NCBI RefSeq assembly: GCF_006345805.1
Contig: NC_042997.1
Coordinates: forward strand, 183,086,001-183,150,000
From: Octopus sinensis
Lineage: Eukaryota
Length of the DNA stretch: 64,000 nt
Direction: 5' to 3'
In this document: positions 1 to 64,000 of the stretch, in pieces
How positions within the stretch are numbered: the first letter of the stretch is position 1
How the letters are laid out: each line of letters opens with the position of its first letter
Made by a program: the position numbers and the translations under genes
The notes under the pieces: model-generated
Seen by the model: the letters and a program-made list of their open reading frames with translations, nothing else
What the model was told of the DNA's origin: nothing
The model's database searches: none

Positions 1-1659
1 GCCTATAAAGTGATTGATTATGAAAAAACAATAGGTAGCATTCATTCGCAAGCGAGTGTAACTTTGTAGTAATTACCATACTTTCGGTAATTATTTTAGG
101 TACTTATGTAGACGTGAACAAATATAGACACCTCGGCTCTCCTATCTTCGACTATCAAAGGCAGTTGATCGTCAGTTCAGGCAGAGAACAGCACACTGGT
201 CTTATGAAATAAACTGTGAAAAACCAGTTGAGCAGCTGACTCCAAATGAGTCATCTTCTGAAGCAGAAAAAACGATTACGAAAAGTAATCGGATGATTAA
301 CAAATCACACACACACACACACACGCCTGTCTGAATGTATAAATGTATGTCTTGAGTTATAATATTTTGCATTTTGGTTTCATTCCTTTGATGATATTCC
401 TTAATAATTAGTTCTATTTAACTAAGATTTTTATTAACAATGTATCTCGAAGATTTAGGCTAAAAAAAAAAATCTTGGGCGGAAAAAAAGACAGATTTAG
501 TTTCGATCCGAAAATAGAATGTATTTATATGTATTATAGTACTCTTCGACAAATTGCCCTGAACAATTATAACACATTTATAGATGTTATAACTTCAGCT
601 ATTTTTCTATTTTAGGGAATACATTTCCACTTTGGAAGATAAAAAGTTTAGTAAGCAACTTTTAAAATATTTATTCTCTAAGCAATTCTATTTTTCTACG
701 CCAACCAAAATACAACCTTGCGCATTTACTTGGTGATTCTTCTATCATTATCATATTTTGAGGTTATAATAAGACAGGAACATGCTCAGAGTTGTTTCTT
801 GTACTAGCTGAAATAATCTAAATAATAGTAGTCATTGAACAATATTACATAGTCTTAAAATTTTTTTTTTACCGCACAATTACTTCTAGTTAGCTTTTTA
901 ATACTGCATGCACGAAACACTTTAGCTCTAATTTAACTACTACTTTTCATGCAGAGAGGGTCTCTGAGTAATTTCTTCTCTGAATAATTTTATCATTAAA
1001 GCTTCATTGTTTACACCGTATGACGTTTTGCTTAATATATATATTCTGTTCTGTTGCTGCTACTATTACAACGGTTGCATATATAGTGTATAAAGATGCT
1101 GCCTGCTGCTTGCTATTCTAATCCTTCAACATGCCAATCCTAATAATGTTTTTATTATCGCCGTCGTCGAGGAATACTCATTATGAAATTAACGTTCGAT
1201 GGATTATGCACACCAGCTGTCATGAGCATTCCGAATAAGAACAAAAAGGACTGGATGCTGGTTTGAGGCTGAATATTGGAACGGCTTCCCGTTGTTTCCT
1301 CTGCACTTCTTAGCCGTATCACTTTTTCACAAGTTCATCACGTCAGCAAAATTAAGCGTTTTGACCATCAAAACAACTGGGCAACAATGATGGAATACAA
1401 ATCATTGATTAATTACCGTTGCATTAACAATGCTTCTTTTTTCAATGCTACACTATATTACAAAATATATCTATAGATTTTAGACACACACACACATTCT
1501 TTTACTTGTTTCGGTTATTTGACTGTGGCTATGCTTGGAGCACAACCCTTCGTCGTTATACACGATATCTTCGTGGATAGAAAGAAATTAACCGGACTCG
1601 TTTCTGGAGCTGTCGACGGAGCCACTGATTATAAATTCGTTATTACAAAGAGCTTAAAG

Positions 1660-1858
1660 GGTGGCGGAATGGTAGAATCGTTAGAGTAACGAGAGAAATG
1701 CTTTGCAGTGTTTGTGCCGGCTCTCCACCGAGATCAGATTTATCTTTCATCCCTCCGGGGTCGATAAAAATAAAGTACCAGTCAAGTATTGAGGTCGATA
1801 GTATCGGCTTACTCCCACTCCTCAAAATTACTGACCTTGCACCAAAATTAGAAACAAT
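1660..1858 (+). mobile_element. tRNA-derived SINE (family A), decayed
   Basis: Head GGTGGCGGAATGGTAGAATCGTTAG; body TTTCATCCCTCCGGGGTCGATAAAAATAAAGTACCAGTC...GGTCGAT recurs at 20590-20740, 46960-47065, 62100-62310 and inverted at 11410-11590. Confidence 0.75.
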
Positions 1859-2134
1859 TATGACTTCGGAATGACCAATTTGTACATATAATGCATTCTT
1901 GATAGCTAGGGTAGTTCTATTAATAAATTACTAGTTCGTTAATAGTATTTTGCTTCAATGCTGTGCAACACTTTAGAGTACATCTATAGATTTTAGTCAA
2001 CACTGTATGGTCTATCGGGTTTACTTAAGCTCTTAGCAATAAAGGGTTTATAAGTAGTGCCTTCATGGATAGGTTAAGAGAGTACTCAGTTGTTGAAGAA
2101 ATGGACTGAAACTAGTTTGGCTGGCACCTTTGTT

Positions 2135-2221
<87 letters not shown>
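2135..2221. repeat. compound (CTGT)n(CT)n(TA)n microsatellite
   Basis: Directly visible. Confidence 0.95.
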
Positions 2222-2228
<7 letters not shown>

Positions 2229-3001
2229 TACACACCCGTCTTCGTCTTTTGTATTTTTGTAAACTCTCACAATATATATCTGTTAGGCAAGCAGTGACCG
2301 ACAACAGAATGTTATAGTCGGGTCTTACTACGTGTCCTGACAATATATGGCTAGCTTGCCTACAAAAGTGTAAGGAGGCCGTTGAGATTTGCGCGATGAT
2401 CAAGGAAGGGGAGGACACAGTTGTGTAAGCGATAAATATGGAGTGGCAGTGGGATAGTAACGTTAATATAGTTGTCATTCAGATACACACGCGCGCGCTT
2501 TCAATCTCTTTCTGCCTCGCTCGTGTCTCTTTCTCACTTTCTCTCACTCCCTTTCTGTTTGTCTCTCCCCCTGTAACACACACACATACATACACTCACT
2601 AATCTATAGACAATTATTTAACAAAGTTTAAACCGAAATTATCCGGAAATAACCGAAGTATTCCTTTTTTCGATTTATGGACAAACGATAAAGAGTTATC
2701 GTCGGTTAAATACTTAGAGTCAAATCACTTTTCTTTTTACAAAAACGACGTTTCAAGTCAACATTGAAGGTGAAGTACCTTATTAATTTCATTTTTATTT
2801 ACAAAATTATAATCACTCATTCATCTATCTCAAAGTTAGAAAGACATATTTCTAAATGAGAAATTGCTATCAGTTAGTATCTTATCCCTTTTGGTGTTGT
2901 AATTTTCCCACGTTCTGTTCCTCAAACCATCTAAAGTTTAAACTGAAGCTGAAGTTCTTTACTGAATTTATTGAAAAATATTCAACAATTACATTAATTT
3001 A

Positions 3002-3555
3002 TTAATTCCCCCCTTTAATAAAGACATCAGTGATGGTAACTGTATGTTCAGAGCTGTGTCACTCTAGCTCAACAACAGCAGAAATTACCGAACTCTTCGG
3101 GAAGAGTCCGTACGATACATATACAATAATCGGAAGTATTTTCATTCTTTTATTTTGAATAATACAATGTAGGAATACCAAGCATACATGAGTAAGGCTG
3201 GAATATATGGCGGTAATGTTGAATTAGCTGTCATTAGTGAATTGTACAATGTTGCAATTCAGGTTAATCACAAAAATGACGATGGAATTATTCTTCCTCT
3301 GTTCACCGTTTGCGGTCGAACATTTACAGAAAGGAAGATTTTAGTGTTATACAGTGGCGAATTTGACAACGGCCACTATGATGCTCTCTTTCCCATAAAC
3401 AATCTGAAAAAATTATCTCCCTGGGCTCTATGTGAAAAGTGTGGTGTTAGGAAATGGGACAAAGAATCATTAGGTATGTCTTGTTCTAAAGGTAAAGTCC
3501 ATTTACCAATATTTGAGCCTCCATTACTTATAAAACATCTTCTTTTGGGTATCAC
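3002..3555 (+). pseudogene. Helitron RepHel N-terminal relic: OTU-like cysteine protease plus zinc-knuckle
   Basis: Frame +2 read through two TAG stops: DISDGNCMFRAVSL*LNNSRNYRTLREESVRYI...YMSKAGIYGGNVELAVISELYNVAIQV...GHYDAL (OTU Cys and His motifs, 3023-3388), then CEKCGVRKWDKESLGMSCSKGKVHLP..PPLLIKHLLLG (Helitron N-terminal CxxC...CC-GKV motif, 3431-3550). Confidence 0.85.
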
Positions 3556-3669
3556 TTCAGAATCAATATATGTATGTGTGTGTGTGTGTGTGTGCGTGCG
3601 TGTTCATGCGCGCGCGTGGATGTGTGTGTAGTTCTCCACTTTCTATGTTTTAAATACCAGATATTATAA

Positions 3670-4305
3670 TTTCCCTTGTGTATTGCATATGCAATTTCTA
3701 TCCACAAATCACAGGAAACAAGCGTCGATGGTGTCATTGTTGATTTGGGGACCGGCATTTTCTCCGACAGTATGGCTTGTGTGTCCTTGTCAAGAGCTCG
3801 CAAACTGTGCAATGTTCATTTAATTGATCTTGATCCATCGAGTTTGATCATGTGCGATTCCAGTGCTTGGAAAGAATACAACTATTTGAGAGAGCGCATT
3901 AATATGGAACCACTTCCATTGTGTAACGTGAGGCCTAAAATTATTAAACTGGCTAAAAAGGCGACTAAGAAGAGTAAAGTTGCCTTTAATATGGACAGTG
4001 AAATCATCAGCTTGCCGGAATCGAAAAAGGCTAGATTTGAGAATACGGTTGCAAAACCGTACGTCTCGCTGATCAATGAGAGAAGCGCTTTTTTTGTGAA
4101 CAGCACGATACAGGTTATCCGCCAGCTGCCTTTGTGGCCAAATACATGCAGTCTAGAAATGATATTGTCATTCGTGAAATTCACGATATTACATCTTCAA
4201 CTGGAACTAAATCGGTAGCCAACTTGAGAAATTATTGGCAGCAGGTTTAACGATGGTACTCAGCAGTGTGCGCATGATTTTTTAGAAGCACATTTATTAT
4301 TTTCT
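3670..4305 (+). pseudogene. PIF1-family Helitron/Helentron helicase C-terminus followed by a USP (peptidase C19)-like domain, decayed
   Basis: FPLCIAYAISIHKSQETSVDGVIVDLGTGIFSDSMACVSLSRAR (helicase motifs V-VI); then SLINERSAFFVNSTIQVIRQLP (USP Cys-box-like, 4066-4131) and FNDGTQQCAHDFLEAHL (QQDAxEF-like box, 4246-4296), linked by two compensating frameshifts. Confidence 0.75.
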
Positions 4306-4515
4306 GTTTGATTCTTGTAACTATTTTATCTCTCCGTATGATAATAAACAAATACAATTATTATCGATTTTATCATACATTCTTTTAATATTGTGACAGT
4401 GACACTATTTCAATTGGTCGGCCTTCGGGTATCAGTTTATTAGAGGCTGCCACACCATTAGGAAAAATACGGTACATATACAAAATATTACAAGTGTTAC
4501 CTTAAAAAGTACGAA

Positions 4516-5758
<1,243 letters not shown>

Positions 5759-6314
5759 TATATATATAGAAAGACAAATTAATCATATCTGCTTATTAAA
5801 TGCACAGTTGGCTAAAATTTATTGAGATATTGGTTGGTAGCTTCATATTTTGACAACTTTTCAAAACTTTATTACTACACAATAAAAAGTAAGCTCCAGA
5901 TGAACTGAGTATGCGAGAAAATATTGATACTCGGTTGAAACGATTTCTCTTCATCTGTATAACTATTTTCGAGAAAAAAAAAACCATGGTATCACAGCAG
6001 CCAATTTCAATTTCTGAATAAATCTAAGGCATACATACATACATACATACATACATGCATACATGTATATAAAGCGGAGCGCAAGATCCTTTTTTAAGCC
6101 GTTGTTGTGTCCCTTTTTCTCAGAGCATAACTTAACGAATAGATAATAGGGTTCGATAAAATAAGTAGTAGTTAGATTGACATAAGTACCGAGATCGATA
6201 TGAGTGACTAAACCTTTGAGGGCAGTGTCCTAGTTTGGTCGCACACAAGAAATATGAATGAACGTGTGCGTGCCTGTGTGTATTTATATATATGCAAAGA
6301 CATATGTATACATA

Positions 6315-6416
<102 letters not shown>

Positions 6417-8192
6417 GCACACACACATACATGCGTATGTATATGCGTGCGCTTTTGTGTCGCCTTGTTTTGACACCGTGCGCTAATTGTAAACAAACGA
6501 TACCGTCATAAAAACGGTGTCGTTCGGTTGAAATCTGCGATAAATGTACGGCTGTTTGTATTCAAAGAACTAAGAGAAATATTCTTTTGCCTAGGAACAG
6601 GTGAGGATTAGCGACAAGAAGAGTTTCTAGAGCAGAAAAACCTACCTCAGCGAATTTCATTGATGATAATGATATGAGCGCGTGCATGCATACACGCGTG
6701 TTGGAAGCTGATGATACACTACGTCGGAACTCACACAACCACTACAGCCCATTCGACCAAGAAGAGCTGTTCAACAATGAAACCCTAAAAGTGATCGAGG
6801 TCAAAGAACATTTAGAATATACGCACACACACACACATATAACAATCCATAGAAGAGGTAGCTATAGCTGCACAAGCTATCAAAACTACGCCATCAATAT
6901 GTGTGTGTGCGTGCGCGCGTACGTGAGAGTTTAGTAAACCACAGAGACCGTCTGAAACTGCAATGGATATGTAAGAAACAAGTTAACCTAAAGAAATAAC
7001 TAATCTATATAAAGCGACAATTCTGCAAGAATAACAAACCAGCGAAATATATATTGGATCAACAAACAGCTAATTCAAAGATAGAAACACATAACACATA
7101 CACTCTTTCAGCAATTTTTATAGTAGAGATGCAACGTCTCTACTATACACATTTAGAGTATAAGAAAGATTAATGTAAATATAAATATTAACTGGATAGT
7201 AATAGACAGTATAACTCTCAATAGAAATAGTTTCATGAAATACTCCTTGTAATCCCCTTTACCCCTTAGAAAATTTCAGCGTAGTTATGCAAGAAATATA
7301 CCTGCCAACAGAAGAATGAGTTGATGTAACGTTGTAGATAGCAGATTAGGGAAAGCAAAAATAGTAAATATCTGCTGTTGCAACAGCAGCAAGAAAAACT
7401 GTACACAGTTTATAATGATAATGTCAACAGCAACAGAACAGTAATACAAAATAACCAATAAATTAACCAACGGAAAGAATGGCAATTTAGAGATATCACA
7501 TATATGATACGAACCTCAAAAATAGGCATATAAAAACGGTTTACACGCCCTTAGATACGATATAACTTGGCATACAATGAAGTTACATAATAACAATTTT
7601 AACGAAACAGGTGATGTTGTTCGCAGGTAACAAGTGAATTGGGCAATGAAAGAAATAAAGAAATAAACAACTTAACAAACCAGGATATGAATACAAAATT
7701 ATCAAACAGAATCTGGGTAACAACTGCATTTGCCGATAAACGACGATAACACAAAATGAAAAATGTGTGAATTAAACACAAATTACAACTCATAAAAATA
7801 GCAAAGCCGGCTAATGAAAACAGAACAACCAACGAATTGGCAAATGAAACAACTGCAACCAGTCAATGCTTTAATAAAAACAACATTTAGAACGGATTAA
7901 TAAAACCAATAATCATTCACAAAAGAATGAATCCATTCTGATATATAAAACCAGCTCGAAATAATGGACGCCCTCCCTAGTATTCAGTTTAAATATAAAA
8001 TACGTCATGTATTCCTTACTTCATTCCTCTTCCATTGACAATCTTTAACACTTGAATGTGCACACATATATAGCGGAAATTGCCTATTGTGATCACTGTG
8101 AGACGAAGCCTTTTCGATTACAATAATCGACCGCTAACATTAAGCAAAAGGAGGGCTTGGAAACGTTTAGTTAAAATTATCTGTGACTTTAA

Positions 8193-8580
8193 GGAGGAAG
8201 CACTCCGTCGGTTACGACGATGAGGGTTCCGGTTGATCCGAATCAACGGAACAGCCTGCTCGTGAAATTAACGTGTAAGTGGCTGAGCACTCCACAGACA
8301 CGTGCACCCTTAACGTAGTTCTCGGGGATATTCAGCGTGACACAGAGAGTGACAAGGCCGGCCCCTTGAAATACATGTACAACAGAAACAGGAAGTAAGA
8401 GTGAGAGAAAGTTGTGGTGAAAGAGTACAGCAGGGATCACCACCACCCCCTGCCGGAGCCTTGTGGAGCTTTTAGGTGTTTTCGTTCAATAAACACTCAC
8501 AACGCCCGGTCTGGGAATCGAAACCGCGATCCTATGACCGCGAGTCCGCTGCTCTAACCACTGGGCCACTGCGCCTCCAC
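8193..8580 (-). mobile_element. tRNA-derived SINE (family B, OR-like head), young
   Basis: Minus-strand head GTGGAGGCGCAGTGGCCCAGTGGTTAGAGCAGCGGACTCGCGGTCATAGGATCGCGGTTTCGATTCCC (A and B boxes); 10-bp TSD GTGACTTTAA at 8183-8192 and 8581-8590; near-identical copy at 62539-62932. Confidence 0.9.
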
Positions 8581-8600
8581 GTGACTTTAATAACTGTATA

Positions 8601-8841
8601 GTGGAGGCGCGTGGCTTAGTAATTAGAGTTTTGGACTCATGATCGTAAGATAGTGGTTTCGATTACTGAACCGGGCGACACGTTGTGCTCTTGAACAAAA
8701 CACTTCATTTCACGTTACTCCAGTCAACTCAGCTGGCAAAAATAAGTAATCGTGCGACGGACCGGCGACCCGTCCAGGTGGGGAATACATACGTCACAGA
8801 AACCGGTCCTATGAGTCCAGGATTCGGGAAGGAACTTTTCT
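8601..8841 (+). mobile_element. tRNA-derived SINE with CORE-like and V-like central segments
   Basis: Head GTGGAGGCGCGTGGCTTAGTAATTAGAG...GGTTTCGATTAC; CGTTGTGCTCTTGAACAAAACACTT (CORE-like); GCGACGGACCGGCGACCCGTCCAGG (V-domain-like); TSD ACTGTATA at 8593-8600 and 8842-8849. Confidence 0.85.
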
Positions 8842-9150
8842 ACTGTATAGAAGTTGTATGATGACAGGCATAACCACAGTTAAGAAAAAGAACTTCTGTT
8901 TGTGTGCATGTATTGTACGTATGCATGATAAATGCTTATCATTTATCTTTTACTTGTTTCAGTTATTAGACTGCAGCAATTCCGGGGTACCGCCTTGAAG
9001 AATTTTAGTCGAAAAAATCGACTCCAGTACTTTTTTTTTTTTGGTCTCTCTCTTTTACAGAACCGGTAATTTATGGGGACGTAAACACACCAGCACCAGT
9101 TGTTAAGCGGTGGGGGACAAAGACACACACACACACATATATATATATAT

Positions 9151-9363
9151 ATGTGACCTCGTCTGTATCACTAGCGATTTTTTTCCCGTCTTCCCTTCTC
9201 GGGATCTTTCTTTCTCCCATGTTTCCGACGAAGAGCTCCGCTCGAAACGTCAAACCCTCCTTCTTCCCTTCTTCCCTTCTTTCCTGAGCGTCCAATAATA
9301 CTTTATTTGTTCCACATCCTTACGTTGTTTTTTTGTTTTTGTTTTCTTGTTTGGATTAACTTT
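9151..9363 (+). mobile_element. short (about 210 bp) Penelope-end/retrozyme-like element carrying a hammerhead motif
   Basis: Same boundaries (ATGTGACCTC ... GGATTAACTTT) as the copy at 23242-23450; both sit in TA runs. Confidence 0.7.
9221..9255 (+). ncRNA. minimal type I hammerhead ribozyme (U4C core variant)
   Basis: P1 GTTT/AAAC; core CCGACGA plus an extra A; P2 GAGC-TCC-GCTC; GAA; palindromic P3 ACGT; cleavage-site C. Confidence 0.65.
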
Positions 9364-10322
9364 ATATATATATATATCATGATGGGTTTCTTATAGTTTC
9401 CATCAACCAATTCACTCACAAGGCTTTGATCAGCTCGAGACTATATAGTAGAAGATACTTGCCCAAGGTGCCACGCAGTGGGATAGAATCCGAAACCACG
9501 TGGTTTAGAAGCAAACTTCTTACCACAAAGCGACGCCTGTTCTGATTTTTGTTTTTTTTTACTTTTCCATTTTTCGGTTTATCCGCAATTACAGATGACT
9601 GCTGTATTCATTCATTTATTACTTCTATGTTAATAGCAAAATATAGAATTAATGCATGTGAGGAGAATGAATACAGAGAATACTAACCTCACACAGGTTA
9701 TCAAGTTTAAAAAAATAAGTGCCACTCCCATTTTGTTGTTTGCAGTCACCCAACTGTAAAACGTACGTCGCACTCTTTCACACAATCACATATAGTGACC
9801 ACATAAGCAAATATAAAAATTGTTTTATGTTTATTTATTAGTTACAGTCTTTGAATCATGACTATGCTGGAGCACACCTACAAGAGTTTAGTCGATTATA
9901 CCAAACACAGTAATTTGTTTATTGGTTATTAATCTTGGTTTGTAGAAAAGTAAAGTGAAACGGGACGTAAAAGAAAAGGACGTCACTTAATTTAAAGTTA
10001 TTGGGATTTTAGCATGCATAGCCAGTGGTCGGGGTGCGCTATATATATTTTATGGCACTTTATTTTTTTCTTTTGAAATTTTGCGCTTTTAGGAATAGTG
10101 CGCCAAAAACAATTGCATCTAGGGGCCCGCCTACGCTACCCAGCTACTTATATTGACTCCTGTACACTTATGCTTTCATTTTACCGATTTTGTAAGAGAC
10201 AAAAAGCAAAATCCATAGTCCACCTTCGCGGAATGTCAGGGACTAAAACGACGTATTTTTCATCGACAACGTTTTCTACGGTCATTCCTCTACCTATTAG
10301 TCATATAGATATATAATTTGAA

Positions 10323-10607
10323 AAGGTACTACTTAAGAAGAGTGGTCCCGGTGCGCGCACTCGCGCAAGCTAGTCGTGACTAGTCGATCCTTACTTTGTG
10401 TTTTTGTTTTATTTACTTTGTTTAAAAAATTATTTACTTTGTGTTTTTGTTTTATTTATTTTGTTTTAAAAAATTATTTACTTTGTATAAAAAAAATATT
10501 TATTTTGTGTTTTATTTACTTTGCTAGGTAGTCGTTGTAGGATCGACTAGTCACGACTAGCTAGCGCGGATGCGCGTACCGGGACCACTCTACTTAAGTA
10601 GTACCTT
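10323..10607. mobile_element. MITE, Kolobok-like, 68-bp TIRs, TGAA target duplication
   Basis: TIR AAGGTACTACTTAAGAAGAGTGGTCCCGG...GACTAGTCGATCCT with about 5 mismatches; TGAA at 10319-10322 and 10608-10611; interior is an approximately 43-bp T-rich tandem repeat. Confidence 0.85.
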
Positions 10608-11409
10608 TGAAAATGTGATGTATAATATACATTTTTTTTAAAAATGAGCATTCAACTTTAGCTTCGCTGTGAAAAGTAAACAAAGTAGTTACAGGTTTTA
10701 TATCTCCGTCGATAGAAAAAGAGGGATATTATCTTCCCATTTCTTTTTATATATAACTAAAAGATAAATTATAATTTATTAAAAAATTGTGAATACATCT
10801 ACTTGAATTGTACAAATATAGAAGAATTCCTACTGTTACTTTTCGCTGTTTTTGTGATTAGAAAATGGAAAGAAAAGATTATAGGAAGAACGAAAAATAG
10901 ATTTATCAACCTATTTATCGGATAAATGGCACGTGATAATCCTATTTAATGCAAATGTTCCTCCATGTTCGCTTAAATTCATAACATTTGTGTTTGTGTG
11001 TGCGAGAGAATTTTCATGTGACCGTTATAGAATCCTAATTACGGTTTTCGCTGTATTTCGAAGAGGAATGGGATGTTGTGACGTTCACACCCTTCTCAAG
11101 AGTTTTTACAGTGTAAATTAAAGAAAATTGTTTTAAACAGGTGGCAAATTCTTACGCAAGACATTTGTCATCTAATTCATATTAATATTATTATTCTTTT
11201 TTACTTTAGCACGAAACCATAATTTGAGAGCGAGAGATGCAGTCGACTGAATCCATACTTGTTTGGTATTTATTTTATGTTTTGATCCCAGCTAGATGAA
11301 AAGGAAAGTTGGTCCCGGTGGGATTCGAACTAAAGCATTTTATCCAGTTCTAAACTGATTCTGTTATATTACTATGGATTTCTTGCAAATTAAAAGACCG
11401 TACATTTGT

Positions 11410-11590
11410 GGGGAGCTGTTATTGGTCGCATTGTGTCACAGCACAACTGATACTTAATTTATCCACCCTACTTCTAGAAATAAAAAGCGAAGTCGAAACT
11501 GGTGGGATTTGAACTCAGAATATAGAGGACGAAAATTAATAATGCGAGGTTTTATTCAGTTCGGTGTTAAATTGTTTCTGCTATTTCATT
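11410..11590 (-). mobile_element. family A SINE, decayed
   Basis: AACTGATACTTAATTTATCCACCC...GTCGAAACTGGTGGGATTTGAACTCAGAA is the reverse of the family A body and B box. Confidence 0.6.
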
Positions 11591-12193
11591 CGACAACCTA
11601 TCCCTAGTCCTCAGTCACATTTCCCCTTCCCTAAAATATAAAGCCGTCGTGCCTAGTATAAAATAAATAAAATTATAAGCAACAAAAATATTTTCCCAGT
11701 TAAAACCCTTACACTTTCCCTTGTTGTAAAAGCCCTTAGGAAAAAGGTACTAGCGTCAAACATGTCCCGCATATACATCACACATATCCTTACACCTGTC
11801 CGCACCATCGTAAATCTGGAGCGTTGTGCCTAGTCAGGAAATCAATATTGACATAGTGGCGAGCGCAGTACAGTAGGATTTAATCTCTCGACGAGCTGAT
11901 TCTTATTCTGAAGTGTCAGGCATTTCACTTCACTTACGTCACTAATTCCACTAAGAAAGGTATGAACGCCACATATTTTCACTACATAAAAAAAACAGAA
12001 AAGGTTTTATGCATGCCTAGTCAAAAGAAAACTAATATTATTTGTATGCAGGGATGAGGTGAAGAAAATAAAGCTAGACGATAACAAAACAAAACTAAAA
12101 TCGATTAAAAATAAGATGAAGATTGCATTTTCTGTTAAAGAGGCACCAGAGCAGATAACCTAGTCGAAAGTTAGCAGTTGTAAAGTGTGTATG

Positions 12194-12230
<37 letters not shown>

Positions 12231-12232
<2 letters not shown>

Positions 12233-12332
12233 CGGGAAGCTTTATGAAAATAGACAAAAGACGAAGGCAGGTGGGAAACAAACAAACAATTGTATTAGTA
12301 TGGCGCTCAGGAAATATAAATAAAACAAGTCT
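12231..12332 (-). mobile_element. truncated Penelope-end-like repeat
   Basis: GTATTAGTATGGCGCTCAGGAA resembles the reverse complement of TTCCTGAGCGTCCAATAATAC in the 9151 and 23242 elements; flanked by TA runs. Confidence 0.4.
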
Positions 12333-12333
12333 T

Positions 12334-12370
<37 letters not shown>

Positions 12371-12488
12371 GGTGTGTGTGTGTGTGTATGTATGAGTGTG
12401 TGTATGTTGTGTATATAAAATAAATAAAAACTACATTATATAATATACATATGTATAAATAATATATGTATATACATACATGTATATA

Positions 12489-12520
<32 letters not shown>

Positions 12521-13789
12521 TATGGCTGCCCCCTCGATACACACATACACATGTATACATACAAAATATATATATATAAGTATGACTATATGTATATAGC
12601 GCGTAGACGTGTGTATATGTATGAGAGGGAGATGGAGAGAGCGACATACTATTGTAAATTTCATGTATGTGTGTGTCTATGTGTGTGTATGTATTCTCAT
12701 TCTTTACTGGCTTCAGTTATTGAACTGCGGCCATGCTGTTGCTCGGCCTTCATTGGTTTAGACGATGATATTGAGCCCAATCTAGTAAATGAATTTATCG
12801 ATGTCTATTTGTCGAACCGCTACCTAACGGGACATAAACGTGAACGCAGACAAGAATGCCAACATGAAGATACAACAGACATACATACAATCAATACTCA
12901 GTTACAGGAACAAAATAGCACAATCCATAAAGGATGCTAGTTTTTTTTTTGAAGAGAAATAAAAAAGACAAAAAAACGCATGTGTACCGCATTCAGGCAT
13001 TAATTTATACTAAAAATTATACCTTAGATTCTCTTTCACCGTACAGTACTGTGTTAAATTATATTGTAGACATGCAGTGTTAACATGTCGATATAATTAT
13101 TTACTGATTCATATTGTAGAATAGATCCGCACAGTATGCTGCTCGCGGGCCGCAAGCGACTCCTTGTGATTTATCAGAAATGTTTGTTTATGTTATAACT
13201 AATAAATAGTAATTATTTTTTTCCTACAAAGTTGCAAACAATACGTACTAGTATTTCTATATATTCGGAAAATAGCAAATAATAATTATTTACTATAATT
13301 CTTTTTTTGAAACGATGCCAAGAAGAGTAAAACGTTCTCAAACACACTCATCTCCCACAATTTATTTGTATTTTCATTTGAATATCTAAAATACGGTTCG
13401 CAGTACTTTAAAGCAATATGGCCATCGCTCATTCCAAGATGGGCAGGCAGGATATTTAAGGTCATCTCTCATTATAGAACCAATTGAAATTCCCTCTCTA
13501 TCTCTCTCACATACACACACTCTCTCTTTCTCACGCCCACATCCATCTACATATATATGAGTGTGTATATATATATATGTATTACGTATATATTACATCT
13601 CTCTCTGTATACATAAATATATGTATACACACAATACATATATATATTATATACATGCATTGATATGCATGAATACATATAGTCGTACATACATACAAAC
13701 ATATACATATATATTTATATACATCACGTTATTTATTTTTCATCCATCATGACAAAATGTCATCCTAGAATACTACCCACCGCGCCCAC

Positions 13790-13815
13790 AGATATATATA
13801 TATATATATATATGC

Positions 13816-13868
<53 letters not shown>

Positions 13869-13890
13869 TGTGTGTATATATATATGCGTG

Positions 13891-13938
<48 letters not shown>

Positions 13939-13960
13939 GCATGTGTGTATATATATATGC

Positions 13961-14005
<45 letters not shown>

Positions 14006-14070
14006 CACACACACATATATATGTGTGTAGGTATATATATATATACACCTACACACAAACATATATAATG
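13790..14070. repeat. (TA)n array with duplicated GCATGTGTG/GCGTG interruptions
   Basis: Directly visible. Confidence 0.9.
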
Positions 14071-14147
14071 TATGTATGGAGATTCAAACAGGAACATCGA
14101 AGGCAAAACACGAGTATATATACTTTATTATTAATAATGAGCAGATC

Positions 14148-14232
14148 TACAGAGTGACTCAAGGACCGAGAGTTTCGTTCGTTGTTTTTCTAAGTGGCAA
14201 TACACGAAACTCTTGGCCCTTGAGTCACTGTA
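14148..14232. other. 85-bp hairpin (mini Tc1/mariner-type MITE or pre-miRNA-like stem-loop)
   Basis: Arms 14153-14178 and 14204-14229 pair at 24/26 positions, 25-nt loop; ends TA-CAG...CTG-TA. Confidence 0.6.
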
Positions 14233-15364
14233 ACTTTATAGCTTCCGTCGATTATACATACACACACACATAAAAATAAGTTCTCAGTGTTTATTTGCTT
14301 CTCGTTGTCCATCGAAAACTGACGATGACCAACTTCTTCACACGCACACACAGATATAGATTACAGATGGACAGGGAAAGATAAACACACGTGCGTCGCA
14401 GTATATCCCATCCCGAAACACAATATTTATCGTTGTTAAGTGCTCAAAGAAAGAATTCAAAATACAATAAACTGATTGGAGCTATGACCACGTTTGTGTG
14501 AATAAAATAAATCGGAATATAAATAATCTGGAATATATTATACAAAGTAGATATATATATATATATAAACATCGAATACATCGAGCCCGCGAAAAGTAAT
14601 GGCTATGTTGAACTACTTTTAGAGGCTACTTTTTTTTTGTCGATGATCTTTAAGTTTGTAGATTAAAAGTGAATGAATATGCACCCAAGCTGTTGTTTCC
14701 ATATTACTGATTTGTTGCATTGTTTATAATGTAGCGTAAGTGCATTAGTTCGAATTATTGGTAACTCTTTCGCCCAGAAGTTTTTACCGTATTTAGGACA
14801 GAAGAAAGCCCTTTTTTTCTTTTTACTTGTGGTTTCAATTGTTTATTCTACTTTTCCTTAGATTTGTAATCTAAAAGATAACGTTATATTCAAATGGTCA
14901 TTAACATTTTTTTCTCAGAATAAAAATACTTAATAGAAGTTTATAAAAAAAAAAAATATTTAGAGATAGTGTGAGAGAGAAAGAGGGAGGGAGAGAGAAA
15001 CAAAGTGAGAGAAAGACAAATAAAAAGAATTATCTCCCTTAAATTCGTTTTAAGTGTTACACACAGTGTAACATATTGAGTGTATAAGAAGTAATATATG
15101 CGGAATGAATTTTTCTTTTCTCAACTTTATCTTTTATCATTAAACAAAACCGCCAAGTAACAAAAAGTGCGAAGCTTTAATAATAAAATATTGCTAAAAT
15201 AAAAAAAAAAAAGATTAAAGGGGTTTTATCAATTAAATTTGTATCATATTTATTTCACGATATCTGTCTATATTCATAAATCTGGAAAAACGTTTACTTG
15301 AAGTTTTTCTTATTTTAATTTTTTTTTCAACTTTTACTTTCTTTACTTTTGATTACATCTATCG

Positions 15365-15399
15365 TATGTGTGTATATATATGTGTGTGTGTGTATACAC

Positions 15400-15439
<40 letters not shown>

Positions 15440-15470
15440 TAGATATATATGTATACGTGTATATATATAT

Positions 15471-15535
<65 letters not shown>

Positions 15536-15554
15536 CATACATATATATATATAG

Positions 15555-15609
<55 letters not shown>

Positions 15610-15618
15610 GTATGTATC

Positions 15619-15649
<31 letters not shown>

Positions 15650-15735
15650 CTATATATATATATATATGTATGTACATATATATATATATATATAATATAG
15701 ATACATACATATATATATATATATATATAGATACA

Positions 15736-15796
<61 letters not shown>

Positions 15797-15800
15797 CACA
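15365..15800. repeat. (TA)n/(TACA)n compound microsatellite
   Basis: Directly visible. Confidence 0.9.
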
Positions 15801-18134
15801 CGCACGTAAACATATTCGTGTCTGTATGTGTGTGTAATTTATATATAGTATGTGTATGTACGTCAAATACCCTTGACTCAGGCAAGTATCTTTTCAGCAC
15901 TGCGACCTCTATACTTCACTCGAAATATAGTCTTCCTCATTTATGATGTGAGAAAGAGAAGGAGAAAGGAAGGCTGGAAGAGAAGAGGGAGAGATAGAAA
16001 GATAGAAAGCGAGAACTTAACCGAACGGCTTCGCTCTAAATGATCTGTTTTCTCGTCGACATTAAGGAAATGTCTGGAGCTCACGTACGCCACATTTCTT
16101 TCTTTCTGTGAGGATGCTCGCGTTAAAATTCTCGAAAGAAACAAAGTTTTGTTGCTTTTCGGATAAAAAAGATATATGTTTTATTGGACATGAAAATATT
16201 TCTAAAAGCTGGTGAAATTTCTATTAAGTATATTTAAAAATAAACTCGTACACACAAATGCATTTGAGTATAACTCAATACTAACTGGAGTGGCGTTTAT
16301 AATTATTTTTATCAAATATCAATTATATCTCCGCTGTTTCGGATAAATTGTATTTGCTTGTTCAGATGAAATGAAACACAAAGCTGAAAGTTTATGCATT
16401 ATGTACTACGCACGATTAAATACTGGAATAAACAACTGGAGGTAGGGAAATATAGTTTTATTATTAAAATATTGAAGTCACTCTACAAAAAATACTTTCC
16501 TGCGCGCGCATACACCCACATCACTGCCATACACATGTCGCACTCCACACCCGCAGAAATCTATATTTAACACGTCGTATCCACATTTCGTATACAAACA
16601 CATACTTCCACTTGCGTGCAAACACACACTCATGGTTACACAGGCGTTTATGTGTATGATAGAGGAAGGCGAGAAAGAGAGGAACGCACTTAACAGCACA
16701 AAATTCTGCAAACACTATACTTCTATCAATAAAACTCATACATACCGCTTTCACTATCACCAACACTTATCATTATTTAGTTATTATTATTATCATTATT
16801 ATTATTAAAAAATACATACCGAAAAATCTACAAAGAAAAAAAGCATCAATCCAACGCTATGTGATATCAATAATATCCTTAAAAAAGAATTTTCCGATAT
16901 CTTCAAGTAATTAAGGTTTTAGTCTTTAAAAATATATATATAAAAATAAGTAGTAATACGGATTTAATACTTTTAAATGAAATTTTGAAATTCTTACATT
17001 TTTAATATTTGGGCCTAAAAAGTTAGGATTTATATATAAGACGTAAAATTTCCATAACTTTTAAGGGCTTTAACAAACATTTTTTTTTACAAGGCTCAGA
17101 ATATTTTACACATCAAGGAAGAGTAAGAACCAAATTGCTACCAAAATTTTATTATGAAGACAGTTTTTTTTTCATGTAAAAACAAACACTAAAACAAAAA
17201 AAAAAACTACAGTGAATAGAATATGAACAAGATGGCTGTCCACTTTGCTTGTCGTTAACATACAATCGCTAGTCCTTATAAAGCCGTATATATATATGCA
17301 TATACACATAGACACACATATACATATATTGTATGTCATCAAAGATGAATATGCACTTGGATAGTTACATATACGTACTTTCCCCACACATGATGTATAT
17401 GTACACATGTGCACACATGCCCATACACATACACATGAATATCATTATGTAAAAAAAAAATTACGACTGCGTTAAAAATCAAGGGGGCGAGCATTATATA
17501 TTTGTATATATATGCATATACATATGTATACATGCATGTGTGTATGTGTATGCAAATGTGCGTGTGTGCGCTTAAATTCCATAAAGCTATCGATTCTTAT
17601 TTTCACTCAATAAAGAAAATTTTAAAGCTTTAATTCACGTGTGTAAAAGGTATATTTATGCAAACCAAATACTTGTATTTGTAAAAACTTCTTAAATATA
17701 TAATGAAATATATGTGTGTGTATGTATGTATGTATCTATGTATATATATTACGTACATCCAAGCGATGCTTACTGTAAAAGATATTAACAATATGAAAAT
17801 TTAATACTGAAATTATATTATTCATTATGATATTATAAAAAAACAACCCTCTTCTTTATCTATTAAAATTATTATTTCTAAAAATTTCTTATTTGCTGTC
17901 AGAAATACCCCAAATCTGAATTTTGGGACCCCCCATGTTAGTTACAATATAAAACCAATATTGTTTCATATAAAATGAGTATCAGGAGAATGATGCCTCA
18001 ATATAATCTATGCCTTGTGGAAGGCTCGAAAAGTCAGTCTACATAGATGGGTGAGTCTACGTCATAACTAGTTCTAAAAAGCTTCGGTGCATTGTGGGAA
18101 GATTCAATGAAGCGTGAAAGGCAGCTACATTTTG

Positions 18135-18354
18135 CTATGATTGGTCAAAATGGTGATATTATTTGCATATCACTATTGTGGGCATGCGCACGAGTGGAAA
18201 CCTGTCCCGTAACACTCGGGGGAAGGATCAGGGACCGCTACAAACGCTGGAAACAGTGCTACATTCGAAAATGATAGAGAATTAATTATATTTTTTTTTT
18301 AACCAAAAGCAAAACAAAACATTCAAATCATTCTCCAGATTTCATACCGTAAGT
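18135..18354 (+). promoter_or_regulatory. candidate Pol II promoter and first exon
   Basis: ATTGG (18140-18144), octamer ATTTGCAT (18161-18168), NRF1-like GGGCATGCGCAC (about 18180-18191), donor CC|GTAAGT at 18349; CpG depletion starts about 2.5 kb downstream. Confidence 0.3.
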
Positions 18355-18690
18355 ATCTCTAAGTATCTAAAGAATACTTATTGGACTTATCGACATTTTT
18401 TTCTTATATGCATGGTCGTTTCGAGGAAGATATAATTAACAAAAGCTAACTACAGAAACTGCGATTATTGGAGCAGCAGCAACAGCAACAATAACAACTG
18501 TACGCTTATATACCACATGCAATATCTTCACTACCTTCTCCTCTCCTCCACCATATAACCAGCAGTATCGTTACAGTATATCCATTATATCACTCCTCAG
18601 TTGTGCATTACTTTTTTTTTTTTACACATCCTAGTAGATTTGTACCTGCGCGCGCATGTCTGTAAATGTCTGTTGCAAGTATTGTGTGTA

Positions 18691-18744
<54 letters not shown>

Positions 18745-18924
18745 GTAGTTAACATACATAGGTCATAATACTAGGATTGAGTAAATTCATGTACAGGATG
18801 TAGTTAAGACATAATAACCCAACCAGTTACATTTTCATAACATTAATTAGATCAATGTGAAAGTAGTATGTATGGTACTCACTGAATCAACATAATGTAC
18901 AATATTATATACATATGAAATGCC

Positions 18925-18955
<31 letters not shown>

Positions 18956-20793
18956 TATACGGTAGAAATATTTTAGATTCCATTTTGTCGCTATCCATAC
19001 TTCAAGTTCGCGAAAATCGCCTGTATTTTTTGAAACGAATAAGAAATTAATATTTTAAAAGTAAACGATCCATGTTTACTAGTCATAAGAGGTTGATATG
19101 ATGTTTGTATTGATACTGTCCCCAGTTCATTATGATCACGTGATATGTTGGAGGAGCCAACAATTAAAATAGGAACATGGAGAGGAGGACCTGCCCCTGT
19201 TTTGTCTAATTAAATTTTTTTTTATGTTTTATTTTTTTTAGAATTTACTAGATCTGAAGCAAAATGAGTAAAAATTTAGTAAAATTATTTTTAGTATACA
19301 TTTCGTAGTTATTGTGATAAAAAAAAATCTAGCGTGTATTTTTTGTTTGTTTAAAAGAACTCGTAAAAGTTTATGTATGAAATGTCAAGATAATTTTTAA
19401 TTAATGTTTCTAATTTAACTGATTTTACGAAAATTAACAGACTTAAAATAATCATGTAAGGAACTCACATCAACATTCTCTTTGTTGCTGAATATGTTTC
19501 ATGTTCACACAAACACATTAGTAGTAAAGCTACGTCAGTGGTTCGGAGGCCTAAATTTTCGTGTATGGCACATATAAACGACTCCATTATTCACTATATA
19601 TATATATACACTTATAATACTCATTAATTTTCTGTTTGATAGCAATTTTATTTTTTGTTTTTATAAGAATGGTGCTTGCAGTACTTTGTCCTATTAATAG
19701 GAATTCGTCGATTAAAAAATGTACTTTAAAAACATTTAGTAGGTTTACCACTGTCTTGAAAAGTAACTAGTATAAACTACGGTTTTGGTTTGACTGCTCA
19801 ACGTGATACCAACTATAAACTAACTTTTGTCAACTAAATGCACTGAAAGAATATATAAAATCCTATTTCTAAAAATAGCAAGAGTTAATGAAAAAAAAAA
19901 ATTCTTAGAGTTCAACAGGTTCTTTATTGATATCTGTTGTTATTGCATTTCAGTATGCGTGTTATACTGTACTCTCTTTGTTTTTTACTCCATCTCAAAA
20001 CGATTCCGCGTTATTGAATTACGATTAAAAGTATTCGTGCTCATCATAATATAATAATTTAAAAGTATAATTATTTGAGGTTTAGAAGCCAAAATATCGT
20101 TCTAGTTTATCAGCTGTAAAAAAAAGAAACACCTCCAACCCATAATTAAGAAAAATGTAAAAATGAGTAAATAGATTATTCAGTTTTTTATTGAAAAGAA
20201 AGTGTTTCAGTAAATTGGAAACAAAGTACTTTGCAGACAAATACTTCTTATATGTGTTAGAATAGCCTTACTTATATTAATTTAATAGCAAAGTTATTTT
20301 GTCTAAATAAAAGAAATGATTATGTTGTTATATTGTACTCGATAAGACACCGAACTGGGCACGTATTTTCAGTATGCTCTTCCTAAAGCCAACTGTTCGG
20401 ATAAAAGCAGATTGTCAATATGACTCATATATCTATTCTATTTTATATGATAGAAAACTTTTTACCGCGATATTTCGAGAAAGCTCAAGGTAGCCAGTCG
20501 CAAACATTCAGAAATGTACCGACACTATATATTACAATACAAATTAATAATATGCATATTTCTTTGTAACCATTTTCATAGCGCGATGGATGGAAGAATA
20601 TAGTGCCTGACAAAATGCCTTGTGTTGTTTGATTACATTTCTTTACGTTCTTAGTTCAAATCCCGCCTACGTTGACTTCGTTTTTCATCATTTCGAGGTC
20701 GATGAAATTAGAAGCAAGTACTATAGCTAATATCAGCTATATGCTTGAAGGTTCTGCCCTAGCGCATGTATATGTATGTCTTATGTGTGTGAG

Positions 20794-20828
<35 letters not shown>

Positions 20829-22038
20829 GCACCCACACACATTTCTCTTTGTTAATGAAACTACTTTATTAATATATGAACGTTAATGTTTGCAGTGCTG
20901 CTCGATAGGTCTAAGTAGAACTTATTAATTTATAATATCAAATCATTTACATCTGTATCTACTTATTAGACTTGTTGTAGTAGTGCCGCTTGTTTTGTTG
21001 TTTTACGAAAAATACGTATCACTATAAATTCGATATGTATAATAAGATTTCTCTCACCCTCTACTGATGATTGTGTATGTAACACATGAAACTTTGAAAT
21101 CTGAACGTCTGGGACGGATTTGTTTTAATATCTACATAGAGAGTGTATTGTTTCTAGCATAGTTAGATATTGACTTCACATGCATTAATATATTACATTT
21201 CAATAAGTCAAGAACTGCCAAGAAGTTAATATTTGTATATCATGTATTGGTTTGCATATGCATGTGTGTGTGAGAGAGAAAGTGAAATGGTTGAGTGGGG
21301 GTATGCAGCTTTTAAACTAGCAGCACTTGCAAGCGTGTGTTTATATTTCTTGGAAGATGTTTGTTTAGGTGTCTGGTCTATTCAGGCATGGGAAAGTTAA
21401 TAGATTTTGTTTATTGCGTTTTTACTAGTTTTTATTCTTCCATGCTATGTATGACTCTATCTTAACAAAATTGTTGCTTATATCATCACCAGTGAATGTC
21501 TAACTGGTCATTTGAACTGCTAGGGATAGCAGACATATCTCCCTTGTCTTATTTTTTTAAAAAACCACAAAAGAAAAAAAAGAAGGGACAATTCTAAGGC
21601 TAATTGACAAAATTGCCTTGTTATATGTGTATTTCCCCATGGCTAACATAATAATGATTTCTTACATTTTCAGAATATGGAAATTTATAGGGAGTATGTG
21701 ATAGTCATTTGAATTAACACTGAGAACATGAACTCAACTTATATCTATTTAAAGGCAAATTTGCCCAAGGTTTCAATTCAGAATTTACAAGAATAAAACT
21801 AAATACTATAAGACACTGATTACTTAAATTGAAAATCAGGGATAATTGCTCAACAATATCATCCACATAACGATATCATCTATATGAAGTTAGTGTTGAA
21901 ATGTTTAATGCAATGTGCATCAACAATCATCAGCATAATATCCATTTTTTCATGTTTGCATGGGCTGAATTGCCCTTCCCATCACCAACATGCACCTATT
22001 TCCAAGCAAAGTAATATTTTCCTGTGGTCAGATATATT

Positions 22039-22430
22039 CATCATCATCGTTTAACGTCCGTTTTCCATGCTAGCATGGGTTGGATGGTTTGACCAGGGTC
22101 TGGGAAGCCAGGAGGCTGCACCAGGCTCCAGTCTTATCTGGCAGTATTTCTACAGCTGGATGCCCTTCCTAACGCCAACCACTCCGTGAGTGTAGTAGGT
22201 GCCTTTTACGTGCCACCAGCACAGGTGCCAGGGAGGCTGGCAGCGGCCATGATCGGTTGGTGCTTTTTACGTGCCACCGGCACAGAAACCAGTGAAGGCG
22301 GCGCTGGCATCAGCCACGTTCGGATGGTGCTTTTTATGTGCCACTGACATAGGTATCACAACTACAATTTCCATTTGATTTTTATTTTGATGTTGGTGTA
22401 CTTGACTCAATAGGTCTCCTCAAGCACTGC
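22039..22430 (-). mobile_element. RTE LINE 3' UTR fragment
   Basis: (CAT)n-CGTTTAACGTCCGTTTTCCATGCTAGCATGGG...GGATGCCCTTCCTAACGCCAACCAC, homologous to the 3' end of the RTE at 50208-54190. Confidence 0.85.
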
Positions 22431-23241
22431 ATTCTTGTAGAATATTGAAAATGAATGACACTGCTTGTGTGACTTGTTATATATGTGTGTGTGTGTGTGT
22501 ATACACGCATATACATGACTGGCTTCTTTCAGTTTTCGCCTCCCAAATTCTCTCACAAGGTTTCGATCAGCCCAGATCCATGCAGTGGACTGAACCCAGA
22601 ATCTAATTACAAATATGTAGTGCTAAAAAAAAAAAAATTAGCAATAACTAGTATTATTTTAATCATTTCAGTAAATAGAATGAATGATTCAAGGTATGTT
22701 TTGGTCTTGTCAGACTTCTTCAGCAAAGCATAGATCTCAACACATTTTGTTGAAATAAGGATGAAAGAACAACTAATGTAGATATTGGTCATAGGTATGT
22801 GAAAACTTATATTTTCATAATATAAAAATAAATTACTGCATTTAATTATTCTGAAACATCATTCTCATGAAAAATATAATGAAAATATAACACTGTCCAG
22901 TGACTTACATTTCTGATGATCCACAACCCAGATCTCTCTATAATTTTTTGGACTGAGTTCAGTGCCTACTTTCTAGGATATGTATCCTGTTGGAACATAC
23001 TCTACCAACATGGAGGCATATTGGGTCAACTTGACATCCACATTTTATCCAAGCACCTGAAAGACTCAACACTCAGAAAAATACAGGAGCATGTCCTTAT
23101 AAATGAAACATCCCCAGTACTGAATAGGAAATATACGTAGAAGGTAGTCATACCCCAATACCCATAGTTTATATATACACAGGTAAAGTTGTTAGTAGGC
23201 TGTTACGTAGACGTGTATATATATATATATGGTCTTTCAAA

Positions 23242-23450
23242 ATGTGACCTCATGTGTACCGTTGGCGATTTTTTTTTTTTTTCCCCTCTGTCATCCCTGC
23301 TCTGGATCTTTCCTTCTCCTATGTTTCCGACAAAGGGCTCCGCTCGAAATGTTAAACCCTCCTTCTTTCCTGAGCGTCCAATAATACTATATTTGTTCCA
23401 CGTCCTCGCATTGTTGTGTTTTTTTGTGCTTTCTTGTTTGGATTAACTTT
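23242..23450 (+). mobile_element. second copy of the short hammerhead element, ribozyme decayed
   Basis: GTTTCCGACAAAGGGCTCCGCTCGAAATGTTAAAC (23323-23357): G8A, P3 ACGT to ATGT, C17T relative to the 9221 copy. Confidence 0.7.
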
Positions 23451-23459
23451 ATATATATA

Positions 23460-24341
23460 TCATCATCATCATCATCGTTTAGCGTCCGTTTTCCATGCTA
23501 GCATGGGTTGGATGGTTCTACTGGGGTCTGTGAAGCCAGAAGGCTTCATCAGGCCCAGTCAAATCTGGCAGTGTTTCTACGGCTGGATGCCCTTCCTAAC
23601 GCCAACCACTCCGTGAGTGTAGTGGGTGCTTTTTACGTGCCACCCGCACAGGTGCCAGACAGAGCTGGCAAACGGCCACGAACGGATGGTGCTTTTTATG
23701 TGCCACCGGCATGGGGGCCAGGCGAGGCTGGCAACGGACTTGAACGGATGGTGCTTTTTACGTGCCACCGGCATGAGGCCAGTCGGGGAGGCGCTGGCAA
23801 CGGTCGCGAAACGGAAGGTTCTCTTACATGCCACCGGCACTGGTAACACATCTGCAATTTCCATTGATCGATTTCAATTCTGATCCTCACTTGCCTCAAC
23901 AAGTCTTCACAAGTAGAGTTTTGTGTCCCAAGAAGGTATGCATACGTAGGCTGGCTCCATCCCATGTAGAAGGCCATGGGTTATGGACTCACTTGTCCTG
24001 CCGGGTCTTCTCGCGCACAGCACACTTCCAGAGGTCTCGGTCTCTAGTCATTTCCTCAGTGAGACCTAAAGTTCAAAGGTCGTGCTTCACCACCTCGTCC
24101 CAGGTTTTCCTGGGTCTGCCTCTTCCGCAGGTTCCCTCAATCGCTAGGGTGTGGCACTTTTTCACACAACTATCTTCATCCATTCTCGCCACATGACCAT
24201 ACCAGTGCAAACGTCTCTCTTGCACACCACAACTGATGCTTCTTAGGTCCAGCTTTTCTCTCAAGGTACTTACACTCTGCCGAGTATGAGTACTGACATT
24301 ACACATCCATCGGAGCATACTGGCTTCATTTCTTGCGAGCT

Positions 24342-24342
<1 letters not shown>
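23460..24342 (-). mobile_element. 5'-truncated RTE LINE
   Basis: Minus-strand ORF end LARNEASMLRWMCN...ERRLHWYGHVARMDEDSCVKKC...GRGRPRKTW plus 3' UTR and (GAT)n tail. Confidence 0.92.
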
Positions 24343-24374
<32 letters not shown>

Positions 24375-24789
24375 TATATATAGGTAAATGGATATGTAAG
24401 TAAACTGATAGATAAGCAGATAGGTTAAATGGACAGTCAAACACATACACATGCACATTTAATCAATGATGATGAATTTAATGTACACAGTAGAAAGATA
24501 TGAGCTATTGATAGTGTCTTACATTTGAAATGTGGGTCCAGGCAGGTTTTTATAACATGCTTTGTGTCTCCAAGTAATCCTCATACTCTGAGCACATGGA
24601 ATAATTCAATGGAGAGGGTGGTGTTCTACAGTTCACCAAAAGAAATTTGTCCATATGCTTGCATTTGCATAATGTCTTTTGAAATCAGCTTCACCTAATC
24701 CAATGTAATTTTTCTTTTTTGGTTAGGTTATCCTGAAGTGTTATGACTTCTCCCTCATACAACAGAATTAATCATACATGATTGGTTAA

Positions 24790-25080
24790 GTGGGTTAGCT
24801 TCAGGTCTTCGACTGTTATAATTGGGAATGGGCTCTTGGTATATCGACAAAAGTAAAGCCATTAAGTTGGCTAGTCGTATATGGGGTTTGAAGGTGAACC
24901 GCACATACAATCAAGTGGAAAATCATAGGGAAATCCATACCATATGTTAATAGATCTAAGAAATGCAGATTTTGCATAGCTGAAAGATTGCATACTTTTT
25001 TCAGATTTAAGAATTCCATTATACTACTGAGTCTGAAATAACAACTAGCTTTTTGCCTTTGTATTTTCTTGTGATTTCTC
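24790..25080 (+). pseudogene. Penelope GIY-YIG endonuclease C-terminal fragment, decayed
   Basis: KLASRIWGLK / IKWKIIGKSIPYVNRSKKCRFCIAERLH, with a frameshift. Confidence 0.7.
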
Positions 25081-25298
25081 TTGTATCTGAACTCTGTTTT
25101 GTAAATTGAATAGACCATGTGCTCAGATTGCTTTTAAGACCCAAGGTGTGTCATAAAAACCTGCCTAGACCTGTGTCTTCAATGTAAGAAGCTATTAGTA
25201 GTGCAGGTTTTTATACTGTGTACATTAAATGATATTTATCTCACTTGGTGGAGTTCTTTTTTGGTTGATCTTACCTTGAAAGGGTTAATGGAACAGTA

Positions 25299-25950
25299 CA
25301 AGGGGGTACCCAAAAGAAACCAGAATTTTGCAATTTTATTTTATTTTCAGTTAGTTGTACATGTTTACACTTTAATCACCTTCAAAGTATTTTTCATTTG
25401 AAGCAATGCATTGATCCAGACGTGTTTTCTACTGTTGGAAGCAGTGCTGGTACTCTTGCAAAGTGATGCCATTTAACACCCCTCTCATTGTTTTTCTTCA
25501 CCTCTTCCATATCTACAAATTCCGTAGCACCAGTTTTCATCACCAGTGATGACTTTCGAGAAAAAGGTCCAGATCAACTTCCAACTCTTCTTTCAGTCGT
25601 GACTGCTTTTGATCTTCCGTGAGCAACCGAGGCACAAATTTTGCAACCCTTTTCATTCACAATTCCTTGCTCAAAATTTGTTGCAGGAGCTCCAGGACAC
25701 ACCAGTCATATCAACAATTTCATCAATTGTTTAGTGACGGTCTTCCAAGATCAGTTCATGAATTTTTATGATGTCTCCGTTCAGGAGGTTGACAGTCACC
25801 CTGAACAGGGTTTGTCCTCAAGTGACTGTTCCTAAAGTGTGAAAACCACTCATAACCCTGTTTTGCTCATGGCAGTGTCCTTGTAAGCTGTTTGAAGCAT
25901 GACAACTGTTTCAACCACCATTTCCCCCATATTTTCCCATGCTTAATGGA
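25299..25950 (-). mobile_element. internally deleted mariner relic (same family as 60420-61730)
   Basis: TA|CAAGGGGGTACCCAAAAGAAACCAGAA TIR; reverse complement is homologous to the 60.6-61.7 kb transposase (MLQTAYKD.AMSK..VYEWF). Confidence 0.85.
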
Positions 25951-26344
25951 AGATTGGAAATGAAGGGCACCACTTCTGATGCTCACTTACTATCACATGA
26001 TGGTCAAGACAAGGAGACACAAACAGATGCACACACACACGTACATAATATAATAGGTTCTTTTCATTTTGTGTCTACCAAATCCACTCAATGGTTTGTT
26101 GGCCTGAAGCTATAGTGAAAGATACTGTGTGGCACAGTGGGACTGAACCCCAGTGTGGAAAATGGATGTGAAATGATGACGACGTTGATGACCACATGCA
26201 CTACCTTAGGAAAACAAATATACCATACAATATAACTTGGTCCATGATTGACTCAGGTCCTCCATACCAGGGCCAAAATGCTCTGTTGGTTATGTTTGAA
26301 AGAAACAATGCAAATATTATCACGTAACCCTACACAATTATTAA

Positions 26345-26553
26345 CTCTTTAATATTCAGATTATTCTGTCAAATATAATGCTTATTTATTCACATTGTAT
26401 TGATTTAATCTGCATAATCTCATAGCTTTGAGATTTTCATGTTGTGATTATTTATTTTTAGAATGACATTATGGAGTATGTGTGAGAAACCAGATCTGGC
26501 TGGTTTGAACATAAAACAGATAGAATATTTTGGCCAGTTTGAATATTAAAGGG
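26345..26553. mobile_element. piggyBac-type MITE, decayed
   Basis: TTAA at 26341-26344 and 26554-26557; TIR CTCTTTAATATTCA / TGAATATTAAAGGG; inverted homolog of 27662-27882. Confidence 0.75.
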
Positions 26554-26809
26554 TTAAACAAACAAACATGAAGCATTCTTCGCTTGTGTTTATAAATTAA
26601 GTTCTTTTGATTTCACCACATCTAAATGCAGTAAGCCGAGTCCTATAATCCCTTAAACATTAATTTCACTTAAACATAGTTGAGATATGGTATAAGCTTA
26701 TTTAATTAAATTAATTTATTTACCTTATTTTACTCTTCTGTCTAACCTGTCGTGCAACACTGTATTCCTACCGCGCCCGCTTATATTTTCACTCTTCACC
26801 TAGCTCCTT

Positions 26810-27130
26810 CATCATCATCTTCCACCTGTTGGATGGTTTGATAGGAGCTTCCTTGCTAGCTCCTGTCAAACCTCCTCTCTCTTTTGGTATGTTTTTTTAT
26901 GGCTGGATGCACTTCCTAATGCCAACCACTTTACAGAGTGAACTGAGTGCTTTTACGTGGCATGGGCGAGGTCTGTTTTGTCATAGTTTTTATGGCTGGA
27001 TGTCCTTCTTAATGCCGACCACTTTACAGAGAGGATTGGGTAGTTTGCCCTTCCAAATACCAACCACTCTCCAGAGTGGCCTGGATGCTTTTTATGTGGC
27101 ATCTGCAGTGGCAAGGTAACTAAGTAACTT
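26810..27130 (-). mobile_element. decayed RTE-like 3' UTR
   Basis: Repeated TTTTATGGCTGGATG..CTTCCTAATGCCAACCACTTTACAGAG after (CAT)n. Confidence 0.6.
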
Positions 27131-27661
27131 GCAAGACAAAGATCTTTTGAGAGGAGGTGGCTTTGTGCCATGTGATGAGATGTTAGAGTATGACAGAGAC
27201 AGAAACTGGTGTCTTACTGTAGAGGAGATACATAGTTTTACTAGTCGGAGAGAGAGTGAGTGAGTGGGTGAATAAGAGAGCAAGGAATGTGATGGCAATA
27301 TGCCTGGGCATACTCTCAAAGTACAGGGATGTGAATATAAATGGCACTGGAAAGGACTACCCAGGCTGTGTGAGAAGGGAGTTTACATGAATGCCGAAGA
27401 AGGTGGGAGAGGGGATGCAATGACTAGTGAAGCTGGGTATATAGTGGAGGAATGACAGAGTGGGAAGGGAGGGATAGGCATAATGCATGAAGAAGAGATG
27501 TTCTGTTTATTGGGGTAGGGTTAATAAAAAATTTAATGTTAAATGGGGGTGGAACACTCCGCCCTTCCAGAACTTGGTTTCACTGAAATGGACAGGTTCT
27601 CTCATGAACCTGATATTGCTAAACATCTCAGTCCATTCTCAAATTAATATATTTACTTTAA

Positions 27662-27882
27662 CCCTTTAGTGTTTAAACTGGCCAAATCCGGCCCAATATA
27701 TTCTAGATGTTTTATATTCAGCCTGGTGATATCTAGCCTCTCACACCTAACCTACAATGCCATTCTAAAAATAAACAATCACATCATTGAAACCTCAAAG
27801 CTATAAGATAATCCAGGATTAATTCAAAACAATTTGAATGAAAAAGTATTACATTTAACAGAATAATCTGAACACTAAAGGG
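27662..27882. mobile_element. piggyBac-type MITE (221 bp)
   Basis: TTAA|CCCTTTAGTGTT ... AACACTAAAGGG|TTAA: perfect 12-bp TIR and TTAA TSD. Confidence 0.9.
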
Positions 27883-28385
27883 TTAACCTATTTATTTACT
27901 TTATTCTGTTTTATTTCACTTTATTTTCTTTAAATCTGTTATACTTTACTTTATTTGAATCTAGTGATAACTTAATATTTTATTCACTACAGATGAACTT
28001 ACAGTCACTATACTATTTTTATAGGTGACACTATTATAACCCTCTAAAGTTAACTTCTGATCTCTTTACTCCTTTAACTCTTCGAATACTTAGTATTAGT
28101 CTCCCTCCTAATACTTAGTATAATTCCTTCACTACACACCAAGCTGGAATTACTGTGTGACACTGCTATTGTCTGAATACTTTATCTTGCTTGTAACCCT
28201 CAAATGCTTCCTCACCCCTTTGGCTATCTGATAATTCTAACCTTCACTGGACATTGCTACTACAGTTAGGTTCTTGCCATTTACATATGCTCTTTTTCAT
28301 GCCATACTAATGAACATCTACTATCCTATTTATCTCACTATCCTCCATTCCCTCATATGTGTGTGTGTGTGTGTGTGTGTGTATA

Positions 28386-28778
28386 CTCTTTTACTCCCTC
28401 TTTTACTTGTTTTAGTCATTTGACTGCGGCCATGCTGGAGCACCACCTTTAGTCGAGCAAATCGACCCCAGGACTTATTCTTTGTAAGTCTAGTACTTTA
28501 TTGGTCTCTTTTGCCAAACTGCTAAGTTACGGGGAGTAAGCACCAGCATCGGTTGTCAAGTGATGTTGAGGGGACAAACACAGACACACAAGCATATATA
28601 CACATATACATATATATGTACATATCTACGATGGGCTTCTTTCAGTTTCTGTCTCCCAAATGCACTCACAAGTTTTTGGTTGGCCCGAGGCTATAGTAGA
28701 AGACACTTGCCCAAGGTGCCACGCAGTGGGACTGAACCCAGAACCATGTGGTTCATAAGCAAGCTACTTACCACACAA
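28386..28778 (-). mobile_element. full-length tRNA/CORE SINE (family C)
   Basis: Minus-strand head GTGTGGTAAGTAGCTTGC...GGTTCTGGGTTCAGTCCC, CORE-like CCTTGGGCAAGTGTCTTC, internal (CA/TA) tract, (AAAAGAGT)n tail. Confidence 0.88.
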
Positions 28779-30330
28779 TCCCTCTAACTCTTAAGTTAAA
28801 TATGGCTTCACTATACCAATTAGTCTCAATCTACTCTCATGCATTCATGGCTATCTTTTATACTGTCCTGTATTCCTCATAGGCCTTCCACTTGTAGTCT
28901 ACTTCACTCTCTTTGTCATGATAATATCCTTTATTAAAGATAATCCTTAATTCTTCAATGATGGAAAAGGTAACTACAGATATCCTTTATGAAGGATATT
29001 CCTTAATTCTTCCTCTCTGAAGATGGAATAGTTGGCTTTTTAATGAAATATTTGCTCAATGAGATATGCACAGTTGTTTTAGAAACAGCTGTAAGAGACT
29101 TCATGCTCAACTTCTTAATCCCTTATTTACTCTAATGACTGCAATTATGTTTGAAATATAAATTACATGTTCTAAAGTGATAGCACATACTTTGCTTGTT
29201 CATTCTTTCTTTTTAATAAATATCTACCTGTTCAATGATGAACCACTTATCACTATTCATTGCTAGGCAGCTACAACACCACTTTTGTTTTAGTACAGTT
29301 GAAGCTGGAGTTTTAGTGGTAAACCAACCGTTCAAGTTATGGATGATCCTTTTATGACTTCATTGCTTTCAGACTTAGCTTAAGGTATTTTTGTGCCCGA
29401 CATCACAAAATGCGTCTGAATAAACATAGTCAGACACCAAATAGAGACTCGGACATTGCTTAGAAAATAATTTTCATTTTTAACCTTGTATATAGTACGC
29501 ACTAGGGATTTTGACCTTTAAATTTTGGGGAAAAAATGCGGATTATACTCGAGGATTTACGGTACACTCAATTATCATTGTTAAATGTCCACTTTTCCAT
29601 GCTTGCATAGGGCAGATAAAATTCATTTCAAATCCACACACACATATATATACATGTACGTACTAACCTAAGATTGGTTTGATTGGGACTTCTGTAAATT
29701 TGAATCTTCATGCAGCACAGTCATGCCATGGGTAAATGTTATTCTCAAACTTTCTTTAAAATAACTATATTAGCATTTGTGTGTGTGTGTGTGTGTTTAT
29801 ATATATATAAACAAAAATGAGCTAAGAGAGATAACTCCGATTGGCCAATGGCCAGTATTTCAACAACATAAGTATATCAAAGATCATACAATTTAAATGC
29901 TTGATTTATTAAAATTCTCTCCATCTCTAGATGATGTGCCATAAGGACCAAATGGCAATTAAGACCAGGTCCATATGACAAGAGATGATATCAAGATTCA
30001 AGAATTCTCCTAAGTATATCAGTAGCAGGCAAAAACATTTAGCAGCAGAATTGTTAAATCCAGATTTATACTTCTTTCAGCATTACCAGTGGCAAGTATC
30101 CACTAGTAACTACATGTCAAGACAAATTCGGCCTCTACTGACAGAGAAAAACAGTAATTTACAAATCAGTGGTATTACAATTAGCTGGGTGCTTGAAACT
30201 GGTCTACTACTGATAGATTTTTGTACTTATTAGCACGATATGTCTTTGAGATGCTTTTTTTTTAGACAGATATCAGTTTTCTGGTTTTCTGCAGTATATC
30301 CACATTAAGTAGATTTATATATATATATAT

Positions 30331-30636
30331 GTGGAGGCGCAACGGCCCAGTGGTTAGGGCAGCGGACTCGTGGTCAGAGGATCACAGTTTCGATTCCCAG
30401 ACTGGGCGTTGTGTGTGTTTATTGAGCGAAAACGCCTAAAAGCTCCACAAGGCTCTGACAGAGGGTGGTGGCGACCTCTGTTGTACTCTTTAGCCCCAAC
30501 TTTCTCTCACTCTCTCTTCTTGTTTCTTGAGTAGCGCTGTGATGGACTGGCGACCCGTCCAGCTGGGGGGCGGGGACTCATACACCACAGAAACCGGGAA
30601 ACCGGGCCCATGAGCCTGGCTAGGCTTGAAAAGGGC
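30331..30636 (+). mobile_element. family B-head SINE with V-like 3' part
   Basis: GTGGAGGCGCAACGGCCCAGTGGTTAGGGCAGCGG head and body as in 8193-8580, then GCTGTGATGGACTGGCGACCCGTCCAGC as in 8601-8841. Confidence 0.88.
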
Positions 30637-30650
30637 AACATTTATTGTTT

Positions 30651-30681
<31 letters not shown>

Positions 30682-30695
30682 GTATATGTATATAT

Positions 30696-30796
30696 CACGC
30701 ATACATACATACATATCATCATCATCATCATCATTTAGCATGGAAAACGGACGCTAAATGATGATGATGATGATGATATGTATGTATGTATGCGTG
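30696..30796. repeat. perfect 44-bp inverted repeat with 13-nt loop
   Basis: 30696-30739 is the exact reverse complement of 30753-30796; loop plus right arm begin with the extreme RTE 3' end (ATGGAAAACGGACGCTAAATGATGAT). Confidence 0.9.
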
Positions 30797-30940
30797 GTGC
30801 AAGAATGAAAAAGCAAGATGAGGTAAAATAGCAAATAGTGTATTAGTTTTATGCTCAGGAAAAATAGAAGTCTTTTACATTTCAAACATGCATTCCTCTG
30901 CCGAAAAAGTAGACAAGGAGAGAAGTGGATGTATTTCCTA
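30797..30940 (-). mobile_element. decayed Penelope-end-like repeat
   Basis: GTATTAGTTTTATGCTCAGGAA...GTCTTTTACATTTC...GCCGAAA resembles 12231-12332 and a decayed hammerhead. Confidence 0.4.
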
Positions 30941-31099
30941 ATCCTAGCCATGTAGGAAATGGTTCGGTAAAGAGGGAATAATGACTAGCAGGTCAGAAAG
31001 AATGACGATGTGGTAATGAATTGTACTTTTTTGCACACTACTTCTGATTTTCCTAGTTTTCCTCTCAACACATTTGTACTTTTTTTTTATGTTCTGCTT

Positions 31100-31650
31100 C
31101 TTTCCTTGCCATGTACACCTGTCACCTAGCTTCCCTTTTTAGCTACCTGATATTCTTCTCTGCTCTCTGTGTGAATCTTTCCAAGCATGAGTTTTCATTT
31201 TTATGGCTCTCTACCTCAAGGACTCTACATCACTTTAGGCTAGCAACCATAGCTGTAACTTCTATGGATACTATGGAAGTCATCAGAGTGCTGCCCACTA
31301 TATCCATTGAAGTCACGAGCTATATATAAGGTCACTGTTATTTGTCATCAAGACAGTATGGAAGAGGGCTTTGTAGAATTAGTCCTGATTTATCTGCCAG
31401 TCCAAATTGTGGAGCAAATGCAGAGATAGATGTTACTGTTGCTTTAACAAAAACTTGTATAAGCTTTATCTTGTCACCCACTCTAACTACCTCCATCAAG
31501 TTTTCTGCTGGTAGTATGTCTACTCCTTCCATACCATCACTACTACCTATTCAAAGAAATCTATGCCTTTGTTTCTTGTCTGTCAAGAGTTTGGCTGAGG
31601 TGCCCTCTATCTTGTCTCTTGCACTTGATACACATATACGCACCTTTGCT
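31100..31650 (-). pseudogene. old RTE AP-endonuclease fragment
   Basis: EGVDILPAENLMEVVRVGDKI...TSISAFAPQFGLAD...ARDFNG aligns to the APE of the 50-54 kb RTE. Confidence 0.7.
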
Positions 31651-32149
31651 TTAGCATTTCTTTAACCTCTAGGCCTACCTTACATTGTATCTATTTTATA
31701 GCAGCTCTAAAGCTGTGGTTTTGATATGAAGGGTGGGGGTTGCTACCTTTCAGCACCTGAAAGGAAAATATTTGTGCAAATGTTTGCCAGCAGACATTGG
31801 GCTTTTGCACATGCTCAAATATCCAAATGTTTCCACTTAATTATTTATTTAATCTCCAATCATCAGGGATAGGTGCCTGCAGAATGATATAAGGCACCAG
31901 GCTATGCACCAAGAGGCCTCATCAAAGAGGTAGTACAGGAGAGGATATACAGTAAGAAATGTAAGGAAAATTGACTATGGTGTGTGTGTGTGTGCGCAAA
32001 TACATAAACACTCATATATGCAGGTAGTGCATCTGTTTGTCTATGCACTAAACAAAAGAAACAATATGTAAAAATATTCTTTATCATCATTTTAATGTCT
32101 ACTTTCACATGCTTGCATGGGTTGAATGGACTTTATTGTGGTAGATATT

Positions 32150-33232
32150 CAACCAAGCTCTAAATTCTGCATCAGTATTGAACAACACTTCGCACATAGC
32201 ATTTGAAAGAGATCAAAAGAGGTGGAAATTCATTAGTGCCAAATTAGGAGAGTACTGTGGGTGTGGCAGAACTTCCCAGACATGCATTTGAATGGCTTCC
32301 TTGGTCATATTGGCGATATGAGGGTGGGTGTTATCATGCTGCTGATTACGTCTTTTCTCTTGAATAGCCGTGTTGAGTCTTTCCATCTGTTGAACATAGA
32401 GTTCCACGTTGACTGCTTGGTTATGTTCAAGCAATTCATTTAGGATAGTCCCTTCCCAGTTTCGCCATAAGCACAACATCGTTTTATGCGGATGAAGATC
32501 TTGTTTCACGCGTGTTGTTGCTTGTTTACTGTGGCTAAGCCATTCCGTATGCTGCTTCATATTGATGTACAGGCACCATTTTTCGTCGCTAGTAATGATT
32601 CGGTAAAGAAATCATTGCTTGTGTCCATGAGTTGAGCAGTGATGAGCAAGCAAACCAGCAGAGATTGTGGCTCATTGATTTTTACTGTTGTCACTTAAAG
32701 CATGCGGAACCCATGCTCCATACTTCTGAACCTTTCCCATCAAGTGAAGATGCTTCTCTATAGCAGTGTGGGAGCATTCCATTTTCTCTGCCAGTTCCCT
32801 TGTTGTTTGATGAGAATTTTCACGCAAAAGTTGGTTTAATCGCTCTTCATCAAACTCAACTAATCGGCCAAAACAAGGGACATCTTTGAGGTCAAAATTT
32901 CCATTTTTGAACTTGGAATACCAATTGAGGGGTTCTTTCAGCTATAGCACTACCTCCATACACAGCACAAATGTAGCGAGCAGCTTCTGCAGCCTTGGAA
33001 CCTTGATTAAAAGCAAAAGGAAGGTGTCGAAAATGTTCGTTTTTCTTAACTTGACATTGCATTTTAATGATCTGGGCGGAAAAAAAAAAAGAACTAAAAT
33101 TAACTAGAAAAAAAAACAAAATAGATTCCAAAATGATACAAAAATAGAATCGCAAAAAAAATAGATTCCAAAATTTAAAAATGCAATGAATTCCAAAATT
33201 TAGATAAATGTCGGGAACTTAGTTGCCAGCAA
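32150..33232 (-). mobile_element. mariner (DD34D) relic, 3' truncated
   Basis: MQCQVKKNEHFRHL..FAFNQGSKAAEAA (HTH); HDNTHPH..VWEVLPHPQYSPNLALMNFHLF; TIR ACTTAGTTGCCAGCAA|TA. Confidence 0.9.
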
Positions 33233-33334
33233 TATATGAATAAGATATATATATCTCTAAATAATATATATATATATCTCTAAATAATATATGTATATAT
33301 CTATAAATAATATGTGTATATATGTATATATAAT

Positions 33335-33365
<31 letters not shown>

Positions 33366-33387
33366 CTATATATATATATATATATAA

Positions 33388-33676
33388 TCATCATCATCAT
33401 CATCATCGTTTAACGTCCGCTTTCCATGCTAGCATGGGTTGGACGGTTCAACTGGGGTCTGGGAAGCCCGAAGGCTGCACCAGGCCAGTCAGATCTGGCG
33501 GTGTTTCTACAGCTGGATGCCCTTCCTAACGCCAACCACTCCATGAGTGTAGTGGGTGCTTTTTATGTGCCACCGACACAGGTGCCAGACGAGGCTGGCG
33601 AACGGCCATGCTTGGATGGTATTTTTTACGTGCCACTGGCACGGAGGCCAAGCGAGGCTGGCACGGCCACGATCGG
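33388..33676 (-). mobile_element. RTE 3' UTR fragment
   Basis: Homologous to 22039-22430. Confidence 0.85.
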
Positions 33677-33774
33677 ATATATATATATAAATAATATATA
33701 TGTAAATATATAATATATATGTATATATAAGAAATTAAAAAAAGGAAAATACACACACTTTACATAGTTTAATA

Positions 33775-34900
33775 TAATTTTTAATATATCGACTGGTTTC
33801 ACTTTTGCTATTCATGATATTATGGTTTACTTATTTGAATATGTATTTTCTTAAGAAGAAATTTTTGTCCATGTTATGTGTGATGATATTTACGAGTGAA
33901 TGCCTTCACAAGTAGAGAAATGAGGGGAGCTAATTGGTTATTGTTTTTGTTGTAGGTTAGGGAGATAACTTCAGCTTTCCGTAAGGGGAGAGGAATATAT
34001 ATGTACACACAAAAAAGGGTTTCAAAAACTTGTTTAGTGAGGGGATTCGTGATGTAATCGTGAAATATGTAAAAAGATATGTTGGTTATGCGTGCATATT
34101 AAGACGTGTTCTGTATTTTTCAACGAAAAAGTTTCTTTATTTAAATGTTCTTGTGGAGAGATTGTGTCTTTGCACTGGTAGAAGGGGAAGACTGTGAAAT
34201 TTGGTTTGATGTTATCTGCACATTTTTCTATATGTTCACTGAGAGGAATTTGCCTGTATTGCGGGGAAACGGATTTGTTCTTTATGTAGAGTTGTTCTCC
34301 TTCTCAAGGTCATACTTGTCTGTCCAATATAGTTGTGTCCGCAACCCGAGCAGGTTATTACATAAATTAGGTTCTCAGAAGCACAAGTGAAACTAGTTTT
34401 AATTGTGAACCTCTGTCCTTGTTTGAGAAGGAAATCCGAGCCTTCAAGTTGGGGCAGGTTCCAAAGTTTGGGCGTGCACATTTTTTAACCGTTGGTTTCG
34501 TGGTTGTTTTGTAAAGCTTTGCATTTGTTAGTAGTCTCTTTAGCGATTTGTGTTGCTTTTTGCATTTGATGAGTTTATGCATTTTCGGGATGTTGTTCAT
34601 TTTTGGATCTCTAGTTAGTAAAGGAAGATTTTGCACAATAGTGTTGAATGCCTCACTGTTTCTGGGGTTGTGTGTTGATATAAATAGTAGTGTTTCGAGG
34701 TTCAGTAAAACAGCTCTCGGGTACATTTTGCTCTCTAAAAAGGTACGTGTCTATTTTTTCTATAAGCGTATAAGAATGACTTATTCAATACTTCTTCACT
34801 TAGCTTTTATCTTCACTTTTCTTAAATTGGATACATCTGCTCTTAAGCTGCAGAAGTTTGGCAGTACAGTTAAAAATCATTTCTGCTTTACTTCTTAGAT
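33775..34900 (-). mobile_element. Penelope-like retroelement 3' part (RT thumb, linker, GIY-YIG endonuclease), frameshifted
   Basis: FISTHNPRN...CKKQHKSLKRLLTNAK...KKCARPNFGTC / FTCASENLIYVITCSGCGHNYIGQTSMTLRRRTTLHKEQI / PQYRQIPLSEHIEKC...FPFYQ. Confidence 0.9.
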
Positions 34901-35350
34901 ACAATTTTCCCGTAAATTCTTACAGTTTCATTTCTTGGTGATGATTGAAATGTCAAGCATTTTCTAACTGCTAAAGCAATTCTTTATGTCATCTTTTTAA
35001 TGCGTCTCTATTAAAACCATCATAGCTTATGCCTAATTGAAAACGATAGATGATCTCTTATCATTTAGCTTCTTGGTTATTCACTATTGTTCTTTCTAAT
35101 CAATTTACCGATATTGTCCTTCAAAGCTGCATGTTTTTTTTTAAACATTTCATTAATTTTTTTCTTATTTATCGTTATACATTTTGACCTGTAATAACAG
35201 ATAAAGATTAATACTTTGTTCAAAAACGTTAGCGTTTTACTTTAAGAGATGGGTTCAAGTTGCAAAAAACTATACTTTCGTTAAACTTAGTATTTGCTTC
35301 TTTAAAAAATCTCATGACGTTTGGCTCAGTAAAAACCATCTTTACAGATA

Positions 35351-35972
35351 ATGCCTAACCGAAAACGATCAATGCTCTGTTCCAAAAGGAATGCCCTCCT
35401 AAAACAGCGAAAAAGGGAGTTGCGTTCACAGGTATGTTTTTCAACATTCATATCATTTCGATTTCGCTTCCACACATTCTCGTGTATCCCATTTAAATAT
35501 TGCACTTTCATATGTGCTCTACTATTCCTTTCAGGAAACACCAGAAGCAAGAGAGGCCCGTCTTGCTGCACAGCGTAGTCGTGATCAACGTTCACTACTC
35601 GAGGAGTCAGCAGAAGCAAGGCAGGCTCGTCTTGCTGCCCAGCGTCATCGTGATCAATGCTCACTACTTGATAAGCCTATTGATGCAAGGCAGGCCCGTC
35701 TTGCTTCTATGCATATTCGAAATCAGCACACACTCTTTCAGGAGTCAGCAGAAACAAAGCAGGCCCGTCTTGCCAGCCAGCGTAATCGTAATCGACGCTC
35801 ACTTCTTGAGGCTAGGAAAAACTGGTTAGCAGGTCTATGTCAAAGAAATGTTGCTGCTGCAAGGGGCACATTTTGGATGAGAGCTGGCTTCAGATACAGG
35901 CCTGCAGATGATTTCTCCAATCACCCAGACGTGACCTTTGATAAAATGGACAGGGAATGCCAATTTTGTTGA
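35351..35972 (+). CDS. two-exon Helitron-type N-terminal ORF: basic NLS-like exon plus four 23-aa STPR repeats, ending in a premature stop in the zinc-knuckle (spliced product 172 aa)
   Basis: Exon 35351-35431 MPNRKRSMLCSKRNALLKQRKRELRSQ; phase-0 intron CAG|GTATGT ... TTTCAG (35432-35534); exon ETPEAREARLAAQRSRDQRSLLE-type repeats x4, then AGFRY...MDRECQFC*; VKKWAGEAAGLCCSGSKVRL continues past the stop to about 36040. Confidence 0.6.
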
Positions 35973-36642
35973 GTTAAGAAGTGGGCTGGTGAGGCAGCTG
36001 GTCTTTGTTGTTCCGGAAGCAAGGTTCGACTTCAGCCTTCTGCTCTCTGCAAATAAAATTTTTACAGATACAGCTGCTTACAAAAATAGGGATTAATGTA
36101 TAATTTCTTTCTATGTCCATAATTAAATCAATGTTTTAATGATTACACACACAGAAACACAAGTTGAGTTTTATTGTTAGGATACATATATTTCTATATT
36201 CATTGTTTAATTATTATATCTTCATTTATTTTATATTATTTTTGACCTGACAAGTGGCTGTATATTTTAAAATCAAATTTATATTAAATTTTAATATTAT
36301 CGATTTAATTATATAGTCACAAAACTTGCGTAGTCAATTTAATGTTCATTTAATTTAGTGATTTTTAGAATAATATTTATTATATTTAAATTCTTTCTAT
36401 ATGATTTATTATAGATAATATCTTTCACTATTAATTAAATTACTTAGAGGTTTTGTCTATATATATATGCATATTTAGATGCATATATATACATGCAAAT
36501 ATATATATCTATACATATAAATTTGACATGGGCTATTCTTTCTTGTCTTGAGATTCACGGTGAAACGACTGGGTGGAATTGCGCGAAAAATTACAGATAT
36601 GTGTAGAATGATGCGGTGGTGATGGTGGGCTTTGTATTTTTA

Positions 36643-36826
36643 CATAGCTCCCATGGTTATCAAGATAATCTACTATAATAATACTCTTTTGTTTATGAAT
36701 GAGGAAGGGGTGATAGATGTATAACGAAGGAAGGGGTGATGTAATTTTTTCATAGCTTCCATGGTTACTGAGATAATGTACTATAATAATCTCTTGTGTT
36801 TATGAATGAGAAAGGAAGGGGTGATG
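36643..36826. repeat. two imperfect direct repeats (108-bp period)
   Basis: CATAGCT.CCATGGTTA...CTATAATAAT...TTTATGAATGAG..GGAAGGGGTGAT begins at 36643 and again at 36751. Confidence 0.8.
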
Positions 36827-38149
36827 TTATACTTGGTAGTGGAATGATGAAAATTGTATGCTGAAAAAATAAATCAAGCAGCATTTCACCTCTGTATATA
36901 TGTATGTGTATGTAAAAGGGAGGGTATGTGAATATGTGTGTGCGCTTGCAATGGAAATGGGATGCTTCATCTTTGTTAACTTAGTATTTGGTTTGAGTTT
37001 TCGATTTGGTTGAATCTTGGTGCTTTTTTTGCTGGTTAGTTATTTTTAGCATTTTGACAGAGGTATGTCATTCTAAAGTTGTTTTTTAACATAAGCGTGC
37101 CTAAACAAGTCGAATGCTTACACAGAGCAGGTTTTACAGCCACATCATCCAAATATATATATGCATATATGTATATATCCGTATATATATACACATATGC
37201 ATATATATATATATATATATGTGCATATACATACATATATGCATATACACACACTCTAGTTGGTGTACCCAGTAATTCCCGGTCAAGATGTTCTATTGAA
37301 AAACCTTATTACTCTGATGTGAGAAAGGAATTTGGTTACAACTGCCACAAAAGATGTATTTTCCGTCACAAAAAAGTACAAAAAACTGTCTGCTGGTGGA
37401 GGGAGAGATTGTTGGAGGTTGGCGAGAAAGATTGTTGGAAGTTTAGTGAGAGAGGTTGGTGAGAGGTAAAGACATTATTCTGCTTAACGAAGGTATCTGG
37501 GAAATGTATTAACTTCTGTCATTCACAGAAAAACTATGGTTTTACCGTGAGAAAAGTGCTGTTGAAGTGATAAGTTAAATTTAGCAACCGAGGATCCATG
37601 CTATGCCTGCATGAAGTTACTACAAATACGTTGAATAAAATATCTACTGTCATGGAAGAAGTGTAACTCTAAAAATGCAGAATTATCAGAGTAATTGGTA
37701 TTCAAGAAAGTATGTATGTATAGAAATGTATGAATGAAGTCTTTAATGTTTAAGATTCAAATTAAGGAAGTGCAATGGTAATGTTTATCAGTTCAAAAGT
37801 GTGAGTTGTGAAATGCAGAATTAGGTCGGCTGATCGTGAGAATCAAATATTGATCACTTCGCTAAAATCTGCAGGTGTTATGGGTTGTTTAAATAAAATA
37901 TTAGTAATATGTAGTAGATAGAAGGATCCATTGAAAGGGCCCTGTTATTGATTGTTTTCAACAGTCTAAGTATGTCATGAGGTTTCCAGACATGAATTCT
38001 ACTCGCGTGTCAAAGTATGAAAGAGATATTGTCTGCAAAAATTAGAAATAGAACACACAAAAAGATCAATATTCAAAGTAATCGAACATAAGCAATGAAA
38101 TGGGTTATTTCTTTTGAGTGTTTAAAAAAAATATTGTACAGGTGTTATG

Positions 38150-39305
38150 GTTTATTTCCCTTGGGTGTTTAAAAAAAGTAGTTATATGAGGTAGATATAA
38201 AGGTCATCTGTGTTTCCTGCCGTGAGGTAGGCTTGTCTGGAACCCGTAACAGGAAAAGATCTAGTTTTGTTTTAAAGACACTTACATCCACACCATGCAG
38301 GTCTCTCAGGCATTTTGGAAGAATATTAAAGAGCTGTGGGCCCTTGAAACCCAAGCTGTTGCAGTATCTGGTCCTGTATTTTTATTATGATGCCGGGATC
38401 ATTGGCATTATGCAGTGGCATCCCGTTCTACACTTTGAGTAACTTTCAATGCTGAGTTTGGTACAACGCTTTCTAGTATTTTCCAGATGTATATCACTGC
38501 ATATTTCTCCCGCCTTTGTTTCGAGGAGAAGAGTTTTAATTCTTTACGTCTTTCCCAGTAGCTGACATGTTTCATTGAGACGATTTTCTTAGTGTAGCTT
38601 CATTGCATTGCTTTGAGCTCTACCATGGATTTTTTATTGTGTGGTGACCATAGTTGGGAGCAATAGTCTTAGTGGCTGAGAATGTATGTCCTTTAAAGGA
38701 TCATCAATGTTTCCTTTTCTCTTGTTTTGAAATTTCGGAGGGTCCATCCATCCAGCCGTCTGCATTTTATTACCATTGCTCATTTTATTACCATTATCAT
38801 TGCTCATGTCAATGCCCAGGTCACGCACTGACTTTGATTCAGGGATTTGAATTCCTCCTCGGCCAGTGTATCCTGTCTGCATGTCATTTAGCATTGTGGG
38901 CCTGGAATTTTTCTGCATTAAACTGCATGTTGTCCTCAGCCCACCTGTATATTGCGTCCAACTCCTGTTGGAAATGTGCAATATTTCCAGGATTTTGTAT
39001 TGTCTGAGAGATTTTTGTGTCATCTGCATAACTATCAAGGGTAGCTATCTGAGCAGCCAAGGGCATGTCTGAAAGAGTCACTGTGAACAGTAGTGGTCCC
39101 AAGACAGTGCCCTGTGGAATGCTATTTGCATTTCATTGGCCACTACTGCCTGACGTCTATCCTTTAGAAAGTTGTGCAGCCATTCTCCAAGTTTTCTGCA
39201 TATGCTGAGATCACACAGTTTGTGACATATCATACCATGGTCAACTTTATCAAAGTCAAGATATATCATATCAATGCTTGAGTCATTCAGCAGCTGTTTT
39301 TGCAC
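38150..39305 (-). mobile_element. CR1/L2-group LINE reverse transcriptase fragment, decayed
   Basis: DMIYLDFDKVDHG; GPLLFTVTLSDMP...SYADDTKI; GPQLFNILPKCLRDLHGVDVSVFKTKLDLFL. Confidence 0.88.
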
Positions 39306-42300
39306 CTAGTTGTAGTGTTGCAGAAGCTGTGCCAGACAGCTTCTACCTGGACACATACATACATACATACACATGCATATATGGGTACAGGATGTCACCA
39401 ATATATATATATATATATATAAAATGTTACATCCTTTGGACTTTCAGTTTTTCATTTTCAATTTGCCTAGACACACACACATACATGCATGTGTGTGTCT
39501 GTACTGGTTTACATCTTATTTGCTTAAGAAAATTGCAATATTTAGTCAAAGTTGTCAGTTTCCTTCTCAACAAACCACATGACAAATGGTGTTCATCACT
39601 TGAGAGCAGAAATAATCCTTCACATGGGCCCCTATACAATTTCTGTCTATTAAATTTCACTCATAAGTCTTTGTTCAATCCATGGCAAAGTGCTGTGTAG
39701 TGGAATCAAACCTGAAAGTACATAGTTCTGAAGTTAGCTTTGTTGATTACATCCAAAGTAGGAGGTGATTGTTATGGTTTAGCCCCTTGTGCACGCTGAT
39801 TGAACAGACCTATGATCAAAGGCATTCTACCAATCACCATTCTTTTCCTTAGCACATTGCACCCAGGACCACATTATCCTCTGATAGTAGGGTATGATTT
39901 GAGGGAGGTTTGGTTGTTTCAAGCAAGTCAAGTAGATTTGTAGAGACATCTTGTTGTTTACATATATGGATAAAAGAGTGTGAGCATGTAACTTGTTTCT
40001 TCAATTGATTTAAGTTGGTGGTTGGAAGTGGGTGAACTTTTGTAATATATCACTGATCTTCATTGTTCTACTGATTTATAAGTATCCTTAATATTGGATT
40101 TATCTTTATTTTTAATTTTTTGCTCATTTCAGTCTGTAGACTGTGGCCAAAGAATTTTAGCTGACCAGACGGACCCCAGTACTTGTTTTTTAAAGCCTTG
40201 TACTTATTCTATCAATCCCTTTTGCCAAACAGCTAGGTTACTGAGACATAAACATACCAAAATCAGTTGTCAAGCAGTCATTTTATTCTGCAAAACATGC
40301 TGAAAAATATGAATATGAAAGTATTAAAGTTGTAATTGTTGTAGGATAAGTATGAAAGATGCTGGATACAAAATTTTCTTTGTATATATTTATTTTAATT
40401 TAATGTCTGTGGGTGCACAATAAACTAAAAGAAACCAACACTATGATATTGGTGATGGTAGGATCTTATTTTCTTGTTCTGTAGAATGACTAAAAGTAAA
40501 TTGAAAACTTGTTAGCTTCTCAGTTTCTAAAATAACAGAATAATTGATATTTAATAGTTATGATGATGTACTTAGTGGTTAATGTGATTAAAACTCCAGC
40601 ACTATATTATCCTAATCTTTTTAATACCAATCCACTTGAGTCTGCCTGCACTACAGTATTTGTATTTAGATTAAAATCTTGATCAAAATTTTGTGATGTG
40701 AATACTAAGCTTGAAATTTTAGTTGGTCAACACTAGCATAATAAATACATACAATATATTAATTTAAAAAAACAACAAATAACACCCTCCAAAGTTGTGA
40801 AGCAGGTGAGCAGTCTACTCATTACAAGTATAATCATGAAATGGTTAGAAGAATCAATCACATATTTGCTTCAGTTCTGCTATACAATTGTGTAATGTTG
40901 GAAAAAGTTGCATATATATATATATACACACATAATACATACATGTGTGTGTGTAATATATTTTTGTATTATATAATACTAGTATAAAGATTGCTTTCTT
41001 GGTGGTTTTTCTGCTAGTCATTAAATGATATTTATATATATGATTTCCAATATTTTTTAGTTGTGTAATTTTTCTGATTCAGTGCATCTAATTTTCCTTT
41101 GTATCCTTTATTTGACTGATACTCACTTGCTTAGTAAATATTTCTTTCATTATTTTATCGCAGTTTTAATCTCTCTTTTAAACAAACTCAAAGTACTCCA
41201 TCCTCTACGTGGTCATTTATTATATTAGAAATAGCAGGGATCATGTGGGTATATTCTATGGCATACAGCATACCAAACAGCCATATCCACAAATTCACTT
41301 CTGATTCTTTTCTTCTAAATAATGCCCGTGTAACAATTTCAAATTGCCTACCTACTCCGGTAACTTGAAATTGCATTCAGATTGGGTGGGGAGGCTTGGA
41401 TAAAATTGATTTCATCCTATCCTTTGTGATTTCAGATTACCTTCTCAAATCCCTCCCCAAATGGTTGTTGTCTTGGTAGCAAGTAAAGTGCTTTCTGTGT
41501 GTGTGTGTGTGTGTTAAGTACATGTGTTTAAATCATAGAGAAAGAGTTTTGAACATCTACTTTGTTGGTTCAAGTTGAAGAAGTTGCATTTACAGTGTAT
41601 TAATATATTTTTTATTTTATAATTGTGAATGACTATATTTTGCATATGAATATATTTTGTTTGCATTTGAAGTATATGTCTATTTATATATTTTGTTTTG
41701 CATAATATATATTTCAATCACTAAAAGTTATTTTTAAAAAATTGCAGACACAGAATCTCTGTTGTTCAAAGGTGTTTTTTAAAGGCATCATAAAAATGTT
41801 AGGGGATATATTGCGACAATAATCATATTGAAAATCTTACTGTTGGTTCTAATGTGATTATTATATCTTTTCAGTCAACATATATATATATATATTTGTA
41901 CATGTTGGTATTAATAACATATATAAACACACAATTGCAGAGATACAGGCATGGGAATTGATATATTTTTTTTTTATTTCTGTTCATTATATGAACTATA
42001 GTAACATAAGCAGTGGAGGTTCAACAAAGGAATCAACTATTGAAAATATATTAACAAAGAAGATGTGGAAAGAGAGAGAGGGGGAAGCAAGACATTAAAA
42101 AAAATGCTTTCTCTCAGATTAAGATTTGAAAAAAACAATTGCAGAGAATTAAAGTTATTTAGCTGAGAACATTACATTTTGATAAAAAAATATATTAAAA
42201 CTAGAATTTTTAAGAATTTTCTAGACCGTAGAGACTTTAATAATTGCTTTCTCAATTGCAGCACTTATACAAGGGTCAGCTGAAAAGCTCTTAGGCTGAC

Positions 42301-42336
42301 CAAGGTACTCTCATGGAATAAAACCAAATAAGGATT

Positions 42337-43000
42337 ATAAGAATAATAATAATAATGAAATTATTGTATATAGTGCTCAGGTGCACTACAACTTGTTAAA
42401 AGTGCATATAAAGCATATGCAGTAATGTACAAATGTCTGGAAAGTGAACAGTGTATGAGTCAGATACATGCTTGCATGTGTATGGAGGGGAGAAAATCAG
42501 GTGTAGTGTTGGCAAATCTCAGGAAGTTTTGAAGGATGCAGTGCTCCGACAACTAACAACTGATGCCAGCAGTTTGTTCCATGCTTCAGCAACTCTTAGC
42601 GTAAAAAAATGTTTTCGAAAGTCATGGGAGCTGTGCTGTTTTCTGACTTTGTAAACATGTCCACGGGTGTTAGACAGATGGAGTTTGAAAAGGTGCTCAG
42701 TGTTATTGTTATTAAGATGGTTAATAATTTTATGGATGTCTACCAAGTCAGCTGCCAGACGTCGGAGTTTCAATGTATCCATGCCCAGGGAAGTAAGGCG
42801 TTCAGAATATGGCAAATGCCTGATGGAGGGCATTCTCTTGGTTGCACGTCGCTGAACGGTTTCCAGATGATTAATATCCCGGGCAAGATAGGGGTTCCAG
42901 ACCGGTGATGCAAATTCCAGATGAGGTCGCACCATAGCTATATAAAGCCTCGGATAAATAGAAGTCAACTTCATTGTGTGTATTTAAGCTATTATTTTTT
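42337..43000 (-). mobile_element. CR1-clade LINE 3' end
   Basis: LYIAMVRPHLEFASPVWNPYL..DINHLETVQRRATK...TRGH.YK...FFTLRVAEAWNKL; (ATT)n tail near 42340-42355. Confidence 0.9.
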
Positions 43001-43059
43001 CTGTAAAAAACTATTCTGACATTAAATGAGTCAACTTCTGGTACGAATGTTTACATGTC

Positions 43060-43313
43060 TGGCTTCCGTGCCGGTGGCACGTTAAAAGCACCAACTGATT
43101 GTGGCCGATGCCAGACTCCCCTGGCACCTGTGCAGGTGGCACGTAAAAAGCACCCACTACACTCATGGAGTGGTTGGCGTTAGGAAGGGCATCCAGCTGT
43201 AGAAACACTGCCAGATCAGACTGGAGCCTGGTGCAGCCTCCTGGCTTCCCAGACCCCGGTCGAACCGTTCAACCTGTGCTAGCATGGAAAACGGACGTTA
43301 AATGATGATGATG
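43060..43313 (+). mobile_element. RTE 3' UTR fragment
   Basis: Reverse orientation of 22039-22430; ends ACGGACGTTAAATGATGATGATG. Confidence 0.85.
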
Positions 43314-43992
43314 TCTTTTTTTCAACAACAAAAATTTCAAAACAAATTCTGGAAACAACCTACTCATGTAATTTACGCACACCCTAAAGTTTATTTTTAT
43401 TTTTGTGAAAAAATGTGTGTAAATTACATGGGCTTTTACAGTATATATAAAGTGTCTATATTATAATAAAGCTGTTTATCAATTAGTTATATATACCTAA
43501 ATTATACTGAAAGAAAATTCTTTAGCATTCAAATTTTAATATGTTTTTATCAAAACGTATTTTCATGGTTCTTTTATTATTGAACATTTCAACAACACAA
43601 TTCAGAAAACTAATTTTTTATTCATTGTGAGATAGCATTTTTTGACATCTTGCTCCTTTCTCACTTCATTTGTGTCTCTGTTTTCTCCTCTGTTTCCTTG
43701 TATCTCTCTCTCTTCAGTTGTTTTCATTAACAAAGTTTTTCTTCAAGATACTTTGAGAATATTTGTAAAAATTTTTACACTATGTCTATTTATCATGTCA
43801 AAATTACAGAAATTTTTTGAGTTTCATTCTTTTATACACAAATGTGTAAACGATGGTCCTTTGAATAATGAAAGCCTTGGGTTATTTTCTGTGCCTTTGC
43901 GTTTATTGTTAGGTAATATATTGATTTTGTTTAGCATATTGATCACACTACAATAGTACAATTACATACTGTGCTATTTGTTTCCATATTAG

Positions 43993-44344
43993 AATTTTTC
44001 AATTCCACATGGGTCGTCCCAAAAAATATGCAACTAAAGCAGAATGGTTGGAAGCAAAGGCACTACAGCAAAGGGAGAGAAGGGCAATGGAATCAAAGAA
44101 AACCAGGGCAAAACGACTGAAACAAATGTGTGAATATACTCGTAAACGTAGAGAATATGATTCTGTTTCTACTACACATGACAGACTGGCTAGGGTATCT
44201 CAAGAAGAGAATAATCTACTTCAAAATAATACACTGAGCCAGCTTTCACAGTCTGTAAATATTCAGGTGCCAATTGATAATCATCATCAAATGGACAAGA
44301 TATACAGACAAATATCTCGTGCAAATATTTCATTGCATACACAG
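43993..44344 (+). CDS. candidate exon encoding an AT-hook-like/STPR-repeat peptide (Helitron N-terminus or FMBP-1-like); 112 open codons from the ATG at 44009
   Basis: Acceptor TTTCCATATTAG| at 43992; MGRPKKY...ESKKTRAKRLKQMCEYTRKRREY-DSVSTTHDRL (R6, R9, L10, M13, Y16, R20 STPR pattern); phase-0 donor CAG|GTGACT at 44345. Confidence 0.5.
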
Positions 44345-44539
44345 GTGACTATTTTTTATAATATTCTACTTTTCATTAACTGTTATTTATGTTAATTCTT
44401 TAAATTCTTTCCCCTTCATTACCATTTTCAATTATTACATGTTTCCATCTTGTCCTCATATTACATAGAGCTCCGTTGATCATTGTCATCCGATATTAGT
44501 AAAAATAAGACAATATATGCATGTGTATATGTAAATATA

Positions 44540-45765
44540 TTAAAGTGTTCAGAAAGTGATTATGTTTTTTCACTACTATGAAATATGAATCAACCAATCA
44601 TGTCAGAGCTATGATCAAATGAATGGGAACTGTCTAGAAATAGTATATCATCTCTTCTATCTGGCAGTGTGTCATTCATAGTTATTTTGATAATTAACCC
44701 CATGGAGGATAAGAAACTTTATAAAATAACATATTTGCCATTGCTTACTGTATGAGTTTCAAAAAAAAAAGTACCACTAAAGAAACAATGAGAAACATTT
44801 GTGAAGTGTATCTGGATGCAGTGATAGCTTGTACATGTCAGCTGTGGTTTAAAAGGTTTAAAGATGGTGATTGTGACATATCTGATAAGCCTCACTCTGG
44901 AAGATGATCCACTCTGAATGACAACTTATTGAATGAGACTGTTGTATTGGATCCACATCAAAGCACCAGACATTTGGTGCAAAAATGCAATGTGTTATGT
45001 TCAACTATCCATGAACATCGCAAGCAAATTAGGAAGGCATGCAAAGAGGGAATTTGGGTTCCACATGAGCTTGTGTTTGAGAACTGAAAACAATATTCCA
45101 CCATCTGCAGCAGTCTTCTAACCAGGAATAACAATCTGTCATTCCTGCAGTGCATTGTTACAGGTAATGAAAAATGGGTTTTGCATCACAATATAACAAA
45201 AAGGACAATGGTTATCATGTAATGAGAGGTTAGTGTCAACACCAAAACCCGAACTCCATCCACAAAAATCCTTGTTCTGTGTTTGTTGGAACATGGAAGG
45301 ACCATCAATGCAGATGTCCATTGTCAGCAATTTGATTGTGTAATTGAAAAATTATGTCAATAGTGGTCAGCTTTAGTAAACAGAAATGGTGTTATTCTCC
45401 ACAGCCACACTCTTCAAAACAAACCCAAGCAAAACTAATATTAAGGATGGGAAGTTCTTCCACACCCCTCATATTCACCTGACTTAGCACCTATAGATTT
45501 CCATCTGTTCTGATCACTAGAACATTTTATACGAGGCAAAACATTCAGAAATAGAGTGTAAGTTGAAAACAGTCTCTCAGACTTTTTTTCAGGAAAAGAA
45601 ATAGGTTTCTTTGAACGTGGCATGAAAAAGTTACTTTTCTGTTGGGTGGCAGTCATTGAAAATGATGGTAATTACATTCTTGATTACAACTATTAAGATA
45701 AATTTAGTTTATATTTGTTTTTATGTCCTTTCTGGTAAAACACAATTACTTTCTGAACACCCTAA
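44540..45765 (+). mobile_element. full-length decayed mariner (1226 bp)
   Basis: TA|TTAAAGTGTTCAGAAAGTGATT and AATTACTTTCTGAACACCCTAA|TA TIRs; WFKRFKDGD, WVPHEL, IVTGNEKW, PYSPDLAPIDFHLF. Confidence 0.9.
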
Positions 45766-45831
45766 TAGATATACATATGTGTGTGTATATGTATGTATAT
45801 GTATAAATAGGTGTGTGTGTGTATATATATA

Positions 45832-45881
<50 letters not shown>

Positions 45882-46199
45882 ATATTTTATGAAGTTGGAA
45901 AGACTTCACAAATTGTTACATGGTTTCAGATAACCGATCATCAGATAGTCGTGAGTATTTTGAAGTATTTAGTACAATGCAATAATTTGTAAGTACTTAT
46001 GATTACCAACTCCTCAAACAAACATATAAACCTGATCAGGTACTTACTTTTCAAAATAACAATTGATGTAGAATTTCTATGGTCAGATGCCCTACCTATT
46101 GTCAACCCTTACCTGTTTCTGTGTAAGACTGATATTTCCCCATGACTGGGTGTGTTTTCATATTGTTGCATTACAGTGACACTTATTTACAACTATCAT

Positions 46200-46410
46200 G
46201 CAATTTCAAGTTAAGGAGATAGCAATATGTGCATGTGTGCACACACACACACACAAACATGACAAGCTACTTTCTGTTTCTGTCTACCAAATCCACTTGA
46301 GGATTTGGTTGGCTCCAGGTCTATGGTAGGAAACACTTGTCCAAGAGGTTATGCAGTGGGACTGAACCTAGAACTATGTGGTTAGGAAGCAAGTTTCTTA
46401 CCACCTAGCC
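46200..46410 (-). mobile_element. family C SINE 5' part, CpG-decayed
   Basis: GCAGTGGGACTGAACCTAGAACTATGTGGTTAGGAAGCAAGTTTCTTACCAC. Confidence 0.7.
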
Positions 46411-46499
46411 GATGCTTAGTAAAAGTTGTAATATTTGTGGTCTGTGGGAAAACACCTGGATATTTTAAATAGAGCAACAGTATCAGTAAATGTTATAAG

Positions 46500-46870
46500 C
46501 TGTAAACTTAGCCATTTGGTGATATTAATCTAGAAATCAAGTAGTTTAAAGACTCTCTGGAGTTACTCTTAAAGCTCTTGCTCAACTGCACCCCATGCAT
46601 AATAATCAACAGGATTGCAGTCTGTGGAGTTAGGTGACCAGATGTTAGGGGGGATGTGGTTGCAGAAATTGTCTGACAGCCATGACTGGGTTCGCCTGCT
46701 TGTGTAGTTTGGTGCAGAGTCATGGGAAGATGAATGGAGGCATAACATCGCCATCACTACTGATCACTCTGAACATCATAATGTTGACTGGGTGTTTGAT
46801 TTTTATTATTCTCAGTATATGTTTTGGGGACACAGCAAGCCAATGGTTGTTCTGATCTTGGTAGAAATAT
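46500..46870 (-). mobile_element. Tc1/maT (DD37D-like) transposase fragment
   Basis: HDSAPNYTSRRTQSWLSDNF...WSPNSTDCNPVDYYAWGAVEQE. Confidence 0.8.
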
Positions 46871-46959
46871 TTCTCGTCTGAGAAGCACCAAGCATTGGTT
46901 GGAGGGGAAGCTTGAGTTTGTTCAAAAGCTTCGTAGCATGATCTTATTTATCGTAGCAT

Positions 46960-47065
46960 GATAAATTAAGTATCAGTTTCGCACTGGGGTCGATGTAATC
47001 GACTTAATTCCTTTGTCTGTCCTTGTTTGTCCCCTCTATGTTTAGCCCCTTGTGGATAGTAAAGA
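46960..47065 (+). mobile_element. family A SINE 3' half
   Basis: GATAAATTAAGTATCAGTTTCGCACTGGGGTCGATGTAATCGAC...GTAAAGAAATA. Confidence 0.8.
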
Positions 47066-47799
47066 AATATATATGTATATATGTATATATATTATATGTA
47101 TATATATGTATATATATGTGTATATATATATGTATATATGTGTATATGTATATATATGTATATATATGTATATATATGTGTATATATATGTATATATGTG
47201 TATATGTATATATATGTATATATATATGTATATATATGTATATATATATATGTATATATGTATATATATGTATATATATATATATGTTTATATATGTATA
47301 TATATATATGTATATATATAGGTATGTATATATTGTAATATATATATATGTATATATATATGTATGTTATATATATGTTATATATGTATATATTATATAT
47401 ATATGGTATATATATGTATTATATGTATATATATATATAATGTATATATGTATATATATATATGTTTATATGTATATATATATATGTATTATATGTATAT
47501 ATATATGTATATTATATGTATATTATATGTATTATATGTATATATATATATGTATTATATGTATATATATATGTATTATATGTATATATATATATGTATT
47601 ATATGTATATATATATGTATTATATGTATATATATATGTATTATATGTATATATATATATGTATTATATATATGTATTATATGTATATATATATATGTAT
47701 TATATGTAATATATTATATGTATTATATGTATATATATATATGTATTATATGTATATATATATATATATAGTATTATATGTATTATATGTTATATGTAT

Positions 47800-47832
<33 letters not shown>

Positions 47833-49283
47833 TATGTATTATATGTATATATATATATATGTATATATATATATAATATATGTATTATATGTATATATAT
47901 ATATATGTATTATATGTATATATATATATATGTATATATATATATGTATATATATATATATGTATATATTATGTATTATATGTGTATATATATATATGTA
48001 TTATATGTATATATATATATATGTATATATATATATGTATTATATGTATTATATGTATATATATATGTATATATATAATATTTATATGTATTATATGTAT
48101 ATATATATATGTATATATATATATGTATTATATGTATTATATGTATATATATATGTATTATATGTATATATATGTATTATATGTATATATATATGTATAT
48201 ATATATGTATTATATGTATATATATATGTATTATATGTATATATATATATGTATTATATGTATATATATATATGTATTATATGTATATATATATATGTAT
48301 ATATATATGTGTATTATATGTATATATATATGTATATGTATATATATATATGTATATGTATATATATATATGTATTATATGTATATAATGTATTATATGT
48401 ATATATATGTATTATATGTATATATATGTATTATATGTATATATATGTATTATATGTATGTATATATATGTATTATAGTATATATATATATGTATATATG
48501 ATATATATTATGTATTATATGTATGTTATATATGTATTATATGTATGTATATATATGTATTATATGTATGTATATATATATATGTATTATATGTATATAT
48601 ATATATTATATGTTTGTATATATATGTATTATATGTATATAATATATGTATTATATGTATATATATATATGTATTATATGTATATATATATATGTTTATA
48701 TATATATATATGTATTATATGTATATATATATATGATTATATATGTATATATATATATGTATATATATGTATATATATATATGTATTATATGTATATATA
48801 TATATGTATTATATATATATATATATATTGTATTATATGTATATATATATATGTATTATATATGTATATATATATGTATTATATATGTATATATATATAT
48901 GTATTATATGTATATATATATATGTATTATATGTGTATATATATATATGTATTATATGTATATATATATATATGTATTATATGTATATATATATATATGT
49001 ATTATATGTATATATATATATATGTATTATATGTATATATATATATATGTATGTATATATATATATGTATATGGCGTTAGGAAGGGCATCCAGCCGTAGA
49101 AACACTGCCAGTTTGACTGGGCCTGATGAAGCTTTCTGGCTTCACAGATCCCAGTGGAACTGTCCAACCCATGCTAGCATGGAAAACGGACGCTAAACGA
49201 TGATGATGATATATATATGTATTATATGTGTATATATATATATATATATATGTATGTATATATATATATGTATTATATGTATG

Positions 49284-49314
<31 letters not shown>

Positions 49315-49485
49315 TATATGTATGTATATATAATATATATGTATGTATATATATATTATATGTATGTATATATATATATATGTATGTATGTATATATATA
49401 TTTATATGTATGTATATATATATATTTATATGTATGTATATATATATATTTATATGTATGTGTTATATATATATTTATATGTATG

Positions 49486-49575
<90 letters not shown>

Positions 49576-49773
49576 TATGTATATATGTATGTATGTATGT
49601 ATATATGTATGTATGTATGTATATATGTATGTATATATGTATGTATGTATGTATGTATATATATATATATGTATGTATATATATATGTATGTATATATAT
49701 ATATGTATGTATGTATATATGTATGTATATATATATGTATGTATATATGTATGTATGTATATATGTATGTATG

Positions 49774-49807
<34 letters not shown>

Positions 49808-49942
49808 TGTATATATGTATGTATGTATGTATATATGTATGTATATATATATGTGTGTATATAATATGTATATGTGTTATATATATATGTATGTGTGGTA
49901 TATATATATATGTATGTATATATATATATGTATGTATATATG

Positions 49943-49975
<33 letters not shown>

Positions 49976-50207
49976 TATATGTATGTATATATATATATAT
50001 GTATGTATATATATATGTATGTATATATATAATATATGTATGTAATATATATTATGTATGTATATATATATATATGTATGTATATATATATGTATGTATA
50101 TATATATATGTATGTATATATATATATATGTATGTATATATAATATATGTATGATATATATATGTATGTATATATATATTATATGTATGTATATGTGTTG
50201 TATATAT
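47066..50207. repeat. large compound (TA)n/ATGTATTAT/(TATG)n satellite block with an embedded RTE 3' fragment at 49073-49210
   Basis: Directly visible; source of the long YI/CV-repeat pseudo-ORFs. Confidence 0.95.
49073..49210 (+). mobile_element. 138-bp RTE 3' end, copy 1
   Basis: GGCGTTAGGAAGGGCATCCAGCCGTAG...GGACGCTAAACGATGATGATGAT. Confidence 0.9.
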
Positions 50208-53200
50208 CATCATCATCATCGTTTAGCGTCCGTTTTCCATGCTAGCATGGGTTGGACGGTTCTACTGGGGTCTGTGAAGCCAGAAGGCTTCATCAGGCCC
50301 AGTCAAATTGGCAGTGTTCTACAGCTGGATGCCCTCTAACGCCAACCACTCCGTGAGTGTAGTGGGTGCTTTTTACGTGCCACCCGCACTGGTGCCAGAC
50401 AGAGCTGGCAAACGGCCACGAACGGATGGTGCTTTTTATGTGCCACCGGCACGAGGGCCAGGCGAGGCTGGCAACGGACACGAAACGGGGCGGTGCTGGC
50501 AACGGTCGTGAAACGGAAAGTTCTCTTACATGCCACCGGCACTGGTAACACATCTGCAATTTCCATTGATCGATTTCGATTCTGATCGTCACTTGCCTCA
50601 ACGGGTCTTCACAAGCAGAGTTTGACATGCCACCGGCACTGGTAGCACATCCGCAATTTCCATTGATCGATTTCGATTCTGATCCTCACTTGCCTCATCA
50701 CGTCTTCACAAGTAGAGTTTTGTGTCCCAAGAAGGAAGGTATGCATACGTAGGCTGGCTCCATCCATGTAGAGGCCACGGGTTATGGACTCACTTGTCCT
50801 GCCGGGTCTTCTCGCGCACAGCACACTTCCAGAGGTCTCGGTCTCTAGTCATTTCCTCAGTGAGACCTAAAGTTCGAAGGTCGTGCTTCATCACCTCGTC
50901 CCAGGTTTTCCTGGGTCTGCCTCTTCCACAGGTTCCCTCAACCGCTAGGGTGTGGCACTTTTTCACACAACTATCTTCATCCATTCTCGCCACATGACCA
51001 TACCAGCGCAAACGTCTCTCTTGCACACACAACTGATGCTTCTTAGGTCCAGCTTTTCTCTCAAGGTACTTACACTCTGCCGAGTGTGAGTACCGGCATT
51101 ACACATCCATCGGAGCATACTGGCTTCATTTCTAGCGAGCTTACGCATATCCTCAGCAGTCAGCCCATGTTTCACTGCCATGTAGCATGGCTGTTCGTAC
51201 ACACGCATCATACAGTCTGCCTTTCACTCTGTGCGAGAGGCCTTTTGTCACCAGCAGAGGTAAGAGCTCTCTGAACTTTGCCCAAGCTATTCTTACTCTA
51301 GCAGTTACACTTTCAGCACACCCGCCCCCGCTGCTGACTTGGTCACCTAGGTAACGGAAACTATCAACTATTTCTAGTTTTTCTCCCTGGAAAGTGACGG
51401 AAGTTGGTCTCAGAGCATTTTCAGTGTTTATTGTTCCTGCACATACAAAAACCATCTTCCTAGTTAGCCTTCCTTTGACATTGCTGCATCTCTTATGTGT
51501 CCATAGCTTACACTGGTGCATCTTATAGAGTTTCTACCTACACCTTTTCTACAGATCGAGCAGGGCCATCTACCTGAAGGTGTTGTGATTTGTCTACCTT
51601 CCTACTGATTACGACTTTGGTTTTAGCTAGATTGACTCTGAGGCCCTTCGATTCTAATCCTTGTTTCCACACCTGAACTTCTCCTCCAGTTCTGATAGCG
51701 ACTCAGCAATTAGAGCAAGGTCATCAGCATAGAGGAGCTCCCAAGGGCATCCTGTCTTGAATTCCTCCGTTATTGCCTGGAGGACTATGATAATAGGAGG
51801 GGGCTGAGTACTGAGCCTTGGTGGACCCCTACCTCTACCCGGAATTCTTCACTGTACTCATTTCCAACCCTCACCCTACTAGCGGCGTCCCTATACATGG
51901 CCCGCACAGCTCTCACTAACCATTCATCTATCCCTAGTTTTCTCATTGCCCACCAGATAAGGGATCGGGGGACCCTGTCGAAGGCTTTCTCCATGTCAAC
52001 AAAAGCCAGGTACAGGGGCTTATCTTTGGCTAGGTATTTCTCCTGCAGCTGCCTTACCAGGATATTAGCAATCAGTAGTACTTTTCCCTGGCACAAACCC
52101 AAACTGCATCTCATCTAAACTAACTCTCTCTCTAATTAGTTGGGCTATGACCCTCTCCGTAACCTTCATCACCTGGTCCAACAGCTTGATACCTCTGTAG
52201 TTATTTGTATCTAGGGCATCACCTTTACCTTTGTAGCAGTGGACTATTATACTGCTACACCAGTCATTGGGTATGACCCCTTTGTGTATCACCTGATTAA
52301 CTATACGGGTGACTAGGCTATAGCCGACACTACCAGACATTTTGAGCATCTCTGCAGTGATTCGTGATGGGCCTGGGGCTTTCCCTGTCTTCATGCTTCT
52401 AATTGCCTTAGCTACCACGGAACTATCAACTCGGATAGCTGGTCCCTATGTTGGGTCAACATTCGGCAGACTCTCTTATCCCATTCATTTTCTTCATTCA
52501 GCAACCTTTCATAGTGGCATCTCCAAACCTCTCTCTTTGCATCCTCATTTAGCGCAAGTGAACCATCTTCCATGCGAACACACTTCTCTCTCCCCACATC
52601 ACGATTCTCTCTCACACACTGTCTTGCAACACGAAACACCTCCAGTCTTTGGTCCTCACGGCGCAGAACATTGGCAAATTTTTCTTTATTGCTTCCCCTC
52701 TGGCTAAATAAACCTTCTCCTAGCTTCTTTTGGCAGTCTGATACAATCCCCTGCTACCCCATTTTTCCAGACCTTCCAAGCCTGTCTCTTTTCTCTAATA
52801 GCCCTGTCTACAATATTGTTCCACCACCACGTTATTCTAGGTCGAGAGGGGACTTTGCACCAGCCACAGATCTGGTCAGTGGCTCTCAGCAGGTTGTCCC
52901 TTAGAAACGTCCAGCTGTCTTCTACCCCTGTGATGCTCTATCCCTTTACTTCGTCAGAGGCTTCAAGTAATATGTCCCTAAATCTCTGTCCATTTGCAGG
53001 ATCTTTAAGCTTCCAGATCCTTCTCTCCATATTTGTCGTCTTCTGGTTGTCCTCCTAGTCCTGATCCTAAAGTCACTAACTACCAGTCTATGTTGTGGGG
53101 TACATTCTTCACCTGGGAAGGTTTTGGCATTTATAAGCAGCCATCTCTCCCTTTGCCTTGTAAGGATGTAGTCAATTTGGCTGGTATGTTGGCCCGATTG

Positions 53201-54190
53201 GTAAGTGACTAGGTGGCTGGTAGGTTCCTGAAGTTAGTGTTGCAAATCATAAGATTATTTGCATCGCAGAACTCCAGCAGCCTGGTTCCCTCCTCGTTGC
53301 GGGAGCCATAGCCATAGCCTCCATGTACGCCATGGAAGCCCCCAGCATGTCGTCCAACGTGACCATTGAAGTCACCAGCCTCAAAGATAAGGTCTCTGTC
53401 GTTCGTCAACGAGGTAGTCTGCAGTAGAGTGTCATAGAATCGGTCTTTCTGTCCATCGGGTAGCCCCGACTGAGGAGCATAGGCTGATATAATGGTTGCT
53501 AAACTATGATGAAGCACTAATAATCTTAAGTTCTGTCACATACTCTGATTACCTCAATTACTTTATCTACCCATTTCTCAGCGATAAGTATACCCACGCC
53601 ACCAACCCCGTCAGTGTTCCCTGCCCAGAAAATCTTGTACCTGCGTTCCTTGCCTGTGAGGAACCTAGCTGATCCTCCTCTCCACCTTATTTCTTGCATG
53701 CAACATATATCCACACATCTCCGTTCAAGCATCTCGACTATCTCACCAGACCTACCTTTCAGAGTGCCAACGTTGAGGGTGCCAACCCTGAGGGTGGGGA
53801 AGCATGGGCTCTAGAGACCCTGGGACGGTGGACAGTAGCTCGTGTACCTGAAAAGAAAGCTCGCATTTGGCAGAATTCATGTGCAAGAAATGAAGTAGTA
53901 AAGTAGCCTTCAGTACAACCTGCATAACGCTAGCCTTTCATATTTTGCACTGTATGAACATTACCTTACATAGGTCGAGACTAGGGGTAGGAGGGGTAGG
54001 GATGGTGAGAACATTTGCAGTCTTCATGGGAGGCAACCCCGGAATGGCAGAGAATAGGAACTTCCGGCATGCGTGGTGGGGGGGGGAGGGCGGGTGCTGC
54101 ACGTGTCTGAGTAAAGAGGTTCTGTTAATCGTATGAGCTAGCAAATGGGTTTGTATGAATCGGGAGACAACACTAACGAAAATTGAAAAA
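50208..54190 (-). mobile_element. near full-length RTE-clade LINE (APE plus RT), frameshifted
   Basis: APE: VDICCMQEIRWRG..GVGILIAEKW, ISAYAPQ, GDFNGHVG; RT: LAFVDMEKAFDRVP, GVHQGSVLSPLL, ELLYADDL, FRYLG; 3' UTR with internal tandem duplications and (GAT)n tail. Confidence 0.95.
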
Positions 54191-55706
54191 TATATATGTA
54201 TATATGTGTATATATGTATTATATGGTATATATGTATTATATGTGTATATATGTATTATATGTGTATATATGTATTATATGTGTATATATTGTATTATAT
54301 GTATATATATATGTATTATATGTATATATATATATGTATTATATGTATATATATATATGTATTATATGTATATATATATATGTATATATATATGTATTAT
54401 ATGTATATATATATGTATTATATGTATATATATATGTATTATATGTATATATATATATGTATTATATGTATATATATATGTATTATATGTATATATATAT
54501 ATATGTATTATATGTATATATATATATATGTATTATATGTATATATATATATATGTATTATATGTATATATATATATGTATTATATGTATATATATATGT
54601 ATTATATGTATATATATATATGTATATATGTATTATATGTATATATATATATGTATATATGTATTATATGTATATATATATGTATTATATGTATATATGT
54701 ATTATATGTATATATGTGTTTATATGTATATATATATATGTATTATATGTATATATATATATATGTATATATGTATATATATATATGGATTATATGTATA
54801 TATATATATGTAGATTATTGTATATAATATATATATGTATATATGTATATATATATATGTATTATATGTATATATATATATGTATTATATGTATATATAT
54901 ATATATGTATTATATGTATATGTATATATATGTATTATATGTATATGTATATATATGTATTATATGTATATATATATATATATGTATTATATGTATATGT
55001 ATATATATGTATTATATGTATATATATATATATGTATTATATGTATATATATATATATGTATTATATGTATATATATATATATGTATTATATGTATATAT
55101 ATGTATATGGCGTTAGGAAGGGCATCCAGCCGTAGAAACACTGCCAGTTTGACTGCTCCTGATGAAGCTTTCTGGCTTCACAGATCCCAGTAGAACTGTC
55201 CAACCCATGCTAGCATGGAAAACGGACGCTAAACGATGATGATGATATATATATGTATTATATGTATGTATATAATAATATGTATGTATATATATATGTA
55301 TATATATATGTATTATATGTATGTATATATATGTATTATATGTATGTATATATATATGTATTATATGTATGTATATATATATGTATTATATGTATGTATA
55401 TATATGTATTATATGTATGTATATATATATATTATATGTATGTATATATATATATATGTATGTATGTATATATATATATATGTATGTATGTATATATATA
55501 TATTTATATGTATGTATGTATATATATATATTTATATGTATGTATGTATATATATATATTTATATGTATGTATGTATATATATATATTATATGTATGTAT
55601 GTATATATATATATTTATATGTATGTATATATATATATTATATGTATGTATATATAATATGTATGTATATATATATATGTATGTATATATATATATATAT
55701 GTATAT
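54190..55706. repeat. compound satellite block, homolog of 47400-50207, with an embedded RTE 3' fragment at 55109-55246
   Basis: Same order of motifs as the left block. Confidence 0.9.
55109..55246 (+). mobile_element. 138-bp RTE 3' end, copy 2
   Basis: 135/138 identical to 49073-49210, same truncation junction. Confidence 0.9.
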
Positions 55707-56502
55707 ATACTAAGCAATAAGGGTTTAGCAACGAATTGCCTTACCACATACCGAATTTAGAAATAGCAGTCAAAGGGTTATAGCTATTTCTTCTACTAAA
55801 AAAGGAGATCTCAGTAAAAACAGCAATTGGAAGGCTGACACAAACAGGTAAGAGAGAATGAATTAACTGCAATCTATCAAACATTTTTAAAGTTATCTAC
55901 GGACGTACGTTTCGAAATCAAGTTTTTAGGAAAGCATAAGAATTAAATATTAATATTAAATAATTCTATCTTACCGAAACTTCTTTCTCTTCAGCGTAGA
56001 ATACTATAATCATAAATGATTATATATTGAATTTTGAGATACTAGGAGGCACCAACTCAACTCAGTATCAGAGCGAGCTAGAATCCGCAACTAGTATCAC
56101 CGAATTCAAATTTGTGAATGAAACGATTGTGTCAACAGCCCCTTCCCACCCGCGTGTAGCCAAAACAAGATGCTGTGGTCATCTACTGAGATAAAATATG
56201 GTTATCCGTAATAATGAAGGTGAAATTAATTAATTTGGAATAATTATCAATTACACCAAGTAGTCTTCGGCATGTAAAAGCCTCATTCGAGGAAAATTTA
56301 AGTAATACTAAGCAATAAGGGTTTAGCAACGAATTGCCTTACCACATACCGAATTTAGAATAGCAGTCAAAGGGTTATAGCTATTTCTTCTACAAAAGGG
56401 AGATCTCAGTAAAAACAGCAATTGGAAGGCTGACACAAACAGGTAAGAGAGAATGAATTAACTGCATTATTCAAATTAATTAATTCACCCTTCATTATTA
56501 CG
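55707..56502 (-). mobile_element. non-coding Penelope pLTR-like/retrozyme-like element: 598-bp unit in partial tandem plus a short inverted segment
   Basis: Direct repeats 55707-55871 and 56305-56466; 56466-56502 is an inverted copy of about 56204-56241; contains a hammerhead. Confidence 0.75.
55896..56000 (-). ncRNA. type I hammerhead ribozyme with intact core and extended stem II
   Basis: P1 UCUACG/CGUAGA; CUGAAGA; P2 closed by GAAA/UUUC around a 74-nt multi-helix domain; GAA; palindromic P3 ACGUACGU; GUC cleavage triplet (cut between 55902 and 55901). Confidence 0.85.
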
Positions 56503-56508
56503 TATATG

Positions 56509-56543
<35 letters not shown>

Positions 56544-56626
56544 TATGTATGTATGTATGTATGTATTATATGTATGTGTATATATATGTATGTATGTATG
56601 TATATATATATGTATGTATGTATGTA

Positions 56627-56659
<33 letters not shown>

Positions 56660-56906
56660 ATATGTATGATGTATATATGTATGTATGTATATATGTATGT
56701 ATGTATATAGTATGTATGTATATATATATGTATGTATGTATATATATATGTAAGGTATTATATGTATGTATTGTATTATATATTATGTATGTATATATAT
56801 TATATGTATTATATATAGTATGTATGTATATATGTATGTATGTATGTAGTTGTATATATGTATGTATGTATATATGTATGTATGTATATATGTATGTATG
56901 TAGTAT

Positions 56907-56942
<36 letters not shown>

Positions 56943-57170
56943 TATGTATTGTATATATTATATATATGTATGTAGTATATATATATGTATATATATATAT
57001 GTATGTATATATATATATATGTAATATATATATATGTATGTATATATATATGTATGTGTATATATATATGTGTATGTATGTATGTATATATATATGTATA
57101 TGTATGTATGTATATATATATGTATATGTATGTATGTATATATATATGTATGTGTATGTATGTAATATAT
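56503..57170. repeat. (TATG)n/(TA)n satellite
   Basis: Directly visible. Confidence 0.95.
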
Positions 57171-57477
57171 GTGATCACCGTGATCGACCAGGCTATCTGA
57201 TGTTGCTACACATCGCTGGTCACAATGTGCTTCGCATTGTTTTAGCCTTCAAATGACGCCACCCCGCTGGCTAAGCGAGCAGGCCAACAGAAGAAAGAGT
57301 GAGAGAAAGTTGTGGCGAAAGAGTACAGCAGGGATCGCCAGCACCCCCTGCCGGAGCCTCGTGGAGCTTTAGATGTTTCCGCTCAATAAACACTCACAAC
57401 GCCCGGTCTGGGAATCGAAACCACGATCCTACGACCATGAGTCCGCTACTGTAACCACTAGGCCATTGCGCCTCCAC
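57171..57477 (-). mobile_element. family B-head SINE with a third type of 3' tail
   Basis: Head and body as in 8193-8580; tail GTGATCACCGTGATCGACCAGGCTATCTGATG...GCAGGCCAACAG is unrelated to the other tails. Confidence 0.88.
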
Positions 57478-57501
57478 ATGTATGTATGTATGTATGTATG
57501 T

Positions 57502-57540
<39 letters not shown>

Positions 57541-57551
57541 ATATATGTATG

Positions 57552-57599
<48 letters not shown>

Positions 57600-57605
57600 T
57601 GTATG

Positions 57606-57685
<80 letters not shown>

Positions 57686-57921
57686 GTATGTATGTATATA
57701 TATGTATGTATGTATATATATGTATGTATGTATATATATGTATGTATGTATATATATATATGTATGTATATATATATATGTATGTATATATATATATGTA
57801 TGTATATATATATATGTATGTGTATATATGTATGTATGTATATATATATATGTATGTATGTATATATATATATGATTATGTATATAATATATATGTATGT
57901 ATGATATATATATATGTATGT

Positions 57922-57962
<41 letters not shown>

Positions 57963-58018
57963 TATGTATGTATATATATATATGTATGTATATATATATG
58001 TATGTATGTATATATATG

Positions 58019-58050
<32 letters not shown>

Positions 58051-58072
58051 TGTATATATATATATATGTATG

Positions 58073-58108
<36 letters not shown>

Positions 58109-58113
58109 TATGT

Positions 58114-58154
<41 letters not shown>

Positions 58155-58400
58155 TATATGTATATATATATATGTATGTATATATGTATGTATATATATA
58201 TGTATGTATATATATATGTATGTATATATATATGTATGTGTATATATATGTATGTGTATATATATATATGTATGTGTATATATATATATGTATGTGTATA
58301 TATATATATGTATGTGTATATATTATATATGTATGTATATATATTATATATGTATGTATATATATTATATATGTATGTATATATATATTATATATATTAC
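57478..58400. repeat. (TATG)n/(TA)n satellite
   Basis: Directly visible. Confidence 0.95.
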
Positions 58401-59204
58401 GCTACATCTAGGCATATCAATAAACAATTCAATTTGAAATAGAATATTCTATTTCTTTACCTTACAACAAAGGTAAATATTTTTGTTTCCTTTGTAATAG
58501 TGAAATGTTTTTTATCCTGTTCTCAAAGAAACCTCTTGTAAACACATTTATAGAACACATTTATTGTTGCAAACATTGGCAGAAACGTACCTTTAGTTCC
58601 TATAGTTGATTTCAACCTTTGACTGTCTTGTTACATTGCACTTCCTCTAAATATATCTACTTCCATTCCTTTAAGCTATATTCTAATTTATCTATTGCTC
58701 TATATCTCTCCACTGTTGGTTTTCTGTCAGTTTCTTTCTTTCTCCTATTTCCATAAACTACCTTTGATGTTATATCTACTGACGGTTTAAAAAAAAAAGT
58801 TGACAGCATTCCCTTCATCATATACACAGTCATCACATTCTGTTAAAATGTCTTATTGATGTGTTTGGTTTCTTTCTTTCCCTGATGATAAGATTGCATT
58901 GTTTTACACCATTTTATTCATTCTGGAATAATACCAATGTTGTCTTTGAAACATGTTGGAAGTAAGACAATTTGAATAACACCTGCGTTTAACTCTATTT
59001 ATTTATCTATATTATACAAAACATTTTCCTAAACCTGGAGTTTTTATCTTTATACATAGGCTGTTACATCCTTGTTACTTAGGTGAATTCTTGCTACCTT
59101 GGTAACTGTTTATTTTTTTCCATGTTATTTGTAAACACTGGAAGAAAAGCAGACATACATTTATATATATATATATAATGTATATATGTATATGTATGTA
59201 TATA

Positions 59205-60179
59205 TGTACTGTTGTGTCTGGGGAGAGTCATTTTCTTTTTGTGCCTTATAATTTAACACACTCCTCCGGTAAAATTTCCACTTATTTCTTATTTTTATTT
59301 TCCTAAAATTTTTGTTGCGTCTTGCAACCTTTTCAATAGTCTTGACTCTGTCCGTTATAAATATATATGTATATTTATATATATATTTATATGTGTGTAT
59401 ATATATGTGTATATGTTTATATATATGTATGCATGTGTATGTATATGTATGTATATAGGGGGAAAGTAAGAAAAATAGACGAAAATGCACATTGTAAAAA
59501 GTCTTTTTATGCAAGGTAATGAAAAATATATACAATTTTGATGACCTGAGGTAGGAATAAAAGTAATAAAAGTCATTATTGTGAAATTATTAAAGAGATT
59601 CAAGCATACTGGTTTCGTAAGTTACTAATCATTGCTTTGAATACAACTATTCATTGGTTTGAATGCACACTGATTAATGGATGGTGTCAGGTCTAATAGT
59701 TCCTGAGAAAAAAGATTATTTGTAAGTGAGGTAAGTGGTTCTGGATTTGGTGCAGTTAGGTTAGATATAGAATTGTAATGTGAATGATGTAAGGGATGTA
59801 TGGGAGTTAGAGGTATTAATTGTAAGGTTAGTAGTGTTCTGTATTATGTTATGTGTTCATATTTAGTTGGGGAAGATATTTATTGATGAAAGTTACCTCT
59901 TTATTCATTCTTTGTTGCATTGAGGTGTTCTGTGAACATTGATAAAAGGGGAAAATTTGGAAATTAGGATTAAGATTCCTAGCACACCTTTCTATGTGTT
60001 CACCAACCTGTAACTGTCTGTATTGTGGGTGGCAGATTTGTTCTTTGTGGATAGTGGTTCTTCGACGGAGTGATATCCCTGTTTGGCTAATATAGTTGCC
60101 TCAGAAAATCTAATCTATGCCATGACATGCTTAGGATGTGGTAACAACTATTCATCCCTTACACCATTCACATTACAGT
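59205..60179 (-). mobile_element. Penelope-like 3' fragment with an inverted 5' piece
   Basis: Minus strand NYISQTGISLRRRTTIHKEQICHPQYRQLQVGEHIERC...FPFYQ...NKYLPQLN* (about 60098-59850); plus strand ASENLIYAMTCLGCGNNY (60098-60151). Confidence 0.85.
59303..59339 (-). ncRNA. minimal hammerhead variant (U3-A8 core), probably inactivated by G12A
   Basis: CUA UUGAAAA G GUUGC-AAGAC-GCAAC AAA AAUU U UAG. Confidence 0.5.
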
Positions 60180-60419
60180 AATTTTTCATTTTGGTGATGA
60201 TAGTCTCTTTTAATCTGAAGATGATGATGATATGCTGTCAATGTCACATATCTGAAGATGTTGATCTGCAGCTTTCATGGTGATGCAGACCTGAGATGGA
60301 ACTAGTTCATACTGAGGCTAATTGTTGAGTGAAACAACTTTGATGCATTTCAGAATTTGTCAATAATTGATTGTTAGTGGTTTCTTGATGTGCCATGACT
60401 GCTTTGCCATCAGCAAATA

Positions 60420-61730
60420 CAAGGAGGTATCCAAATGTAACTGGAAATGTTCTCTGTGGGTCAAGCCCATTATAGTTCAGGCGTCCACCACTAGAAGCCA
60501 CTTGATGTGACCTCCAGGCAGCAGTCTGCCAACCGGTGTTGTTGACTAATGTTGTACTGCCACGTGGTGCATCTTTGTTTTGCAGTGCTTCTCATCTGTT
60601 CATCGATTTCTGTGATGGCTGAAATGAAGGAACAGCATACCTCCCTGAAATTCTGTTTTCTGCTGAGGAAAATGGCAACCAAAATAGTTGTCATGCTTCA
60701 AACAGCTTACAAAGATGCTGCCATGAGCAAAACACAAGTTTACAAGTGGTTTTCATTCTTTAGGAATGGTGAGTTGTTGCTTGAAGACCAACCTTGTTCA
60801 GGGTGACTGTTGACCTGCTAAACGAATGAAAACATCATGAAAATTCATGAACTGATCTTAGAGGACCATTGCTGAACAGTTGACAAACTTGTTGATATGA
60901 CTGGTGTGTCCTGGAGCTCCTGCCAATGAATTCTGAGCAAGGAATTGTGAATGAAAAGTGCTGCAGCAAAATTGGTTTTGTGCCTTGCTTGCTCACAGAA
61001 CTTAAAAAAACAGTAACAAGTGAATGTGTGTCGTGAACTGAAAGAACAGTTGCAAGTTGATCTGGACTTTTTATATGTAGGTCATCACTGGTGATAAATT
61101 CTGCTGCTACGGCTATGACCTGGAAATCAAGTCAATGGAAGCATTCAATGTCACCATGCCCCCAAAAAGTGTCAAGTCCAATGTCAAGATGATGCTGATT
61201 TGTTTCATTGATGTGAAAGGAATTGTCCACACAAAATTTGTTCTTCCTGGTCAAATTGTTTACCAGATATTTACTTGGCAGTTCTGATGTGTTTGCAAGA
61301 TGTGGTGAGGTTAAAATGCCACGACCTGTGGAAAAGTAGAGTGTTGTAGTTTCATCATGACAATGCACCTGTGCATATTGCCTTGAGTGTGAGACAATTT
61401 TTTTGACCAAAAGTGGCATGACCCCACTTATCTTCCCTATTTGCCTGATCTTGCTCCTTGCAACTTTTTTTTTGTTCCCCTGAATGCAAAAAGTCCCCAA
61501 AGGAAAACGTTTTGCAGATGTAGAAAAGGTGAAGAAAAAAACAACAGAGGTGTTAAAAAAAGCATCACTTCACATGAGTCCCAGGACTGCTTCAAACAGT
61601 GGAATACTCGTCTGGACCAATGCATTGCTTCAATTGTAGAATACTTTGAAGGCGATAAAAGTATAAACATATAAAGCTAAGTGAATACAATAATATTGCA
61701 AAATTCCAGTTTCTTTTGGGTACTCCTTGA
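60420..61730 (+). mobile_element. full-length decayed mariner (about 1.31 kb)
   Basis: TA-flanked imperfect TIRs CAAGGAGGTATCCAAATGTAACTGGAA and TTCCAGTTTCTTTTGGGTACTCCTTGA; MAEMKEQHTSLKFCF...KTQVYKWF, ITGDK, HHDNAP, PDLAPCNFF. Confidence 0.9.
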
Positions 61731-62099
61731 TAGTGCTTCTTCGATAAATTTTTGGGGATTCTTGAGTATATTGAAAAGTGACAAAAGTCGCAGGGAGACT
61801 AGTCCAGATAGCATTAAACTGATTTCATTTTCTTCTTCATTACCATCATTTGTTTGAGAGAGTTAGTTGATACATCTCCCTTGTGATGTTCTTTATATTC
61901 TAGCTAAAAGGAAACTATCAATCTAAAGGTCCAGTTTCAAGTGATGTGACTATTATTAATATTTTGGTAGATACAGTTGAGCAAACTACCTTTGCTGTTT
62001 AAATACATTCTGTTGTTGATTTTACCTTTTATCTCTTCAGAGTCAGAAACATTGAATGCACATATTCAACAAATTTGCGGCCTTATGCCAAACTTAAAA

Positions 62100-62310
62100 T
62101 CATTATTGGATTGCATGTCGGACAAAATGCTTAGCAGTATTTCTCCTGCCTCTTTGGCAGTTCAAAAGCTGCTGAAGTTGACTTTGCATTTCATCCTTTC
62201 AGGATTGATAAAATAAGTACCAGTCAAATACTGGGGTTGATGTAATCAACTTGATTGACTTAGCACCTTCCTTCAAAATTGCTGGCTTTGTGCTAAAATT
62301 AGAAAGAATT
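62100..62310 (+). mobile_element. family A SINE, CpG-decayed
   Basis: CAAAATGCTTAGCAGTATTTC...GACTTTGCATTTCATCCTTTCAGGATTGATAAAATAAGTACCAGTC. Confidence 0.75.
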
Positions 62311-62538
62311 TTAGAATGCTCTTAAATGGTTATTTATGAGAAGCTCATTTGTATTTTTTCAGTTTCTTCATTTCACTCTTTATTTCTTTGTTTCATTTTT
62401 TATAGTCAGCCTCATCTAATTGTGCACAATTATGGAATAAATTTATCCATTTCTGTGCTTTGATCATTTGTCAAAAATTAAAACACGTTTGACCTCAATA
62501 GTGCACAAACTAATATATATATATATATATATATATAT

Positions 62539-62932
62539 GGATGGATGGAAGCACTCCGTCGGTTATGACGATGAGGGTTCCGGTTGATCCGAATCAACGG
62601 AACAGCCTGCTCGTGAAATTAACGTGTAAGTGGCTGAGCACTCCACAGACACGTGCACCCTTAACGTAGTTCTTGGGGATATTCAGCGTGACACAGAGAG
62701 TGACAAGGCCGGCCCCTTGAAATACAGGTACAACAGAAACAGGAAGTAAGAGTGAGAGAAAGTTGTGGTGAAAGAGTACAGCAGGGATCACCACCATCCC
62801 CTGCTGGAGCCTCGTGGAGCTTTTTAGGTGTTTTTTCGCTCAATAAACACTCACAACGCCTGGTCTGGGAATCGAAACCGCGATCCTATGACCGCGAGTC
62901 CGCTGCCCTAACCACTGGGCCATTGCGCCTCC
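62539..62932 (-). mobile_element. family B SINE, young copy
   Basis: Nearly identical to 8193-8580 along its whole length. Confidence 0.9.
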
Positions 62933-63696
62933 ATATATATATATATATATATGTATATATAGATGTATTACTTTCCAGTAAAATAAAGCCCCATATATAT
63001 ATATATAAATTAGAGAAAAAACCCACTATTATGCAATTCAAACAATGATAGACATAAACCGAATCATAAATAAACAATAAAATATATTTTTATAAAACAT
63101 ATAACTAGATCACAGAATGTTTAAAAATGAATAATATATGATAAGAAAAAATATTGTTTAACTATATTTGCTTATTTATTTAACTATTATTGTTAACCTG
63201 AAGAGTGACTATAATTTTAAATTGAATTGATTTTCGATTAAATTAAAATTTTATTGTAATTCAAAACGTACGTAGTTTTTTCTTATATATTGATTATTCA
63301 TTTTCATACTTTTTGTGATCTAGTTATATGTTTTATGAAAATATATTTTAGTTTTTATTTATGATTTAGTTTATGTCTATCATTGTTTGAATTGCATAAT
63401 AGTGTTTTTTTCTCTAATTCATATTGTGAAATTTGATTTAATACTAAATTGAATTTTTCCCTGTAAGTTTGGAGTTATACTCCCTAATATATATAATGGT
63501 ACACATGCTTTTCTCAATCTATTCTCCTTCTCGCTGGACTTTTTCCTCTTTCTGATGGTCACACCCACTCTTTTTTCCATTTCAAATTTTCTTTGTGTCA
63601 ATCTAATATATTTACTGTGTATGTCCTTTTGATTTTTGTTTTTCCTGTTTTTATTATTGATTTGCCTATATATCTATATATACGGGTGTGTGCATG

Positions 63697-63729
<33 letters not shown>

Positions 63730-64000
63730 CTGTATATTTATATAAAATTTACTGATCGGCTATTGAATTTATATTGGAGTTTTTTTTTCACTATTTAGTT
63801 ACTATTGTATCTGCAAATCATATTCAAGTTTTTCAAAATAAATAAATGAAAAGTCTTGTATTAAACATGTTCATCTCATCTTTGAGGTGTTTGTTGATGA
63901 CGGATTATATCTTACAGCATGATTCACTTTACATTAGAAGAATGGGCAAATTTGAAAATTTCATTACTGGTTCATTTTATGGTGTAGACTTAGATTTCTT

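What the first reader, a model, noticed from the sequence alone, without database searches (positions are those of the whole stretch)
3002..4305. Rolling-circle transposon relic carrying two unrelated deubiquitinase-like domains (OTU upstream, USP/C19 downstream of the helicase)
Seen in sequence: an OTU Cys motif (DGNCMFRAVS) and His motif (GHYDAL) fused to the Helitron zinc-knuckle. After the PIF1 motif V-VI segment there is a USP-like Cys box (SLINERSAFFVNSTIQVIRQLP; TTT at 4090 is one substitution from catalytic TGT) and, via two compensating frameshifts (KYMQSRNDIVIREIHDITSSTGTKSVANLR in frame +3), IIGSRFNDGTQQCAHDFLEAHL, which matches the USP F..G.QQDA.EFL box. The ORF track misses the second box because it lies past a stop. 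Established: OTU and C48 proteases occur in Helitron/Helentron RepHel proteins, and Helentrons usually carry an APE endonuclease after the helicase. I do not know of a described family with a C19/USP domain in that position. Inference: an ancestral RepHel that manipulated host ubiquitin signalling with dual DUBs, as some DNA viruses do.
Basis: partly seen in the sequence, partly recalled or inferred. Interest (0 to 1): 0.82.

Follow-up and report, generated by a model that had tools for sequence, protein, structure and literature searches.

The report
Dead octopus Helitron with OTU and USP domains
This is a decayed, internally deleted copy of an octopus rolling-circle transposon whose ancestral transposase carried two deubiquitinase domains (OTU in front, USP behind the helicase); the reading is correct, but USP domains in this transposon group were already reported in 2024, so it is a new example and not a new kind.

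Summary
Window ~2961-5271 (+) is a dead Helitron-like element.

- **OTU domain:** Pfam OTU 58.6 bits, E=1.2e-15. The catalytic Cys and His motifs are intact, but there are two TAG stops.
- **Middle of the element:** a zinc-knuckle and a (GT)n tract, then a ~3.2-kb internal deletion that removed Rep and most of the helicase.
- **Helicase end:** PIF1 motifs V-VI and a linker.
- **USP/C19 domain:** only the first ~80 residues remain.

A profile built from relatives outside this locus scores the frame-corrected window USP segment at 40.9 bits (E=2e-11). A locus collinear with the window in Octopus bimaculoides keeps the whole domain: a 416-aa ORF, Pfam UCH 30.6 bits (cut-off 23.9), with a predicted fold that matches only USPs.

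Distant relatives carry DUF6570, Rep, PIF1 and UCH in single ORFs of 1,749-2,746 aa, with the catalytic Cys, His and Asp conserved. A fuller independent octopus copy has the order OTU, Rep, helicase, USP.

In the window, TTT at 4090 replaces the catalytic TGT; a close paralog keeps Cys. The two compensating frameshifts are real.

Window-versus-collinear-copy divergence matches the flanks (OTU dN/dS 1.0), so the relic is evolving neutrally.

HELIANO (NAR 2024) already lists UCH as a recurrent HLE2 domain. The finding is a new member of a known kind, of modest interest.

The parts
2961..3002 (+). Leader of the OTU protein (TEFIEKYSTI...), one frame off from the OTU domain because of a frameshift near the C-run at ~3000
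   Evidence: The translation matches residues 5-14 of the paralog P0059 (MKSLTEFIEKYSTI...). tblastn of P0059 covers 2990-3403.
3005..3400 (+). OTU cysteine-protease domain. Cys motif DGNCMF at 3032-3049 (Cys codon 3041-3043), His motif GHYDAL at 3371-3388, TAG stops at 3065 and 3170
   Evidence: Pfam PF02338 58.6 bits, E=1.2e-15. Coordinates. 71% identical to the O. bimaculoides OTU protein P0059.
3401..3562 (+). N-terminal zinc-knuckle segment of the RepHel (CEKCGVRKWDKESLGMSCSKGKVHLP...). It joins the OTU directly because 429 bp present in L002 (6530-6958) are missing here
   Evidence: tblastn and blastn to L002 6943-7168. L002 ORFs.
3563..3668 (+). (GT)n microsatellite plus a short spacer. 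It is native to the element (same position in L002 7135-7178). The internal deletion junction lies at ~3668
   Evidence: Window 3603 and 3668 map to L002 7168 and 10464, so about 3.2 kb holding Rep and most of the helicase is missing. L001 shares the same deletion.
3669..3830 (+). C-terminal end of the PIF1-like helicase (motifs V-VI: FPLCIAYAISIHKSQ...MACVSLSRARK)
   Evidence: UvrD_C_2 15.8 bits, weak. 78% identical to the PIF1-like protein P0002. The family profile hits PIF1 structures at E=3e-34.
3831..4065 (+). Helicase-to-USP linker (basic, KKATKKSK...), in frame with the helicase
   Evidence: Continuous ORF 3676-4218. The linker aligns in the octopus copies and lies in the same position in distant relatives.
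4066..4306 (+). N-terminal ~80 residues of a USP/C19 domain. Cys box 4066-4131 (catalytic position is TTT at 4090-4092), -1 frameshift ~4134, -2 ~4230, Q-Q-x-A-x-x-F box ~4255-4278, +1 ~4278
   Evidence: Family HMM 40.9 bits, E=2e-11.
4306..4310 (+). Junction of a ~929-bp deletion (L001 ~10531-11459) that removed the zinc ribbon, His box, Asp, stop codon and the start of the 3' non-coding region
   Evidence: blastn 2524-4311 maps to L001 8732-10533 and 4310-4922 maps to L001 11461-12058. Alignments A1 and A3.
4311..4515 (+). 3' non-coding region of the element
   Evidence: Shared with the independent copies L002 (to window 4450) and L006 (to window 4536).
4516..5271 (+). 3'-terminal long palindrome (arms 4516-4642 and 5143-5271). 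The element ends ...TTCAACTCTAG|T at 5270/5271
   Evidence: Inverted repeat at 87% identity. DNA fold z=-12.6. The terminal 20-mer occurs only at these two sites in the window. L002 and L006 end with the same ...CAATTCTAGT, followed by unrelated DNA, and carry different deletion derivatives of the palindrome.

Best explanation
Window ~2961-5271 is a non-functional, internally deleted copy of a Helitron-like rolling-circle transposon of octopods. By its closest full-length relatives it most likely belongs to the HLE2 group.

The ancestral autonomous element encoded, in this order:
- an OTU protease;
- a basic linker;
- a zinc knuckle;
- the Rep (HUH) nuclease;
- a PIF1-like helicase;
- a linker;
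- a complete USP/C19 deubiquitinase fused in frame to the end of the helicase.

The element ended in a long palindrome with ...CTAG|T at its tip.

This copy then lost:
- 429 bp between OTU and the zinc knuckle;
- ~3.2 kb holding Rep and most of the helicase. This deletion is shared with the collinear O. bimaculoides locus, so it predates the split of the two loci (two species or an old duplication);
- ~929 bp holding the C-terminal two thirds of the USP domain, in the window lineage only.

It also picked up two stops, four frameshifts and a Cys-to-Phe change at the USP active site.

Shown here: the anatomy, the homologies, the fused helicase-USP architecture and the neutral decay.

Inferred: in the live element, both domains removed ubiquitin or a ubiquitin-like modifier. 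The likely purpose was to stabilise the transposase or the host replication and repair factors it uses. This rests on analogy with the experimentally active VTD deubiquitinases of Helentrons.
For: **Domains in the window.**
- OTU profile hit, 58.6 bits.
- The USP fragment scores 40.9 bits, E=2e-11, against an independent family HMM.

**Collinear locus L001.**
- Flanks and relic are both 93-95% identical to the window.
- A 416-aa ORF runs from the helicase into the USP domain.
- Pfam UCH scores 30.6 bits, above the cut-off of 23.9.
- The predicted fold matches only USPs: top 50 hits, E down to 2e-9.

**Independent fuller copy L002.**
- OTU 6369-6566, zinc knuckle 6943-7133, Rep 7546-8481 (Helitron_like_N 44.8 bits), helicase 8522-10588 (PIF1 43.8 bits), linker, USP 10901-11428.
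- Its flanks are unrelated to the window's.

**Further copies.** L004 and L006 (O. vulgaris) also have the helicase followed by the USP domain.

**Distant relatives.**
- P0017, P0048 and P0022 have DUF6570, Helitron_like_N, PIF1 and UCH in one protein. UCH scores are 75.9, 32.8 and 30.7 bits.
- P0017 is one uninterrupted 6.7-kb ORF.
- The Cys box, QQDA box, two CxxC pairs, SGHY His box and Asp are conserved in the relatives.
- Paralog P0005 keeps the Cys.

**Neutral decay.** OTU dN/dS is 1.00 and identity equals that of the flanks.

**Shared 3' terminus** in three copies.

**Literature.**
- UCH is a recurrent HLE2 domain (PMC11417382).
- Helentron VTD deubiquitinases cleave K48- and K63-linked chains (PMC9741609).
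Against: - No octopus copy seen here is intact. It is therefore not proven that OTU, RepHel and USP were one polypeptide in the octopus ancestor; OTU could have been a separate upstream exon or ORF.
- The distant full-length relatives have no detectable OTU. The OTU-plus-USP combination rests on two independent octopus insertions (window/L001 and L002).
- The HLE2 marker DUF6570 was not detected in any octopus copy.
- The 5' terminus was not found.
- HELIANO states that UCH, among 17 domains, lies in a different ORF from RepHel. That differs from the fused ORFs seen here.
- Deubiquitinase activity and its role in transposition are untested for any Helitron USP or OTU.
Confidence: 0.88

Rival explanations
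1. The USP-like stretch is a chance resemblance in decayed AT-rich DNA, made to look better by choosing frames.
For: Part of the quoted box ('LEAHL') is out of frame.
Against: - The family HMM scores the segment at 40.9 bits, E=2e-11, and the raw fragment is the top hit in the window.
- It is 87% identical to a protein that passes Pfam UCH.
- The fold and PDB profile matches are to USPs.
Confidence: 0.01
2. The USP piece is a recent, copy-specific capture of a host USP gene fragment by one Helitron, as is typical of Helitron gene capture. It would not be a functional module of the transposase.
For: Helitrons often capture gene fragments. HELIANO interprets the extra domains as ancient captures and places UCH in a separate ORF. 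The closest solved structures are host-type USP12/USP46.
Against: - The helicase-linker-USP junction aligns from helicase motif VI to the His box in relatives only 24-35% identical, from an insect (Cacopsylla) and from unnamed assemblies.
- It lies inside single ORFs of up to 2,746 aa.
- The catalytic residues and zinc ligands are conserved in the relatives. That implies long purifying selection within the element lineage.
- An ancient capture as the ultimate origin remains compatible with all of this.
Confidence: 0.06
3. The locus is a domesticated host gene (annotated as LOC128249111 in O. bimaculoides) encoding a catalytically dead pseudo-deubiquitinase derived from the transposon.
For: - O. 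bimaculoides keeps a 416-aa open frame across the helicase end and the USP domain, and NCBI annotates a 346-aa protein there.
- The insertion is old and shared by both loci.
- dN/dS for the helicase end and linker is 0.42.
Against: - The window copy has three frameshifts and a 929-bp deletion in the same region.
- The L001 ORF ends prematurely at ...KWDII*, whereas paralog P0010 continues ...KWDVISDETLVN.
- The active-site Cys is lost in both copies, and L001 has a net 9-bp loss (13 bp against 4 bp) in the Cys box.
- The 0.42 rests on 8 synonymous and 13 non-synonymous changes. Non-coding flanks treated the same way give 0.62-0.90.
- OTU dN/dS is 1.00, and divergence equals that of the flanks.
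Confidence: 0.04
4. OTU and helicase-USP come from two different elements that landed side by side. On this reading it is not one element with an internal deletion.
For: In the window the two parts are separated by a microsatellite, and Rep is absent. The distant full-length USP-bearing relatives lack OTU.
Against: L002, at an unrelated site, has the same OTU, zinc knuckle and (GT)n segments, followed by Rep, helicase and USP, in the same orientation. Each segment is 88-94% identical to the window's.
Confidence: 0.05

Closest known systems
UCH-bearing HLE2 Helitron-like elements (HELIANO subgroups c and d; Li et al., NAR 2024, PMC11417382)
   Same: Both are rolling-circle RepHel elements with a Pfam UCH (USP/C19) domain at a conserved position. 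The full-length relatives found here also carry the HLE2 marker DUF6570.
   Different: - The published cases come mostly from lungfish and axolotl. UCH is described only at survey level, as lying in an ORF separate from RepHel.
- Here the USP is fused in frame to the helicase C-terminus.
- The hosts include octopods and a psyllid insect.
- The octopus family also has an OTU.
- Membership of subgroup c or d could not be tested.
Helentron RepHel proteins with VTD (herpes-tegument-like) deubiquitinase, with or without OTU (Erven et al., Nat Commun 2022, PMC9741609)
   Same: Both are HLE2-type transposases with one or two deubiquitinase domains of unrelated folds, including OTU, in animals that include molluscs. 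They suggest the same function. The VTDs were shown to cleave ubiquitin and NEDD8 and K48/K63 chains.
   Different: The second DUB there is a VTD placed N-terminal, and those elements carry a C-terminal AP endonuclease. Here the second DUB is a USP/C19 domain in the C-terminal position, and no endonuclease was seen.
Helraiser / canonical Helitron (HLE1) RepHel, PDB 7lcc
   Same: The Rep and PIF1-like helicase core matches: the helicase end of the family profile hits Helraiser at E=8e-18. Both have a 3' hairpin near a CTAG end followed by T.
   Different: Helraiser has no protease domains. The 3' hairpin here is a very long terminal palindrome. The best relatives carry DUF6570 (HLE2).
Cellular USP12/USP46-type ubiquitin-specific proteases
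   Same: Same fold and motif set: Cys box, QQDA box, zinc-ribbon CxxC pairs, His box and Asp. They are the best PDB sequence matches at E~1e-23, and the fold matches.
   Different: Sequence identity is only ~13-16%. The transposon domains are compact (~270 aa) and sit at the C-terminus of a transposase. The window copy is truncated and lacks the catalytic Cys.

Membership tests
Helitron-like element (RepHel rolling-circle transposon) | Rep/HUH nuclease domain (Pfam Helitron_like_N) | tested here: not met
   It is absent from the window copy, removed by the ~3.2-kb deletion at ~3668. It is present in the paralogous copy L002 at 44.8 bits. The family qualifies; this copy is a relic.
Helitron-like element (RepHel rolling-circle transposon) | PIF1-like SF1B helicase | tested here: met
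   Only motifs V-VI remain (3669-3830). They are 78% identical to the PIF1-like protein P0002. The family profile hits PIF1 structures at E=3e-34. L002 has PIF1 at 43.8 bits.
Helitron-like element (RepHel rolling-circle transposon) | Defined 3' terminus with a hairpin, shared by independent copies and followed by unrelated DNA | tested here: met
   The window (5271), L002 and L006 all end ...TTCAA(T/C)TCTAGT and then diverge. The window palindrome is 4516-5271, fold z=-12.6.
Helitron-like element (RepHel rolling-circle transposon) | Defined 5' terminus | tested here: inconclusive
   No independent copy seen here extends upstream of window 3213, and P0059 reaches only ~2961. The 3'-terminal 20-mer has no third match in the window.
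HLE2 group (Helentron / Helitron2) | DUF6570 domain upstream of Rep (HLE2 marker according to HELIANO) | tested here: inconclusive
   It is present in the full-length relatives P0017 and P0048, and in P0022 as a C-terminal fragment (48.9, 57.8 and 24.8 bits). It was not detected in any octopus copy, where that region is deleted or decayed.
HLE2 group (Helentron / Helitron2) | C-terminal AP endonuclease (Helentron subclass only) | tested here: not met
   There is no Exo_endo_phos hit in the window, in L002 or in the full-length relatives. The position after the helicase is occupied by UCH.
USP / peptidase C19 (Pfam UCH PF00443) | Profile match above the curated cut-off | tested here: met
   The window fragment alone scores 11.8 bits, below the cut-off. 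It is 87% identical to P0001, which scores 30.6 bits against 23.9. It scores 40.9 bits against the family HMM. Relatives reach 80.4 bits.
USP / peptidase C19 (Pfam UCH PF00443) | Catalytic Cys in the Cys box | tested here: not met
   The window has Phe (TTT 4090-4092), and L001 has Phe plus a net 9-bp loss. Cys is present in paralog P0005 and in 12 of 13 relatives.
USP / peptidase C19 (Pfam UCH PF00443) | QQDA box, zinc-ribbon CxxC pairs, His box (GHY) and Asp | tested here: not met
   The window keeps only the Q-Q-x-A-x-x-F box (QQCAHDF). Everything downstream is deleted at ~4306-4310. L001 has the CxxC pairs and SGHY, and the relatives also have the Asp.
USP / peptidase C19 (Pfam UCH PF00443) | USP fold | tested here: met
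   The AlphaFold2 model of P0001 (pLDDT 60, core 70-86) was searched against the PDB. All top 50 hits are USPs: E 2e-9 to 1e-6, TM 0.38-0.55. This was tested on the collinear copy, because the window fragment is too short.
OTU cysteine protease (Pfam PF02338) | Profile match plus catalytic Cys and His motifs | tested here: met
   58.6 bits against a cut-off of 23.3, with DGNCMF and GHYDAL present. The reading frame is broken by TAG stops at 3065 and 3170 and by an upstream frameshift, so it is not expressible.

The most novel reading that the evidence does not exclude
Octopods host, or recently hosted, an HLE2 lineage whose single RepHel polyprotein carries two unrelated deubiquitinases: an N-terminal OTU and a C-terminal USP fused directly to the helicase. 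This domain combination and fusion have not been described; published cases are VTD plus OTU, or UCH listed as a separate ORF. Intact family members with conserved catalytic residues would be the first transposon-encoded USPs open to biochemical testing.
Probability: 0.5. Interest if true: 0.45.

Novelty: new member of a known kind. Interest (0 to 1): 0.3.

Why it matters
The relic itself does nothing. Its value is as a pointer to a family.

It led to RepHel transposases with a catalytically conserved USP domain fused in frame to the helicase. These occur in octopods and a psyllid insect, and in unnamed assemblies.

Together with the known OTU and VTD cases, this means Helitron-like elements have acquired at least three different deubiquitinase folds. 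That argues that removing ubiquitin or a ubiquitin-like modifier gives rolling-circle transposition a recurrent advantage. No one has tested a transposon USP or OTU biochemically.

The result also corrects a likely mis-annotation: O. bimaculoides LOC128249111 looks like a transposon fragment, not a host gene.

Tried and rejected
It scored only 11.8 bits, which is not decisive. The question was settled through the collinear copy and a family HMM.
- **Other copies inside the window.** None were found.
- **OTU in the distant full-length USP-bearing relatives.** None was found by Pfam or BLASTP. The OTU-plus-USP pairing therefore cannot be generalised beyond octopods.
- **OTU homolog search for a full-length annotated octopus RepHel.** It returned only two short proteins.
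- **Organism names for the long relatives.** None are on record; the sources are Logan, ENA and JGI.
- **HELIANO supplements**, sought for the position and species of UCH. They are not held.
- **A separate MITE at 4516-5271.** I first read the inverted repeat this way. I rejected it because L002 and L006 carry different deletion derivatives of the same palindrome at the same element end.
- **Domestication of the O. bimaculoides ORF.** Rejected on the broken window copy and the neutral divergence.
- **A third copy of the terminal 20-mer as a candidate 5' inverted repeat.** None was found.
Full report
**1. What is in the sequence.**

The window is AT-rich, microsatellite-laden animal DNA.

OTU region:
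- In the frame that starts at 3005 there is an OTU domain. DGNCMF lies at 3032-3049 and GHYDAL at 3371-3388. TAG stops at 3065 and 3170 interrupt it.
- Pfam OTU scores 58.6 bits, E=1.2e-15, against a cut-off of 23.3.
- The domain runs straight into a zinc-knuckle segment (CEKCG at 3431-3445).
- A (GT)n tract follows at ~3563-3630.

Helicase and USP region:
- From 3676 a 180-aa ORF begins with PIF1 helicase motifs V-VI.
- It continues through a basic linker into SLINERSAFFVNSTIQVIRQLP.
- The pieces AKYMQSRNDIVIREIHDITSSTGTKSVANLR and IIGSRFNDGTQQCAHDF follow, in shifted frames.

**2. Is the USP call more than chance?**

Three other lines settle the question.

- A protein search found O. bimaculoides LOC128249111 (P0001, 346 aa). 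It is 87% identical over 82% of the query and scores 30.6 bits on Pfam UCH, above the cut-off of 23.9. It has a His box, SGHYTSIVRNQDKW.
- An HMM was built from 12 relatives that exclude this locus.
  - It ranks raw fragment 4228-4308 first among the 2,695 six-frame fragments of the window (E=1.9e-4).
  - It scores the frame-corrected segment at 40.9 bits, E=2e-11.
- A profile of the family hits USP46 and USP12 structures at E~1e-23 and PIF1 structures at E=3e-34.
  - An AlphaFold2 model of P0001 has mean pLDDT 60, with the core at 70-86.
  - Its 50 best PDB matches are all USPs: USP2, USP46, USP14, USP30, USP21 and USP12 among them.

**3. The collinear locus and the lesions.**

P0001 lies on O. 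bimaculoides chromosome CM046601.1 (locus L001). L001 is collinear with the window well beyond the relic. Window 3-1486, 1496-2009, 2524-4311, 4310-4922 and 6691-8192 all align in order. Gap-free identity is 93-95% in flanks and relic alike. L001 is therefore the orthologous locus of a sister Octopus species, or an old segmental duplicate.

Both copies share the junction from OTU, zinc knuckle and (GT)n into the helicase end. The large internal deletion therefore predates their split.

L001 has a 416-aa ORF that stays open from the microsatellite through the helicase end and the whole USP domain.

Relative to L001, the window has these differences:
- -1 at ~4134;
- -2 at ~4230;
- +1 at ~4278;
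- a ~929-bp deletion at ~4306-4310 (L001 ~10531-11459). It removed the zinc ribbon, the His box, the Asp and the stop codon.

The +1 is new.

L001 has damage of its own:
- a net 9-bp loss (13 bp against 4 bp) in the USP Cys box;
- a 2-bp deletion exactly at the OTU catalytic Cys codon.

**4. The catalytic Cys.**

TTT at 4090-4092 aligns with the catalytic Cys column, which 12 of 13 relatives keep (xSCYANSxxQ). A 68%-identical paralog from an unnamed sequencing-run assembly (Logan; organism not on record) (P0005) reads LINERNVCFVNSTIQ, against the window's LINERSAFFVNSTIQ.

**5. Is the helicase normally followed by this domain?**

Yes. An exhaustive HMMER search with P0001 returned 55 proteins. 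Many align from helicase motif VI through to the His box.

- P0017 (2,245 aa), P0048 (2,746 aa) and P0022 (1,749 aa; cluster-mate P0057 is 2,097 aa) carry DUF6570, Helitron_like_N, PIF1, Pif1_2B and UCH in a single protein. UCH scores are 75.9, 32.8 and 30.7 bits.
- P0017 is one uninterrupted 6.7-kb ORF on its contig.
- The relatives conserve the Cys box, the QQDA box, two CxxC pairs, the SGHY His box and the downstream Asp. That points to selection for an active enzyme.
- A named relative with the helicase-USP junction comes from the psyllid Cacopsylla melanoneura, where the protein is annotated 'PIF1' (P0061: Pif1_2B plus UCH, 56.3 bits). The profile also hits a stand-alone USP-domain protein of the sponge Amphimedon queenslandica (P0073), which has no helicase part, so it may simply be a host USP.

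**6. Do OTU and USP belong to one element?**

L002 (O. bimaculoides CM046603.1) is an independent and fuller copy. Its homology to the window is confined to window 3213-4450. Its layout is as follows:

| Module | L002 coordinates | Pfam score |
|---|---|---|
| OTU | 6369-6566 | |
| Zinc knuckle | 6943-7133 | |
| (GT)n, same position as in the window | 7135-7178 | |
| Rep | 7546-8481 | Helitron_like_N 44.8 bits |
| Helicase | 8522-10588 | PIF1 43.8 bits |
| Linker | 10602-10886 | |
| USP | 10901-11428 | |

The window relic is therefore one element with about 3.2 kb missing between ~3668 and the helicase end. It also lacks 429 bp (in frame) between OTU and the zinc knuckle.

Two more independent copies also show the helicase followed by linker and USP: L006 in O. 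vulgaris and the Logan contig L004.

The distant full-length relatives have no OTU. The OTU-plus-USP pairing is so far specific to octopods. Whether both sat in one polypeptide is not proven, because every octopus copy seen here is degenerate.

**7. The element's 3' end.**

I first took the inverted repeat 4516-4642 / 5143-5271 for a separate MITE. That reading is wrong.

- L006 shares sequence with the window up to 4536. It ends in a short hairpin, ACTAGAATTG...CAATTCTAGT.
- L002 jumps from window-equivalent 4450 directly to ...GCATTTTTCAATTCTAGT.
- The window ends ...GCGCATTTTTCAACTCTAGT at 5271.
- After that point all three copies diverge.

The element therefore ends in a long terminal palindrome (fold z=-12.6). 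The tip reads ...CTAG|T. L002 and L006 are independent deletion derivatives of that palindrome. The relic spans about 2961-5271.

**8. Selection.**

Between the window and L001, OTU plus zinc knuckle gives dN/dS = 1.00. The helicase end and linker give 0.42, from 8 synonymous and 13 non-synonymous changes. Non-coding flanks treated the same way give 0.62-0.90.

Add the frameshifts, the deletions and the lost catalytic residues, and there is no sign of domestication. LOC128249111 is most likely an annotated transposon fragment.

**9. Comparison with what is known.**

- HELIANO (PMC11417382):
  - It lists UCH among 20 extra domains stably included in Helitron-like elements.
  - UCH is almost exclusive to HLE2 and enriched in subgroups c and d, which come mostly from lungfish and axolotl.
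  - The paper states that it lies in an ORF separate from RepHel.
- Erven et al. (PMC9741609):
  - Helentron RepHels carry active VTD deubiquitinases.
  - 121 of them also carry OTU.
  - The authors suggest that these protect proteins needed for transposition from degradation.
- A 2026 repeat annotation of O. vulgaris reports Helitron families but no domain content.

A USP domain in a Helitron-like element is therefore not new, and neither is the dual-DUB idea. Three details are incremental:
- the in-frame fusion to the helicase C-terminus;
- the occurrence in cephalopods and an insect;
- the OTU-plus-USP pairing.

**10. Mechanism.**

Shown:
- the anatomy and decay of the relic;
- the conserved fused architecture;
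- the conserved catalytic residues in live-looking relatives.

Inferred: the ancestral transposase used OTU and USP activities on ubiquitin or a ubiquitin-like modifier, probably to stabilise itself or the host replication and repair factors it recruits. This rests on analogy with the Helentron VTDs.

The copy in this window is inert.

**11. Verdict.**

- Novelty: a new member of a known kind.
- Interest: modest.

Noticed in passing
window 1-9000 versus L001 (O. bimaculoides CM046601.1:173147377-173168417): The window is collinear with this O. bimaculoides locus well beyond the transposon, at 93-95% gap-free identity. The window probably comes from a sister Octopus species, or from an old segmental duplicate. 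This comparison is what allowed each lesion to be assigned to a lineage.
   Followed up: partly
L001 10001-11041 (O. bimaculoides LOC128249111, P0001): The annotated 'uncharacterized protein' starts inside helicase motif VI and ends inside the USP His-box region (…KWDII*). It lacks the catalytic Cys. It looks like a mis-annotated Helitron fragment, not a host gene.
   Followed up: partly
window 3563-3668; L002 7135-7290: The (GT)n tract after the zinc knuckle sits at the same place in an independent copy, so it is native to the element. It starts with GTATGT and the spacer ends ...TACCAG, so it might be an intron of the RepHel gene. L002 has an assembly gap there, so this could not be checked.
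   Followed up: no
L001 ~9252 and ~10299-10308: In the O. bimaculoides copy, both active-site cysteines were hit by small deletions: 2 bp at the OTU Cys codon and a net 9 bp in the USP Cys box. In the window, the OTU Cys codon is intact and the USP Cys is replaced by Phe.
   Followed up: yes
L004 (Logan SRR11869391 contig) 570-3632, minus strand: Next to the USP fragment that keeps the catalytic Cys lies a second Rep-helicase fragment in the opposite orientation. The two may be nested or rearranged Helitron copies.
   Followed up: no
window 47067-50194, 54190-55709, 56502-58397: Very long degenerate (AT)n / (TATG)n arrays of up to 3.1 kb. They explain the GC troughs (down to 0.14) and the extreme GC skew seen in the composition profile.
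   Followed up: no
window 23625-23782 and 50528-50720: Tandem units of 62 bp and 97 bp share a ...GCCACCGGCA... core and lie in GC-richer patches. They may be SINE-related repeats.
   Followed up: no
window 35542-35811: A 69-bp tandem repeat (3.9 copies, 70% matches), GC-rich and a multiple of three in length. It could encode a 23-residue protein repeat. It was not examined.
   Followed up: no
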